Positions 1-64,000 are shown, numbered from the stretch's first letter. The stretch is 64,000 bases of DNA from Acidobacteriota bacterium (GCA_965209055.1 OZ242374.1:4736001-4800000); one strand, 5' to 3'. Notes: generated by a model not told the origin, from the sequence alone. Numbers and translations: made by a program.

Positions 1-998
1 AACCGGTCCGGCATGCCGTAGGTGATGATGGGATGCCGGTTCCCGACCCGCTGCCAATCGATCCCGTCCCGGCTGAAGGCCAATTGGACGTCCACCATGA
101 GGGAGTTGGCGTGATAAACGCTCAGGAACGCGAAATAGACGCCCCGATCCTTGAAAACGGAGGCCGTGTAGAACTGAGTGTCGAGTGGATCCTGCTCATC
201 CGGAACCAGGACGACCTGGTTCTGGGGCAGATCCCACTTCAGGAAGTCGGGACTGGTGGACCGTCCGATGGTCCGGATGGAGACGTTGCCCATGGCCGCG
301 ACGGGAGGTGACGGCAACGGCCGCAGGAACCCTACATACTGCTGGACCCGGTCGTCCCAGATCACCAGTCCCATGCCGATCTTCCCGTCGATGACGGGGT
401 TCCCCTCGTAGGGGGTCCAATGGAGTCCGTCGGGCGAGAAGGCCACTCCCATGTCGCGCGACTGGTCGCCGATGCCGATGAGCGCCTTGTAACGCCTTTG
501 GGGGTCGGGTTCCCGCCGATCGTAGAGGGAGGGCCGGTAGGGGACGGCGTTGTTCTTGCGTCCGTGACCGGGCAGGTCGATCAGGCCCAGGTCCGGCTTC
601 TCCCACACGATTCCGTCCGTGGAGACGGCATAGGCCCGGCCGGCATGGGACCGGTCGACTCGCAGGTACTTCTCACCCGGCTTCTGGTCCCGATCGATGT
701 AGACGTACCACATCTTGTAGAGGCGGTCTTTCTCGTCGAAGACCACGAAGTTGGGATTCGTATACTGTCCCTCCCAGGGCCGGTCCGGTCTCAAGATGGG
801 ATTGGCGGGATGCTTTTCGAGGGGATTCAGGCGCCGGGTCACCTGGCGCATCGCCTGCACCACATGGTCGTCCACGAAGAGCTGGAACTGGCCGGCAACC
901 TCCAGGACTTGCTCCGGCGGCGCCCCCCCTCCGCACGCTCCCAAAAGCGCAACGAGGATAATCCAGACAGTCCACTTCCCTTCCCGAGGCAATCTCAC
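1..998 (-). CDS. Putative lipoprotein, five-bladed beta-propeller glycosidase-like (GH32/GH43/GH130-like); runs off the left edge
   Basis: Not in the ORF track (no stop in window). GTG at 998 follows AAAGGAG; reads VRLPREGKWTVWIILVALLGAC (lipobox) then QLFVDDHVV...KHPANPILRPDRPWEG...YKMWY. Confidence 0.75.
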   Translation of the reverse strand, partial: MRLPREGKWTVWIILVALLGACGGGAPPEQVLEVAGQFQLFVDDHVVQAMRQVTRRLNPLEKHPANPILRPDRPWEGQYTNPNFVVFDEKDRLYKMWYVYIDRDQKPGEKYLRVDRSHAGRAYAVSTDGIVWEKPDLGLIDLPGHGRKNNAVPYRPSLYDRREPDPQRRYKALIGIGDQSRDMGVAFSPDGLHWTPYEGNPVIDGKIGMGLVIWDDRVQQYVGFLRPLPSPPVAAMGNVSIRTIGRSTSPDFLKWDLPQNQVVLVPDEQDPLDTQFYTASVFKDRGVYFAFLSVYHANSLMVDVQLAFSRDGIDWQRVGNRHPIITYGMPDR

Positions 999-1027
999 GG
1001 CATCTCCTTTAATTTTCAACCCGCGGG

Positions 1028-2521
1028 TCAGGCCAGAATGGGTTTCACCACCCGCGCCGGTTCGACGCCGGTCAGGCGGTGATCCAGCCCCTGATAGCGG
1101 AAGGTGAAGCGCTCGTGGTCGATGCCGAAGAGCGAAAGGATGGTGGCCTGAAAGTCGCGCACATGGACCGGGTCGCGCACGATGTTGTAGGAGAAGTCGT
1201 CGGTTTCGCCGTGGACGACGCCCCCCTTGATGCCGCCCCCGGCCATCCAGAGGCTGAAACAGCGGGGATGGTGATCCCGCCCGTAGGTCGTTTCGGTGAG
1301 CTTGCCCTGGCAGTAGACGGTGCGGCCGAACTCGCCGCCCCAGATCACCAGGGTGTCTTCCAGCAACCCTCTCTGTTTCAGGTCCTGGACCAGCCCCCAG
1401 CACCCCTGGTCCACGTCCTTGCATTGGCTGGGCATGACCTGGGGCACCTCGCGGTGCACGTCCCAACCTCGATGGTAGATCTGGACGAAGCGAACGTTGC
1501 GCTCGGCCAGACGGCGCGCCATCAGGCAACTGTACGCGAAAGTCCCGGGGACCTTCGCGTCCTCTCCGTAGAGCTTGTAGGTGCTCTCCGGTTCCTTGGA
1601 GAGGTCGGTCAGCTCCGGCACCGAGGTCTGCATCCGGAACGCCATCTCGTACTGCTCGATCCGGGACAGGGTCTCCGGGTCTCCGATCTGCTGGTGCTGG
1701 AGCCGGTTCATCTCGGCCAGAGAATCCAGCATCCGGCGGCGGACCTGGCCCGGCACGCCGTCAGGATTGTTCACGTAAAGGACCGGGTCGCCGGTGGACC
1801 GTAGCGAAACCCCTGCGAACTTGGAGGAGAGGAAGCCGGAGGTCCAGAGCTTGGCCGAAATGGCCTGCACGTTGGCTTTGGGATGGGAATGGGAGGCGTT
1901 GAGGACTACGAAAGTGGGCAGGTCCTGGTTCATGCTGCCCAGTCCATAGGCCAGCCAGGAGCCGATGCAGGGCCGTCCGGCCACTTCACGCCCGGTCTGG
2001 ATGAAGGTGATGGCCGGTTCGTGATTGATGGCCTCCGTGTGCATGGACCGGATGATGGCCAGGTCATCCACCATGCCTGCCGTGTAGGGCAGGAGCTCGG
2101 AGACCCAAGCCCCACTCTGCCCGTGCTGCTGGAACTTGAAGGCGGAGGGAACGATGGGGAACCGTTCCTGTCCCGAGGTCATGGTGGTCAGCCGCTGCCC
2201 CTTTCGAATCGAGTCGGGCAGGTCCTTGTCCAACCATTTCTCCATCTCCGGCTTGTAGTCGAAGGTCTCCATCTGGGGCGGCGCCCCGACCATGTGCATG
2301 TAGATGGCCCGCTTGGCCTTGGGAGCGAAGTGGGGCAGATGGGGAAGCCCGCCCGTCCGGTCCAGTGCGGTGGCGCCGGCGGCCCGGGTGTCCTCGCCCA
2401 GAAGCGTGGCCAGGGCGGCCAGTCCGAGACCCCGGGCGCCCCGGGCGAAGAGTTGACGGCGAGTCTCGATTCGAACCGCTTCGTCCGAAAGAATTCCGGG
2501 AGGAGTCAGATAGCAGGTCAT
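1028..2521 (-). CDS. DUF1501 family (sulfatase-like) protein
   Basis: TRRQLF Tat-like start, [31 protein letters not shown] motifs; ATG overlaps the upstream stop. Confidence 0.9.
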
Positions 2522-5500
2522 TTGTTCAACACCTCGTCCAGATTCATGAGCTGATTGGCCACCATGGTCCAAGCGGCGAACTCGGCCTTGGGAAGGCTCT
2601 CGTCGGCTTCGGAATCGCCCACCGAGAGGGCTTTCCCAGCCTGGTCGGGGTGGTCCGCGTAATAGCTCAGGTAATCGCTGAAAGCCTTCCGGGCCACCTC
2701 CTGCTCCGCCTCATGGAGAGAACGCGCCAAGAGATGGGAGGCCATGAAGTCGAGCCGCTGGTCCGCACCCGGCGCCGCCTGCATGGCCCGCTGGGCCAGG
2801 TGGCGGGCGGCTTCGAAAAACTGGACTCCATTGAGCGTCAGCAGGGCCTGTAAGGGGGTGTTCGTTCGCTCGCGCCGAACCGTGCATTCCTCCCGGGTGG
2901 GAGCATTGAAGACCACCAGTTGCGGCGGAGGCGCGGCCCGCTTCCAGAAGGTGTAAAGGCTCCTCCGGTAAATGTCCGATCCCGAGTCCTGCGTGTAGAA
3001 GCGGGTGTTGCTGCCCTCCATGGCCACCGCTTCCCACAGCCCCTCCGGCTGGTAGGTCTTGACGCTGCGTCCGCCGATTCGACGCTCCAGCAGTCCGCTG
3101 GCGGCCAGGGCGTAGTCCCGCACCATCTCCCCGTCCATGCGAAAACGGGGCCCCCGCGAGAAGAGGCGGTTTCCCGGATCCTTCTTGACCTTCTCGTCGG
3201 TGGCCCGGGCCGACTGCCGGTAGGTGGCCGAATCCAGCATCAGGCTGAAGAGATGCTTCACGTCCCAACCCGAATCCCGGAACTCCACGGCCAGCCAATC
3301 CAGGAGCTGCGGGTGCGTGGGCGCCTCGCCCTGGGACCCGAAGTCTTCCGACGTCCTGACCAGACCCGTTCCGAAGACTTCCTGCCAGAAGCGGTTCACC
3401 ATGACGCGGCTCGTGAGCGGGTTGTCGTCCGCCACCAGCCAACGCGCCAATCCCAGCCGGTTCCGCGGGAGGTTCGGGTCCATGGCGGGCAGAACACCCG
3501 GCGTGGCCGGCTGCACCTCATCGCCCCGCTGGTCGTACATCCCGCGGCGGAGGATGTGGGCCATGGGATCGCTTTCCGCGTTCTCCCGCATCACGTGGGT
3601 CAGACTGCTCCCGCGGAGGATCGAGCGCCGCTCGTCCTGAAGCGATTTCAAGTGCCGGGCCACCTCCCCGAACTCGGCGTGCCGGCGAACCAGAAAATAG
3701 GCCCGGAGCGCCTCCCGGTCGACGGCATTCGGCTTTGCCGCGTCCTGTTTCCGCAACGCAGTCAGCGAATCCCACTGCGCCAACAGCCGGGCTTCGGACT
3801 CCCCCACCGCCCGGTTCAGAATCCTGAACTGACGGATCGAACCGTTCAGAAAGTCGAACTTGCCGGCGGACGGCCGGTCTCCGGCGCCCAGCACCAAGGG
3901 CGTGCTGTTTTTGATCGATCCCTCCAGGACCCGGATGGCCCGGCCGAAGCCCTGGGTGGGCACAACGGTGCCGTCGAGGTAGAGGTTCATGCCCGTACGC
4001 TGGCGCAGGCCGTCATAGGTGACAATCACGTTGTGCCACTGATCCGGCACCAGCTTGTTCTCCTCGACGCCGCGGATCCCCATGTTGCGGCCATCCTTCA
4101 CCTGGAGGTTCAGCGACGGCCGGTCGCCGCTGATCTCCAAACTCCAGCCGCGGTTTTCATCATCGGGATCGACCTGCCGGGCCAGCATCATGCGGGAGCC
4201 CCCCTTCCAAAACCGGAAGGTCACGGAAAGGGTGAAGGGGCGGTCTGCCTGGAGCCCTGGGAAATCCTCGATCTCCAGGTAAGACTCATCGGGCAATTCC
4301 AGGGAAGGGATGGCGCCCGACCGATCGATTCGGGAGGAACCGGACAACGCTAGTTCTCTTTTCTCCGAACCGGCGCGGAGGTGGGGCGTCTCCCCCAGTT
4401 CCAGGGAGAAGACCTGGGAACCGTCGAATTCGTCCAGATCCAAATCGAGATCCCGGTCCGAGTCCAGCCAGCGGCGGAACTCCTCGTCCGCGGCCTGCTC
4501 GATCTGGTCCCGCTTGTCTCTGGCGGCCGGCTCTTCCTGCCTCAATTCCTCCCACCTGATGGCGTCGCTTCTGGCCGGCACGATCATCACTGGAGGCGGG
4601 TCGAAGGCGTTTCCGTCCAGGGGTTTCTGGGTCGTATTGCGGAAGAAGGCGGCCAACGAGTAGAAGTCCTTCTGGGTGATGGGATCGAACTTGTGGTCAT
4701 GGCAGGTGGCGCAGCCCACCGTCAGGCCCAGCCAGACCGTGCCGGTGGTGTCGACCCGGTCCTTGGCGTACATGACCTCCACTTCCTCCTTGATGACGCC
4801 CCCTTCGTTGGTGGTGATGTTGCAGCGATGGAAACCGGTGGCGACGAGTTGCTCCGGTGTCGGGTCCGGCAGCAGGTCGCCGGCCAATTGCTCCACCGTA
4901 AACTGGTCGAAGGGAAGGTTCCGGTTGAAGGCCCGGATGACCCAGTCGCGATAGGCCCACATCTCGCGGTAGTTGTCGATGTGCAGGCCGTGGGTGTCGC
5001 CGTAGCGGGCCGCATCGAGCCAATAGCGGCCCCGGTGCTCCCCGTAAGCTGCGGACCGCATCCGGCCGTCGACCCACCTGGAGTAAGCATCCGAAGAGGC
5101 ATCCGCCACGAACTGCTCCACCTCATGCGGGAGGGGCGGCAACCCGGTGAGGTCCAGGGAGGTCCGCCGAGCCAACGTGCGGCGGTCCGCCTCCCGGGCC
5201 GGCGTCAAGTCCTCCTTCTCGAGTCGGGCCAGGACAAAGCGGTCGATGGGATTGCGGACCCATTCCGGGGACTGGACCTGGGGGAGCGGGGGCCGGGTCA
5301 GAGGAGCGAAGGACCAGTGCTCCTCCCACGGAGCTCCCTCCTCGATCCAACGCCGCACCACCTGGATCTGATCTTCCGTCAGTTCCTTGTGGGCGTACTT
5401 GGGCGGCATCCGCAGGGCGGCATCCGGGTGAGTGATCCGCTGGTAGACGAGGCTTGACTCCGGGTCGCCTGGAGCAACCGGCGACCCCGCGGGCCGCTGG

Positions 5501-5769
5501 GAAAAGACGCCCTCCTCCAGGTCCAGTCTCAAGTCGGCCAGCCGGGCCTTGGGATCCGGGCCGTGACACTCGAAGCAGGAGTCGGAAAGGATGGGCCGCA
5601 CCTGCGACTGAAAGTCCACCGGCGCCTCGTCCCCCGCCGCGCCCGACGGCGGCGCACTCAACACCGCAACACCGGTAAGCACTGTCACCAGAACCGCTGA
5701 TACCTGTCTGAAAGACAACCTTGTAGGCAAGATAGCGCCTATTCTACACGGTTCCCCTGCGTGACTCAC
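2518..5769 (-). CDS. Planctomycete-type cytochrome c / DUF1549 / LamG-like / DUF1553 protein
   Basis: CFECHG and [11 protein letters not shown] heme motifs, [30 protein letters not shown]; exact start uncertain. Confidence 0.9.
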
Positions 5770-5849
5770 TAGTTCGGAGGAAAGAGCAAATGGGAATAAG
5801 GAAAGAGCGCTGTGTTGGCGGGACTAACTTGTCGGACGAACTGCGCAAC

Positions 5850-6000
5850 ATTGAAACCAGAGGCGGATCTTTCGGAGAAGGGGTTGGTTCGGCCGCGGCC
5901 ATTAGGAGCGCCATCACGCAGCCGAGGCACAAGTCCGTGTCTTGCTGCGTCGCACAATTCATCTCCAGGAACGCGGGCTGGCTGGAGGAATCCGGGACTG
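5850..6000 (+). pseudogene. Possible degenerate hicA toxin remnant
   Basis: ITQPRHKSVSCCVAQFISRNAGWL resembles the HicA C-terminus; lies directly upstream of hicB; no intact N-terminus. Confidence 0.4.
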
Positions 6001-6008
6001 GAGAAGAT

Positions 6009-6292
6009 ATGATCCAATATCCCACATTGATGGATGGTGAGGCGGGGGTCTACGGTGTTTCGTTTCCCGATCTGCCGGGGATCGTCGCCATGGGAGCGAC
6101 CAAGGACGAGGCCCTGCTGCAGGCAGAACGGGCTCTTGGAAACTATGCGGTCGAAACCGAACGAGCCGGTGAAGACATGAATCCGCCGATGCGCCCGAGC
6201 AGATCGAAATCCCGACTGGGCACACCCTGGTGTCCGGTCGGATCCCCCCGTGGCGCCAGTGGAGGGTACTCGTCAAGACGAACTGGAAGTGA
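6009..6292 (+). pseudogene. hicB: HicB family antitoxin, apparently frameshifted near 6190
   Basis: MIQYPTLMDGEAGVYGVSFPDLPGIVAMGATKDEAL; a plausible continuation DAPEQIEIPTGHTLVS lies in another frame ending TGA at 6292. Confidence 0.7.
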
Positions 6293-6409
6293 TGGAGACG
6301 AATTTGGCAGCAGTGGCTCACAATAGCCGAAACCGACACTCGATTGCCTTCGAGATTTGATCTCTTGTGAACCGGCTGACCTTGCCGGGCACGGGCCCGC
6401 TATAACTTG

Positions 6410-7165
6410 CTAATCCGTGACGCGGCGATAAAGCGATCTTGGATGTGAGCCACTGCCACCGGGTTCGGGGCGGGCTCCCGTGTCCTCATAGCCGAGCCAC
6501 GGCTTGGAGCTGTCTGCAACCAGCAGGAACTTCGGCAGGACGCCGGTGCTCCTGGCAATGCGATCCAGCAACCCACCTAGGTCGAAACGGTCGTAATTGC
6601 CACCAAAGCCATGATCCTGGATCACCGCCAGATACGGCGGGGGGGTACCGTCGCCCTGGCAGTACAGCGCGTCGTAGCTGGCAATCCCGTCACCGCCGAT
6701 GAACAGAATCGCAAGGCGTCGCGGTCCATGGTCTTCACCGCCGCGCTGTCGGTCCAGAACAACAAACCAACCGAACGGTTCAACCCAACTGTTCCTTGAA
6801 TGCTTGAGATCGTCTGCGGAAACGTGCGGCGTCCATCCGCCGGGCCGCAAGGCGTCCTTGGACACCTCCTCCTGATGGGCAATAGCATATCCGCGAAAGC
6901 TCTGTTCCCGGCTGTTCACGCGTGCGACAAGCGTGCCCGGGTCAACTCCGTAGTCGACGTATATGAAGGTGTGAGCGGCGTGAGACAACGCGCAGAGTTT
7001 CACCGGTTGTCCGTCATTTCCGCTACCCGGATAGTAGACGGTGCGGGCGGAGAAGAAAGTCTCACGGTCGAAGCGTGGAGGGTGGTTACCGGCAAGCCGC
7101 TCGGGCAGTGGTTCTGGGTCGCACCGCATAATATCTACGATGGTCGGTATAGGAGTTTCCTGCAT
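6410..7165 (-). CDS. Hypothetical protein, possible SAM-binding Rossmann-like fold
   Basis: 251-aa ORF; TVYYPGSGNDG followed by FIYVDYG. Confidence 0.65.
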   Translation of the reverse strand: MQETPIPTIVDIMRCDPEPLPERLAGNHPPRFDRETFFSARTVYYPGSGNDGQPVKLCALSHAAHTFIYVDYGVDPGTLVARVNSREQSFRGYAIAHQEEVSKDALRPGGWTPHVSADDLKHSRNSWVEPFGWFVVLDRQRGGEDHGPRRLAILFIGGDGIASYDALYCQGDGTPPPYLAVIQDHGFGGNYDRFDLGGLLDRIARSTGVLPKFLLVADSSKPWLGYEDTGARPEPGGSGSHPRSLYRRVTD

Positions 7166-7243
7166 GGTCGTCTTTCCTCACTGTCCTCCCCGCACCGCCG
7201 ACGCTCGGCATCTTGCGATGCGGCAGTACAGGAACGAGTCGTG

Positions 7244-7264
7244 GCAGAGAAGCTGACTGTCCCC
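7244..7264 (+). repeat. Island boundary repeat, copy 1
   Basis: GCAGAGAAGCTGACTGTCCCC, 19/21 identical to copy 3. Confidence 0.75.
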
Positions 7265-7310
7265 CTTCTCATCCTTGCAGTTGGGTGCCAAGTCCTGGCC
7301 GCCCAACCCG

Positions 7311-8054
7311 CTAACTTCGGACTCCGCTCCGTCGGCTGACGCGATTGAGCCGGTGCTCGAAGTACCGGCGGAACACTGCGTTCTCCGGATACGATGCCGG
7401 ATCAGCCCAGATTGCCCCAAGGCGGCCCACTAATCCGGCAATCCAATCCGCTGCCTGGAGAGTCTGATACCGGTGGCTTTCCAGATGGAACGGTGGCTCA
7501 ATAAGATGACGGCGCCGTTCCGTCCTCGCATACATGCTCCGTGCCGCTTCGGTTATCAGGGCAGATCGCTGATCGTGTTCGTCGAGAATCAGGACGAAAT
7601 TCCCAGGCGGACTACAATCCTCTTCGCAGAATCCGTCAATCCGCTTGATCGCCTCAAGAAATACCCGTGTGTAGAGCCTGTTCGAATTGTGCTCCCTCGC
7701 CGCCGTAGTCTTCTTGAGACCGACATAGAAGACGAATCCGCCGAGCGCTTCGATCTTGTTGAACAACCGGTTGGTGAACTTCCTGAGTTTTGCGTACCGC
7801 GTCACGTTCTTGACGGTGTAGAGGCTCGCCCCCTTCTTTTCCCATAGGGCGGGATGTTTCCCCGACCGGTTGATCTCAAAACTGAGGAGCTCGCACTTGC
7901 GCTGGAAGAACCAGGATCCGAACCCACGCACCACTTCGGAAGCGAGGGCGAAGCCCGCCAAGCCGAACACTGGACTGTCCTTGTACCTTCGGTCTCGCCT
8001 TCTGACGTAGGGGCCGAAATGTCCGAGTTCATCAAGATAAGCGAAGTACGTCAC
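7311..8054 (-). CDS. DUF3800 family protein
   Basis: YFAYLDELG, LILDEH and LQAADWIAG acidic motifs; likely GTG start at 8054. Confidence 0.8.
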   Translation of the reverse strand: MTYFAYLDELGHFGPYVRRRDRRYKDSPVFGLAGFALASEVVRGFGSWFFQRKCELLSFEINRSGKHPALWEKKGASLYTVKNVTRYAKLRKFTNRLFNKIEALGGFVFYVGLKKTTAAREHNSNRLYTRVFLEAIKRIDGFCEEDCSPPGNFVLILDEHDQRSALITEAARSMYARTERRRHLIEPPFHLESHRYQTLQAADWIAGLVGRLGAIWADPASYPENAVFRRYFEHRLNRVSRRSGVRS

Positions 8055-8059
8055 CGATG

Positions 8060-8135
8060 GGGTCTCCGGAAACACGAAAGCCCGTGCCGGAGCACGGGCC
8101 TCGGAAAGAGAGCAGGACGAGCTTGCATCTCACAA
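8060..8135 (-). ncRNA. Putative structured leader / DUF3800-associated RNA
   Basis: Perfect 8-bp stem GCCCGTGC-loop-GCACGGGC at 8080-8099 followed by TTTCG on the minus strand; TATAGT -10-like box at 8139-8144. Confidence 0.45.
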
Positions 8136-8208
8136 ACAACTATACCTCTTCGAAGATGATCTGCCGAAAATGGTGGGAAGCGGTCCTATTTCCAGAAATG
8201 CTCGACCG

Positions 8209-9222
8209 TTAGGGAACATCTGACCAATTCGGCCAGAGTCGCTGCGTTGGCTCCTCGAACAGAATCCGGCGCAGAACATCGATCCTGTGACAATAAGAGA
8301 GACCCACGTGCAGTTTGTACAGTTCGCCGCTCTCATGGTTGTCGTTCCGTATGTGACCGGACATAATCCCTACCAAGTGGGAACGACGGTGCCTTTCCGT
8401 CACCTGGCGCTCGCCGCCCGCGAGCTTCATTGTAAGGTGGTCGAAGAAGGGATGACCTGTCGGATAGGTCATGATAGGAGCGCCCGAGCTGCCTGCAAAC
8501 GACTGCGCCTCCAACAGGTAGATGTCGTCCTTGTCTATGTCTGGCGACTGGAAGCCACCCTTGGGGTCGCTGGATATACGGCCAGATCGAAGTATGGGAT
8601 AGCCGTTCGTCCAAGGCTGTATGGAAGTAAAGGCTACCTCGGCGCCCCATGGGAGACTGCCGCACATTTGCGCATCTTCCGTGATGTTGCGAACGTCCAA
8701 CGCGTTCAGCGTGGCGCTCGTCTTCTTCAGCGATGCGGTGGTCCCAACAAGACCACGGGCGTCCCCGATTCCGATGGCGAGCAGGGCGATGTCGAGCCTG
8801 TCGTTCTTGGGAACCAAAACGCTGAAGTCTCCGCGCGGGAGAACGGCTGGCGTGAGTCGCTCCCCTTCCTCGCCGAACATCTGAACCCGGACTTCAGACA
8901 GGTTCCAGGCGTACTCGCCAGCGTGATTGTAGGCAAAATCCACAACGTGGCGACAGGTCACGAGTACGGGCAAACTGCTGCCTCCTGCGGGCTCAGGCGT
9001 GTCAGGGGGAAGTAACCGGAGCTTTTTTATCAACACGCCGAGTCGAGGGTGTGCCGCTGAGTCCAACCGGAGGAGAAACCCGGAGCCCCGACCTGACTTT
9101 ACAGCGTCATGCCTTGTGAACGACACGTCGATTGCGGTGACCAAGGAAAGGAACCTCCTTGAGATCGAGGAGTACGGTTTGACGACAACGCCACCGTTGC
9201 CTGGTTCCTTGGCGATGGTCAT
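8209..9222 (-). CDS. Trypsin-like serine protease domain protein without signal peptide
   Basis: GSGFL, VTCRHVV (His), DIALL (Asp), AGSSGAP (Ser). Confidence 0.8.
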   Translation of the reverse strand: MTIAKEPGNGGVVVKPYSSISRRFLSLVTAIDVSFTRHDAVKSGRGSGFLLRLDSAAHPRLGVLIKKLRLLPPDTPEPAGGSSLPVLVTCRHVVDFAYNHAGEYAWNLSEVRVQMFGEEGERLTPAVLPRGDFSVLVPKNDRLDIALLAIGIGDARGLVGTTASLKKTSATLNALDVRNITEDAQMCGSLPWGAEVAFTSIQPWTNGYPILRSGRISSDPKGGFQSPDIDKDDIYLLEAQSFAGSSGAPIMTYPTGHPFFDHLTMKLAGGERQVTERHRRSHLVGIMSGHIRNDNHESGELYKLHVGLSYCHRIDVLRRILFEEPTQRLWPNWSDVP

Positions 9223-9504
9223 GTCCTATCTGTCCTTCTCTGAGTTGTGAAAAATGGCTCTTCACCTGGCGTGGTGGGCGGGGAGCATCCGAAGCTGAAT
9301 CATAGGGCGGGCTGGAGGGCTTTCGCAAGCGATGCGGTGTGACGGCGACGTGAGGGGGGAGGCGCGTAGGAATCGGGCGTACCGCCGACGCGACGAGGGA
9401 TCCTCTCGACCTCTCCACGCACAAAGGCTCGGTCTGGCCACCCAGGCCACGGGTACTGCTGCTGGACGGGGAGGAGTCGGACGGGCTACCTTTCAGGATC
9501 GCGC

Positions 9505-10006
9505 GGCTCATAGGAGATTGCGTGGTGAGGCTGCGGAGCGTCCGCCCGCAGCACCTGTCCCACAATGAGACGGAAAGGCAGTGACTGACATGGCCGGGAG
9601 GGACTTGCTGGACGCCGTTCTGGGCCTCGGACCGGAGTGGAAAGTCACGAAGGTGGAGCAGTCGCGGAAACCGAAGGAACTTCGAGTCGAGTTGCAACGG
9701 ACGCGACGGAGCCCGTTGAGGTGTCCTCACTGCGGCGAGGCATGCCCAGGCTACGATACGCGCCGCCGCAAGTGGCGGAACCCTGACGCATGGGGCTACA
9801 AAACCTTCATGGTCTGCATTGTCCCGCAGGTCGAATGCCCGGAGCACAGTGTGGTTACAATCCAGGTGCCCTGGGCGGAGGGGAGTTCGAGATATACTGC
9901 CCAGTTCGAGGCGGAAGTCATCGGGTGGCTGAAGGAAGCGAGCGTCAAGGCAGTTGCCGGGCGGATGCGGCTGAGCTGGAACGCGGTGGATGGAATCATG
10001 CAACGG
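9505..10006 (+). mobile_element. Truncated ISL3 family element (left end plus 5-prime part of transposase)
   Basis: End GGCTCATAGGAGATTGCGTGG; ORF from 9581 has CPHCG zinc finger, VPWAEGSSRYT and LSWNAVDGIMQR, then breaks at the repeat with no DDE domain. Confidence 0.85.
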
Positions 10007-10007
10007 A

Positions 10008-10028
10008 GCAGAAAAGGTAACTGTCCCC
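10008..10028 (+). repeat. Island boundary repeat, copy 2
   Basis: GCAGAAAAGGTAACTGTCCCC, 20/21 identical to copy 3. Confidence 0.85.
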
Positions 10029-10481
10029 GTCTTAGCGGTTTCCACCGTCGAAGGGTTGGCGACCGATCCGCCGTGGACGGACGCACAGTAGAGACTGATC
10101 GAGAGTGCCCCCGCTTGGCTTGAGCGGACGCATCGCGACGGCGAAGAGGTCGGCCAGGTCGCCAAGGCGATTCGCGGAATACGACCCGAGAGCATCCGTC
10201 AGCGGATACGGAAGATGCTTGATTCAAATGACCTGTCGGACTTGTGGCGGGATTGGGACGCCCTGTACGGGAAGCGGAGCCGCTTGTTCCACGGTGGCAA
10301 GAAGGACGGCGGCGAGCACCGGGGCGAACACTTGGAGGAATCCGAGCTTCACGCCTTGAGTCAAGAGGCATTGACGCTCTGTGGCAGGATCGTCCTGTCC
10401 ATGGCAAAGCGAGAATGGATTCCAGTTCCCGACCGAGCTAGCGTGCATTTCGGTGTCGATCCCCGCGAGGCCCCGGCATGA
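10029..10481 (+). pseudogene. 5-prime-truncated HEPN-like (Apea-type) gene remnant
   Basis: Frame of ORF 10215-10481 extends back to 10029 (VLAVSTVEGLA...) with one in-frame TAG; LYGKRSRLFHG carries an RxxxxH motif. Confidence 0.55.
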
Positions 10482-11209
10482 GCCGGAGCGAAGAGCGCGC
10501 GCGGTTCATTGACCGCTACGATGCCCTGCGCGGAGTCACGCTGAGAATCGCCAACGAACTGACCCCCAACGGCACGCAGGTTTTTCCATGGCCTCTTCTG
10601 ACCCGAAGCTCCATCAGTTTGGGACTCGATGAGGTCGCCAGCTTGGTCTGGGAGAACGAATCTGCGCACCGCCGCGACCACCTCATCGGCGTGCATCTCG
10701 CCATGCTTGAGAGCTACCTGTACCGGCACGGATATGTCGAAACCGGCCATTTCATCAGGATACAGGCGGGGAACTACCGCGTCGCGACGGAGGAAGTGAA
10801 GCAGTCGATCATCTCGAACGGGTTCCCAATTCGGGTCGCAACGGTTTCCAGCGCAGAGGAGTTGGAGGCGGCCACTCCGTTGCGCCGTGTCAGCGACGGG
10901 GAGTACTCGCAGACGTACGAGAAGTTGTCCGAAGCGTGGGGCGGTCTCCGCCAGAAGGAGATGGCCGAGGCTATGGAGGCGAACCTGAGGTCGATCCACG
11001 AGTTGCTGCCCCGGCACAAGATCGGAGACGATTTTCGTCGAGAGCGGCGCGAACGGATGGAGCCGTTACCCCTGTATGTTCGTAACGAAATCCACCATCC
11101 GACGAAGGGGCCGTTACTGCAGACGGAGGGGTTCCAGCAGGACAAGCGCATCGGCTACGCGATCATGAAAGCGTGGTTGTCAAAGGACGACGCACGGAGA
11201 TCGCCCTGA
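10478..11209 (+). CDS. Hypothetical protein with C-terminal HEPN-like motif
   Basis: 243 aa, ATGA-coupled to the upstream stop; YVRNEIHHP matches RxxxxH. Confidence 0.7.
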   Translation: MSRSEERARFIDRYDALRGVTLRIANELTPNGTQVFPWPLLTRSSISLGLDEVASLVWENESAHRRDHLIGVHLAMLESYLYRHGYVETGHFIRIQAGNYRVATEEVKQSIISNGFPIRVATVSSAEELEAATPLRRVSDGEYSQTYEKLSEAWGGLRQKEMAEAMEANLRSIHELLPRHKIGDDFRRERRERMEPLPLYVRNEIHHPTKGPLLQTEGFQQDKRIGYAIMKAWLSKDDARRSP

Positions 11210-11234
11210 CCCGGGGGACTTCGCGTCGCGCAGT

Positions 11235-11259
11235 GCCCCCCGCCCGCCCAGCGGGGGGC
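11235..11259. terminator. GC-rich hairpin between convergent genes
   Basis: GCCCCCCGC-7 nt-GCGGGGGGC; no U-tract. Confidence 0.35.
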
Positions 11260-11292
11260 GACCAAGGGTGCTGGAAGGGTTCGCGTGACCGA

Positions 11293-14200
11293 CTACAGCC
11301 TTCTGGAGACCCAGAGGGCGAGCAGAAAAGGTGACTGTCCCCTCTCACGGGTCTCATATCCTTCACGGACCCCACGGCTGAAGAGCACGTCGAGACGGGC
11401 GGTGCCTGCTTGAGAGGCGAGGGCCGACACGCCTGCTTGTGGCAGGTCGCGCAGGATGCCTCTCACCTGCCGGGTGCTGGGATCGACCAGGACGTACAGG
11501 GGGATATCCGTGTCACTGTCGAGCGTCACCGACCCACCGGGTCCGGAGAGCGTGATGCTTGCCAGGCTCGCCTCCCGACCGGGCTCAACCGGGAGGACAA
11601 TGGCGAAGGATGAGCTCCCGTCACCGTCGGCCACCTCGGGCATGGCGAAGCCGACGGAAAAGAGCTCGTCGCCGCTCCCGCTCCGGCCGGTGATCCGGTG
11701 CTCACCGGTGGCCCTGGGCAGCTTGGAGGGGGCATCGACGACGAAGGACGGGTTGAGGAAGAGTTGGCCCTCCGCATCTATCCCGCCCCATAGGAGGAGG
11801 GACTTTGCTTCCTGAGCGATCAGGCTCGCGGTCCGGGTCGGCCCTTCGTCGGAGAGGCGAAAGCGGAGCGCGTTGGCGAAGTGATAGTCGCTGATCCACG
11901 ACGGCTCGCAGTAGCCCATCACGTCCGGCCGGCTTGGCGACGCCAATGTGCCCCCGTAGCGGAAGTCGTACCCCCAGGCGCCGATCGATCCACCCGGGGA
12001 CGGAAACGCCGGGTCCGGTCCCCCTGCGCCTCCGCAGGGAGCGTGGTAGAGGTTCAAGTTGTGGCCGAGTTCGTGAGCTATGGTAAACGGGTTTAGCCTC
12101 GAGATGAACGTCCGTCCGCCGAGGCCTGCCGCCGCTCCTGCCTGGCCTACCTTGCCCGGGCGCGAAATCGTTCCCATGTAGTGGCCGCTCCCGCCTTCCA
12201 TGGCCCGAATCGCTTCCGTCTCGTCGAGTAGCGGGAAATATTCGTCGGGCGAAGTCGAAGTCATCACGGATGCGTGGGCCGTCACTTCCAGGTCTCTTTT
12301 CGGCAGCAGCGTACGAGTATTCCACAGTAGCTCATGGCCCTCCGGGTCCGCCTCCATAGCCTCGGCTGCTTCCACGGCCCCCCGATGGGGGTCTTCGCTC
12401 CAGAGGAAGGGAATCACCGTCAGGTGCAGCACGGGCATCTCCCGCACATCGACCGCCATGCGGCCCGAGTCCGGGATTCGCCTTGCCGTCAAAAGACCGG
12501 GATCCAGCGTTCCGTCCGGGTCGATCTCGACCACCATCTCAAGACCCGGACGTATGATCTCGCCGGGGATCTCGGCGTTGGACGACCGGGCCAGATCTCC
12601 CTCGTAAACCTCGGTCGGGAGGACCGCCGTCCGCGCCGGAATGTCGGCCACATGGATCTCGGTTCCGTCCACGTAGAACCGGGCTCGCACGGAAGGGACG
12701 GCCGCCGTCGTGGGACTCGCGGCGGTGACGAACACCCGGAGCAGCGCCTTCTCTCCGGCAACCAGCGGAACCGGATACTTTCGTGACTGCACCGCCTGGA
12801 CGAGGTATGCAAAAGCCGCGCTATCACTCACACAAGTCGCAACGCGCAGCCGGTCGATGCCTCCGAGCCAATCCTGGAAGCCAGGATCCGACGGTGCGCA
12901 AAGATCCGTTCCGCCGGCCAAAAACGTTCTGAGCCGGCCAAGACCAGTCAATTCGGTTGGAAGGTTCCCCGCCAGGCCGGAGTTCCCCGAGAGATTCAGT
13001 TCCGTCAGGCTCGTGAGGCTGCCGAGCTCGGGCGGTATGGGCCCGCCCAGCCGATTGCGATTGAGAATCAACTCCGTCACGCGCCCCTGATTATCAACGG
13101 TGATCCCATGCCAGTCCCTGAGAGGCCGGCTGGTCCCCCAGTTCCCGCTCTCAAACCAGTCGGGTCCGCCGGTGGATTGGTATAACGCCATCAGCGCGTC
13201 CCGCTGGGAGACCACTACTACAGCCACTCTGACCGTTAAGGATGCCGTCCGCGTCTGACCGTCGGCGCCGCGCACCGTGATTTGGTACGTCGTCGTGGTG
13301 CGCGGCGACACCCTTCGCGAGCCCGCTGCCGGGACTGTGCCGAGGTCCGGTGAGATCTCCACGCTCTCCGCATTCGTCGACGACCACGTCAACGTGGCGC
13401 TCTCGCCCAAATTAATCGAGCTCGGAGCAACCGACAGCGTCACTGTCGGCGCAGGAGCTTGGCGGCCAGTCCCGTCTTCCCGAACCGCAAGCCCAGCGGG
13501 GCGAATTGCGAATCGTCCCCCGATCGAATGAACAGCAGACCCCGAAAGTCGCTCAGGAATCCCGTATTCACCACGGCGAGCCATTCCGAAAGCGTGAGCG
13601 CGTCCTGCCGGAAGTCTCCCCGTGGGATGAACACCCCGTTCAACGGGTCGTTCCCTTCCTCGTCGCGGAGGCGCAGCTCGACGTTCGGGGCGGCATCCGG
13701 TTTGAAGAAGGCCACCCCGGAGCCGATCGCCGACGATTCCTCAACGAACAGGGCGAAACGGCTTCCCAACTCCACGGGCTTCACGCTGGCCTCGACTCCC
13801 GTCTCGTCCTGCCGGTAGGTCAACAACCCGCTGACCGACGCCGAACCGGACTCGACCTCGATCCAGCCTCGCCGGATCGTTCCCGCGCCCGCGCTCTTCA
13901 GCACCCGGCTGCCCAACGACGGGATCTCGAAGGTCGATTCAGAATCGAACAGGTCCGAGACCGCCCGGCCGTCCTGGTCGAACACGTCCAGGTGGATCTC
14001 GGCGGCGTTCACCGCGTCGATGTTGCTCAGCGCCAACTGCACGGACCAGCCGCTTCCGTCTACAAAGTCCGGGAGGTAAAAGGTCGTCTTCTTCGGCTCC
14101 TGGGTCTCATCCCGGATGGCGGGAACCGACGAGAGCGATTGGTTCCTCTTCCCGAACCGAAGTCCCAGCGGGGCGAAGGTCGATTCGTCCCCGGTCAGCA

Positions 14201-14777
14201 GCAACAGGAGACCCCGGAAGTCGCGCAGGAACTCCTTGTTGATCCCTTCCGCCGTGAACCATTCCGGAAGCGTGAGAGCCTCTTGGTGAAAGTCTCCCCG
14301 GGAGACGAACAATCCCTCCAACGGGTCGTCTCCCTCTTCGTCCCGGACCCGGAGCTGGAAGCTGGAAGAGGGATTCGGCTTAAAGACCGCCACTCAGGCG
14401 CCCACGTCGGCGGACTCCTCGACGAACAGGGCGAAACGGCCGACCAATTCGGCCGATTCCACGCTCACCTCGATCCCGGTCGTCCCCTCCCTGTAGGTCA
14501 GCAGCCCGCTGACCGAGTCCGTCCCGGTCCGGACCCGGATCCAACCCCGCCGAATGTCTTCCGTGCCCGAGCTCCTCAACACCCAGCTGCCCAGGGGCGG
14601 GACCTCGAAAGTCAATCCCGAATCGAACAGAGACTTCTCCACCTGCTCCTGAGTCTGGTTCCGGATCGAATCTTCGTACGGGGATCGAGCGTTCTCCAAC
14701 GGCTGGGCGGGTCTTTGCTCCGAATGCGCGGCCGGCAACTGCAACAAGACGAACAAGGGAACCCAGATATTCTTCAT
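11293..14777 (-). pseudogene. Disrupted secreted multidomain protein (two repeated beta domains, Ig-like, LRR, HEXXH metallopeptidase)
   Basis: Signal peptide MKNIWVPLFVLL; in-frame TGA at 14394-14396; frame change near 13480; LGGPIPPELGSLTSL LRRs; IAHELGHNLNLYHAPCG zinc motif. Confidence 0.8.
11322..11342 (+). repeat. Island boundary repeat, copy 3
   Basis: GCAGAAAAGGTGACTGTCCCC. Confidence 0.85.
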
Positions 14778-14882
14778 GGTGATTCGAGCATCCACATGGT
14801 CACATGGGGTTCATCTCACAAGAAACTATGAGGAACGAGGAGTTAGCAAGGAGGAAGTAATTTATTGGACAGTATATCCGAA

Positions 14883-14898
14883 GCAGAAAACTGTCCCC
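14883..14898 (+). repeat. Island boundary repeat, copy 4 (5-bp internal deletion)
   Basis: GCAGAAAA directly joined to CTGTCCCC, preceded by the same A as copies 2 and 3. Confidence 0.6.
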
Positions 14899-15165
14899 AT
14901 CCCTGCTCCGCTCGACGATGTTTCGGGTGATGCGGCGGCGATCCTTTAACAACCCCTTCCCAATCCGACGAGCCCATTGTTGTCAATGTCTGATTCGACT
15001 CCAGACCCGCTTGAATCGCTTCGAACTATTCCACGATTTTCGTTGCTCTCCTCACCGTCTTCCCAGGTAATTTTGCCACGCTCTCTAATCTCACCAACCG
15101 CCATGCGCCGCTTGATACTTGACCTGCGGGATTCTACGATTCAGCCAAACTGAGGAACGTTGCTC

Positions 15166-16302
15166 ATGACCATTCTCCAAAAACGACTCCTGCTGGTTGC
15201 CGGGCTGCTCGCGGCTGCGGGACTGATCTGGGTTCCGATGGCCGGCAGCGCCGGCAGCGCCATTCCCGACATCTCGGGAAAGATCCTGACGGTGAGGGGA
15301 CCCATCGACCCGGGGATGGTGGGGCCCACCATCATGCATGAGCACGTCCTCCTCGACTATCGCGGAAGGCCGAAGGAGGGGCTTACGGCCACTGAAGCGG
15401 CTTTCTACGAGCAGCCCGTCTCCCTCAGGAACCTGAGCCGGCTGCGCTCCTGGGTCTCGCCCAACGCGGACAACCTGATTCTGGGCGACGTGGACGTGGC
15501 CATTCGCGAAGTGCTGGAGTTCAAGCGCTGGGGCGGCAGCGGGATCGTGGACTGCACCAGCATCGGACTGGGGCGCGACCCGACGGGTCTGCTGCAGGTC
15601 TCCAACGCCACCGGGCTCCACATCGTCATGGGCGCCGGCTGGTATACCCACCCCTTCCATCCAGCAGACATGGGTTCCCGGACGGTAGAGGAACTGACCG
15701 AGATCATCATCAAGGACATCACCGTTGGAGCCGAGAGCACGGCGGTCCGGTCCGGCATCATCGGTGAAGTGGGCGTGGGAAATGCACTCAATCCCAATGA
15801 ACTCAAAAGCACCCGGGCCGCCGCCCGCGCCAGCCGGGCCACCGGCGCCGCCATTTCCTTTCACCACGCCGGTCGCGGCGAGCAGAAATTCACCGTCCTG
15901 GACATGGTGGAGGCGGAGGGCGCCGATCTGAACCGGGTCATCATTGGTCACTCCAACCACATCGCCACCCAGATCCCCTACATGAAGCGCCTCTTGGAGC
16001 GGGGGGTCTACATCCAATTCGACCTCATGGGAGAGGTGATCCCCCGGCTGGGACGGATCCACGACTATGATACGGTCCGGTCCATCGTCCAACTGGTCCG
16101 GGACGGATACGCGGACCGGTTGCTCCTCTCACAGGACGTCTGCACCAAGACCATGATGAAGACGTACGGGGGCCAGGGGTTTTCCTTCGTGATGGAGTTC
16201 GTCCTGCCCGAGTTGAGACGCCTGGGAGCACCGGAGGAGGCGCTCCATCAGATCATGGTGGAGAACCCGCGCCGGGTTCTGACCTTCGCCAAGCCGGGAT
16301 AG
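15166..16302 (+). CDS. Phosphotriesterase-related amidohydrolase, exported
   Basis: Signal peptide; IMHEHV, GLGRDP, GIIGEVG, IIGHS, LLLSQD, VENPRR. Confidence 0.9.
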   Translation: MTILQKRLLLVAGLLAAAGLIWVPMAGSAGSAIPDISGKILTVRGPIDPGMVGPTIMHEHVLLDYRGRPKEGLTATEAAFYEQPVSLRNLSRLRSWVSPNADNLILGDVDVAIREVLEFKRWGGSGIVDCTSIGLGRDPTGLLQVSNATGLHIVMGAGWYTHPFHPADMGSRTVEELTEIIIKDITVGAESTAVRSGIIGEVGVGNALNPNELKSTRAAARASRATGAAISFHHAGRGEQKFTVLDMVEAEGADLNRVIIGHSNHIATQIPYMKRLLERGVYIQFDLMGEVIPRLGRIHDYDTVRSIVQLVRDGYADRLLLSQDVCTKTMMKTYGGQGFSFVMEFVLPELRRLGAPEEALHQIMVENPRRVLTFAKPG

Positions 16303-16354
16303 TCCGATTCGATGGGCCGCCGGCCCCTGGCCGGAGCGCCGTGACGAACCGGGA

Positions 16355-17701
16355 TCACTGCTTGATCACGGTTCCATCCCGCCGCCGAATCACGCCCCAG
16401 CCGCCGTTGTACTCTTTCCTCTCCCCCGACTCGAAACTTCCGAAGGGATACTTGCGCGCCGCCGCTTCGTCCACCTCGATACCCCAGCCGGGCTTCTCGC
16501 TGGCGAACAGGTAGCCGTTCCGGTATTCGGGGCAGCCCTGGAACACCTCCAGTTCACGCTCCGAGAAGCCGGGAAACTCCTGGATGCCGAAGTTGTAGCA
16601 GGCCAGATCCAGCGCCACGTTGCCCGCATGTCCGATCGGCGAGACGTCCCCGGGACCGTGCCAGGCGGTTCGGACACCGAAAAGCTCCCCCAGGGCCGCG
16701 ATCTTGCGGCAGGGCGTGAGGCCCCCGGCCTGGGAAATGTGGATACGGATATAGTCGAAGAGCCTCTCGGAAATGAGGGGAATCCATTCGTGAGGACTGT
16801 TGAAGAGCTCTCCCATGGCGATGGGCGTGGTGGAGTGGCGGCGGATCAGCCGGAAGTACGCGATATCCTCGGGAGAGACGGGGTCCTCCAGGAAAAAGAG
16901 GCGAAACTGCTCCACGTCCTTGCAGAGCTGGAGCGCCTGGGTGGGGGTGATCCGTTCGTGGACGTCGTGGAGCAGCTCCACTTCTTCGCCCAACTGCTTC
17001 CGGCATTCCTCGAACAGGGACAGGATCCGGCGGATATAGGGAGCCGGCTCGAAAACCGGGTCGTCGTGCAGCTTCGCCACGGGGCGTCCCCCGGAGTGGC
17101 CTCCGTATCCGGACATCCCGGGCACACCCACTTGGACCCGGACGTGGCGGACGCCATCTTCCATGAAGGCCCGGGCCTTTTCGATGACCTCCCCGATCTC
17201 GGCGCCGCTGGCATGGCGGTAGCAGTCGGCCGCCTCGCGGCATTTTCCGCCCAGGAGCTGATAGACCGGCAACCCCGCCTGGCGGCCCTTGATGTCCCAG
17301 AGGGCCATGTCCACCCCGCTGATGGCATTGTTCAGGACCGGGCCGTTCCGCCAGTAGGAGCTGTTGTAGCAGGCCTGCCAGGTGTCATCGATCCGGTCGG
17401 CCGGCTTGCCCACCAGAAACGGCTTTAGGTACTGCTCCACCGCGGGAACCACCAGGTCGGCCCGCTGCGTGAAGGTGGCGCATCCATAGCCGTAGAGGCC
17501 ATCCTGGTCGGTGAGGACCTTCACCACCACCAGACGCAGACCCCTGGGGGCGGTGGCAATGACCTGGATGTCCCGAATCCGGGGAGGCGGCATTCCCCGG
17601 GTCCTCTTCTCCACGAGTGCCCGAGCTTCGATTTCCTTCGAGGAAACGACGCCCGAGAGGGCGCCGGCAGCCAAACCGCCCAGAAGTCCACGTCTGTGCA
17701 T
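16355..17701 (-). CDS. Enolase superfamily acid-sugar dehydratase (RspA/mannonate dehydratase-like)
   Basis: RRGLL Tat-like start; YWRNGPV, LLHDVHE, FLEDP, AMGEL, WHGPGDVSP. Confidence 0.9.
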   Translation of the reverse strand: MHRRGLLGGLAAGALSGVVSSKEIEARALVEKRTRGMPPPRIRDIQVIATAPRGLRLVVVKVLTDQDGLYGYGCATFTQRADLVVPAVEQYLKPFLVGKPADRIDDTWQACYNSSYWRNGPVLNNAISGVDMALWDIKGRQAGLPVYQLLGGKCREAADCYRHASGAEIGEVIEKARAFMEDGVRHVRVQVGVPGMSGYGGHSGGRPVAKLHDDPVFEPAPYIRRILSLFEECRKQLGEEVELLHDVHERITPTQALQLCKDVEQFRLFFLEDPVSPEDIAYFRLIRRHSTTPIAMGELFNSPHEWIPLISERLFDYIRIHISQAGGLTPCRKIAALGELFGVRTAWHGPGDVSPIGHAGNVALDLACYNFGIQEFPGFSERELEVFQGCPEYRNGYLFASEKPGWGIEVDEAAARKYPFGSFESGERKEYNGGWGVIRRRDGTVIKQ

Positions 17702-17811
17702 TTTCCGCCTCCTTACCATCAAGACATGTTTCGCGTGTTATTCGGACTCTCGTGCCGTAGTAGACTGGGCCGGAAAACGATGCGGGAAATCCCACGCCCG
17801 ACGAGCCGAGC

Positions 17812-18789
17812 ATGAAGACCCTGAACCGGCGCCGCTGGATCTCCGGCCTGGCTCTGACGGCCGCCGCCGGGCGCAGAGGCCTGGCCGCCCCGTCCGGACC
17901 CACTGTGGTCGACGCCCATGCCCATATCTGGTCGCCGGACCTCCGGAAGTATCCTCTGGCGCCGGGCCTGATCCGGGAGAACCTCTGGTTTCCCAGCTTC
18001 ACGGTGGAAGAGCTGGTCCAGAAGGGCACGCGGGCCAGAGTGACCCGCTACAACCTGATCCAGATGACCTGCTACGGTCTCGACCACAGCTATATCCTCG
18101 ATATCATCGCCAACGATCCCACGCGGTTCGTGGGGACCGGTATCGTTCCCGCCGTCAGCGACGTTTCCCTTCCCAGCCCCGACCGCACCATGAAGGCCCT
18201 GGCCCGAGGCGGCATCTACGCGTTCCGGATCCGCGGACGATCGACCCGTCCCGCCATGCGAAGTGGCGAACGCTGGATGGACCACCCGGGCTTCGACAAG
18301 ATGTTCGCCGCCGGAGCCCGCCACGACCTCTGCCTGAGTTTCCTCATGACTCCGGCAGACCTGCCCGAGTTGGATCGCATGTGCCGGCGTTTTCCCGAAA
18401 CTCCTGTGATCATCGACCACTTTTGCCTGATCGGCAAGCAGGCCAACCGGGTGGAAGAGGAGACCCGCGCGCTGTGCCGCATGGCCCGGCACCCCCGGGT
18501 CATGCTGAAGCTGGGCGCATTCTACGCCTTGGGCAAGAAACGCCCGCCTTACCTGGACATGCTCCCGCTGATTCGCCGGTTGGTGGATGCCTTCGGCCCC
18601 GACCGGTGCATGTGGGAGAGCGACGCTCCCTTGCAGACAAAGAACGGCCATACTTTCGAGGCCGCCGTCGCCGTGATCCGGGACCACGCCGATTTCCTCT
18701 CCTCCTCGGACAAGCAGCAGATCCTGTCCGGGACGGCCGAGAAGCTCTTTTTCCACCGAAGTCCCCCAGTCTCCGACGATGCAGCTTGA
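17812..18789 (+). CDS. Amidohydrolase family protein (lactonase-like), Tat signal
   Basis: NRRRWI; VDAHAHIW, IIDHF, CMWESD. Confidence 0.85.
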   Translation: MKTLNRRRWISGLALTAAAGRRGLAAPSGPTVVDAHAHIWSPDLRKYPLAPGLIRENLWFPSFTVEELVQKGTRARVTRYNLIQMTCYGLDHSYILDIIANDPTRFVGTGIVPAVSDVSLPSPDRTMKALARGGIYAFRIRGRSTRPAMRSGERWMDHPGFDKMFAAGARHDLCLSFLMTPADLPELDRMCRRFPETPVIIDHFCLIGKQANRVEEETRALCRMARHPRVMLKLGAFYALGKKRPPYLDMLPLIRRLVDAFGPDRCMWESDAPLQTKNGHTFEAAVAVIRDHADFLSSSDKQQILSGTAEKLFFHRSPPVSDDAA

Positions 18790-18845
18790 AGGTGGCGGCG
18801 GAATCGCCGGGACTTTAGAATAGGTCGGCAAAAGGAGCACCTGCC

Positions 18846-19931
18846 ATGAAACTGGGATTCTTCACCATGCCCCTGCATCCACCGGGGTCCGACTTCACCG
18901 AAACGCTGGAAAGCGACCTGGAGCAGATCATCACCCTGGACCAACTGGGGTTTCACGAGGCTTGGCTCGGCGAGCACTTCACCAGCGTCTGGGAGAACAT
19001 CCCCGCTCCCGACCTGCTGCTGGCCAGCGCCATCCCCCAGACCGAGCAGATCATCATGGGAACCGGCGTGACCTGCATGCCCAACCACAATCCCTTCGTC
19101 ATTGCCAGCCGCATCGCCCAGTTGGACCACATGTGCCGCGGAAGGTTCTACTGGGGCGTGGGCTCGGGGGGGTTTCCGGGCGACTTCGAGGTCTTCGGGT
19201 TCGATCCCAAGACCGGCGAGCAGAGGGGGATGACCCGTGACGCGGTCGACGTCGTCCTCCAGCTCTGGCAAGATCCGCGGCCCGGCCTTTACGAACACAA
19301 GCACTGGCGTTTCACCGTGCCGGAGCCTCAATCGGACATCGGCCTCCGGTTCCACCTGAAGCCCTACCAGAAACCTCACCCGCCCATCGGCGTCGCCGGC
19401 GTGTCGGTCAAATCCGGAACTCTGGTGCGGGCCGGAGAGGAGGGCTGGATTCCCATGAGCATCAACATCGTGCCGACCAGAATTCTCAAGTCCCACTGGG
19501 AGGCGGTGTTGGAAGGAGCCGCCACCACCGGACGGACTCCCGACCGGAGCCAGTGGCGCGTGGCCCGAAACGTGTTCGTAGCAGACACGACCGAGGAAGC
19601 CAGGCGGTGCGTCCTGGAAGGGACCATGGCGCGGGACTTCGAGGACTACTTCCTCCGCCTGTTGCCCAAGTGCAAGATGCTCGACCTGATGAAGACCGAC
19701 CTCGACATGCCCGACTCGGACGTGACCCCGGAATACCTGCTGGACAACCTCTGGCTCGTGGGCAGCCCCGACGACGTGGCCGAGAAGCTCCAGGCGCTTC
19801 AGGACGACCTGGGCGGCTTCGGAGTCCTGCTGGTTCTGGGTCATGAATGGGACCCGAAGGACCGCTGGGTCGAGTCCATGCGGCTTCTCCAGGAAGAGGT
19901 TTTGCCGCGGGTCAATGGAGCCGGGGAGTAA
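18846..19931 (+). CDS. LLM class flavin-dependent oxidoreductase
   Basis: MKLGFFTMPLHP, AWLGEHF, KPYQKPHPPI, VGSPDDV. Confidence 0.9.
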   Translation: MKLGFFTMPLHPPGSDFTETLESDLEQIITLDQLGFHEAWLGEHFTSVWENIPAPDLLLASAIPQTEQIIMGTGVTCMPNHNPFVIASRIAQLDHMCRGRFYWGVGSGGFPGDFEVFGFDPKTGEQRGMTRDAVDVVLQLWQDPRPGLYEHKHWRFTVPEPQSDIGLRFHLKPYQKPHPPIGVAGVSVKSGTLVRAGEEGWIPMSINIVPTRILKSHWEAVLEGAATTGRTPDRSQWRVARNVFVADTTEEARRCVLEGTMARDFEDYFLRLLPKCKMLDLMKTDLDMPDSDVTPEYLLDNLWLVGSPDDVAEKLQALQDDLGGFGVLLVLGHEWDPKDRWVESMRLLQEEVLPRVNGAGE

Positions 19932-20019
19932 AGAGATGGCTGGCAATGTCCCCACTCCCAAAAAGTGAGGCATTAGCGGAATTCCGGCGGAAGTCTGAGG
20001 ACAGCGAGGAATCGGGATC

Positions 20020-20277
20020 GTGGCACGGTTCTCATTGAAAGACTTGGGGCGGTTCGAAGAGGGCATCCTGGAGTCCATCGATCTGCCGGAGCGGGACGCC
20101 CGGCGTTTCATGGAGCTGGGCTTTCTCCCCGGTTCCGTGGTTTCAGCTGCGGGACGATCCCCGTTCGGCGACCCTCGGGTGTACCGGGTGGATGGCTCCG
20201 AAGTCGCACTGCGGCGGGAGACGGCTGCCCGCCTGATTCTGCGCCGACCCGGTTCGGCCCACCGAAAAGACCCATGA
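20020..20277 (+). CDS. feoA: Ferrous iron transport protein A
   Basis: RRFMELGFLPG, SPFGDP, VALRRETA; upstream of feoB. Confidence 0.9.
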   Translation: MARFSLKDLGRFEEGILESIDLPERDARRFMELGFLPGSVVSAAGRSPFGDPRVYRVDGSEVALRRETAARLILRRPGSAHRKDP

Positions 20278-22163
20278 GCCAATGTCATGGGGCGACCGAG
20301 ACCGCGTCCCCTTCTGAGATCAGGCCCGGCGCCCCCTCCCGATTGCGCACCGTGGCCGTCGTGGGCCCGCCCAATACCGGGAAGTCGACCCTGTTCAACC
20401 GGCTGACGGGACTTCGCCAGCGCGTGGCCAACTATCCCGGCGTCACGGTGGAGAAACGGATCGGGCGCGCGCGCCTCCCCGGCAAGATCGAGGTCCACCT
20501 GGTCGATCTTCCCGGTATCTACAGCCTGGAGCCCCGGTCGGAAGACGAACGGGTCGCCCGGGACGTTCTCACGGGCCGCATGCCCGGCGTCTCCAGTCCG
20601 GACGCCGTCATTCTGATCCTCGATTCCACCATCCTGGGGCGTCATCTCGGGTTCGCCGCTCCCATCCTCAGCCTGGGAATTCCGACCCTCGTGGTCCTGA
20701 ACATGGCCGATTCCCTTCGGCACCGAGGCGGACGCCTCGATCTGGACGCGGTGGCGCAACAGATCGGGGCCCCCGTCGCCCTGGTCAGCGCCCGGACCGG
20801 AGAGGGCACCGAGGCGATCCGGGAGTTCCTGGTAGGAGCCCTGGCCGTCCCCGCCCCCCTGGAACTGCCGGTGATTCAGGACGTTCGCCGCTGCCGGGAG
20901 TGGTCGGCCCAGGTCGGCGAAGCGGCGGAATACCGCCCCCCGGCTCCCCCGTTGTGGACCCGGCGTTTCGACGCCGTCCTGCTCCATCCGGTGGCGGGCC
21001 TTCTCATCTTCGCCGCGGTGGTGGTCGCCGTCTTCCAGACGGTCTTCACCTTTGCCGTCCCCCTCATGGATGCCACCAACGCCATGGTTTCCACTTCCGG
21101 AGATTGGGTCCGCGCCCTGCTGCCCGACTCTTGGTTCCGCAGCCTGCTCATCGAGGGGGTCTGGGGCGGCGTGGGATCGGTGGTGATCTTCCTGCCCCAG
21201 ATCCTGCTGCTGTTCCTCTTCATCGGCGTGCTGGAGGACTCGGGCTACATGGCCCGGGCGGCGCTCATCGCCGACCGGACCATGGCCCGGGTGGGCCTGC
21301 AGGGGAAGTCCTTCATTCCGCTGCTTTCCGCCTACGCCTGTGCGGTTCCGGCCATCCTGGCCGCCCGCACCATCGAGAGCAGGCGGGACCGGATCGCCAC
21401 CATCATGATCGCGCCCTTCATGACCTGCTCGGCCCGATTGCCGATCTACACGCTGGTGATCGCCGCCTTCATCCCGGAACGCCCCGTCCTGGGCGGATTC
21501 CTGGGCACCCGGGCGGCGACCATGCTGGGCCTGTACCTGCTCGGATTCCTGGCGGCCATCTTGACGGCGTGGGCCCTCAAGTCGTCGGTGCTTCGCGGCG
21601 CGGGCGCCCCCTTCTCCCTGGAGATGCCTCCCTACCGCTTGCCCGGCCTCCAGTCGCTGGCCTTGCGCCTCGTGGACCGCACCAAGATCTTCCTGCGGCG
21701 AGCGGGGACCATCATTCTCTGCACGACCGTCGTCCTTTGGTTCCTGGCCAGCCTCCCGCTCCGGAACGGCGAAGCGCCCCCGATTGCGGAAAGCGTCATC
21801 GGCACGGTGGGGCGGACCATCGAACCGGTCATCGAGCCCCTGGGTTTCGACTGGAAGATCGGCATCGGAATCATCACCTCCCTGGCGGCCCGCGAGGTGA
21901 TCGTGGGAACGCTGGGCACCATCTACGGGATGGAAGCGGACGAGGGCTCCCGGGACCTGCAGGAGGCTCTCCAGGGAGACCTGGATCTGGGCGGGGCGGT
22001 GGCGCTGTTGATCTTCTTCACCTTCGCCATGCAATGCATGTCCACGGTGGCGGTGGTGAGGAGGGAGACCGCGGGTTGGCGCTGGCCGGTGGCGCAGTTC
22101 GCCTACATGACGCTGCTGGCCTACGTCGCGGCTTACCTGGCCAAACAGATCATCGGGCCGTGA
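20274..22163 (+). CDS. feoB: Ferrous iron transport protein B
   Basis: GPPNTGKSTLFN, NYPGVTVE, DLPGIY, LEDSGYMAR, CSARLPIY, EMPPYR. Confidence 0.95.
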   Translation: MSQCHGATETASPSEIRPGAPSRLRTVAVVGPPNTGKSTLFNRLTGLRQRVANYPGVTVEKRIGRARLPGKIEVHLVDLPGIYSLEPRSEDERVARDVLTGRMPGVSSPDAVILILDSTILGRHLGFAAPILSLGIPTLVVLNMADSLRHRGGRLDLDAVAQQIGAPVALVSARTGEGTEAIREFLVGALAVPAPLELPVIQDVRRCREWSAQVGEAAEYRPPAPPLWTRRFDAVLLHPVAGLLIFAAVVVAVFQTVFTFAVPLMDATNAMVSTSGDWVRALLPDSWFRSLLIEGVWGGVGSVVIFLPQILLLFLFIGVLEDSGYMARAALIADRTMARVGLQGKSFIPLLSAYACAVPAILAARTIESRRDRIATIMIAPFMTCSARLPIYTLVIAAFIPERPVLGGFLGTRAATMLGLYLLGFLAAILTAWALKSSVLRGAGAPFSLEMPPYRLPGLQSLALRLVDRTKIFLRRAGTIILCTTVVLWFLASLPLRNGEAPPIAESVIGTVGRTIEPVIEPLGFDWKIGIGIITSLAAREVIVGTLGTIYGMEADEGSRDLQEALQGDLDLGGAVALLIFFTFAMQCMSTVAVVRRETAGWRWPVAQFAYMTLLAYVAAYLAKQIIGP

Positions 22164-22182
22164 CCCCCCGGAAACGGGACCC

Positions 22183-23574
22183 TCATCCGATGGCGTCCTG
22201 AATCCCCCTCAGCGCCGCGTTGAAGGCGGGGACACTGACGCTCAGAACGTCGTACTCGGTGAGACGGGCCACCACCAGGTCCCGGGAGGGGATCACCAGC
22301 GTGTTCTGGCCGCCGGCTCCGGCGGCATAGAAGGCATCGGCGGGGGCGTCAAAGTTGCCGGTGGTGTTGAGCCACCACATGGCGCCGTAGCGCGACTCGC
22401 TCGGTTCCCCCTCCTCGTTGAACCACGCCGGAGCCGGCGTGCGGACGAACTCCACGAACTCTTCGGGCAGGAGCCGCTTTCCCTGCCAGACTCCCCCTTG
22501 CAGGTAAAGGAGTCCAATGCGGGCCCAGTCCCGGACCGTCCCGTACTCGTAGCCGGAGAGGATGAAGTTGCCGTAGGGGTCGGTGTCCAGCACCATCCTG
22601 CGGATTCCGATCCGGTCGAAGAGGGCGCGTTGCGGGAAGGTAAGGTATTCCTCACCCCGGGCCTCCACCGCGCGGCGGACCAGGTATCCGAGCGTCAGGG
22701 GGTCGCAGTTGCGGTAGCGGCCCACGGTTCCTGGAGGAAAACGCAGCCGGCGCGAGACGGCGTACCGGAAGACGTCCAGGGCGCAGGGGTAGACATAGTA
22801 GTGGTCCGGATAGGCGCTGGAGATCCGGTAGGTCCCCTGCGGTGTCTGCTCCATCACTTCGTAGAGCGTGAAGTCGAGGCCGCTGGACATGCGGAACAGG
22901 TCCTCCATGCGGATCTCGCGGCGCGGGTCGCCCGGCGCCTGCCATTCGGGCACCGGCGCCGGCCCCGTCATCTTCAGCCGCCCGTCCTGAATGAGACGGC
23001 CCGCCAACGTGCCGGTGAGGCTCTTGCCCATGGACCAGCTCTCCAGCAGCGTGTCCTTGCGGATCCCGGACGCGTAGCGCTCGGCGATGAGGCGGCCCTT
23101 GTAGACCACCGCCAGCGACGTGGTCCGCGCTGGCGGTTCGAAGGCGAGTTCGACCGCCGCTCGCAGCTTCTCCTCATCGACCTCGGGAGGGAGGGGTTGC
23201 TCCGGCAGGAGGTCTCCCATGGGCCAGGCTTGCGTATCGGCCGGGGGCAGAGCGGTCCGCACCGGAACGGGATCGTAGAAGATGCCGTCATGTTCCCGGG
23301 GATGAACGATGCACCCCTGATCGCCGTAGAATCCGGCGCTGCGCCGATAGCCACCCGGCAGGATGGCGTGAACCCGCTTCCGGTCGTAGTCGATGACGTC
23401 GTCGAGGTGCTCCAGGTCCGACTCGGGCAGCTTCAGCAGGTCCACCGCCACGTTTCGGCTGTGCTCTCGCGCCGCCTCTTCCCCGGTTCCGGTGACAAAT
23501 ACCGCCGAACAGAGCAGTTTCGCGTAACCGGCCAGACCGATGTCGCTGGGGTCCTGATCCTTTGCTTCGTGCAT
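22183..23574 (-). CDS. Serine hydrolase (class C beta-lactamase-like)
   Basis: SWSMGKS (SxxK), RMSSGL, YAAGAGGQ. Confidence 0.85.
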   Translation of the reverse strand: MHEAKDQDPSDIGLAGYAKLLCSAVFVTGTGEEAAREHSRNVAVDLLKLPESDLEHLDDVIDYDRKRVHAILPGGYRRSAGFYGDQGCIVHPREHDGIFYDPVPVRTALPPADTQAWPMGDLLPEQPLPPEVDEEKLRAAVELAFEPPARTTSLAVVYKGRLIAERYASGIRKDTLLESWSMGKSLTGTLAGRLIQDGRLKMTGPAPVPEWQAPGDPRREIRMEDLFRMSSGLDFTLYEVMEQTPQGTYRISSAYPDHYYVYPCALDVFRYAVSRRLRFPPGTVGRYRNCDPLTLGYLVRRAVEARGEEYLTFPQRALFDRIGIRRMVLDTDPYGNFILSGYEYGTVRDWARIGLLYLQGGVWQGKRLLPEEFVEFVRTPAPAWFNEEGEPSESRYGAMWWLNTTGNFDAPADAFYAAGAGGQNTLVIPSRDLVVARLTEYDVLSVSVPAFNAALRGIQDAIG

Positions 23575-23685
23575 GCGAATCAGTATACGGACCCGGTGCG
23601 CAAACCGCCCCGGCCCAGCGACCGAGTGCCGCGTGCCGGAGGGAGGGCGTCCGGCCGCAGGACGCGGCCGGACGCGTCATTCAGT

Positions 23686-23922
23686 TCACTTCAGGTCGGC
23701 GATGGAGGCGCCGAAATTGATGTGATACGGCTTGCCGTCCACGACGAACGCGGGGACCGACGCCACGCCGGCCGCTTCGGCCTCGGCGATGCGGCCGGGC
23801 GTTTCGCCCAGGTGAACGACTTCCACAGAGTAGTCCTGCGGGTTGAGGGCCTGCGCGAACCGGGTCTCGGCATCGACGCAGACGGGACAGCCGGCGTGGT
23901 AGAAGGTGGCCTGTTTTGACAT
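23686..23922 (-). CDS. Small thioredoxin/glutaredoxin-like protein
   Basis: FYHAGCPVC, SVPA; AAAGGAG RBS. Confidence 0.85.
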   Translation of the reverse strand: MSKQATFYHAGCPVCVDAETRFAQALNPQDYSVEVVHLGETPGRIAEAEAAGVASVPAFVVDGKPYHINFGASIADLK

Positions 23923-23961
23923 GGTCGAGTCTCCTTTCGTGTTGATGATTGGTTCTGTGAA

Positions 23962-24621
23962 TCAGCTATTTCCCTGCTCCAGCGGCTTCACCGCCAGGAA
24001 TTGCTGCCAACGTTGCGTCCTCACGGGCTCCTCGGCCTGGATGTGGTCGCCGCAGTCGAGGCGCAGCGACACGGTGCCGAACGGCGCGTCCACAAATTCG
24101 CAATGGTGCGGCCGGAACGCATCCGCATGAACGTAGGGCTGGAAGAAGCGGCAGGTGCAGCACATCCGCTGCGGTTCGATGGAGCCTGACTCCTGCAGGT
24201 GCAGAATGACCTTGCTGAGAACGCGATGCAGAACGGTGCTCTCCGTAGGATCGAGTCCGGCCAGGGCCGCCAGCAATGTTTCGGGAAATTCGGATTGCTG
24301 CGACATGACCCGGACACCGGCGGCCGTCAGCGAGATTCTCGTGGCCCGGCCGTCATCCGGATCGGCGCTCTTTTTTACGAGGCCCTTGCGTTGGAGTGTG
24401 GAGATGGCGCGGCTTGCCGTCGCCTCGGTGATTCCGACGAGTTTGGCCAACGCCATGACTCGGTTGGGACCCCGACGTCTGAGGAATCCCAGGATGCTGA
24501 TCTGGGTGGATGTCAGGCCCGAATTTGCCGCGTTTCTCCATTGTTTCGATCTCAGGTAGAGACCCACCTGGAAGAACCCCGCGGCCACCTGCTCGACGTC
24601 ACCTGTGTCTTGCATGAGCAA
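23962..24621 (-). CDS. MarR family regulator with Cys/His-rich C-terminal domain
   Basis: GLTSTQISIL...DPDDGRA winged helix; RMCCTCRFF...HHC...LDCGDH. Confidence 0.85.
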   Translation of the reverse strand: MLMQDTGDVEQVAAGFFQVGLYLRSKQWRNAANSGLTSTQISILGFLRRRGPNRVMALAKLVGITEATASRAISTLQRKGLVKKSADPDDGRATRISLTAAGVRVMSQQSEFPETLLAALAGLDPTESTVLHRVLSKVILHLQESGSIEPQRMCCTCRFFQPYVHADAFRPHHCEFVDAPFGTVSLRLDCGDHIQAEEPVRTQRWQQFLAVKPLEQGNS

Positions 24622-24719
24622 ATATATAGCAGAGCTAAATATATTTGTCTAGCCATGCTAAGTATTTTTGTTTTCCATGCCCCGGAGCCGAACAGTTGCC
24701 TCGTGGCGTAGAATGAGGC

Positions 24720-25469
24720 ATGTCTCGCGTGCGATTTGCAAAGTTCCTGCTCGCCTTGGGCGTCTTCCTCAACTCCACCCATACCGCCATGAGCCAGGGA
24801 GCCGAAGAGTTGCTGAACCGCGCCGTGCAGGCTTCGGAACAGGGCCGGAGCTCCGAGTCCGTGGATCTGGCCTCGGATGCCCTGGTCCGGAACCCCGAGT
24901 TGGCCTATGCGTATTACCTGCGGGGCCGGGAGCACTTTCGACTGGGCAAGATCACTGAATCCGTGGCGGACCTGGAGCAGTACGTCCGGCTGCGTCCCGA
25001 CATGGAGCCTCGGCAATGGGAGCTGGGTCTTTCCTATTACTACGCCGGCCAGTTCGAAAAAGGAGCGCGGCAGTTCGAGCTGTACCAGACCTACCACGAC
25101 AACGATGTGGAAAACTCGGTCTGGCGCTACCTGTGCATCGCCCGAACCGACGGAACGGAGAAGGCACGGTCGACCCTGATGCCGATTCGCAACGACCCCC
25201 GGATTCCCATGATGGCCGTCTACGACATGTTCCGGGGAGAAGGGTCGCCCCGGAAGGTCCTGGAAACCGCCCGCGCCGGCCGGCCCGGACCGGCCCGATT
25301 GGACGGGCGCCTCTTCTACGCCCACCTCTACATCGGACTCTTCCTGCTCGCCCAAGGAGACGAGGAGGGTGGAAAAACCCACATCCTGGCGGCAGAAACG
25401 AAAAGGGTCCGCCACTACATGTGGGACGTGGCCCGCTACCAGGCGAGCCTCCTCGGCCGGCCGGATTAA
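24720..25469 (+). CDS. Exported TPR protein (NlpI-like)
   Basis: Signal peptide, TPR helices (AYAYYLRGRE), NDVENSVW, FYAHLYIGL. Confidence 0.8.
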   Translation: MSRVRFAKFLLALGVFLNSTHTAMSQGAEELLNRAVQASEQGRSSESVDLASDALVRNPELAYAYYLRGREHFRLGKITESVADLEQYVRLRPDMEPRQWELGLSYYYAGQFEKGARQFELYQTYHDNDVENSVWRYLCIARTDGTEKARSTLMPIRNDPRIPMMAVYDMFRGEGSPRKVLETARAGRPGPARLDGRLFYAHLYIGLFLLAQGDEEGGKTHILAAETKRVRHYMWDVARYQASLLGRPD

Positions 25470-25509
25470 GCAACTGCAGCCCTTGGGGATTTGAGAGTCG
25501 ACCGGAGGG

Positions 25510-26730
25510 TCAGTCCCCTCGGTCCTTCCCTCGGGTCAGCCAGTCGAGGCTGAATCGGGCCAGGGTGATGGTTTCGTAGGCCGACTCGTCCCCCCGTTCG
25601 TACAGGCAGGCGACGGTGCCGTCCGGCAGAACCGCCAAGCTCGAGTAGGCGGATGGCCCTGGGTGCAGGAGGCGCGATACCGGCCACGATTCCCCCTCGT
25701 CGTAGCTGAGGCGAACGGTCATCCGGACGCGCTCGGTGGCGGCGGGATTGGAAAAGAGGAGGCGGCTGCGGCCTCCTGTGTCGGGCCAACCGTAGCGCAG
25801 CAGGCTGGCTTGGCAGACCGGCTCGGTCAACTGGGGATCGTCCTGCGGCTCCGACCACGTCATGCCGCCGTCGCTGCTCCAGGAACGGCCCCGGAGGTTC
25901 CTGCCGAAGTAGGACCGGAAGTTCAGGAGAACCCGGCCGTCAGTCAACTCGGCGACCTGGCACTCGTTGGCGTGAGGCTGGATGTTCCCTCCCAGATGCC
26001 AGCTCTTGCCGTGGTCGTCGCTGTAGATGACGTGGGAGCCGAATGCGGGCGGGGGCTCCCCGTATGAGGGAACCCCATCCTCCGGACTCGGGGCCGGGTA
26101 GGAATAGTCGCACGGGATCACCAGCCGGCCCTTGTCGGGTCCGTGTCGAAGCTGGATTCCGACGCCGGGACCGGTGGCATACCAGTCCCAGTCCGGTTTC
26201 TTGGTGGTGGCCGTGATCTCCCGAGGCGGCGCCCAGGTCTGCCCATCGTCCCCGCTGGAGGTGACCCACACGGTCCGCGTCCCCCGGGCGCCGGGCTGCA
26301 GGATCTCCCTCAGACCCTCGTCCCCCGGATTGTGGGTCAGCAAGAGCCAGATCGTCCCGGTCTCCTGGTCCACCACCGGGCAGGGATTGCCGCAGGTGTT
26401 GCCGCCGTCGTCCCAGACCACCTGCTGACGGCTCCAGGTCTCCCCTCCGTCGGTGGAACGCCGGAGCAGGAGGTCGATGTCTCCATGATCGCTACGGCTG
26501 TCCTTGCGCCCTTCGCAGAAGGCCAGGAGAGTTCCCTTCCCCGTGGTCAGGAGCGCCGGGATCCGGTACGTGTGATATCCATCCCGGCCGCTCATGAAAA
26601 GCGGTTTCTGATCCGGCGCGGCGGGCGTGGGGGGTTCCGAGCACGCTCCCCCCAGCAGCAGGACTGCGATCCCCATGACGTGGATCATCGGAGCCGGGCG
26701 GCTCAAAGGATTGGAACACCAGCTTTGCAT
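25510..26730 (-). CDS. Sialidase family (GH33/BNR repeat) lipoprotein
   Basis: LGGAC lipobox, YRIP motif, Asp boxes [32 protein letters not shown]. Confidence 0.9.
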
Positions 26731-26924
26731 GACCGGACCCTCCTGAGACTCCCCTGGAACGGATCGAAATTCCTTGCGGTGGCGTCGAGAATACGTCGCT
26801 GAAAGGCGGTGCCGCAAGCGTGTCCGAACCGTTGCGGCAGTTGGGAGTCTCCCCAGTTTTGGAGCAGCCGGCTGGTGGGGCGTTTGGGAATGTTCGGAAC
26901 CCTGTAGTAGTCTTGGCGGTCAAT

Positions 26925-28031
26925 ATGAAACCGACAAGAATCCTCCTCACCATCTTCTTCCTGGGTACGGCCGCGGCGGAGAAAGGGGACCAGGCGCCCA
27001 AACCGCAATACGAATGGGAGCAGATTTCGATCCCAGCCGCGTCGGCCCTGGAACCGATTCTTGAACAGTTTTCGCCCAAGAGAGCCGTCACCTACATGGA
27101 GGACGGCGCGCTGGCCTGGACCCGGAAGCGGGAGTGCATCGCGTGCCACACCAACGGCACCTATTTCGTGACGCGTCCCGCCTTGACGGGAACCCTGGGC
27201 CGTCCTCCCGCGGAACTGAGGGAGTTCGTCATCGATGAGCTCGACGAGTTGCGGGCCATGGAGCCCGAAAAACTTCGTTCCAGCGTCCGGCCGACCCAGG
27301 TCGCCTATGCGGCCCAGGGGCTGGCCGAATGGGATTCCCACGTCACTGAGGAGCTCTCCCGGGAAACCCGGGAAGCCCTGGACCTGATGCTCCAACTCCA
27401 GGATCCGGAGGGCGCTTGGAGCAACGTCGACACCTGGCCGCCGTTCGAGTCCAGCCGGTATCAGTCCGCCACCGTGGGCGCCATGGCCATGGCGGCGGCT
27501 CCCGGATGGCTGGCCTCCAACGGAGACCAGGAAGCGGTGCGAAAGACCCGGGAATACCTGAGGACCCGGGCGCCCCACGATTACGGCCGGCTCCTCCTGC
27601 TCTGGGTTTCCACCCGCTGGCCCGGTTTGCTGGAAGAAGAGAAGCAGCAGGAACTGGTGGAGATGATCTGGCGGCATCAACGGGCAGACGGGGGCTGGTC
27701 GATCCGCACTTTCGCCACTCCCGAGACCTGGGGCCGGGGAAACCGCGCCGAGAAGCTCCGGGCTGAAGAGGATTTCGAGAATCCGGCCAGCGACGGCCAC
27801 CAGACCGGACTCTGCGTCCTGGTCTTGAGACTGGCCGGGGTCCCGGCAGACGATCCCCGAATTCAACGAGCCCTCGACTGGCTGCTTTCCAACCAGCGGG
27901 AGTCGGGCCGCTGGTGGACGCGGTCCCTCAACACCGACAAGTTCCATTTCATCACCTACAGCGGCACCTGCTACCCGTTGTTGGCGCTGGATAGTTGCGG
28001 CCGTTTGGCGGTCGACCGGTCAACTCCGTGA
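26925..28031 (+). CDS. Exported prenyltransferase/squalene cyclase-fold protein with CxxCH
   Basis: QW-type repeats QDPEGAW, QRADGGW, QRESGRW; ECIACHTN. Confidence 0.75.
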   Translation: MKPTRILLTIFFLGTAAAEKGDQAPKPQYEWEQISIPAASALEPILEQFSPKRAVTYMEDGALAWTRKRECIACHTNGTYFVTRPALTGTLGRPPAELREFVIDELDELRAMEPEKLRSSVRPTQVAYAAQGLAEWDSHVTEELSRETREALDLMLQLQDPEGAWSNVDTWPPFESSRYQSATVGAMAMAAAPGWLASNGDQEAVRKTREYLRTRAPHDYGRLLLLWVSTRWPGLLEEEKQQELVEMIWRHQRADGGWSIRTFATPETWGRGNRAEKLRAEEDFENPASDGHQTGLCVLVLRLAGVPADDPRIQRALDWLLSNQRESGRWWTRSLNTDKFHFITYSGTCYPLLALDSCGRLAVDRSTP

Positions 28032-28097
28032 CCCGCGCCGGCGTTCCCAGGATGAGAATCCCTCGATCCGCCTGTTCAAACCGTCCAGGGTTGCGTC

Positions 28098-29776
28098 GTG
28101 GGTGACTCCAAATGGACGCGCCGGCAGGCGCTGACCTCCCTCTCGGGAGGCGGACTGGCCCTGGCTTCCTGCCGGGACGAATCCCCCGTGGATACGGAGA
28201 TGAGAATCACGGCGGAGATCCTGCAAGCGGCTCAACAGGTGGTCGGGTTGGACTTCACGCTCCCGGAACGGGAGCAGATGCTGAAACGGGTCAATCAGAG
28301 CCTGGAGTTCTTCGGGAATCTCCGGGAGTTCCCGCTGGACAACTCGGTGCCTCCCGCTATTCAGTTCGATCCCATTCCCCGCGGCAACGTGCCGTATCCG
28401 CCCGCCGCGCAACCGGCCACCGCGAGAACTCCGGTCCCCGACGTGCCCGGCCGCCTGGAGGATCTGGCCTACTGGCCCCTTTCCCGATTGGCCCCGGCGG
28501 TGAAGGCCCGGAAGGTGAGCTCGGTGGATCTGACCCGCCTCTACCTGGAGCGTCTCAAGAAATATGACGAAAAGCTGGAATGCGTCCTCTCCTACACTGA
28601 GGAGCTGGCTCTGGAGCAGGCGCGGCGCGCCGACCGGGAACTGGCCAGCGGGCGCTACCGGGGGCCGCTCCACGGAATTCCCTGGGGAGCCAAGGACCTG
28701 TTGGCGGTCCGGGGATATCGAACCACCTGGGGAGCCACCTCCCATCGCGACCAGACCCTGGACCTGGACGCCACGGTGGTCCGCATGCTGGAGGAGGCCG
28801 GCGCGGTGCTCATCGCCAAGCTCAGCCTGGGAGCCCTGGCCGGGGTCGACGTCTGGTACGGCGGGCAGACCCGCAACCCGTGGAAGCTGGACGAGGGCTC
28901 CAAGGGGTCGTCGGCCGGTTCGGCCGCGGCGACGGCCACCGGCCTGGTGGGATTCTCCATCGGGTCCGAGACCATGGGATCCATCGTCTACCCTTCGGCC
29001 ACCTGCGGCGTCACCGGCCTGAGGCCGACCTTCGGACGGGTCAGCGTCACGGCGCCATGACGTTGAGTTGGAGCCTGGACAAGCTGGGACCCATCTGCAG
29101 AAGCGCCGAGGACTGCGCCCTGGTGTTCGCCGCCATCCACGGACTCGATCCCGACGACCGGACCACGCGCGACCGTCCCTTCGTCTGGCCTGTCGGAGAC
29201 CAGATGGAGGGCCTCCGGGTGGGCTACGCGGAAAAGCTTTTCCAGGAACAGGAGGACGAGGCCGCCAAGGAGAACGATGCGCGGAGCCTGGAGGACTTCC
29301 GATCCTTAGGGGTCGATCTGGTCCCGGTCGAGCTGCCGCAGCGGCCCCTTGCGCCGGAACTCATCCTCTACACCGAGGCGGCAGCCGCCTTCGACGAGTT
29401 CACCCGCAATAACCAGGACGACCTGTTGCAGGAACAGGAGGAGAACAACTGGCCCAACATGTTCCGTCAGGCCCGGTTCGTGCCGGCCGTGGAGTATATC
29501 CAGGCCAATCGGCTGCGGTCATTGTTGATGGAGGACATGGCCCAGCTCATGTCTGGAATCGACGCCTATCTGGCTCCCAGTTTCAGCTATAACGTGAGAC
29601 TCATCAACCTGACGGGACTCCCCTGCCTCGCGCTGCCCAATGGTTTCGATCCCGAAGGCCGTCCCACCAGCATCTCCCTCACCGGGCGTCTCTTCGACGA
29701 GTCCCGGATCCTGGCTCTGGGCCGCGCCTACCAGCAGGTCACCGATCATCATGCCCGGCAGCCGCCCGGGTTCTAA
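28098..29776 (+). pseudogene. Amidase signature family enzyme with single frameshift near 29045
   Basis: GAKDL, GSSAGS, GSETMGSI in the first ORF; HGAMTLSWSLDKLGP continues in the second; one missing base breaks GRVSRHG. Confidence 0.85.
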
Positions 29777-29821
29777 ATTGAGGGTCCGAGCCGCTTCGAC
29801 GGCATCTGAGGAATATGAGCC

Positions 29822-30811
29822 ATGCCCAATCAAGCCCACGAGAAACTCAAAAAAATCGCAGACAGGATGAAATCTGAACGGGATAGCGGGGCCATGCCTG
29901 TTGCGGAATTCACGACGGTCCGTGAGCTTCTGGGTTGGTTCAACTATTCGCGCCGAAGCGACAGGCTCATCAGGCGGATCAGGACCAAATTCGCGGAACT
30001 CGATCTCCGCACGGTCCCCGATTTCGAGCGAGAGCACATCGACGGCGATATCGCGATCGAACTGGACATGGAGGCGACGGGTGTCGGGAACGAGCCGGCC
30101 GATCCGACCGTGCGTATCCGCGTACTTCCGACGGCCCGCTGCAAACTAACGAGCGTGCAGCCGAACAACCCGCTCGCCAAAGCGACGACACTCATGTTGA
30201 TCGAGGATTTCTCACAACTGCCGGTGATGACAAACGAACGCGACGTGAAGGGCGTGGTCAGTTGGCGGTCGATCGGAACAGCCTACACGCTCGGATGCAA
30301 GAGCGACGAGGTCCGCGACTGGATGGAATCCCCTCGGGAAATAGGCATCAATGCTCCCTTGTTCAATGCGATCAAGGACATCTGGGAACATGGATACGTT
30401 CTCGTTCGAGACATCGACCGGACAATCTCAGGAATAGTAACGGCAAGTGATTTCGCCATACAGTTCGCGCAGCTTGCCCAACCGTTCCTGACCATTGGCG
30501 AAATCGAACTCCATCTGCGGAATCTCGTGAGTAAATTCACTCTCGAAGAGATGAGGAAGGAGTCCGATGATCCAAACAGACCGATCGAAGGCTCGTGGGA
30601 CCTCAACTTCGGCGCCTATTGCCGCCTGATTGAGAACCCGGATCGATGGGACAGGTTGGGATTGCAGGTCGATCGCGCCACCTTCATACACAACTTGGGC
30701 CAGATCCGGGAGTTGCGAAACGAGGTGATGCATTTCGCGCCTGACGGCCTGGACCCGGAGGAGGTCGACAAGCTGGAACGCGTTGCCATGTTCCTCCGCA
30801 TGTTGACCTGA
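29822..30811 (+). CDS. CBS-domain protein with C-terminal HEPN-like domain
   Basis: FSQLPVM...GVVSW and GIVTASD CBS pair; EIELHLR...IRELRNEVMHF. Confidence 0.8.
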   Translation: MPNQAHEKLKKIADRMKSERDSGAMPVAEFTTVRELLGWFNYSRRSDRLIRRIRTKFAELDLRTVPDFEREHIDGDIAIELDMEATGVGNEPADPTVRIRVLPTARCKLTSVQPNNPLAKATTLMLIEDFSQLPVMTNERDVKGVVSWRSIGTAYTLGCKSDEVRDWMESPREIGINAPLFNAIKDIWEHGYVLVRDIDRTISGIVTASDFAIQFAQLAQPFLTIGEIELHLRNLVSKFTLEEMRKESDDPNRPIEGSWDLNFGAYCRLIENPDRWDRLGLQVDRATFIHNLGQIRELRNEVMHFAPDGLDPEEVDKLERVAMFLRMLT

Positions 30812-30861
30812 AGTTGCGATGCGGCTGTTTTGGGATTTCGAGTGAAACGTTGAAGAAGAAT

Positions 30862-30883
30862 GGGGGACAGGAATGTCCCCCCT
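30862..30883. repeat. REP-like palindrome
   Basis: GGGGGACAGGAATGTCCCCC in a convergent intergenic gap. Confidence 0.55.
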
Positions 30884-30892
30884 CCAAACGGC

Positions 30893-31581
<689 letters not shown>

Positions 31582-31585
<4 letters not shown>

Positions 31586-32739
31586 CCGGTTTCCCTCGGC
31601 GTGGCGGCTTCGGCTCCGGAGTCCAGGTGCGTGCGAAAGAAAGTGACCTGAACATCCATTTCCGGCCGAAGGTACTGATCCGGTTTCAGAACCTGGACCT
31701 TCACCTCGATCGTGGCCCGCTGCCGGTTGGCTTCCGGCGCGATCTCGTCCAACTCACATTCGTATTCCCGGGCCGGATAGGCGATAGGAGACATCTTGCA
31801 TCCGTTCTCCGGCGAGATGTTGTGAAAGTCCGACTGGCTGATATCCATCTCCACTTGCAGATCATTCAGATCCGCCAACGCCACCAGGACGGCTCCCCCC
31901 ATAAAATAAGCCGAGACCATTTCGCCGACTTCGACGACCCGCTCCAGGATCGTGCCGCTGACGGGCGCCCGGATCTCCGTTTCCTTCAATTGGGTCTGCC
32001 AATATGAGATGTCCGCCTGGCTTCGTTCGAGCTCGGCGCGCGCAGCCTGGATCTGCTCGGTTCGCGGACCGATCTCCAGGAGCAGATGGTTCTTCTCGGC
32101 CACGGCGACGGTGGCCTTGGCCATGTCACGGCGAGACCGGGCATCGTCCACCAGTTGTTGTGCGATGACGCCACTTTCGATGAGTTGACTCAATCGTCGA
32201 TGTTCGAGTTCGGCATTTTCCAAGTCGGCGCGGCTTCGTTCCAGCTCCGCCTCCGCTCGCTGGATCTCTTCAGGCCGTGAACCGGTTTCCAATTCGGTGA
32301 GGCGGGCCCGTGCCGAGTCGTGACCCGCTTGCGCCTGCTGGAGTTGGGCCCGGAACTCGGCATCCTCCAACCGGACCAGCAACTGGCCTTTTTCGACTCG
32401 ATCCGATTTGTCGACACCGACCCATGCGACCTTCCCCATGATCCTTGAACTGACTTCGATCCGGTGGCGAGGGACGATGTAGCCCGAGGCGATGAGCAAC
32501 GTCCGGTTCCGTTCCGGCGCCCCATCGGCCCCGGGGACGGCAGGAACGGCGTTCGCCCGATCCGCCTGCACGTCCGCCACCGCGGCATCCGGCGTCTGCA
32601 ACGACAGGTTCAGGAAAACCAGCCCGGACAGGACAGCGCCCAAAACGAAAGCCATCAGTCCCATCAGCCACAAGTTTCGGGGCGGCCTGGCACGCTTCCG
32701 GTTGCGGTCGATCCGCAACGCCTTCAAATCTTTTTCCAT
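31582..32739 (-). CDS. Membrane fusion protein / periplasmic adaptor (HlyD/MacA-like)
   Basis: Start [14 protein letters not shown] anchor, coiled coil, [14 protein letters not shown]. Confidence 0.9.
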
Positions 32740-33902
32740 CAGTCTCGCATCACGTCGATCAATCTCACCCGGGCGGCTCGTGCGGCCGGCAGCAGGCCGC
32801 CGGCAATCCCCACCAGGCTGACGAAGAGAATCGCCTTGAAAAGGATTTCCGGGGTGATTCGAAAATGGAACAGGACTTCGCTGAAACTGGCGAAGTTGGT
32901 GGTCCCCGTGGAAATGCCGTGGACCGGCAACGCCATGAGACAACCGGCGACTCCACCCAGCAACGCCAGCAGAACGGATTCCGCCAGAAACGACGCCAGG
33001 ATGCTCCGCCTGCGGAATCCCAGCGCCCGCAGGGTCCCGATCTCCTTGAACCGGGCCATGACGGTGCCGTACATCATGTTCATGGCGGCAAAGCAGGAAC
33101 CGATTCCCATGACCACCGCAATAAAGATTCCCAAGGCCTTGAGTCCCACGGAGGAGATCGTCTGTCCCTCGTAGTATTCGGTCTGGGGAATGGCTTGCAG
33201 CTCGATGTTTCGATCCTCTTCGATCCGTTTCGCCAGAGCGGCTCGAGCCTCTCCATTCTTGGCGCGAACCAGGAAAGAGGTGTAGATGGGCCGGGTCCAG
33301 GCCAATGCGATCTCGTCGTAGTCTCCCCAGATTTCCGAATCGTAGGCCGTGCCGCCGGCGTCGAAAATTCCCACGACGGTCCACTCATTCTGGGCGATGG
33401 GCAAGGTGTCGCCCAGCTTCATCTGTTTGAAACGGCGCGACAATGACCGGCTCACGATCAGTTCCCGCACGCCCTTCGCAAAGCGCCGTCCCTCGACGAT
33501 TCGGACCTCCGGCCGCATTTCGAAGCTCCGGTTGCCGGCACCGCGAATGACAATGTTCGAGGTTTCGTTTTCTCCGGCGATCCGCTCATGATTGATGACG
33601 ACGATGAGTTCGCCCGAGGCCCAGGGCTCGTCGTTTCGGTCGCGGGCCACTTCAGGCAGAAATCGGACCCTCGGGAAGATGTCCCGGTCGAGATAGCTGT
33701 TGGTCTCGTTTTGGGAGCCCTGCCGAATGACCACCAGGTCATTGGGGTATCCGGTGTTGACGAAGGTCGAGTCGAGGCCGTCGATGAGAGCCATCATGGC
33801 CACCAGAATGGCGACCGTGAGCCCGATTGCCAAGGCCGTCATCAGAGTCCCGACCCGCCGCACCCAGAGACTCCTCAAGTTGTACCGGATGGGGATTTTC
33901 AT
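32739..33902 (-). CDS. ABC transporter permease (FtsX/MacB-like)
   Basis: EIGTLRALGF, 1+3 TM layout. Confidence 0.9.
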   Translation of the reverse strand: MKIPIRYNLRSLWVRRVGTLMTALAIGLTVAILVAMMALIDGLDSTFVNTGYPNDLVVIRQGSQNETNSYLDRDIFPRVRFLPEVARDRNDEPWASGELIVVINHERIAGENETSNIVIRGAGNRSFEMRPEVRIVEGRRFAKGVRELIVSRSLSRRFKQMKLGDTLPIAQNEWTVVGIFDAGGTAYDSEIWGDYDEIALAWTRPIYTSFLVRAKNGEARAALAKRIEEDRNIELQAIPQTEYYEGQTISSVGLKALGIFIAVVMGIGSCFAAMNMMYGTVMARFKEIGTLRALGFRRRSILASFLAESVLLALLGGVAGCLMALPVHGISTGTTNFASFSEVLFHFRITPEILFKAILFVSLVGIAGGLLPAARAARVRLIDVMRD

Positions 33903-35054
33903 CTAGCCCACACTCTGCAAGGCTTCGAGCGTCGGCCGCCGGGCCGCCTGCCACGCCGGCAGGCCGGCGGCAATCAATCCGATCAACGCGCCAATCAGGA
34001 CGCAGACGCCGATGGTGGAGAACCGGACATCGAAATTCTGGATGAACCCGTTGCTGATGGCCTGCATCGGCACCGACTGGAAAATCAGACGAGCGCCCAG
34101 GGCGCCGAACCCGGCTCCGCTGATTGCAAGCAGCAGCGACTCGCTCAGCAACAATCCCAGAACCTGGGCCTTCCGGAATCCCAGGGTCTTGAGAATCCCG
34201 ATCTCCCGGACCCGTTCGCGGATGGACATGGCCATGGTGTTCGCGGCGACCAGGCTGACGGCAAAGATCACCGCCAGACAGATGCTGCTGATGAGAAACT
34301 GCACGTTTCCCAGCATGGAGACGAACCCCATGATGAAAGCTTTCTCGGTTTCCGTCTTGGTGGGAGCCATGGAATTCTTGAAGAGTTCGTCCACCTCCTC
34401 GGCGATGGCGGACATCACCTCCGGCGACGAGGCCCGGATCGAGAAGGTTCCGGTGACGCCGTTGTCGTTCATGAGTTCGTTGAAGTAGTCCCAATGGAAA
34501 TAGATGCTGCCCCCCTCGTCACCGCCCCCCTGGTAGATGGCGCGGACCGTCAATTCCAATTCGGTCGGGAAGAGGTTGCTGCCGGTATGGATCGTCTGCC
34601 CCACCTGCCAGCCGAAACGCTCCGCCAGGGTACTCCCCACCAACGCTCCGGAACGATCCTGCAGAAACGCTTGTTTCTGCTCTTCGGGAACGGCCATGTC
34701 GGGATAGATCTGAAACAACCGGTCCGTATCGGAGGCAAACTGCGCCAATCCGATTTCGGTCCCCTGGTGGTTGTAGAGGCCGCCGAACCACATCGATCCG
34801 ATCACGGCTTCCACTCCGTCCAGGGCGGCGATCTTATCCCGGTAGGAGGTGGGCAAGGTATTGAAAAGGGAGATCTTGTGCCGGACCACGAGCCGCAAGG
34901 CGGAGTCCGGGGTCTCGGGCGGACTGGTCAGCTCGTCGAGCACCGTCATCAAGGTGGCCACCAGGAAAACCGATGCCCCGATGCTGCTGGCCGTCAGCAG
35001 GGTCCTGAGCTTGTTCCGGAACAGATTCGTGGCGAGAAGTCTGAAAAATTTCAT
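33903..35054 (-). CDS. ABC transporter permease (FtsX/MacB-like)
   Basis: RNKLRTLLT, ERVREIGILKTLGF. Confidence 0.9.
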   Translation of the reverse strand: MKFFRLLATNLFRNKLRTLLTASSIGASVFLVATLMTVLDELTSPPETPDSALRLVVRHKISLFNTLPTSYRDKIAALDGVEAVIGSMWFGGLYNHQGTEIGLAQFASDTDRLFQIYPDMAVPEEQKQAFLQDRSGALVGSTLAERFGWQVGQTIHTGSNLFPTELELTVRAIYQGGGDEGGSIYFHWDYFNELMNDNGVTGTFSIRASSPEVMSAIAEEVDELFKNSMAPTKTETEKAFIMGFVSMLGNVQFLISSICLAVIFAVSLVAANTMAMSIRERVREIGILKTLGFRKAQVLGLLLSESLLLAISGAGFGALGARLIFQSVPMQAISNGFIQNFDVRFSTIGVCVLIGALIGLIAAGLPAWQAARRPTLEALQSVG

Positions 35055-35148
35055 GTCCGCACCCGGCATTCCAGTCTGGCCCGAATTTCTCACCCGGGCG
35101 CAGAGGATGTGCCTAATCTAATTTTATCTTGAGTTGGCGGCCGGCGTT

Positions 35149-35312
35149 CAACAGTCCGTGGTGAAAGTCCCGCGAGCACCGAGACCGTTCCTGCGCCCGC
35201 CGGACAAGGCGCGATTCGGGTGCATACCAGGAGTATGTGCCCGAATCGCAACGCCGTCCGCGCCTGTGCAGGGACGGTCGAATGCCGTGATGACTTTTGC
35301 CACGGGCTGTCA
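35149..35312. mobile_element. MITE-like non-autonomous element
   Basis: Terminal inverted repeats ACAGTCCGTGGTGAAAGTC / GACTTTTGCCACGGGCTGT (16/19), internal stem at 35211-35249, no transposase. Confidence 0.65.
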
Positions 35313-36569
35313 AGGCTTCGAAGATCTCGTCACTTCCCTGTAACTGGCCGACAGACCCGTCACCTGGGGCAGGAGTTCCAACTGCTTCCGCAGCCGTTTC
35401 GTGGCCTCGGTCGTCGGGCCGGCCCGTCCCACCGCCGGGTGCTCATGGAACCGGAGAAAGTTCCCCGGCTCCACGTACAGCTTGACCCCGTATTTCTGGC
35501 AGTGAGGGCCGTAGTCCCTGCGAATGGCCTGCACCAGCGGGGGCAGGCCGAGACCCGTCTCCTGGTTCTGCAGGTATCCCCAGGTGCGCTGGATCCGTTC
35601 CGGATAGCGCGATCGGACCCGGGTGATGTGGCCCAGGACCAAGTCGTCGATGATCCCCTCTTCGATCCACTGCCGCCATTGAATCCTCATGTTTCCGAAG
35701 GGGGGACCGATGTACTCCCCCTGCTGGATGCCGATGGAGAGCTTCTGCCCCTTCGTCTTCAGGTGGGCCTTCAATTCCCGGAGAAAGAGGGTGAAATACT
35801 CGCCCCGGAGCTCGCGCCACTTCTCCACGTCGAAGTCCTCGCGCATGATGTCCCGGCCGTAGCGGCGCTTGTACTCCTGGACGATGGGCTCATTGAAACC
35901 GTACTGGTCCGCGTGGTCCGGCGGGAGGCCGTGGGACCGGATGCTCAGGAAGACTCCGTCGAAATCGAACCCGTCCGAGAACGTGCGGATGATCTTGTTG
36001 ATCATGTAGTCGCGCACCTCCGGGTAGGCGTACTCCATGACGTGCCACTGGTACTGGCGTCCGTTGGTGGTCAGGCTCCGGTCGTGGACCAGGAACTGAG
36101 GGTTCGCCTTGGTGAACTTGGAGTGCCACGGCCAGAAGGCCCTTCCCGTGGGCCCCATGTCGAACACGTTCACGTCGGGAGGACGCCCCTCGTCGGTGGG
36201 CGCGATCCACATGTAGACCTCGATCTCCGCCGCCTTCAACGCGTCCACGGCGGTCTTGACGAGCCCGTCCTTCCAGGCCCGCCGGGTGATCTTGATCCAT
36301 TCCCGCAGATACTCGTTCTTTCCGTCCACGGTGACGTCGTGATACAGAACCACCCGGAAGTCGTCGACCCGGAACATGACCTTGTCCACCCCGTTCCGCT
36401 TCCAGTTTCGAGTTGCCTCCAGAACCTTTTCGGGAGTGTCCAACTGGAGCACGCCTTCCATTCCGTGAATCACGTCTCCCCAACTGAGGGTGAGAAATTT
36501 CTCCTTTTCCTGCCCCGCGGCAGACCCGAGCAGGCTGAGCCCCACCAGAAGCGTTGTCCAAGTTCGCAT
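35310..36569 (-). CDS. Exported glycoside hydrolase-like TIM-barrel protein (GHL10-like)
   Basis: Signal peptide; MEYAYPEVRDY, FDFDGVFL, YGFNEPIV. Confidence 0.65.
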   Translation of the reverse strand: MRTWTTLLVGLSLLGSAAGQEKEKFLTLSWGDVIHGMEGVLQLDTPEKVLEATRNWKRNGVDKVMFRVDDFRVVLYHDVTVDGKNEYLREWIKITRRAWKDGLVKTAVDALKAAEIEVYMWIAPTDEGRPPDVNVFDMGPTGRAFWPWHSKFTKANPQFLVHDRSLTTNGRQYQWHVMEYAYPEVRDYMINKIIRTFSDGFDFDGVFLSIRSHGLPPDHADQYGFNEPIVQEYKRRYGRDIMREDFDVEKWRELRGEYFTLFLRELKAHLKTKGQKLSIGIQQGEYIGPPFGNMRIQWRQWIEEGIIDDLVLGHITRVRSRYPERIQRTWGYLQNQETGLGLPPLVQAIRRDYGPHCQKYGVKLYVEPGNFLRFHEHPAVGRAGPTTEATKRLRKQLELLPQVTGLSASYREVTRSSKP

Positions 36570-36598
36570 GACTCGTTTCCTCCCTGATTCGTCTTTTT

Positions 36599-37030
36599 TT
36601 AAAGGCGCCGATTCTCGAAAATGCGGACGGTCCCGCGGTCGGAGTCGACTTCCACCCAATCGCCGTCGCGTATCGAATTCAGGTCCGCCGCGGCAACCTT
36701 AATCACCGGGATCCGGGCGATGACGCATCCCAGTATCGAGGGCGGGTCCGCTTCCAGGTTGACGAGGGCGGCCGGCGCCGTTCCCTCCAGCCCGGCGACG
36801 CGGACATGCATGGTATTGCCCGACGATCCGGTCCCCGACGGCATGACCAGCACCCGGCCCGACAGGTTCCGATCGTAGAGTGGATGCTGGCTGTCGATCA
36901 CCTTCCCGCTGGCGGGATCGAACTCCGAACGGAAGCAGAGGGGGGTCTCACTGACCATGGCTCTGCCCGAGGCTTTTCCCGCCACGATCTTCCGGCCTCG
37001 AATGACCCGTTTCTCCTTCAACCGGCCCAC
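36599..37030 (-). CDS. Aconitase X swivel subunit (DUF126)
   Basis: GKASGRAMVS, HPLY, PSGTGSS. Confidence 0.85.
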   Translation of the reverse strand: MGRLKEKRVIRGRKIVAGKASGRAMVSETPLCFRSEFDPASGKVIDSQHPLYDRNLSGRVLVMPSGTGSSGNTMHVRVAGLEGTAPAALVNLEADPPSILGCVIARIPVIKVAAADLNSIRDGDWVEVDSDRGTVRIFENRRL

Positions 37031-38259
37031 CTCCCGCTGACGGCCGCCGCAACGCAGCCTTCCAGGGGCAGGACCCCGGTGCGGGAGGCCAGGGCGCTGC
37101 GCCCGTAGAACGCCTGCTTGAATGAGTTGGAGACGTAGTTGCGAGGCCGCGCATGGCCCAGGGCGCCGGGACAGATATCCGAGAGGATGTGCCCTCCGGC
37201 CTCCTCGATCACTCCTGCATAGCCCAGGCGCCGGGCGTCGACCAGCGTGTGCCGGGAGGTGCAGACGATCAGCTTCACGCCCGGAGCCACCTGCCGGCGG
37301 GCCAGCACCTGGGAGATCTCACGGAGCTCGTCCAGGGAACTGAAGGGGCAGCCCAGAGCCACCGTGTCGATGGGTTCCCCCTTCTCCATCCGGTTCATCT
37401 TCCGGTATGTGGTCCGGAGGTCGTCCCGGTCGAAGGTCAGCGATTCTATGGGCTGGTCCGGATCCAATGCCTCTTCCACGGTCGGAGCTTCGGGAGTCAG
37501 GCCGGCGATATGGAACATGGTGGTGCCCCGGCCGGCGTACGGCAGCGACGCTGAGAGCTGTTTGGCCTCGGCGGGCGCGATCTCCTCGATCCCCTCGAAA
37601 ACCGGAATCCCGGAGCCGGCTTTTTCCCCCACATGGTAGCCCAACGCGCCCCAGTCGCTGACCGAATTCATCTTCACCCGAAGCTCGACTCTCACCGCCG
37701 CCTTTCGATTCCGGTCCAGGAGGGCGCCGAACTCGGGGACCCAGCCCAGGAACGCCGCCGCCAGAGAGCTCTCCATGCCGTTGCGGTTGGTCCGGGCTCC
37801 CATCATGGAGTTGGAGTAGACCACGGCCGAAGACTCGGTCCAGGCGCAGATCTCTCCGAACCCGGGGACCGCCCCCACCTGGTACGGCGCACAGGACCAG
37901 GTGGCCTTGACCCCGGCGCCGGCCGCCAAGGCGTGCAGTTCCTGCTGAAAGTTCAGCTCCTTCTCCGTCAGGCCCTTCTCCCGCAGGGCGGCCAGGTCGG
38001 TGCAGTTGGCATGGGTCAGGGTAGTGCACTTGACCCGGTGGCGGCACAGCTCACGGAACTCGTCCAGGTAGGTGTCCAGCGTCCGTTCCGAGACCCCCTT
38101 CAGGCAGGGCGTCCGCAGGATGCAGTGGACGTTGGTGACGGGCACCAGCCGAGTGGCGCCAAGCGCCCCTCCCCAGAGGATCGACCACTCAAGATACCTG
38201 GCCAGCAGGTCTCCCCGCTCACCTGCAAGAATGGCCTTCTGTTCCTCCGTCAAATTCAT
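37018..38259 (-). CDS. Aconitase X catalytic subunit (DUF521)
   Basis: SCAPY, WTESSAVVYSNS, GARTNR, MFHIAGLTPEA, LGCP. Confidence 0.9.
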   Translation of the reverse strand: MNLTEEQKAILAGERGDLLARYLEWSILWGGALGATRLVPVTNVHCILRTPCLKGVSERTLDTYLDEFRELCRHRVKCTTLTHANCTDLAALREKGLTEKELNFQQELHALAAGAGVKATWSCAPYQVGAVPGFGEICAWTESSAVVYSNSMMGARTNRNGMESSLAAAFLGWVPEFGALLDRNRKAAVRVELRVKMNSVSDWGALGYHVGEKAGSGIPVFEGIEEIAPAEAKQLSASLPYAGRGTTMFHIAGLTPEAPTVEEALDPDQPIESLTFDRDDLRTTYRKMNRMEKGEPIDTVALGCPFSSLDELREISQVLARRQVAPGVKLIVCTSRHTLVDARRLGYAGVIEEAGGHILSDICPGALGHARPRNYVSNSFKQAFYGRSALASRTGVLPLEGCVAAAVSGRWAG

Positions 38260-38272
38260 GCGGCTCCGCCCG

Positions 38273-39229
38273 TCAATATCCTCTCGCCTTGTCGCAGACG
38301 AAACGGAGCGGCTCTCCGGCCAGATAGCGCCTCAGGTTCTCTTTGAAGATCTCGCGGCGGCGCTGCCACATCTGAGGAGAGTCGGCCGAGACGTGGGGCG
38401 AGATGATCACGTTGGGCAGATCCCAGAGCGGACTCTCCGGGGCCGGCGGCTCGGGGTCGGTGGCGTCCAGCGCCGCGCCCCCCAGGTGTCCCGACCGAAT
38501 CGCCTCGACCAGGGCGTCCTCGTCCACGATTCCCCCGCGCGAGACCACGATCAGGTGGGAGCCCCGCTTCAGATGGGCCAGGCGGCCGGCGTCGATCAGA
38601 CCACGCGTGGATTCCACCAGCGGCGCCGTCACCACGAACCAGTCGCTGATGGCCAGCATCTCGTCCAGGCGTTCCACGCCCCACACCTCCCGCACGCCGG
38701 GCGGAGGCTCCATCGGCACGACGTCCACGCCGTAAACCTCCATGTCGAATCCGGCGGCCCGTTGGGCCACGCCCTTTCCGATGTCCCCCATGGCCAGGAT
38801 CCCCAGGGTGGTGCCGGCCAGTTCGGTCATGGCGCCGAAGTACTTGATGGTGTCCCAGTTGCGGGCCCGCTGGTCTTCCAGCAGATCGGGGACCCGGTGG
38901 GCGAAAGCCAGGATCATGGCCAGGGCATGGTCCGCCATGGCGATGACGTGGGTTTCCCGGGCGTTGGTCATGACCACGTCGCTCTCGACGAGTCCCGGGG
39001 CGCGAGTGAGAATGTGGTCAAAGCCGATCCCGACAAAATGAAACCAGCGGAGCTTGCGGGCGGCCTCAAGGACTTCCTCCGTGATCAGACCGAACTGGAC
39101 CTCGGCGTCGGGAACCTCCCGAAGCTGCTCCTCCGGCGTATAGGCGGTTCGAAATTCCACCTCCGGGAAGATTTCCCGGAGTTCCTCAACGAATCCTGGT
39201 CCGATCCGGTGGGTGATGACGACTTTCAT
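38273..39229 (-). CDS. D-2-hydroxyacid dehydrogenase
   Basis: MGDIG, SRGGIVDE, LDATDPEP, ISPHVS. Confidence 0.9.
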   Translation of the reverse strand: MKVVITHRIGPGFVEELREIFPEVEFRTAYTPEEQLREVPDAEVQFGLITEEVLEAARKLRWFHFVGIGFDHILTRAPGLVESDVVMTNARETHVIAMADHALAMILAFAHRVPDLLEDQRARNWDTIKYFGAMTELAGTTLGILAMGDIGKGVAQRAAGFDMEVYGVDVVPMEPPPGVREVWGVERLDEMLAISDWFVVTAPLVESTRGLIDAGRLAHLKRGSHLIVVSRGGIVDEDALVEAIRSGHLGGAALDATDPEPPAPESPLWDLPNVIISPHVSADSPQMWQRRREIFKENLRRYLAGEPLRFVCDKARGY

Positions 39230-39262
39230 GATCTCAATTGCTCCTTCGCGTGAGGTTGGTCC

Positions 39263-41335
39263 TCACGGGCGGTTTCCGCCCCGGTCCGCTCCGGCACCGA
39301 CGCGGTATTTTTCGAACCAGGCCAGGATATAGCTGACCTTGGCCACCAGATGGCTGGGCCGCTGGGCGATGCCGTGGTCGGCCTCGGGAATCCGCACCAT
39401 GGCCGTGTCCACCTTGCGCAACTTGAGGGCCTGATAGTACTGCTCCGTCTCGGAGATGGGCGTCCTCAGGTCCGACTCTCCGGTGAGGAGCATGGTCGGC
39501 GTCGTGACGTTCCCCACCAGCGAGAGAGGCGAGTACTTCCAATAGGTTTCGTAGTCCTCCCAGACCGGGCCCGGCATCCAGTACTTGCTGAAGGCAACGT
39601 AGATGTCGCTGGTGCCGCCCATGCTGATCCAATTGATGACCGGCTTCGAGGCGACCGCCGCCCGGAACCGGTCCGTCTTCCCCACGATCCAGGCCGTCAG
39701 GACCCCTCCCCCCGATCCTCCGGTGACGAACAGGTTTTCCGGGTCCACATAGCCGCGCCCCAGCACGTAGTCCACACCGGCGATCAGATCGTCGTAGTCC
39801 TGGCTCGGATAATTCTGGTGGATGAGGTTGGCGAACTCGGCTCCGTAGCTGGTGCTGCCCCGGGGATTCGTGTAGAGCACCACGTAGCCGGCCGACGCCA
39901 TCAACTGAAGCTCGACGCTGAAGTAGGGGCCGTAATAGGCGTAGGGACCTCCGTGGATTTCCAGGATCAGGGGATATTTCCGGGACGGATCGAAGTCGGG
40001 AGGTTTGATGATCCAGCCGTCGATGGGACGGCCGTCCACCGGCGAAGCGTAGGTGATCGGCTCCACCGGGCCCAGCGCCTTGTGGGTCAGCAGGTCCTCG
40101 TTCAGATGGGTCAGGCGGCGGGCTTCACCCGAGGCTGGGGCGAAGCCGACATCGGGAGGACTCCGGGTCGACGTGGACGTGTAGACGATTCCGTTCCTTC
40201 CGGCCCGATAGGCCCCCGCCCCGTACGGCCGGCCCAGGGAGAGGCCGCCGGCGTCGGTCACCACCGGATGGATCTTGCCGTCGAGGCCGACCCGAGCCAC
40301 TTGAGTCGAGCCCACATCGCCGTAAAGGACGTAGATTCCGTCACCGTCCGGATGCCACTGGGGACTGGAGACGGACCGGTCCAGACCCTGGGTCAACGGG
40401 CGCGTGTTTTCTCCGTTCCGATCCATGACGTAAAGGACCCTGTTGGCATAGCTCAATCCCCGGTCGTCATATCCCGTATAGGCGATGGTCTTGCCGTCCG
40501 GAGAAAGGGCGGGGTCCGAGTCGGGCCCTTTTCTGTCGGTCAGGGTCCTGATCTCACCCGTCAGGGACACCTCATGGATCTCCGACTCCCGAGGCTCGTA
40601 CTCCCAACCGGGAGAGCGGTTGGAACTGATCAGGATCCCCGCGCTCTCGGGCAACCAGACCGGCGGACCCGAGTTGTATTCTCCCCGCGTCAGTTGCCGG
40701 GGCGTGCCTCCGTCGTCGTCCAGGAGAAAGAGCTGGACATTGCCCTCCTCCAGCAGTCCCTGACCGTCCCGGCGATACCGGACGCTCCGGATCTCCCGGG
40801 GCCGGGGAGCCCATTGGGCGCCTTCGGGCGGGGACGGCAACTGCACCATGGGCGGCCGTTTCCGCGGGACGAACTGGGTGAAGGCGATCCATTTGCCATC
40901 CGGGGACCAGGCCGGGTTCGAAGGCGCCCGCGCGAGGTGCGTCAGCCGGGCGGTCTGCCGCGTGTCCATCCACATGACGTAGAGCTGGGGGCTTCCCTCG
41001 GCGTCGGAGACGTAAAGCAGCCGCCTCCCGTCGGCTGAGAGCCGGGGGGAGGCGTACCGGGCTTCGCCGGACAAGAGCGGACGATGCCGGCTTCCATCCA
41101 GATCGACGGTCCAGACGCTGCTCCGGCGCCGGTCGGTCATCACGTCCATGGCGTTGCGCATGTAGATCACGCGTCCGCCGTCGGGGGCGAAGCGGGGATC
41201 GGAAGCCCATTCCAGTTCGAACACGTCCTTCGGCTCGAATCGCTCGAGTTCGCCGGCCAGGAGCCGCATGGGAAGGAACGAACCCAGCCAGACGCCGAGA
41301 CCGGCGATCAGAAGAAGCGACCGAAACATGACCAT
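39263..41335 (-). CDS. S9 family prolyl oligopeptidase/acylaminoacyl peptidase
   Basis: PD40 propeller repeats, IHGGP, NPRGS, GGSGGG nucleophile, DLRTP, ADHG. Confidence 0.92.
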   Translation of the reverse strand: MVMFRSLLLIAGLGVWLGSFLPMRLLAGELERFEPKDVFELEWASDPRFAPDGGRVIYMRNAMDVMTDRRRSSVWTVDLDGSRHRPLLSGEARYASPRLSADGRRLLYVSDAEGSPQLYVMWMDTRQTARLTHLARAPSNPAWSPDGKWIAFTQFVPRKRPPMVQLPSPPEGAQWAPRPREIRSVRYRRDGQGLLEEGNVQLFLLDDDGGTPRQLTRGEYNSGPPVWLPESAGILISSNRSPGWEYEPRESEIHEVSLTGEIRTLTDRKGPDSDPALSPDGKTIAYTGYDDRGLSYANRVLYVMDRNGENTRPLTQGLDRSVSSPQWHPDGDGIYVLYGDVGSTQVARVGLDGKIHPVVTDAGGLSLGRPYGAGAYRAGRNGIVYTSTSTRSPPDVGFAPASGEARRLTHLNEDLLTHKALGPVEPITYASPVDGRPIDGWIIKPPDFDPSRKYPLILEIHGGPYAYYGPYFSVELQLMASAGYVVLYTNPRGSTSYGAEFANLIHQNYPSQDYDDLIAGVDYVLGRGYVDPENLFVTGGSGGGVLTAWIVGKTDRFRAAVASKPVINWISMGGTSDIYVAFSKYWMPGPVWEDYETYWKYSPLSLVGNVTTPTMLLTGESDLRTPISETEQYYQALKLRKVDTAMVRIPEADHGIAQRPSHLVAKVSYILAWFEKYRVGAGADRGGNRP

Positions 41336-41442
41336 TTCCGCACCCTTGCCCGCGCCAATCGGCGCCGTTTCGTGAACCGCTATCATTCTGCGCTTCGACT
41401 TCGGACTCCACAAGGCCGTATGAGGAAAGAGAAAAGACAAGG

Positions 41443-41517
41443 CGGGCGATTTCCAATCGCCCGTGCCCCGCATTCCTCGATGTTCCACGAATCGGCGGTC
41501 AGGGAACCTCCGCTCCC
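41443..41517. repeat. Pair of REP-like palindromes in a divergent intergenic region
   Basis: CGGGCGATTTCCAATCGCCCG and imperfect GGCGGTCAGGGAACCTCCGCTCCC. Confidence 0.45.
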
Positions 41518-41562
41518 ATCCTTTCCGTTGCCGGCTTCCAGGGCTTCGTGTAACTTGTGCCC

Positions 41563-42612
41563 ATGATTCGCACAATCGAGTGGACCGACGAGGGCGTGGT
41601 CATGATCGACCAGCGCCTACTGCCGACCCAAGAGATCTACAACACGTACACCACCGTCGAAGGAGTGGCCGAAGCCATCCGGAGCATGGTGATCCGGGGC
41701 GCTCCGGCCATCGGCGTGGCCACCGCCATGGGCTTGGCGTTGGGGGTGAAGAACCTGACCTCCGGCGAGGACCTGGAATCGGAATGGCAGAAGATCTGCG
41801 AGACCATCCGGGTGACCCGGCCCACCGCCAGGAACCTCTTCTGGGCCATCGAACGGATGGACCGGGTGTTCCGGGCCCACTGCGGTTCCCTGGCCGAGGT
41901 TCAGGACGCCCTGGTGCGGGAAGCGCAGGAAATGCACGGTGAGGACATCGAGATCAACCGGCGCATCGGCCGGCACGGCCAACGGCTGCTTTCACAGGGT
42001 TCCACGGTCCTGACCCACTGCAACGCCGGCGCCCTGGCCACGGCCGGATACGGAACGGCGCTGGGGGTCATCCGGGCGGCGGTCGAGGCGGGAAAGGGCA
42101 TCCAGGTCTTCGCCGACGAGACCCGGCCCTTTCTCCAGGGAGCCCGCCTCACCTCCTGGGAAATGGTCCGGGAGAACATTCCCTGCACTCTCATCACCGA
42201 CAACATGGCGGGTTACTTCATGCAGGCGGGACGAATCCAGGCCGTGGTGGTGGGTGCCGACCGGATCGCGGCAAACGGCGACATCGCCAACAAGATCGGC
42301 ACCTACGGCGTTGCCGTGCTGGCCAAGGAGCACGGGATCCCCTTCTTCGTGGCGGCTCCCCTTTCAACCATCGACCTGGGGACGCCCACAGGCGCCCAGA
42401 TTCCCATCGAGCAGCGGGACATCGCCGAGATCACCCAAATGGCCGGGCAGGACCTGGCTCCCGAGACCGTCCAAGTGGCCAATCCCGCCTTCGACATCAC
42501 CCCCAACCGCCTGGTCGCCGGCATCATCACCGAGGAGGGCGTCGCCCGGACGCCCTACGTCGAGTCGTTGGCCGGCCTCTACCGGATCGCCAGTGAACGT
42601 TCTGGGAATTGA
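41563..42612 (+). CDS. mtnA: S-methyl-5-thioribose-1-phosphate isomerase
   Basis: [46 protein letters not shown]. Confidence 0.95.
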
Positions 42613-43633
42613 GACCAGTTGCGACGAGACCGCGGCGGCGCTGGTCGAAGACGGACGGCGGATCCTCTCCAACGTGGTGGCCTCCCAAGTGGACGTCCAC
42701 TCAATCTACGGCGGCGTGGTTCCGGAGCTGGCCAGCCGGGAACACGCGTCCAACATCAATCATGTCGTCGATCTCTGCCTCGAACAGGCATGGAACGGCG
42801 AGTCGGCCTGGGACCGGGTGGATGGCATCGCGGTGACCCGGGGCCCGGGACTGGTGGGGGCGCTACTGGTGGGAATGGCCTACGCCAAGGCTCTGGCCTT
42901 CGCGCTGGAGATTCCCATGGTGGGAGTCAACCACCTGGAAGGGCACATTCGATCGGTCCCCTTGGAGCATCCGGAGGCGGAGTTGCCGGCCCTGGCCCTG
43001 GTGGTGTCGGGTGGGCACACGAGCCTTTTTTGCCTGGACGATGAAGGTTCCTGCCGGGAACTCTCCCGGACCCGCGACGATGCCGCCGGCGAAGCCCTGG
43101 ACAAGCTCTCCAAGGCGCTGGGCCTGGGATATCCCGGGGGTCCCGTCATCGATCGGCTGGCCCCGCTGGGCAACCCGAAAGCGGTGCGGTTCTCGCTTCC
43201 CAGGACCAAGGGCGCCGAGCTGGACTTCAGCTTCAGCGGAATCAAGACTGCGGCCCTTCGCCATTGCCGGTTGGAAGGGATCCAACCGGTCGAGCCGGAA
43301 TTTGCGAAATCTCCGAAAACGGTGCCGAAAGCGATGTTGGACCTGGTGGCCAGCTACCAGAAGTGCGTCGTGGACCAACTTCTGGACCGGCTCGAGAAAG
43401 CCTGGAAACGACACGACGTGCGTTCCATCCAGATCTCGGGCGGCGTCTCCGCCAACAGCGAACTCCGCCGGCGGGCGGCAGACCATTTCCGGGACCGCGC
43501 TCCCGTCTACTTTCCTTCCCTCCTTCTCTCCACCGACAACGCGGCCATGATCGCCGCCACCGGACACCGCCGCCTCGCCGCGGGAGAGAGGGACTCGTGG
43601 GACCTGACCGCCGAACCCAACCTGCCCCTCTGA
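42593..43633 (+). CDS. tsaD: tRNA N6-adenosine threonylcarbamoyltransferase
   Basis: [48 protein letters not shown]. Confidence 0.95.
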
Positions 43634-43773
43634 CCCCCGGTTCCCGGCCAGACGAGCTTTTTCATGTTTTTGCTCCCGTTGTCGTTTGATTGACTGATGC
43701 ATTCCTCCTCACGGGAAATCATCGGCCTCGCCTCCCCATCGGCGCGGACGCGGCCGCATGACCGGAAAAGGCT

Positions 43774-44043
43774 ATGAACCAGGACTACCGAAACTTCGTA
43801 GAGCAGCTGACCGAAACCCGGCGCCATTTCGACGTGGTGGGCGAATCCTTACGGGACGAGATCCAGCTCGTGGCCGAAGGAGAGATGAACCTGGAAAAGG
43901 GCCTCGGGGGAATTCGTCAGGAAATGACGGTGGAACTCTCCCAGGTCAAGGCCATGCTGCGGCTGTCCCACGCCGATCTGAAGCACCGGATCGCCTGCCT
44001 GGAACGGACCGTGGAGGCTTTGATGCGGGATTCGAACGCCTGA
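43774..44043 (+). CDS. Small coiled-coil hypothetical protein
   Basis: ETRRHFDVVGESLRDEIQLVAEG; heptad pattern; AAAAGG RBS. Confidence 0.65.
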   Translation: MNQDYRNFVEQLTETRRHFDVVGESLRDEIQLVAEGEMNLEKGLGGIRQEMTVELSQVKAMLRLSHADLKHRIACLERTVEALMRDSNA

Positions 44044-44116
44044 CGGGCGCGAAGCGGCGTTCCTCTGGAAGTCCGGCGCGCCTGATCTTGCCGACCGGCG
44101 GTGGGCGGGACCAGTT

Positions 44117-45655
44117 CTATTCGGTTCCGATAGCGGCCAGGATGCCCTCCAGCGCCCGGTTTACCGCGGACTTGCTGTGGGCCTCCAGGGAGTCGTCATA
44201 GTCGGTGAGACGGGCCAGCACCAGATCGCGGGACGGAATCACCACAGTGCTCTGTCCGCCGGCCCCGGCCGCGTAGTAGGCATCCTCGGGCGCAGCCCAG
44301 TTTCCCTTGGTGTTGACCCACCACATGCCGCCGTACCGGGCCACGCCCTCGCCCCGGTTCTCCTCGTTCTTCCATGCCGGGGCCGGGGTTCGCACGAAGT
44401 CGACGAACTCCTCGGAGAGGAGCCGCTCACCCTGCCACATGCCGCGCTGCAGGTAGAGAAGGCCGATCCGGGCCCAATCCCGCGGCGTTCCGTGCTCGTA
44501 GCCGGACAGCACGAAATTGCCGTGGGGGTCGGTATCCAGGACCATGCGCCGGATCCCGATCTTGTCGAAGAGCTCCCGCTGGGGGTAGGTCAGGTACTCC
44601 TGGCCCTGTTCCTGGACGATCCGCTTGACGATGTAGCCCAGGGTCAGGGGATCGCAGTTGCGGTAGCGGCCCACCGTGTTGGGCGGAAACTGGAGGGGGC
44701 GGCTCGTCACGTAGCGAAAAACGTCGATGGCGCCCACATAAGGGTAGTAGTGATCCGGGTATTGGGGACCCACCTCCGAGCGGCCTTCCGGACTCTTCAC
44801 CAACCTCTCATAGAGCGTGAACTCGAGTCCGCTGGACATCCGCATCAGGTCGGCAATGGTGATCTTGGACCGTTCGTCTCCGGGACCCTGCCACTCGGGG
44901 ACGGGAGCCGGGTCCTCCAGTTTCAACAGGCCCTCCTGCTCAAGGCGCCCGATGAGCGTCCCGGTCAGGCTTTTGCCCTGCGACCAGCTCTCCATCAGCG
45001 TGTCCCGGGCGATGCCTTCGGCGTAGCGTTCGGCCACGAGCCGGCCCTTGTAGACCACCACCAGCCCGGCGGTTCGGGACGGCGGCTCGAAGGCCACCTC
45101 CACCGCCGCCTTCAGCTTCTCCTCGTCCACTTCGGGGGGCAGCGGTTCGTCCGGCAGGAGGTCGCCCATGGGCCAGGGCAGGGTTTGGGCATCGGGAAGA
45201 GAGGTTCGAACGGGAACCGGGTCGAAATAGATGCCGTCGTGGTCCTCGGGATGGATGATGCAACCCTGATCGCCGTAGAGCTTGGCCGTCCGCGTGAGGG
45301 TACCGCGCAACGTGGCCCGAACCAGGCGGTTCTCGTGGTCGATGGACTCGGTGACCTGGGCCATGTCCTCGGCCGGGAGGCGCACCAGCGCCCGCGTGAC
45401 TCTCCGGCTGTGTTCGATGGCCACGCCGTCTTCCATTTCCGAGACGAAGACCGACGAGCAGAGCAGCTTGGCGTAACCCGCCACGCCCAAGCTGCCGATA
45501 TCCTGGTCCTTGGCTTCCGGAATAGGTTTGGCCCCGGGGTCCCCGCCGGCGCCGGTGCAGGAGGCGCCAATAATCAGACCGACTGCCAGCACCAAAACGA
45601 CCGGATTCAGAGAGACCAGGGAACGACACGCAGAATAGGGATACTGCTCAGGCAT
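44117..45655 (-). CDS. Serine hydrolase (class C beta-lactamase-like) lipoprotein
   Basis: IIGASC lipobox, SWSQGKS, paralog of 22183-23574; start uncertain. Confidence 0.85.
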   Translation of the reverse strand: MPEQYPYSACRSLVSLNPVVLVLAVGLIIGASCTGAGGDPGAKPIPEAKDQDIGSLGVAGYAKLLCSSVFVSEMEDGVAIEHSRRVTRALVRLPAEDMAQVTESIDHENRLVRATLRGTLTRTAKLYGDQGCIIHPEDHDGIYFDPVPVRTSLPDAQTLPWPMGDLLPDEPLPPEVDEEKLKAAVEVAFEPPSRTAGLVVVYKGRLVAERYAEGIARDTLMESWSQGKSLTGTLIGRLEQEGLLKLEDPAPVPEWQGPGDERSKITIADLMRMSSGLEFTLYERLVKSPEGRSEVGPQYPDHYYPYVGAIDVFRYVTSRPLQFPPNTVGRYRNCDPLTLGYIVKRIVQEQGQEYLTYPQRELFDKIGIRRMVLDTDPHGNFVLSGYEHGTPRDWARIGLLYLQRGMWQGERLLSEEFVDFVRTPAPAWKNEENRGEGVARYGGMWWVNTKGNWAAPEDAYYAAGAGGQSTVVIPSRDLVLARLTDYDDSLEAHSKSAVNRALEGILAAIGTE

Positions 45656-45706
45656 GCGGCGAAGTCTACTACGGTCCTGCGGCAGAAGTCCCACTCAGGT
45701 GACGAG

Positions 45707-46723
45707 TCACCGGCTATCGGAGGATCGCAGCTCCCGGGCGGAGGGACGAAACGAGAACCAGCGGGCCATGGAATCCGCCGGCGCCCGGCGGGAAGCCCGG
45801 ATCCACTCCTGTTTCCGGCGGAACCGGTTCCTGAGCCTCCACACCTGCCGGTAGGCGCCCAGCGAAGACCGTTCCCGCAGCAGGACGTACCCACCGATCC
45901 CCAGATCCCGAATCCACATGTAGGGGAAACACCTGCGCCGCACCGCCGGGTCCAGGTTCTTGATCCGCATCAGGTACCGGTTCTTGAGCGAGTGGTAGTT
46001 GATGTGTGAGGCGAGACGGGCGCGGCGGGAGGGGAGCACCCGCCGCAGGTGCAGGCCTTGGGCAGCCGGTTCGTAGAGAGCCCGCCATCCCCGGAGTTGA
46101 GCCCGCCAGGCCAGGTCCGCGTCCTCCCGGTAGGCGAAGAAGTCCTCATCCAGGTATTCGTCCCCGTAGCGGATGTCCTCCAGCATTTCGCGGGTGCACA
46201 GGAGGGCGGCGCCGCTGATTCCGAACACGAGTTGGCGGCGGTCGTACTGGCCCCGGTCCGGTTGCTGGCTGCCCCGGTCGAAGTGCCGCTGAGTCGGAGT
46301 GAAATAGATGCCGGTGGTGTCCAGCACCGGGTATCCCCCCTCATGAACGGTCCGGCCTTCCGCGTCCATGCGAAAGAACTTCCCCCCCGCCATCCCCACC
46401 CGCTTCACGCCGGCCATGGATGCCATCAGCGTCTTCAGGTACCCCTTGGAGAGAATGACGTCGGGATTCAGGATCAGGACGTGATCGAACCCGCCCTGGC
46501 GAAGGTGGAAATTGTGACCGAAGCTGAATCCCCGGTTCCTGTTGGAGCGGTGCAGACGTGCGCCATGGCTCAGAGCCACACGGCAGCTCTCGTCTCGGGA
46601 GGCGTTGTCGTAGACGCGGATCCGCACGGGCACGTCCTGCTCCCGCACGGAGCGCAGGCAGGAGTCCAGGTGCGCCTCGCTGTCGTAGGTGACGATGCTG
46701 ACCAGTACGGGAAAACTCGTCAT
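45707..46723 (-). CDS. Glycosyltransferase family 2
   Basis: YDNASRD, NRGFS, LNPD, FFAYREDADL. Confidence 0.9.
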   Translation of the reverse strand: MTSFPVLVSIVTYDSEAHLDSCLRSVREQDVPVRIRVYDNASRDESCRVALSHGARLHRSNRNRGFSFGHNFHLRQGGFDHVLILNPDVILSKGYLKTLMASMAGVKRVGMAGGKFFRMDAEGRTVHEGGYPVLDTTGIYFTPTQRHFDRGSQQPDRGQYDRRQLVFGISGAALLCTREMLEDIRYGDEYLDEDFFAYREDADLAWRAQLRGWRALYEPAAQGLHLRRVLPSRRARLASHINYHSLKNRYLMRIKNLDPAVRRRCFPYMWIRDLGIGGYVLLRERSSLGAYRQVWRLRNRFRRKQEWIRASRRAPADSMARWFSFRPSARELRSSDSR

Positions 46724-46814
46724 TACATCCGGACAATTGTGCAAGACCCTTTACGAATGCCCCAACCCACCGCCAAGGATGCGTTGCACGCTCCTCTCCA
46801 AACCCCGTTCCCTC

Positions 46815-47750
46815 CTATAGACATATCCGCGGTTCGTAGTCCAGATCTGCAAACCGGGACGAGATACGCCGAGCATCGGCAAACACGGGCGAAGATGGAG
46901 ACCACTCGATCCGTTGAGTGAGATTTTTCAAATCAGGTGCGGAAAAAACATAACGTTCATCATATTGCCGAAACAGCGCACCAAAGAATTGCTCGAGGCG
47001 TAGCGGGCTGTCTCTGCGCGGAAATTCCTCCAGCAAATCCCCGGGCTGTCTCCGGTTGGACTCGACCAGACCTAGAGCCACGGCTTCGTAGCGACTCACG
47101 TCGTTGCGAATACCGCGCCGTTCCGTCAGTTCCCTAAGCGCCCCATGAAATCGAACAATCGACGCGACAGGTTGGCCGTCAGAACCGATAGCAATATCGT
47201 TGGGCTTGAGAACGCGTCCCGGCGTCGGTCCCGAGTCCACCAATCCGACTGATTCACCATCTCTTCGGTTGGCACGCATGACGAACATGTAGCCGAAAAC
47301 CATGGCCGGATAGGTGATGTGCAGATTCGTGCAATCACCGACGGCCTCCTCCATACGATTTGTAAGGTTTCGATAGGCACCAATCGCTCCTTTGCACGAA
47401 ACGGCCATCACCGGACCAATTCCGTTCTTGGTGACAACGACATCCACATTCTTGGTCTTGAGCCCACCCAGTATCGTGCGCTCACCGCCTTTCCCTGCGT
47501 CACGGTTATGGCTTAACTCGAACGCTCCTTTCGTTTTGCGAGTTTCGAACGGGGGTCGTGGTGTAATCTCATCTGGATTGAAGCCACCCTCCAGCACAAG
47601 GCGGCAGGCGACATACCAGTGCAATGGCTTGATATGCTGCTGTGACTGGGTCTTTCCGCTAAAGGTCGCGAAATGCCTTAGGGCATCCTGACGCGAAATC
47701 CACTTACAGGTGTTGCCGAACAATGCACCGGCCCGCCGGTTATCTGCCAC
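46815..47750 (-). CDS. Putative type II restriction endonuclease (PD-(D/E)XK-like)
   Basis: KNVDVVV...VSCKG...NLTNRMEEAVG; GTG start overlaps the methyltransferase stop. Confidence 0.65.
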   Translation of the reverse strand: MADNRRAGALFGNTCKWISRQDALRHFATFSGKTQSQQHIKPLHWYVACRLVLEGGFNPDEITPRPPFETRKTKGAFELSHNRDAGKGGERTILGGLKTKNVDVVVTKNGIGPVMAVSCKGAIGAYRNLTNRMEEAVGDCTNLHITYPAMVFGYMFVMRANRRDGESVGLVDSGPTPGRVLKPNDIAIGSDGQPVASIVRFHGALRELTERRGIRNDVSRYEAVALGLVESNRRQPGDLLEEFPRRDSPLRLEQFFGALFRQYDERYVFSAPDLKNLTQRIEWSPSSPVFADARRISSRFADLDYEPRICL

Positions 47751-49269
47751 GACTGTAGTGTCTCCAGGAGCGCATCGTTGCGAGAGCATCGTCCACGGTC
47801 GGTTCATCCAGGCGCGCCAAGCGAGACGGATCAGGCAGGATAACCTGGGCTGCTTCTCTGGGTTCCAGTTTCAGCATTCCGCCTCCGAGCGGGTGTCCTT
47901 CCAGTTCACAACTCAGTTGGACGAACAAACTATTCCAACGCATCTCCAACTGATGACCTGCAACAATGGACTTCAACTGAATGCCGTGGACCGAATTTGT
48001 GCAGGTGCAACGCGCATCATTGCGAACCATACTCGGTTGGACTCCCGACATGTAGCTGAGAAAAAAATCAGGAATACGCACGCTTGGCACAACGTACCAG
48101 GGATCTCGGGTCCGACATTTGTATGATTGGCGCGCGGCTTTACCGGCGGAACTATCCAGGTAACGCCGGATCGCATCCGGCAACTTCATGTCTCTCGACA
48201 AATGGAGCAACCACATGGGTGCGTCTGCACGCCGCCATTGCTCGACCATCGCCGCATCCACTCGGCGCGACCTCAACGCACGGCCGTTGCGAACAGTTGG
48301 ACGAAGTAGGGAATCCGGTATGCCTGATCTCTCAGCTTCGGAGGGACGGAGGTGGAAGAAGTCATTGGCACCGGTGACATAGCCGATTCCAATTCGTCCC
48401 AAGTCACCCAACCTCGTCGAATCTCGATCTGCTGCAACTTCACGGTACAGATCTCGCGCTGCTTGAGACATGATGAATGGCCGCAACCGGCACCCCCAAC
48501 TCGTGCGCCAATCCCTGACGGACACGGCCTCATATTCGCGTGGTGGGGTTTGCATCAGCCTGAATTCGTCAAGCGTTGTGAAGCGAATATCGGCACTTTG
48601 TCCACCGCAGCCATCAGCGTAAAGAAGCCAGCAATCTTCAGACAGAGTCGGGAAGAGCTTTGACCGCATCGCGACGATATGAACCACGGAAAATCGCTCG
48701 ACGAGATACTTGATCACGGGAGCGCCATAGGGCGCGTGACCAATCTCAGCGGGAACTACGAAAGCCATCCGCCCTCCACGCGCCACAAGTGAAGCCGAGG
48801 TGACAATAAAAGGGGCCCAGGACGAGGTTAGGCCGGTGAAACTGGCACCGAGGTCCCGGCACAAGCTCAGTGCGCGCGAGCGAGTGTTTCCCTTGAAATT
48901 CTGATAGCGGATGAATGGCGGGTTGCCTGCCACGCAATCGAAACGGTCTGATGTTTCGGCCGCCCAAGCGAAGAAATCGGCATCATGGATAACAGCGGAG
49001 GGGGCCCGGCATGTTGCGGCTTCGACCGATGCCGAATCCCACTCTATCCCCACACTATTGGGATGCCTGGCGATAAATCGACCATCGCCACAAGACGGAT
49101 CCAGCAATCGATCGTCTTCGCGTCGGATTACCCAGTTTAGCAGTGTCTGAACGACCGACTCGGGCGTATAGTAAGCGCCATTCTGCTTCTGAGTTGTTGG
49201 CATCTTGGTCTGAAATTTGTCGTCGCCGGCGAAGAGTGGCCGACGATAGGTTCTGCCCGTTCGTTTCAT
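47740..49269 (-). CDS. N6-adenine DNA methyltransferase (gamma class)
   Basis: GAYYTP, LDPSCGDG (motif I), GNPPFIRY (motif IV), GGGMLKLEP; GGAGG before ATG 49269. Confidence 0.9.
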   Translation of the reverse strand: MKRTGRTYRRPLFAGDDKFQTKMPTTQKQNGAYYTPESVVQTLLNWVIRREDDRLLDPSCGDGRFIARHPNSVGIEWDSASVEAATCRAPSAVIHDADFFAWAAETSDRFDCVAGNPPFIRYQNFKGNTRSRALSLCRDLGASFTGLTSSWAPFIVTSASLVARGGRMAFVVPAEIGHAPYGAPVIKYLVERFSVVHIVAMRSKLFPTLSEDCWLLYADGCGGQSADIRFTTLDEFRLMQTPPREYEAVSVRDWRTSWGCRLRPFIMSQAARDLYREVAADRDSTRLGDLGRIGIGYVTGANDFFHLRPSEAERSGIPDSLLRPTVRNGRALRSRRVDAAMVEQWRRADAPMWLLHLSRDMKLPDAIRRYLDSSAGKAARQSYKCRTRDPWYVVPSVRIPDFFLSYMSGVQPSMVRNDARCTCTNSVHGIQLKSIVAGHQLEMRWNSLFVQLSCELEGHPLGGGMLKLEPREAAQVILPDPSRLARLDEPTVDDALATMRSWRHYSRGR

Positions 49270-49713
49270 AACAACCTCCCGGTAAACGACTCGGGCCGGA
49301 CTGATCCTCCCCTTTGTGCCCGCTTGGCCGGAAGCTCTAAAGGTAGCTCCCCGAAATTGCCCTGTTTCAGGGTGGGGATTGTCACCACAGGATTCGACCA
49401 AGCCTTTTTGCCGGCTGACGGTCTGGTTTCTCGTTTACATTCTCACGGCATCTCCATAGTTAACCCCAGTCTCAGACGCCCACGGAATTCTCCTTGGTGC
49501 GTTAGAAATTCATCGGGACCAGATAGGCCCCCAATCAGGAGACGCTCCCGGACGCATTTCCAAAACGCTTGGACGAATCATGATCTCATACGAGGCTGAT
49601 ACGCTAGGCACGCCTTTGCGGTTTCCGCCGATCATTCGATTGCTGCCGATTTTGGGCATACACCGGGCTGATGGGATCCCAGATTCGGAAGCTTTTCGCC
49701 CCGGAATGAACCC

Positions 49714-50592
49714 CTACCGCCACCGGCCGATCACGCTGCGCCGTGCCAGAGCACCCAGGCGAATCAGGGGCCCCACGAGCGGATAGGCCGACTTGTGGTG
49801 CTTGGCCAGGTACCGGAGCATGTTGCGGTAGTAGATTTCCACGAAAGCAGCGTATCCCAGCCGGTCCAGCGAAGACCCGCCCAGATGGGTCCCGACCTGC
49901 AGACCCGGAAAATGGAGGATCTCCCAGCCTGCGGCCAGAATCCGGCGGCAGAAATCCACATCCTCGAACCAGGCCGGATGGAACCGTCGGTCGAAACCGC
50001 CGATGGCCTCCCACGCCCGGCGCCTCAGCATCCAGAAAGCGGCCGCGGGCTGTTCCACTTCCAAGGCTCGCGAGGAGGATTCATCGACCGCCACTTCGTC
50101 CGCTTCAGGATCTCTCCTGCGGTCCAAGCCGGCCGCCGCCAGCAGCTCGTCCAGGAAGACGGCGTCCCGAAGCAGGGTCCACGGTCCCGGAAGAGGGCGA
50201 ATCTGGGGAGTTCTGCCGGAGGCGGAGAGAAGAGTCCCGGTGGCGATCCCGCAACGCGGCCTCTCGTCGGCCTCGTGACAGAGGGTTTCCACCGTTCCGG
50301 CACGAAGGGTGATGTCCGGATTCAGAAGCAGGACCCAGGGGGTGGCGACCCGGGCGATTCCCCGGTTGGCCGCGCCGGCGAAGCCCAGATTTGCTCCGGC
50401 TTCCACCAGTTCGACCCCCTCCCTTCCCAGCGCCGGCCGTGCGCTTCCGTCCTGCGACCCGTTGTCGACGACCACGACCCGGGCCCATTTCTTCCCCAGC
50501 GGTTCCATCGACTCCAGCAGCCGGGCCAGGCAGGAACCGCTGTTCCAATTGACGATGACGGCGCTCAGGCCCGATGCGGCGTCCATGGGCAC
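49714..50592 (-). CDS. Glycosyltransferase family 2
   Basis: VIVNWN, VDNGSQD, NLGFA, LLNPD, WFEDVD. Confidence 0.9.
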   Translation of the reverse strand: MPMDAASGLSAVIVNWNSGSCLARLLESMEPLGKKWARVVVVDNGSQDGSARPALGREGVELVEAGANLGFAGAANRGIARVATPWVLLLNPDITLRAGTVETLCHEADERPRCGIATGTLLSASGRTPQIRPLPGPWTLLRDAVFLDELLAAAGLDRRRDPEADEVAVDESSSRALEVEQPAAAFWMLRRRAWEAIGGFDRRFHPAWFEDVDFCRRILAAGWEILHFPGLQVGTHLGGSSLDRLGYAAFVEIYYRNMLRYLAKHHKSAYPLVGPLIRLGALARRSVIGRWR

Positions 50593-50595
50593 TCA

Positions 50596-51897
50596 TCAGC
50601 CCTGCGGGCTGTCACCATCCCGGAAGCGGCGGAAACGGGGCGTGACCTCCCACCGCATCATCCCGTAGACCAGGCCGGGACTGGTCAGATCCAGAATGTA
50701 TGCGTTGTCGATCCAATCCTCGACGGTGTGTTCCCAGATGTTCCCCCGGGCGACGGCAATGGAAATGGAATAGCTGCCCGGCCGCAACTCGGGGATCCGG
50801 AACCGGAAGCTCACCGTCAGCACGTCTCCCGTTTGCGCCGGCGGCAGGTCCAATCCGGCGTAGGAAGTGTTGGACGAGGTGATCTCGACCCCCATGCGGT
50901 CCCGGACCGTGAAGCCGACGATGGGATTCTCCAGATCCTTCAGCATCCGGGCCGAGATCAGCAGATGGACCTCCTCTCCGATCTGCGCCTGATTCAGGAC
51001 CCGTCCGTCGGAAGAGTGGAGCAACACGCCCATGATGCGGGCGCCTCCGTCACCGTAGCGGTTGTGGACGTGAGGCACGGTGCGGACGATCCGGAGGCGG
51101 TCGTCTCTTCCGGCCCCGCTCCATTGGAGCCTCTCTCCCTCCCGTCCCGCTTGCCTTGCCGCGACCAGGGCCTGATAGCGCTGGACCACCCGTTCCGGCG
51201 AGCCGTCCTCCAACATTCTTCCCCGCTCCAACAGGATCGCCCGGTCGCAGAACTGGGTGACCGCCTGCAGATCGTGGCTGACGAAGAGAATGGTCTTGCC
51301 CAGACGGCGCAGATGACGAATCCGCTGGATACAGCGGTGCTGAAAAATGAGGTCGCCCACCGCCAGGGCCTCATCCACCAGCAGGATGTCCGGGTCCACG
51401 TGGACGGCCACGGAGAAGGCCAGCCGCATGAACATTCCGGTGGAATAGACCTTGACCGGCTGGTCCACGAATTCGCCGATCCGGGCGAAGTCCAGAATGT
51501 CGTCCTGGCGTTCCTCCATCTGCCGCTTGGTGAACCCCATGACGGCTCCGGCCATGAGCATGTTTTCCCGTCCCGTGAACTCGGGATTGAACCCGGAACC
51601 GAGCTCCAGCAGGGCCGAGACGGTCCCGCGGACCCACAGATCGCCCGTGGTCTGCCGATGGATACCGGCCACCAGTTGCAGCAGGGTGCTCTTGCCCGAT
51701 CCGTTCCGCCCCACGATGCCCAGCGTGGTCCCGGGCGCCACTTCCAGGTCGATCTCCCTCAAGGCCCAGAATTCCCGGTGCAGGCGCTTCCTTTTCCCCA
51801 GGAACAGCTCCAGGAACTTGTGGCTGGGACGCCGGTAGATCCGGTATTTCTTGGAGACCTGCCTCAGGCTCACCACCGGCGGCGGCTCAGAGGGCAT
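50596..51897 (-). CDS. wzt: Polysaccharide ABC exporter ATPase with C-terminal carbohydrate-binding domain
   Basis: FWALRE, GRNGSGKST, YSTGM, VDEALAVGD, Wzt C-terminal extension. Confidence 0.9.
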   Translation of the reverse strand: MPSEPPPVVSLRQVSKKYRIYRRPSHKFLELFLGKRKRLHREFWALREIDLEVAPGTTLGIVGRNGSGKSTLLQLVAGIHRQTTGDLWVRGTVSALLELGSGFNPEFTGRENMLMAGAVMGFTKRQMEERQDDILDFARIGEFVDQPVKVYSTGMFMRLAFSVAVHVDPDILLVDEALAVGDLIFQHRCIQRIRHLRRLGKTILFVSHDLQAVTQFCDRAILLERGRMLEDGSPERVVQRYQALVAARQAGREGERLQWSGAGRDDRLRIVRTVPHVHNRYGDGGARIMGVLLHSSDGRVLNQAQIGEEVHLLISARMLKDLENPIVGFTVRDRMGVEITSSNTSYAGLDLPPAQTGDVLTVSFRFRIPELRPGSYSISIAVARGNIWEHTVEDWIDNAYILDLTSPGLVYGMMRWEVTPRFRRFRDGDSPQG

Positions 51898-52783
51898 CGG
51901 CGAACTCCCGCTTCATCCCCCTGAAGGCGAGGCCGCCCAGGAAGAATATCGCCAGCGAAAAGCCGGCCATGGCCAGCCACGACTCGGGCGCCGGGATCCG
52001 GCCCTCCAGCAGCAGCAGGCGGTACCCCTCCACGACGTGGGTCAACGGATTGAGCCGCAGCCAGAACTGGAACCGGGGCGGCACCGCCTCCACCTGGTAG
52101 AAGATGGGAGTGAACCAGAACCAGAAGACCAGGAACACCGTTAGGACCTGCGCCGTGTCCCTCAGGAAGACCTGCAGGGCGGCCAGCAGCCAGCCCAGGC
52201 CCAGAGCCAGCAGCATCAGCCAGAAGAGCCATGCCGGCAACAACCAGACGGTCCAGGTCAACAGGCCGAGGTAGAGGAGCACTGACAGCAGCACCGCCAC
52301 GCCGAACAGATGGGTCACCAGGTTGGAGGCGGCCAGAGTCAGGGGCAGGACCTCCGACGGAAAGAGAGTCTTCTGAATGAGGTTCCTCTGTTCCACGACC
52401 GAGGTGCAGGAGCGCTGCAGCGTGTCCTGGAAGTAGAGCCAGGGCAGGAGCCCGCAGAAAAGGAAAACGGCGAAGCTGTCGGTCCTCCCCAGCTCGGGAC
52501 GAACCTGGAAGATGACCTGGAAAACAAAGGTGTAGGCCACTAACAGCACCAGCGGATGAAGCAACGACCAGCAGAGCCCCATGACCGAGCCCACGTAACG
52601 GCTCCTCAGGTCGCGCCTCACGAAGGTCCAGATCAGGTGCCGGCGCACCACGAGTTGGGTGAGGAAGCTGGACAGGATCTGGAACGGCACCGTGACCTTC
52701 ACGCGGGAACTCACCTCACCGGGACTGGCGTGTCCGGGTTTCCTTTCGGACCGTATGTTAGCAGTCCGTGGCGATAGTCCCAC
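51887..52783 (-). CDS. wzm: Polysaccharide ABC exporter permease
   Basis: RDLRSRYVGS, FTPIFY, LNPLT, EFADAL; true start likely downstream of 52783. Confidence 0.9.
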   Translation of the reverse strand: MGLSPRTANIRSERKPGHASPGEVSSRVKVTVPFQILSSFLTQLVVRRHLIWTFVRRDLRSRYVGSVMGLCWSLLHPLVLLVAYTFVFQVIFQVRPELGRTDSFAVFLFCGLLPWLYFQDTLQRSCTSVVEQRNLIQKTLFPSEVLPLTLAASNLVTHLFGVAVLLSVLLYLGLLTWTVWLLPAWLFWLMLLALGLGWLLAALQVFLRDTAQVLTVFLVFWFWFTPIFYQVEAVPPRFQFWLRLNPLTHVVEGYRLLLLEGRIPAPESWLAMAGFSLAIFFLGGLAFRGMKREFADAL

Positions 52784-52892
52784 GACTCTCCGGGATCGGC
52801 GGCGCTCGAAAGCGGGAGGCCTTTGGTATCATCGGCGGCGATTGCGGGCCGGACGGTCCGATCCGGAATCATTGCGCAGCGGAGGCAGAATC

Positions 52893-53690
52893 GTGACGGA
52901 GAACATCCTGGCCCTCGATTTCGACGGCGTGATTTGTGACAGCGCCCGGGAATGCCTCTTCACCTCCTATTCGTGCTACGGACCGGTGGCGGGATTCCCT
53001 CCTGCCTCGATCCTGGAGGAGATCTCCCCGAGCGTGCGGGGACCTTTCTTCCGCATGCGCCCCTTCGTCCGTGACGGAAAGGACTACATCGTCATCCTGA
53101 ATCTCATCCTGGGTCAGGACTCGGTCTCCCGCCAGCAGGATTTCGACCGCCGTTCCCGGGAACTTCTGCCGGATCTCTGCGCCTCCATGGGAGTCTCCGA
53201 TCCCCGGGCCCTGGAGGAGGTGTTTCAGGAGCACCGGAGAACGCTGCGCCAAAGGGACGAGGCGGCATGGATGGAGATGAATCCCCTCTACGCCGGGGTG
53301 GAGGAAGGGCTCAGATCGTGCCGGAGACACTTCGGCCGGATCTATGTCACCACCTCCAAGCCCAGCGATGCGGCCGCCAAGATCCTCCAGTATCAGAAGA
53401 TCGATCTCGCCACCGACCACGTCTACGGATATGACCGGGTCCGCCGCGCCCGGGGCAAGAACGGGCACCTGGCCCATCTGCATGAGCTGACGGGCGCGCC
53501 CTACTCCCGCATCCACTTCGTCGACGACCAGGTTTCCCACCTGCAATCGGCATCGGAGCTGGGCGTCGGCTGCTACCACGCCACCTGGGGATACACGACC
53601 CCGGAACAGGTCAAGGACGGGATCTCCGCCTCGGTGACTCCCCTGCAGGAAGAATCGGCGGCCGCCTGGATGAGGCGGCTGCTGGACTGA
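52893..53690 (+). CDS. HAD superfamily hydrolase
   Basis: ALDFDGVICDS, VTTSK, FVDD, ATWGY. Confidence 0.85.
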   Translation: MTENILALDFDGVICDSARECLFTSYSCYGPVAGFPPASILEEISPSVRGPFFRMRPFVRDGKDYIVILNLILGQDSVSRQQDFDRRSRELLPDLCASMGVSDPRALEEVFQEHRRTLRQRDEAAWMEMNPLYAGVEEGLRSCRRHFGRIYVTTSKPSDAAAKILQYQKIDLATDHVYGYDRVRRARGKNGHLAHLHELTGAPYSRIHFVDDQVSHLQSASELGVGCYHATWGYTTPEQVKDGISASVTPLQEESAAAWMRRLLD

Positions 53691-54196
53691 CTTCCGGCGA
53701 TCAGGAGTTCTCGCTCAGCTTCGGCTCGGCCTGCCCGGCCGGACCGGAGGAATAATCCTCATTGCTCCGAGTCGGACGCCGGAGCACGCCTCGGTTCAGC
53801 GCTTCCAGGCATTGGCCCGATCCCGGAGCCGGGTTGGAGACACATCGGACTCTGCGGTCGCCAATGATGGCGACTTCGGGCGAAATCGCACAGGTTTGTC
53901 ACAATATAGACCCAATTTGTCATTCCCATATCATCTTTTACCAAAACAGCTCAAATTTATTTCGTTACGCTGTACGGTAAGTGTTATATATCGCAGTGGG
54001 TCGCTCACCGAAGATCCCTCGATCCCAATTCAGTAAACAGCAAAAGAAGCTCCGCCCTCTCTTTTTCTCACAAACGTCGTTCGGGCAAACCGGACGAGAC
54101 CGAGGGGGGAGGGCCGCCCCGGGGATACGACGATGGCCGGAAGAAATTCGCTGGACATCCGATCTCCTGGATTGACGCCCCGAGAGTTGCCGGTCC

Positions 54197-57013
54197 ATGC
54201 CAAAGAGAGCCTGCCGGAGGTCCGGCGGCCGGAGTCGACATCGACAGCCCGCACCGATTGTCCTGCTCGCCCTGTTCGTCTTGTGGGGACCGACTGAAGC
54301 GTGGTCGCAAGCCACCGGTGTTTGCGACCGGACCCCACAGGTTCGAGACGCGATTCTAGGGCGGCTCACACCAGGCACGGCCTGCGGCGACGTAACTGCC
54401 CAGCAACTGGCAGGAATCAACCAACTGACCCTTTCGGACAGTGAGATCGATGCGTTTCAATCCGACGACTTTTCGGGTCTCACGAGCATGCAGTTCCTGA
54501 ATATCACAGGCACCAGTATTACCACGCTGCCGGCGGGCGTTTTCGAAGACCTTGGCCAGTTGGAGGTCCTGACCATCAACCGAAATTCTCTCCTGACTAC
54601 AGTGCCGTCGGGCGCGTTCAGGGGCCTCACCAGCATGGTGCATTTCAATTTCTACGTAAACGGACTGACTACGCTGCCGTCGGACGTGTTCAACGGTCTC
54701 CCGAGTCTCCTGCGTCTTTACATCCATACCAACGCGCTGGCAACGGTGCCGCCGGACCTGTTCAGCGGCCTGACCAACCTGGAAGAACTGGAAATGGGAT
54801 TTAATCCTCTGACAGCAGTTCCGGCCGGCCTGTTCAGAGGTCTCTCCGCGCTTCAGAAGCTCACTATGCAAAACAACCTGTTGCGGACATTGCCGGATGG
54901 GATATTCGTCGGCCTCACCAGCCTGCAGTTGTTGTACCTGAGCGGCAACCAGCCCGACGATCCCGATTCGCTCTTCCCATTCCTATTCACCTTCCCACAA
55001 GAGGGAACCGCGACTGAGGAACAGGCCACGGTGCGCGTCCGCCTGGGGTTGGGCGTTCCCCTGCCAATGTTGCAGTTGTCCTTGTCGGCAGAAGGAGGCA
55101 CCGTGTCGCCCGCAGTGGTGTCTATCGCGCAAGGCGAGACCGAGAGTGCGCCGGTCACCGTGACGCGTACCGGGGACGGACCCGTCACTCTCATACTTAC
55201 TGGCCTGAGCGCGGACTTGAGCTGCACCATTACCTCCGTCTGCTGGAGCGGGTTCCGCTTCACCTACAGGCCACTCACTTTGTGGGAGGGTCCGGCGGGG
55301 ACCCCGATCGACGACAGCGACGACGTCCCGGGTTCCCAACTGCTGTTCATCACCGACACGGGGACCAGCGCCCGGGACCAGGCGGGGACCGGCATCCCGG
55401 CCTCTCGGAGTGTCTCGGACCTGTTGGGGACGACGGAGGCCGCTCAGAAGAACTTCATCTCCGTTGCCAACACCAGCGAGCACCGGGCGGTGACGGTGCT
55501 GTTTCAATATCACAACGACGAGATGAAACGTGTTCTCTGGTACCTGCGGGTTCTGAGGGCCGGCGCCGCGGTCCTGGTCGATCCCTTCGATCACGAGATT
55601 CCAGGCACTGCTGACGGAGAGGGCGCCGGGGGGAGGGTGAACATCAAGGATATCCTCTTCGACACGATCCCGGCTCTGAGTTCCGAAGAGGATGCCGGCT
55701 TCAATTCCGGGCGATTCGTGATTGCCGTCACGGCGGTGGGTGCAAACACGGTCGACGATCCCGACACCAGCGACAACGAAAGCAATACGGCTGACACGGC
55801 GAACATCCTCTTCCCCACATTCCTGGCCAAGGACCTGCACGGGGTGGACAACATCGACAATTGCGGGGAGATCAGGACGGCCGTCGGCGCCACCGACGAA
55901 GACAACAACCTCGAATACACCCGGCATGGCATTGACGGAGCCAATGATTGCTCCCAAGCGAGCGACGCTGCCGGTGCCGACGATACCTCCAGGAACGTCG
56001 GCGACTTGAGCATCCACAACTACCATCCCCTGGCTTTCAACTGGTTGACCGGCCACCACACGGCGGCCCAGCTCCTTCCGGACCTGGGCGAGGGGATCGC
56101 CTGGGGCGTGAACGCCTTGACGCGACCGGCCATTGCGACCTCCGGGGCGGCGAGTGCGGTTCACATCGGAATCGACGTCCCTTATACCGTCCTGGACGGC
56201 GCGAACGGGGGTCGTTTGGCCCCCAAGGTGCATGGGGGCGCCGAGGAGGAGAACGCCGCGACCGACGACGACAACCGAGCCGACGACAGCGGCGCCGGGT
56301 CTCCCGTGGCCCAGGATCCGACGGCCTCGGAGAACAACCGAGTCGTCAACGGCGGGGCGCTTGTATGGCCGGCCCTGTACCGGACCGTCCACCAGGAGCA
56401 GCGGGTCCGGTTCCTGTCCGTGGCGGATGACTACGGCGACCCTGGCGAGTACCAACTCCTTGCCGCCAGGACTCTGTACAGGATCGCGCTCCACGATGCC
56501 ATGGGAAATGTATTGTCGTTCCCCGAGACGGATCTCCCAGTGTTCGGTGGACTGCCCCTTCCCGAGCCTCCGCCGAGCCTCCATGTCCTGGTGGATGGGA
56601 TCGGAGTCCTGCCCAATGCTTCTCCGGCGGATTGCATTGGGAATGCCCGGGTCGAAGGTTGGAGCTTGGCCGACCTGACGGACATCGTCCCCTCGGCGGC
56701 CGCCGGTGGGACCGGCTTTGCGGGTCTGGACGCCCCGGTCGATCCGGAGACGAACGCTTCATCGGGGTGGGTGAGGTTCCACCGCGCCCAGGTCACATGC
56801 ACCAGGGACTTTGGAGACGGAGACCCTTCCGACAGCGTGATTGAGATTCCCGATGGCGTTCCGACCCAGGACAAGAGGTCGTTCATCGGCGGCACCGTGG
56901 TGGTGGAGAAGGAGACGGCGAACCGCACCTTCGTCACGGCGGGGCAAGTCGTCGTGAGATTCCTGACCCCGCACTCGGCATTCGGGGCCTCCTGGTGGCT
57001 GGGCGAAGATTAG
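54197..57013 (+). CDS. Secreted leucine-rich repeat surface protein with long acidic C-terminal region
   Basis: Signal peptide, GVCDRTPQVRDAI cap, about seven 24-aa LRRs (LxxLPxxxFxGLxxL). Confidence 0.85.
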   Translation: MPKRACRRSGGRSRHRQPAPIVLLALFVLWGPTEAWSQATGVCDRTPQVRDAILGRLTPGTACGDVTAQQLAGINQLTLSDSEIDAFQSDDFSGLTSMQFLNITGTSITTLPAGVFEDLGQLEVLTINRNSLLTTVPSGAFRGLTSMVHFNFYVNGLTTLPSDVFNGLPSLLRLYIHTNALATVPPDLFSGLTNLEELEMGFNPLTAVPAGLFRGLSALQKLTMQNNLLRTLPDGIFVGLTSLQLLYLSGNQPDDPDSLFPFLFTFPQEGTATEEQATVRVRLGLGVPLPMLQLSLSAEGGTVSPAVVSIAQGETESAPVTVTRTGDGPVTLILTGLSADLSCTITSVCWSGFRFTYRPLTLWEGPAGTPIDDSDDVPGSQLLFITDTGTSARDQAGTGIPASRSVSDLLGTTEAAQKNFISVANTSEHRAVTVLFQYHNDEMKRVLWYLRVLRAGAAVLVDPFDHEIPGTADGEGAGGRVNIKDILFDTIPALSSEEDAGFNSGRFVIAVTAVGANTVDDPDTSDNESNTADTANILFPTFLAKDLHGVDNIDNCGEIRTAVGATDEDNNLEYTRHGIDGANDCSQASDAAGADDTSRNVGDLSIHNYHPLAFNWLTGHHTAAQLLPDLGEGIAWGVNALTRPAIATSGAASAVHIGIDVPYTVLDGANGGRLAPKVHGGAEEENAATDDDNRADDSGAGSPVAQDPTASENNRVVNGGALVWPALYRTVHQEQRVRFLSVADDYGDPGEYQLLAARTLYRIALHDAMGNVLSFPETDLPVFGGLPLPEPPPSLHVLVDGIGVLPNASPADCIGNARVEGWSLADLTDIVPSAAAGGTGFAGLDAPVDPETNASSGWVRFHRAQVTCTRDFGDGDPSDSVIEIPDGVPTQDKRSFIGGTVVVEKETANRTFVTAGQVVVRFLTPHSAFGASWWLGED

Positions 57014-57255
57014 GCCGGACCGAATCGGCAGTTGCGACGGCTCATGTCCAAGGATCGGAGGGCTTGCGTTGGAGAGGAAAACGACAGCGCAAGAACTCAA
57101 GCAAGAACCAATGCCCACCACAAAACCCGGCAGGGAATGTTTCCGTGTTTTCAGCCCGCCGCTCTTCGGCCTGCGAGGGTGTCTTGTCCAGAACGGCCCG
57201 TTCCCGCCTTGACGCGCCTCCATATCAGGGGGGTCATCGCCGTCGCGGCCGCCGC

Positions 57256-57540
57256 CTAGTCTGAGGAGTGTTCCGCTGATGTCCGGCGCGCCGGCCGGAC
57301 CGGAGGCGTCTTCTCGGCGGTTCGATCCCGGAGCGACCTCAGTTCCCGGACCAGTGCCTGCTGCACCCGGGTCTGCTCCTGAATTGCCCGGGCCACCGCG
57401 TCCAAACGGGGCTTGATCCCGAAAATCGCGAAAGGCACCAGGCACCAGATCAGACCCAGCACGACACACAGACACAGAATCAGAACGAACGAGCTTCCCA
57501 GGATGAAACCCAGGACGTCCATGATCGGCTCGGCATTCAT
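57256..57540 (-). CDS. Small membrane protein
   Basis: Hydrophobic N-terminus, LVPFAIFGIKPRLD, coiled tail. Confidence 0.6.
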   Translation of the reverse strand: MNAEPIMDVLGFILGSSFVLILCLCVVLGLIWCLVPFAIFGIKPRLDAVARAIQEQTRVQQALVRELRSLRDRTAEKTPPVRPARRTSAEHSSD

Positions 57541-57594
57541 CGCAGGCACTCCCGCATACGGCGGACCGAGAGATGCGAAGGAACCGGAAGTGAT

Positions 57595-58455
57595 TTAACC
57601 GGCCGGCTCCAGAACGTGGGCGAATTCCTCCCGCCGGACCTGATCGCCGAACAGGACCGGGGCGCATCCTTCCAGGTCGTAGAGAAACATGGCTCGCGTG
57701 GCCTGATCCGGATCGATATCCCGAACCAGAAGCGCCTCTTCTCCCAGCCCGGTTTCTCCCACCACCTGCCCGTCCGGGGCCACGACCAGGCTGGTGCTGT
57801 TCTGATGCTCCTCGTAGCAGCAGTTGCAGGAAGCGACCCAAACCGTGTTCTCGGCCGCTCGAGCGACGATCAAGGAACGGTGAATCGGGATTTTCCAAGC
57901 GGCCGGGCGCGTGGTGTTGTTCTGAGGATGAAAGACCAGTTGGACTCCCTGGGAGACACACTCGCGCGTGGCCTCGGGAAACCGGAATCCCTCGAAGCAG
58001 ATGACGACCCCCACCCGGACTCCCCACAGCTCATAGGTCTCGAAGCGGGTCCCGGGGATATAGGCGGTGGCGTCCAGGGGAGTCAGCCGGACCTTGTGGT
58101 GGGCCCCCAGAATCTGGCCTTTTTCGGAAACGACCAGAGCCGAATTGTAGGGTTTCCCCAGCACCGGATCCTCCGGGTTGGGGATTTCGGTCCCCAGGAT
58201 GCAGGCCATTCCCAATTCTCCGCAGCGCTCGGCCACCTGCCGATGGAGCCGGGAAAGATGGTCCGCCGGCACCGGCCGCTGCGGGGGCGGCGGCGTCACG
58301 TCGACGCGGTAGCCGACGGTGTGAGTCTCGGGAAAGCAAAGGATCTGCACGCCCCGGGCCGCAGCCTCCTCCATGAACCGGAAGACGGTCCGGGCGTTGA
58401 TCTGAAGGTCGTCCACCTGCCTGGCCTGAGCCAGCCCAATCCGGATTGAAGCCAT
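57595..58455 (-). CDS. Carbon-nitrogen hydrolase (nitrilase superfamily)
   Basis: CFPE, HHKVRL, VICFE (E-K-C triad), ARAAEN. Confidence 0.9.
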   Translation of the reverse strand: MASIRIGLAQARQVDDLQINARTVFRFMEEAAARGVQILCFPETHTVGYRVDVTPPPPQRPVPADHLSRLHRQVAERCGELGMACILGTEIPNPEDPVLGKPYNSALVVSEKGQILGAHHKVRLTPLDATAYIPGTRFETYELWGVRVGVVICFEGFRFPEATRECVSQGVQLVFHPQNNTTRPAAWKIPIHRSLIVARAAENTVWVASCNCCYEEHQNSTSLVVAPDGQVVGETGLGEEALLVRDIDPDQATRAMFLYDLEGCAPVLFGDQVRREEFAHVLEPAG

Positions 58456-58542
58456 TGGCGTTTCCCCCCTTTTTCCTCGAATCCTACCACTTCTCTCCTC
58501 TTTGCTCTCCGAACGGTTTATTCTGAAAACCGGAGGGACAAC

Positions 58543-59295
58543 ATGAACAGGATCGATCTGACAGGAAAGAACGCGGTTGTTACCGGAGGGGCCCGTGGCA
58601 TCGGCTATGCCATTGCCCGGCGCCTCCTGGATTCGGGAGCAGCCTGCTGCATTTGGGACATCAATGAGGAGACCGCGGCGGCAGCGGCGGATCGACTCGG
58701 GGAAAAGGGAGCCTGCAGCTTCCGGACGGTCGATCTGACCCGGGCGGATCAGGTCGATGCCGTTGCCGAGAGCACCCGCAGCGATTTGGGGTCCATCGAC
58801 ATTCTGGTGAACAATGCCGGCGTCGCCGGCGCCACCAAGCCCCTCTGGGAGTATGACCCACAGGAGTGGCATTGGGTCGTCGAGGTCGACCTGTTCGGCG
58901 TCTATCACTGCTGCCGCTCGGTGGTCCCCATGATGCTGGACCGGGGCTGGGGCCGAATCGTGAGCATCGCCTCCATCGCCGGCAAGGAGGGGAACCCCAA
59001 CGCCTCCCACTACAGCTCCGCCAAGGCGGGTGTCATCGGCCTGACCAAGGCCCTGGGCAAGGAACTGGCCACCAGCGGAATCCTGGTGAATTGCGTGACC
59101 CCGGCCGTGATCGAGACCGACATGCTGAAACAGTTGACCCAGCAGCACATCGACTACATGCGCTCCAAGATCCCGATGGACCGCTTCGGAAAGACCGAAG
59201 AGGTGGCGGCGCTGGTGGCCTGGCTTTCGTCCCCGGACTGTTCGTTCAGCACCGGCGGCGTGTTCGATATCTCGGGCGGGCGGGCCACCTACTAG
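58543..59295 (+). CDS. SDR family oxidoreductase
   Basis: TGGARGIG, NNAG, YSSAK, DISGGRATY. Confidence 0.92.
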   Translation: MNRIDLTGKNAVVTGGARGIGYAIARRLLDSGAACCIWDINEETAAAAADRLGEKGACSFRTVDLTRADQVDAVAESTRSDLGSIDILVNNAGVAGATKPLWEYDPQEWHWVVEVDLFGVYHCCRSVVPMMLDRGWGRIVSIASIAGKEGNPNASHYSSAKAGVIGLTKALGKELATSGILVNCVTPAVIETDMLKQLTQQHIDYMRSKIPMDRFGKTEEVAALVAWLSSPDCSFSTGGVFDISGGRATY

Positions 59296-59347
59296 CCAAG
59301 ACCGGGAAGGATCCGGCGGAGGGGGCCGTAGCGGCGGGAAATGCGAA

Positions 59348-59378
59348 GGGCCCCGGCCTGGGGTCAGGCGCGGGGCCC
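59348..59378. terminator. GC-rich hairpin, possible terminator
   Basis: GGGCCCCG-GCCTG...CAGGC-G-CGGGGCCC between convergent units. Confidence 0.5.
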
Positions 59379-59459
59379 AGAAAGGAATGGTTTCGGTGGC
59401 GTTGGGTCCCCTTCCCTCAGGAAACCCTCCTTGACACCACTTGACAAGAGTGGCTTCCG

Positions 59460-59504
59460 TTAGAAGGACGCCACCTCCGCCATACCATGTTTATCTATAT
59501 CCAC
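59460..59504 (-). CDS. Putative 14-aa small ORF MDIDKHGMAEVASF
   Basis: Full-length Shine-Dalgarno AAAGGAGGTGAT just upstream of GTG; TAA stop inside a hairpin. Confidence 0.5.
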   Translation of the reverse strand: MDIDKHGMAEVASF

Positions 59505-59619
59505 TGAATCACCTCCTTTCCGGGCAATACCCTCACTTAGCAAGACCCCTCCTGCTCGGCTCCGTGGGCCGCCCAAGTCCCTGGAACCGCCACCACTCCG
59601 ATGCCGGAGCCTGTGGAAC

Positions 59620-60513
59620 TCAACAATGTTCGACCATAGGCCGGCCGCTTGTCAAATACCGGCCCGCAAACCCATCGATGCCGACTCCGACCCGCCCTGG
59701 GAGGATGTCCCGGGCCACCTGGACCATACGGTCCCGGTAGGCGAGACCGATGGATTCCTTGTCGACCTGAATCATCGCTCGAGGCAACGCCGTCCTCAGC
59801 GTCCGTGACCCGTCGGGAGATCCGTCTCCCTCGACGAAATGGTCGATCACGACCCGGTCCGCGGCGTCGCCGATTCGGCGAAAGAATCGCTCCGGATCCC
59901 GGATGGGCAGCAGCGGAGAAACGGTGATCACGGTGAAAAGGCCGAGTCGCCGGAGCCGGCAAGCAGCCTCGAAGCGGTGATCGACGGAGCTGGCGTGGCC
60001 GGGCAGGCCGGGGACGGCGTCGAGATCGGTCTCGATGGAAATATGGATCCGAAGCCGGCAGCGCCGTGAGAGTTCCAGGTAGAGGTCGGAGTAGCCGGTC
60101 ACCCGGTGGGAGTGGGTCTGAAGCACCAACAGGTCGGGCGGCTGCTCCAACATGGCCTCCAGGACGCTGTCGGTGACACGGTACCGGGATTCCTGGGGCA
60201 GAAATGGCTCGGTGGAACTGGACAGGAAGACTCCGAAACGCTCTCTGCAGCGGCGGGCCCAGTTCCTTTCCCGCCGCCAGTGCCGCCGATAGGAAGCGGC
60301 AGCGTTCTCCCGGACCTCCAGGAAACTCCCCCAGGAGCGTCCCCGGGTCAGAAAGAAATTGTGCCGGACGTAGCAACCGGCGCCGCAGAGTGAGTTGCCG
60401 AAACTGCAGCCCCGATAGGGCTGGAGCGAGTGGGAAGTGACGGTCTTCAGGTAGCCGCTGGTCCGGGTGAGGACGTTTCCCACCTCCCGCAGGGTGACAT
60501 CCATCCTTCCCAC
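59620..60513 (-). CDS. Radical SAM protein, spore photoproduct lyase-like family
   Basis: LQPYRGCSFGNSLCGAGCY cluster motif, SSSTEPF, ISIETD. Confidence 0.85.
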   Translation of the reverse strand: MGRMDVTLREVGNVLTRTSGYLKTVTSHSLQPYRGCSFGNSLCGAGCYVRHNFFLTRGRSWGSFLEVRENAAASYRRHWRRERNWARRCRERFGVFLSSSTEPFLPQESRYRVTDSVLEAMLEQPPDLLVLQTHSHRVTGYSDLYLELSRRCRLRIHISIETDLDAVPGLPGHASSVDHRFEAACRLRRLGLFTVITVSPLLPIRDPERFFRRIGDAADRVVIDHFVEGDGSPDGSRTLRTALPRAMIQVDKESIGLAYRDRMVQVARDILPGRVGVGIDGFAGRYLTSGRPMVEHC

Positions 60514-60559
60514 TCTACGGGCTTCGAGGCGCGGGCTCCAGCGGGCGCGGTTGGAAGCT

Positions 60560-61159
60560 TCAGTTGATCGTGCTCTGACCCGGCACCGGCAGATCGTCGG
60601 GGAGGACGTTGCGGTTCACGGCCTGGTCCAGATCGATGACATAGGTGTGGGGAGACTCCAGCAGAATCGGCGAATGGGTCGCCGTGACGATGCGCATGTT
60701 CTTCTGATCCACCAGTTCCATGAGCATCTTGAGCACGCGGCGCTGGTTCGACTGGGACAGGGCCATCTCCGGCTCGTCCAGCAGGAGCACCGTCCCTTCG
60801 GGGAGCTTGGGAAACGACTCCTGGAAGAGCGAGAGCATGATCTGGCCGTGGCTCGCGACATGGAGGAATTCCAGCATCTGCGGCTCGTCCTTGAAGAGGT
60901 GCAACTGATTGCGGGGGTTGTGCTGCTCGGCGTCGAAGAGGCGAACCTCCCCGATCTCCACGTCCCGGGTTTCGAGACGATACGAATAGTGCTGCAGTCG
61001 TTCACCCCTAAGCGCATGGTAGATGGAATGAAGCAGCGTCGACTTCCCCGATCCGTTCTCTCCGCTCAGCATGATGAGGGGATGACGCAGATCGACGATC
61101 ATGGGCATGTGGAAGTTCAGGTTCATGAATATGGGATGAGTGAGGATTTTCAGGTACAT
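60560..61159 (-). CDS. Stand-alone ABC/AAA_21-type ATPase
   Basis: GENGSGKSTL, SHGQ, LLDEPE, ATHSP. Confidence 0.85.
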   Translation of the reverse strand: MYLKILTHPIFMNLNFHMPMIVDLRHPLIMLSGENGSGKSTLLHSIYHALRGERLQHYSYRLETRDVEIGEVRLFDAEQHNPRNQLHLFKDEPQMLEFLHVASHGQIMLSLFQESFPKLPEGTVLLLDEPEMALSQSNQRRVLKMLMELVDQKNMRIVTATHSPILLESPHTYVIDLDQAVNRNVLPDDLPVPGQSTIN

Positions 61160-61344
61160 GGTTTGCTCGACTCGTGGGTGACGATTCCGGCGGTGGACCC
61201 CGCCCCCAGAACAGACCGGGGGCCCCATGTTAGGAAGCGCGCCGGGAACCGTCAAGGAACGATGGTCCACACAACCAGCCTTGTGAGGTGGACCCGAAGG
61301 ACTCCCGAATCGAAGGTTGCTTCCATCCCTCACGCAGGAAGGGA

Positions 61345-61812
61345 TCAATTTCCCAGCAGGAGAGACAAGCGATCTCTGTTTTCAGTCCTGAAGGGATTCA
61401 GGAACTCGACTCCACCCAGGCGCCGGCCATCTTGCAGATCTTCGGTCAGAATCGACGAGCAGCGAGCACTCCGCGCGGCGGCCCAGAGCATCGCGTCCCA
61501 GAATGACAGTCCGTGTTCCTCCGCTGCTTCCATGGCATCGACCAATGCCACGTCGTCCGCTGAGGCGATATCGAATAGTCCGAGCCAATCTCGCACGAAA
61601 GCGCCCGCGTCGGCCGGACTGAGCAACCCTTTGCGGGTGGTCGCCCGAAAGAATTCCGCCAGCGACTGGATCGTCAGCACGCAGTCGCACTTCGCCGCGT
61701 GGCCCACCAAATCGACGGCTTCATGGTGCCGGAGTCCGCTATCGCGATCGACCGCGTACACCAGGATGTTGGTGTCCAGCGAGAAGCGTCTCGGGACAGG
61801 CCTAACCCGCAA
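61345..61812 (-). CDS. vapC: PIN-domain (VapC-like) toxin, 5-prime end probably disrupted
   Basis: SLDTNILVYA, SLAEF, SFWDAML, LTEDLQDG, NPF. Confidence 0.8.
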   Translation of the reverse strand: MRVRPVPRRFSLDTNILVYAVDRDSGLRHHEAVDLVGHAAKCDCVLTIQSLAEFFRATTRKGLLSPADAGAFVRDWLGLFDIASADDVALVDAMEAAEEHGLSFWDAMLWAAARSARCSSILTEDLQDGRRLGGVEFLNPFRTENRDRLSLLLGN

Positions 61813-61925
61813 TTCTACGCCTGCTGGTGCGTTTTGTGTCCCGGATACTTCGGCAGACGATGGACAGGTGCGGGAGAATGAGATTCATCTCGGAAACTCT
61901 TTCCTGAAGCGGGGGGCCATTCCGG

Positions 61926-62171
61926 TCAACGTTCATGGATCTCGTCACGCTCGATCCTCAGACCTCCGAGCGAGGCCCCCTTCCTCAGGCGGGTCATCAT
62001 CTGCCGGTAGGCCGCATTCCAGTTGGGGTCGGTGGTCTTGTCAGCCTGGTGGGGTACAAGCTCCGCAATCGGATGGCCTCTCCGGGTAATCAGGAATTCC
62101 TGACCGTTTTCAACCTCCTGCACCAGCTTCGAGAACTTCTGGTTGGCAACCCTCAAGGGAATGGTCCGCAT
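61926..62171 (-). CDS. Phd/YefM family antitoxin
   Basis: ANQKFSKLVQEVENGQEFLITRRGHPIAELVP. Confidence 0.9.
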   Translation of the reverse strand: MRTIPLRVANQKFSKLVQEVENGQEFLITRRGHPIAELVPHQADKTTDPNWNAAYRQMMTRLRKGASLGGLRIERDEIHER

Positions 62172-62376
62172 TGGGTTCTCCCTCTGTGACGCTCTATGTA
62201 GTATATACTACAAATTGGCCCGCCTGTCACCTTGCCACGGTACGTTGGAGGAGCGTATTCTGAGGGATCAAACCCGAATGGCCGGCGGGCGAGCGGCCGA
62301 TCGCGATCAGGAACCGGGCGCCGCTGAAGAGCCGGTGTGAAGGAAACAGTCTAAACGGCGAAAGCAGGAGTCGACC

Positions 62377-63342
62377 ATGGCCGAAGCGTCAAACGGTTTC
62401 ATGCGGCAGTTCGAGGAGCAGGGTTACGTGGTGCTGGAGGGAATCCTGGACCCGGAACTCGATCTCCAACCCATTCTGGACCACTACGAGCGGCTCGTGG
62501 ATTCCCTCAGCCGCCGGCTCGCGAACGAAGGCGTCCTCTCCAGCACTTACGAGGACCTCCCGTTCGGGCCACGCCTGGCGGCCGTCGTCAGCGAGACCGG
62601 AGGTTCCTTCTTCCAGCAGATGGAGATCTCGCTCCCCCAGAGCGGGATTTACCCCGACACTCCAATTCATCATCCGCCCGAGGTGTTCCGTCTCCTCAGA
62701 CACCCGGGACTGCTGGATGCGGTCGAACGTTTCATCGGCCCCGAGATCTATTCGAACCCCGTGCAGCACATTCGGATCAAGCCGCCCCAGCGCCTGCTGT
62801 CCGAAGACGTGCTGCTGAACGCGCTGGTCGCGCGCACTTCCTGGCATCAGGACCAGGGTGTCGTGATCCCGGACGCCGACTCCACCAAGATGCTGACGGT
62901 CTGGGTTCCGATCACGGACGCCACCCGGGAGAATGGTTGTCTGATGGTGGTGCCGGGCAGTCACAAACGGGGATTGACTTTGCATTGCACGTCCCCGGGC
63001 AAGTTCCAGATTCCCGACCGGCTCGTCGCCCCCGGGGCCCGCCCCCTGCCGATGAAGGCCGGAGACGTGCTCTTCATGCACAAGCTGACCATGCACAGCT
63101 CTCTCGCCAACCGGAGCGATCAATTGCGTTGCAGCTTCGATCTTCGATACAACCCCATCGGAGAGCACACCGGGCGGCCCTGGTTTCCGGGATTCGTGGC
63201 GCGGAGCCGTTCCAATCCCGAGTCGGAACTCAGGGACCCGGAAATCTGGGCGGAGAGCTGGCGTCAAGCCAGGGACCACCTGGCCCAGGTTGAAAACCCC
63301 AGCTTTCAACGCTGGGTCGAAGGCGATCCTCGCTGCGCCTGA
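62377..63342 (+). CDS. Phytanoyl-CoA dioxygenase (PhyH) family Fe/2OG dioxygenase
   Basis: WHQD, VWVPITDA, VVPGSH, MHSS, DLRY. Confidence 0.9.
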   Translation: MAEASNGFMRQFEEQGYVVLEGILDPELDLQPILDHYERLVDSLSRRLANEGVLSSTYEDLPFGPRLAAVVSETGGSFFQQMEISLPQSGIYPDTPIHHPPEVFRLLRHPGLLDAVERFIGPEIYSNPVQHIRIKPPQRLLSEDVLLNALVARTSWHQDQGVVIPDADSTKMLTVWVPITDATRENGCLMVVPGSHKRGLTLHCTSPGKFQIPDRLVAPGARPLPMKAGDVLFMHKLTMHSSLANRSDQLRCSFDLRYNPIGEHTGRPWFPGFVARSRSNPESELRDPEIWAESWRQARDHLAQVENPSFQRWVEGDPRCA

Positions 63343-63420
63343 GTCGCCCGGCTTCCCAATTTCCCGAGGTGTGGAGGATCCGGGAGCACGGTGACCGCGG
63401 CCCCGGTGAGAAATCCGCGC

Positions 63421-64000
63421 CTAAAATATGTACTTCACGCCCAGCATGATCCGCCTGGGCCAGGTCACGTCCCGCTGAACCAACCCGAAGCTGCCGCTGG
63501 TGGGGTTCGTCACCACCGGACCGAAGCTGGCGTGATTGAAGGCGTTCAGGAACTGGGCCTGAAAGCGGAGCCGGTGGCCCTCGGTGATGAAGGTGTCCTT
63601 GATGACGCTGATGTCCCAGAAGTCGACCGGAGCGGAACGCAGATTGCTGAAGCGGAAGGGGAAGGTCCGCTTGTGGGTCCCCTCGGGAGCCCTGGCGGAA
63701 CTCCTCTCGAATCCGGCGTTGGTGTTGAACCATTTCTCCACGGTTCCGCCCGACAGAGGCAGCTTCTTGGGGTCGAAGCCCGAGGTGGTGAACACGTTCC
63801 CGAAACTGAGGGGGAAACCGCTCTGGAGCTGCCAGACCCCGGAGACCTGCCAACCGCCCAGCCTGTGGCCGCGCCCGAAGGGCACCTGCCAGATCCCGGT
63901 GAGCTTGAAGTTGTGGGTCCGGTCGGCGGTCGCCACGACTTCGTAGGGAACCGGATCGCTGGGGTTGAGGTACTGCCGGGCCTCCATGAACTTGGACCAA
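63421..64000 (-). CDS. TonB-dependent receptor (Acidobacteria-type) C-terminus, partial
   Basis: GGWQVSG, WDISVIK, AQFLNAFNH, PRRIMLGVKYIF terminal beta strand. Confidence 0.85.
   Translation of the reverse strand, partial: WSKFMEARQYLNPSDPVPYEVVATADRTHNFKLTGIWQVPFGRGHRLGGWQVSGVWQLQSGFPLSFGNVFTTSGFDPKKLPLSGGTVEKWFNTNAGFERSSARAPEGTHKRTFPFRFSNLRSAPVDFWDISVIKDTFITEGHRLRFQAQFLNAFNHASFGPVVTNPTSGSFGLVQRDVTWPRRIMLGVKYIF

Follow-up and report, generated by a model that had tools for sequence, protein, structure and literature searches.

What are the four short sites that divide a gene island in a 64,000-nucleotide stretch of DNA (the whole stretch analysed, hereafter the window), and how did unrelated blocks come to lie between them? 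The original prediction read the island as a candidate DNA-capture array, in which four co-oriented 21-bp sites delimit kilobase-sized modules and genes are cut at a site. A search of the window with the 21-mer, allowing up to three mismatches, returned three matches, all on the + strand (at 7244, 10008 and 11322, with two, one and no mismatches, respectively), as compared to 0.00 expected from 100 shuffles. The 9-mer ACTGTCCCC occurs four times, again always on the + strand (7256, 10020, 11334 and 14890), for 0.83 expected, and none of 100 shuffles reached four. The four co-oriented sites are thus real and well above chance: the copies at 7244, 10008 and 11322 are strong, with 21-23 nt, and the one at 14883 is degenerate, having in common with the family only GCAGAAAA and CTGTCCCC, which amounts to the 9-mer core with some of the left arm. 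Beyond about 26 nt the copies are no longer similar. As predicted, the 64 kb hold no further strong copy; we found only weak look-alikes at 19945 and 28471 and a related member of the hairpin type at 30863-30884. In one short-read run, 98% of the stretch is present, and its contigs span all the copies with 0 differences (5566-8101, 9961-11681 and 13893-15152); therefore, the junctions are not assembly joins, although this run may be the source sample. The sites, modules and flanks are as follows.

1..5768, conserved left flank: DUF1501 gene, PSCyt1/PSCyt2/PSD1 gene
5769..7243, Module A: HicB-like ORF 5790-6326 (+), 251-aa ORF 6410-7165 (-)
7244..7270, + strand, copy 1, REP-like unit: GCAGAGAAGCTGACTGTCCCC plus right arm CTTCTC
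7271..10005, Module B: DUF3800 gene 7311-8075 (-), trypsin-like gene 8209-9222 (-), ISL3 transposase N-terminal fragment 9581-10005 (+)
10006..10028, + strand, copy 2, REP-like unit: GAGCAGAAAAGGTAACTGTCCCC; adjoins the truncated ISL3 gene
10029..11319, Module C: open frame without family 10092-10481 (+), 243-aa ORF 10478-11209 (+)
11320..11350, + strand, copy 3, REP-like unit plus 8 nt: GAGCAGAAAAGGTGACTGTCCCC; right boundary of the 5.6 kb segment missing from genome G001
11351..14882, - strand, Module D: LRR-type large surface-protein gene, broken (ORFs 11293-13584, 13440-14393 and 14394-14795)
14883..14898, + strand, copy 4, degenerate family member: GCAGAAAA-CTGTCCCC; between divergent genes
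15003..19929, conserved right flank: phosphotriesterase-family gene, enolase-superfamily gene, others

A dispersed family of co-oriented repeats

The window sites, whose consensus is rGAGAAGGTGACTGTCCCCTTCTC, form one subfamily within a REP-like family that has ACTGTCCCC as its core. The unit has about 24-26 nt, with the core (G)TGACTGTCCCC between a purine-rich arm on the left and a pyrimidine-rich arm on the right, and may also be read as a 7+9+7 nt imperfect palindrome, GAGAAGG-TGACTGTCC-CCTTCTC, with a strongly conserved centre. The whole genome has 142 units with core plus arms, and a reversed-pattern control gave 0 matches in it. Exact copies of GTGACTGTCCCC number 28; nearly all of them are intergenic, with convergent genes on either side in many cases. 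The family is kept in all eight genus relatives, and the genus genomes have 9-46 copies of the 17-mer each. GACTGTCCCCTTYT is found 17-96 times in each of the eight relatives, 23 times in this genome, 57 times in genome G023 and 0-1 times in the sister genus; conversely, GTCTGTCCCCTTYT is found 3-19 times in all six sister-genus genomes and 0-1 times in this genus. Control counts run beside these two gave 0-1 copies.

The fold of the subfamily in the window was not better than that of shuffled sequences (z 0.09, 0.24, 0.06, -0.74 and -1.06). The member at 30863-30884, which represents the sister subfamily GGGGGACA-GGAA-TGTCCCCC, does fold (z -2.13). Complementarity between the arms is slightly above that of shuffled pairings (4.65 vs 4.37 +/- 0.07), an excess for which shared ancestry could account. 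The window subfamily has no GTAG-type tag and is not an imperfect palindrome with an unpaired tag, as classical REPs are, and the unit had no Rfam match at E<=1.

Across the genome, units are found at 53 sites, with a spacing of 0.4-5 kb and genes in between, and on these grounds a CRISPR array or a dif (Xer) site was rejected. An integron attC array was set aside as well: the 25 leading families among 135 array proteins include no integrase, there is no GTTRRRY, and the site is about 24 nt long and unfolded. The sites resemble none of these three known classes, as had been anticipated. Neighbouring units have the same orientation in 18 cases and opposite orientations in one in this genome, and in 53 and three cases, respectively, in the relatives (71 vs 4 when pooled). 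The sites share an orientation and are also clustered in variable islands. Whole units and cassettes are also amplified in tandem, as three 697-bp repeats in L001 and with periods of 20-50 bp elsewhere.

Gene ends and synteny breakpoints at the units

The ISL3 gene at copy 2 codes only for the Zn-ribbon and HTH domains, and no DDE_Tnp_ISL3 domain was found anywhere in the genome. In the metagenome run X5, contigs with an intact, high-copy ISL3 continue beyond 10005 with a different sequence, so that the break falls at 10005/10006, exactly where the 23-nt unit has its left edge. That this transposase gene is cut at copy 2 was therefore correct. Two other presumed truncations were not upheld. 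The frame to the right of copy 2, taken to be a headless HEPN-like gene starting at the edge, has no HEPN match at E<=1 and is interrupted by a stop at 10089-10091. The surface-protein gene is not cut at copy 3: the protein of the relatives ends at the junction (AAWGP followed by the stop), and the ORF across copy 3 is a frameshift tail of 22 codons resulting from a 22-bp deletion. Of the conflict-type cargo proposed, the DUF3800 gene stands (E 2.5e-15), the trypsin-like gene scores under the Pfam cut-off but matches the PADLOC candidate PDC-S45 (E 1.7e-7), and the HEPN gene falls away. The cargo also includes the HicB-like antitoxin of Module A.

Synteny of the left flank stops at 5768 in all eight relatives, and Module D is present in five of the eight. 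Genome G001 lacks 5769-11350; relative to it, the window has a 5.6 kb insertion that entered a unit-free site and is flanked by the 6-bp near-duplicate G(T/A)CTCA, and at copy 3 the ancestral junction between GTCTCA and TATCC picks up again at 11351. A contig from the metagenome X6 joins 6376 straight to the copy 1 unit, with 6377-7262 missing, and an X5 contig has the order Module C, copy 3, 16 nt and then 7224 onward (copy 1 plus Module B). The locus is a hypervariable hotspot in which modules are gained, lost or reordered at the sites, and the expected gain or loss across strains is seen in relatives and metagenome contigs alike. The circular junctions that had also been suggested were not: the contigs searched contained neither circular nor excised forms, and those of the window-holding run had no joint at a unit, although rare forms are dropped from contigs.

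Synteny was broken at 35 of 36 motif sites and at 29 of 50 control intergenic sites of the same loci (Fisher p 2.8e-5), and 83 of 167 homology-block ends were within 30 bp of a unit, units plus 30 bp making up 2.4-7.3% of each locus. The predicted tie between sites and synteny breakpoints is thus strong. Comparison of the relatives also revealed one cassette exchanged between two units, collinear flanks that either have or lack the unit alone, and nested deletions that begin at the right edge of a unit. In orthologue comparisons, a purine-rich run is found 5' of the unit, and can be read as a target or as part of the unit. In this genome, none of 33 inter-unit segments had a second unit-bounded copy. 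For the DUF3800 module, homology to other genomes begins at 7277-7300; the module is found at five other loci in relatives, with a strong unit adjoining it at none. As to the array for DNA capture, units do mark the seams of variable modules, but with the unit-free DUF3800 loci, and with neither duplicates nor circles seen, a dedicated device is not supported.

RAYT-like genes and the units that flank them

An enzyme of the Y1/RAYT type acting in trans had been proposed, with none expected in the window. Indeed, no RAYT gene is found within the 64 kb, the nearest being about 190 kb away, and the genome has six, three of them 97-100% identical; the genus relatives have 3-13. Four of four ORFs (311-369 aa) scored above the Pfam cut-off for Y1_Tnp (27.9-36.8 bits; cut-off, 23 bits), and the four matched positions 3-145 of the 146 in the NCBIfam model REP_Tyr_transpos (E 7e-14 to 2.5e-12), under its 80-bit equivalog cut-off. 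In 15 homologues, H63 of the HuH motif is invariant and H65 nearly so, and Y162 and N166 of the tyrosine motif Y-x-x-x-N are invariant. The proteins carry NHYH or NHFH and LYVELNAVRAG, and their conserved C-terminal extension matches no family. The best match in a PDB profile search, TnpA-REP (4ER8), covers the Tyr motif and is not significant (E 0.14).

All six RAYT genes of this genome have ACTGTCCC[CT] within 265 bp; for random points the figure is only 7.6%, even at a distance of up to 1500 bp. At the RAYT loci of the genus, units are found upstream in antisense orientation in 15 of 15 cases and downstream in sense orientation in 14 of 15, the exception being cut by a contig end. The sister genus has them in 6 of 6 and 5 of 6 cases, respectively, and all 27 RAYT loci together have one upstream-sense unit and two downstream-antisense units. 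Tandem arrays of units adjoin RAYT genes. Those that flank the RAYT genes of this genome are of subfamilies other than that of the window sites; in G023, whose RAYT is 74% identical, the array downstream of it is GGTGACTGTCCCCTTCTCC and thus of the window's own subfamily. The core variant follows the RAYT lineage: the ACTGTCCCC type accompanies RAYTs with an identity of 74% or more, those of the genus and of G023, and the TCTGTCCCC type accompanies those of the sister genus, which are 44-56% identical. A trans-acting candidate of the type proposed therefore exists in the genome, bracketed by units with the ACTGTCCCC core.

The system shares with REPtrons a RAYT-type Y1/HUH gene, inverted flanking repeats, many dispersed and mostly intergenic copies, and co-variation of repeat and lineage; it does not share a single-copy, vertically inherited RAYT. 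As in the REPtrons of E. coli, Pseudomonas and Stenotrophomonas, the Y1/HUH gene lies between inverted copies of a repeat that is dispersed in intergenic DNA and whose variant co-varies with the enzyme lineage. Unlike in those systems, the units have no clear palindrome and neither a GTAG nor a CGTC tag; they are arranged as direct tandem repeats at the gene and as co-oriented, gene-spaced arrays instead of alternating BIMEs; they lie at module seams; the RAYT is multi-copy (3-13 per genome); and the proteins, of 311-369 aa, have the family-less extension. In the sections of Quentin et al. (2018; PMC6006769) that deal with class 3 TnpA-Y1, the class is assigned to Planctomycetes, Acidobacteria and Proteobacteria, is placed between IS and REPtron with several related copies per genome, and has genes flanked by multi-copy 'atypical secondary structures'. 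The enzymes described here resemble that class as a planctomycete Y1 family with several gene copies per genome. They differ in the protein motifs quoted there, the class having NHVH and YV[VI][AENY]EQ; a CnGA foot is also given for the class (PMC6006769).

How the seams may arise

Family identity and RAYT association mark the sites as units of a planctomycete REPtron family, the cognate repeat of multi-copy RAYT-like enzymes, and we consider it somewhat probable that these enzymes act in trans at the seams. Creation of the seams by RAYT nicking and strand transfer is what we infer from these associations. The enzymes would act on one DNA strand, nicking next to a unit, and the strand would be transferred from unit to unit or from unit to a loosely defined target, so that DNA adjoining the unit would be inserted, deleted or exchanged in the single-strand manner of IS200/IS605. 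Every event would leave each seam with a single unit whose orientation is fixed, and off-target cuts would account for gene truncations like that of ISL3 and for the nested deletions from the right edge of a unit. For E. coli TnpA-REP, cleavage next to REPs and strand transfer in vitro, and a proposed two-cut model with excision of a single-strand circle, are set out in the relevant parts of PMC3333891. The 6-bp near-duplicate at the unit-free 5.6 kb insertion site is not predicted by the IS200/IS605 mode. Also counting against a role of RAYTs are the lack of a fold and of a GTAG-type tag, the arm complementarity so little above shuffled pairings, the distance of about 190 kb to the nearest RAYT, the different subfamilies that flank RAYTs in this genome, the DUF3800 module (0/5), the unduplicated segments (0/33), the contigs of the window-holding run with no joint at a unit, and the non-significant 4ER8 match.

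A possible, if doubtful, alternative is that the units are passive REP-like repeats and that modules move by host recombination, slippage or template switching over homologies of about 24-26 bp, or by break repair at fragile sites, without RAYT catalysis. In enterobacteria, rearrangements are known to have REPs at their joins, and a length of about 25 bp is close to the minimum for RecA-dependent exchange. A one-unit circle integrating at a chromosomal unit by homology would produce co-oriented units, one per seam, and both features suit homology-driven integration and excision equally well. The tandem amplification of units and cassettes, this genome's lack of recent unit-bounded duplicates and the unit-free movement of the DUF3800 module elsewhere also agree with passive repeats. 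However, events with one end in unit-free DNA (G001 at its ancestral junction, X6 at 6376 and ISL3 at 10005) cannot be explained by unit-to-unit exchange; nested deletions that share one unit edge as their start are typical of events directed by an element end; and insertion or deletion of a unit alone requires a mobilising activity.

It is unlikely that the unit is a regulatory or RNA element (a terminator, mRNA-stability element or operator) riding with its cassette, with breakpoints falling where genes end. Its intergenic location, often between convergent genes, would fit, and such roles are credited to classical REPs in the parts of PMC3733652 and PMC2817692 that bear on them. Yet orientation is independent of the flanking genes, the window keeping one orientation across co-directional, convergent and divergent pairs; there is neither a significant fold nor an Rfam match; control intergenic sites of the same loci are broken far less; and tandem unit arrays adjoin RAYT genes. 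More improbable still is a system like integrons or Xer/dif modules, with a tyrosine recombinase swapping cassettes at the 7+9+7 nt palindrome. Short inverted arms around a conserved centre, co-oriented arrays with gene-sized spacing and 58 Phage_integrase matches in the genome would suit it, but only two of the 58 integrase genes have a unit within 1.5 kb, no more than expected for random points (7.6%), and this version of the prediction is not supported. Moreover, the 25 most-matched families of the array proteins include no recombinase, the genome has no serine recombinase, the length, fold and core of attC are all absent, and the core goes with Y1/HUH genes instead. Chance similarity or an assembly artefact, for which no supporting point was found, can hardly be the explanation in view of the shuffles, the reversed pattern, the independent bridging contigs and the presence of the family throughout the genus.

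Returning to the proposed action of RAYT-like enzymes at the seams, several known systems invite comparison. IS200/IS605 elements and their non-autonomous derivatives belong to the same enzyme superfamily and move by strand-specific, single-strand 'peel and paste', with co-oriented ends and a short target beside the left end, a fixed tetra- or pentanucleotide that is not duplicated; the modules here differ in lacking subterminal hairpins and an internal transposase and in consisting of heterogeneous host or accessory genes. Integron cassette arrays likewise have co-oriented short sites, one per cassette, that divide unrelated, promoterless-looking genes, including those of the toxin-antitoxin type, and their content varies among relatives. 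In contrast, no IntI or attI is found here, the unfolded site has about 24 nt and not the approximately 57-141 nt with R/L boxes of attC, and the enzyme is a Y1/HUH transposase and not a tyrosine recombinase. In one-ended capture by the rolling-circle HUH elements IS91/ISCR and in the dif modules of Acinetobacter plasmids, single ends or short sites also delimit captured DNA and partial genes; an IS91-type Rep gene was not found beside the arrays, and the sites here are co-oriented and dissimilar to 28-bp Xer sites. In this planctomycete group, lineage-specific repeats mark the seams at which blocks of accessory genes come, go and reshuffle.

Co-oriented sites and gene blocks at the window locus

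The 21-bp motif matched the window three times with zero to two mismatches, at positions 7244, 10008 and 11322, always on the forward strand and against an expectation of 0.00 in shuffled sequences. The 9-mer ACTGTCCCC added a fourth forward site at 14890 (0.83 sites expected; four reached in 0/100 shuffles), and this copy 4 is a degenerate form, GCAGAAAA-CTGTCCCC. No similarity among the window copies was found past about 26 nt, where their flanks fail to align. Each copy is bridged without a difference by short-read contigs from the run that contains 98% of the window, and all four keep one orientation despite co-directional, convergent and divergent gene neighbours. By ORF scoring and Pfam, the copies lie between unrelated blocks. 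The observation behind the original prediction is confirmed, and its interpretation is supported in part by the results below.

Gene blocks delimited by the forward-strand sites (ORF scoring and Pfam)
5769-7243, module A, left of copy 1: HicB-like ORF and a 251-aa ORF
7271-10005, module B, copy 1 to copy 2: DUF3800 gene, trypsin-like gene and N-terminal fragment of an ISL3 transposase gene
10029-11319, module C, copy 2 to copy 3: open frame without an assigned family and a 243-aa ORF
11351-14882, module D, copy 3 to copy 4: broken LRR-type giant gene

The ISL3 transposase had been read as cut at copy 2, and this held. Pfam recognizes only the zinc-ribbon and HTH domains in the window gene, and the intact, high-copy ISL3 of a metagenome run (X5) continues beyond 10005 with different letters, showing that the window gene is cut exactly at the start of the 23-nt unit GAGCAGAAAAGGTAACTGTCCCC. 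Searches of the 6.08 Mb genome found no DDE_Tnp_ISL3 domain, no missing half and no second copy of the fragment. Two other details of the first reading fell. The frame described as HEPN-like gave no HEPN match at E<=1 and meets a stop at 10089-10091, and the ORF said to run through copy 3 proved to be a 22-codon tail resulting from a 22-bp deletion; in the genus relatives G001 and G006 the protein ends with ...AAWGP and a stop at the junction. The LRR-type gene (11293-14795) is present as three ORFs here versus a single 1422-aa ORF in the relatives G006, G002 and G007. Repeats inside the gene are spaced by about 675 bp (300 nt at 72% and 94 nt at 78% identity), and its paralogues form a cluster at 3.75-3.80 Mb in G001. 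An 18-nt repeat at 8126-8143 and 14812-14829 (CATCTCACAAACAACTAT and CATCTCACAAGAAACTAT) lies directly upstream of two minus-strand gene starts, and may represent a leader or ribosome-binding region common to both. In a defence annotation of the cargo the one match was a weak PADLOC candidate, and Rfam gave no match at E<=1 across 5500-15500. A tRNA-linked island was rejected, as window 1-25000 is without any tRNA.

The region 5769-15000 is a hotspot. Its flanks (1-5768 and 15003-19929) are kept at 86-92% in 8/8 relatives, and the DNA between them is different in each of the eight. G001 is without 5769-11350; the junction reads GTCTCA to the left of the joint and TATCC to its right, its letters resume in the window 8 nt past copy 3, and a near-copy, GACTCA, lies at the left end of the insertion. 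Homology between the DUF3800 module and five other loci sets in 13-36 nt past copy 1. In a contig from a second metagenome run (X6), 6376 is followed by a unit and this by the sequence from 7263 on; the 251-aa gene is missing there. A contig from X5 has 16 other letters between the end of copy 3 and 7224, so that its parts run C, copy 3, copy 1, B. Both contigs are 88-95% like the window and thus come from related organisms, not from its strain. Module gain, loss and reordering at the sites are seen among relatives and in metagenome contigs. Among the contigs of the window-containing run, in which rare forms and circles would be hidden, we found no excised or rearranged joint at a unit.

Distribution of the units and their position at module seams

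The genome containing the window is a single-contig planctomycete genome of 62.8% G+C, with genes for PSCyt1/PSCyt2/PSD1 and DUF1501 domains. It holds 14 copies of the 21-mer class at <=2 mismatches and 28 of the exact GTGACTGTCCCC, nearly throughout intergenic, versus 0 for the control in each case (reversed, for the 21-mer). The consensus is rGAGAAGGTGACTGTCCCCTTCTC, with information content limited to about -9..+14 around the core; a longer element was rejected, since outside these limits information content is at background and the flanks are not alignable. A relaxed search extended the family to 142 units, in which (G)ACTGTCCCC lies between purine-rich and pyrimidine-rich arms. Complementarity of the arms is just slightly above that of shuffled pairings, and a stable hairpin was not supported for the subfamily of window copies 1-3. 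A replication-strand rule was also rejected for this subfamily, its 12 forward and 10 reverse members being mixed along the genome, independently of the GC-skew arms. A hairpin-type member of the family, GGGGGACAGGAATGTCCCCCC, occurs at window 30863-30884 (DNA fold z -2.13); this class has 54 genome copies, mostly reverse at 0-3.5 Mb and mostly forward at 3.5-5 Mb.

At <=1 mismatch, a 17-mer from the motif was detected in 8/8 same-genus genomes (9-46 copies each), in 0/6 sister-genus genomes and, as one copy each, in 2/16 other genomes. Clustering in islands and shared orientation were both as predicted. Of 53 sites, 79% have a neighbour within 10 kb (random mean 16%, maximum 40% in 1000 trials), and neighbours 150-5000 bp apart lie on the same strand in 18/19 pairs here and in 53/56 pairs from eleven arrays of relatives (binomial p 7e-17).

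The proposed tie to synteny breakpoints was borne out as well. We examined 24 loci of relatives and scored a site when at least one flank was present in the window's genome and reached the site; because these loci were picked for having arrays, the control is internal only. Homology was broken at 35 of the 36 motif sites scored (73 in all) versus 29 of the 50 control intergenic sites scored (90 in all; Fisher p 2.8e-5). Moreover, 83/167 internal homology-block ends fell within 30 bp of a unit in 14 pairwise comparisons, the pairs not being independent; units plus 30 bp make up 2.4-7.3% of each compared locus. Homology breaks also adjoin the unit in 3/3 singleton copies outside arrays, one of which (genome 237083) is ambiguous, as it lies inside an N-terminal coding extension and the breakpoint is the gene start. 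Seams fall at the left edge of a unit or 5-8 nt beyond its CCCC. Between G006 and G002 a cassette between two units is swapped for another, homology stopping 5 nt past one core and restarting 9 nt ahead of the next. One orthologous site differs by the unit alone, which is missing in G006 and present in the window's genome; G004 and G002 have deletions of unequal lengths there that start from the unit's right edge. Units are thus clustered, co-oriented and located at the seams of accessory modules, and the correlation between units and module turnover is strong, whatever mechanism may lie behind it.

In G002, locus L001 (9060-11136) holds a 697-bp cassette three times in tandem, every copy containing one unit plus two small ORFs; unit pairs 20-35 bp apart occur there as well. 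At locus L063 (1124-1395; genome 5955124-5955395) a repeat of about 270 bp, which looks MITE-like, lies 20 nt past a singleton unit; at least 26 copies occur in the relative G005 at 89-95% identity and several in other genus members.

RAYT-like genes and their flanking units

A Y1_Tnp search of the genome gave five matches, and a protein search six related genes. Four of the proteins, related to REP-associated tyrosine transposases (RAYTs), exceed the Pfam Y1_Tnp cut-off and match the NCBIfam model 'REP-associated tyrosine transposase' over about its full length, with scores below the equivalog cut-off. Across 15 homologues, the histidines of the HuH motif and the tyrosine of Y-x-x-x-N are conserved. 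The top PDB profile match was E. coli TnpA-REP (4ER8), over the tyrosine motif but at a non-significant E 0.14; a search of the PDB with a single RAYT sequence gave no relevant match. Classical RAYTs are far shorter than these proteins, in which residues ~200-311 form a conserved C-terminal region (YRARLYYRG ... LRFLTDG ... YRRRRHPIP ... LREQRS; alignment A3) that matched no Pfam family.

A unit lies within 265 bp of 6/6 RAYT genes in the genome, and 27 loci in 20 genomes show the REPtron layout (a RAYT gene with its repeats), with antisense units upstream (15/15 genus loci, 6/6 in the sister genus) and sense units downstream (14/15 and 5/6). In the genus, the subfamily adjoining the gene is GGAAAAACAGACTGTCCCCTTTT on the upstream side and GGAAATCGAGACTGTCCCTTT on the downstream side; interleaved with them beside the RAYT gene of G004 are units similar to the subfamily of the window copies, and in G023, whose RAYT is 74% identical, the downstream array is GGTGACTGTCCCCTTCTCC itself. 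The core GACTGTCCCCTTYT has 17-96 copies per genus relative, 23 in the window's genome, 57 in G023 and 0-1 in the sister genus, and GTCTGTCCCCTTYT has 3-19 copies per sister-genus genome and 0-1 in the window genus. The core variant therefore follows the enzyme lineage. Most of the copies listed for the sister genus and G023 sit tens of kilobases or less from a RAYT gene. We conclude that the sites belong to a REP-like family whose units are tied to genes for RAYT-like Y1/HUH transposases. The prediction of a trans-acting partner stands in that six such genes, all unit-flanked, are present in the genome; none is in the window, the closest lying about 190 kb off. RAYT genes are multi-copy and recently duplicated in this lineage. 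In G023, about 70 kb around a RAYT gene (C1:1420538-1489814) hold 52/57 units, with dense runs of 12 and 15 copies per 1.5-2.2 kb. In the window's genome, one RAYT gene and both its unit arrays are bracketed by a direct repeat of about 131 bp (5164313-5164443 and 5165944-5166075; 90% identical), which is the 3' end of a neighbouring gene.

The recombinase version of the prediction was not supported. Just 2/58 integrase genes have a unit at 1.5 kb or less, as expected at random, and no resolvase was found in the genome, arguing against a tyrosine or a serine recombinase partner. The 58 Phage_integrase matches include one about 14 kb left of the window (C1:4722034-4722489), and 27 of them match the profile almost alike (positions 3-166 or 5-166, 90-100 bits, open frames of 378-559 aa); these look like a multi-copy element encoding a tyrosine recombinase, not associated with units.

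The system shares with REPtrons the enzyme, the flanking layout, the dispersal and the co-variation, and departs from them in its unit, which is not a palindrome plus tag, and in its gene, which is not single-copy and domesticated. It is a variant of the REP/RAYT kind. According to excerpts of Quentin et al. (2018; PMC6006769), class 3 Y1 enzymes are rare, found mainly in Planctomycetes and Acidobacteria, and their genes have atypical flanking structures and stand between IS and REPtron; the class 3 motifs quoted in those excerpts are unlike those of the proteins found here. In the RAYT/REPIN/REPtron literature with open-access full text, we found no title or abstract on co-oriented REP-type units that delimit gene-sized modules.

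Possible routes of module turnover

The favoured inference is that a RAYT-like enzyme nicks one strand next to a unit, and that strand transfer would then insert, delete or exchange the DNA adjoining it. E. coli TnpA-REP cleaves on both sides of REP and carries out strand transfer in vitro; for BIMEs, a model with two cuts has been drawn in which a single-strand circle is excised (excerpts of PMC3333891). Extended by analogy to two co-oriented units flanking genes, such a model would leave one unit per seam in a fixed orientation; the ISL3 break and other ends that fall in DNA free of units would be off-target cuts. If modules instead turn over by passive recombination or break repair at short homologies, which is the main rival, an identical array geometry is predicted; events that have just one end at a unit, and nested deletions anchored at the edge of a unit, weaken this rival.

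Several observations speak against cassettes being moved by an active device. At 5/5 other loci the DUF3800 module is without a strong adjoining unit. Recent copy-and-paste of modules was rejected for the window's genome, as 0/33 inter-unit segments have a unit-bounded second copy. The cargo of the arrays (135 proteins) is mixed, with HTH_3 (10), HTH_31 (9), BNR_2 (5), DUF4177 (5) and DDE_Tnp_1 (4), along with PIN and methyltransferases, and no dedicated recombinase is among its commonest families. The missing fold in the subfamily of window copies 1-3, the slightness of the excess in arm complementarity and an orientation independent of the GC-skew arms count against such a device too. One inter-unit segment contains a 1.2 kb repeat (3228340-3229540) that is found at 15 other places with 97-100% identity, and 9 further copies match at about 93% along some 1.03 kb; the repeat is probably an ordinary insertion sequence. 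It is conceivable, if rather doubtful, that the units and the RAYT-like enzymes form an HUH-driven, single-strand counterpart of the integron. In this reading a Y1 transposase acting in trans would insert and excise arbitrary, gene-sized pieces of DNA at a 24-26 nt site and change their order, so that accessory and conflict genes of planctomycetes come to lie in co-oriented arrays. The right arm of the unit, rich in pyrimidines, may then serve as a guide that chooses complementary purine-rich targets.

Both the cellular role of RAYTs and the way in which REP-type repeats spread and mould genomes are unsettled; the mechanisms of dissemination are termed poorly understood in the abstract of PMC8266576. 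This lineage brings together duplicated RAYT genes and short, easily tracked units that mark about half of the homology breakpoints in accessory islands, and natural variants, among relatives and sponge-metagenome strains, that differ by whole modules at units. Together, these features make it testable whether, in vivo, a Y1/HUH enzyme acts on its repeats by moving or breaking DNA there. If so, this would be a route of gene-cassette turnover that requires neither an integrase nor a classical transposon; if not, the system would still show that a REP-like family may serve as the main predictor of the sites of genome plasticity.
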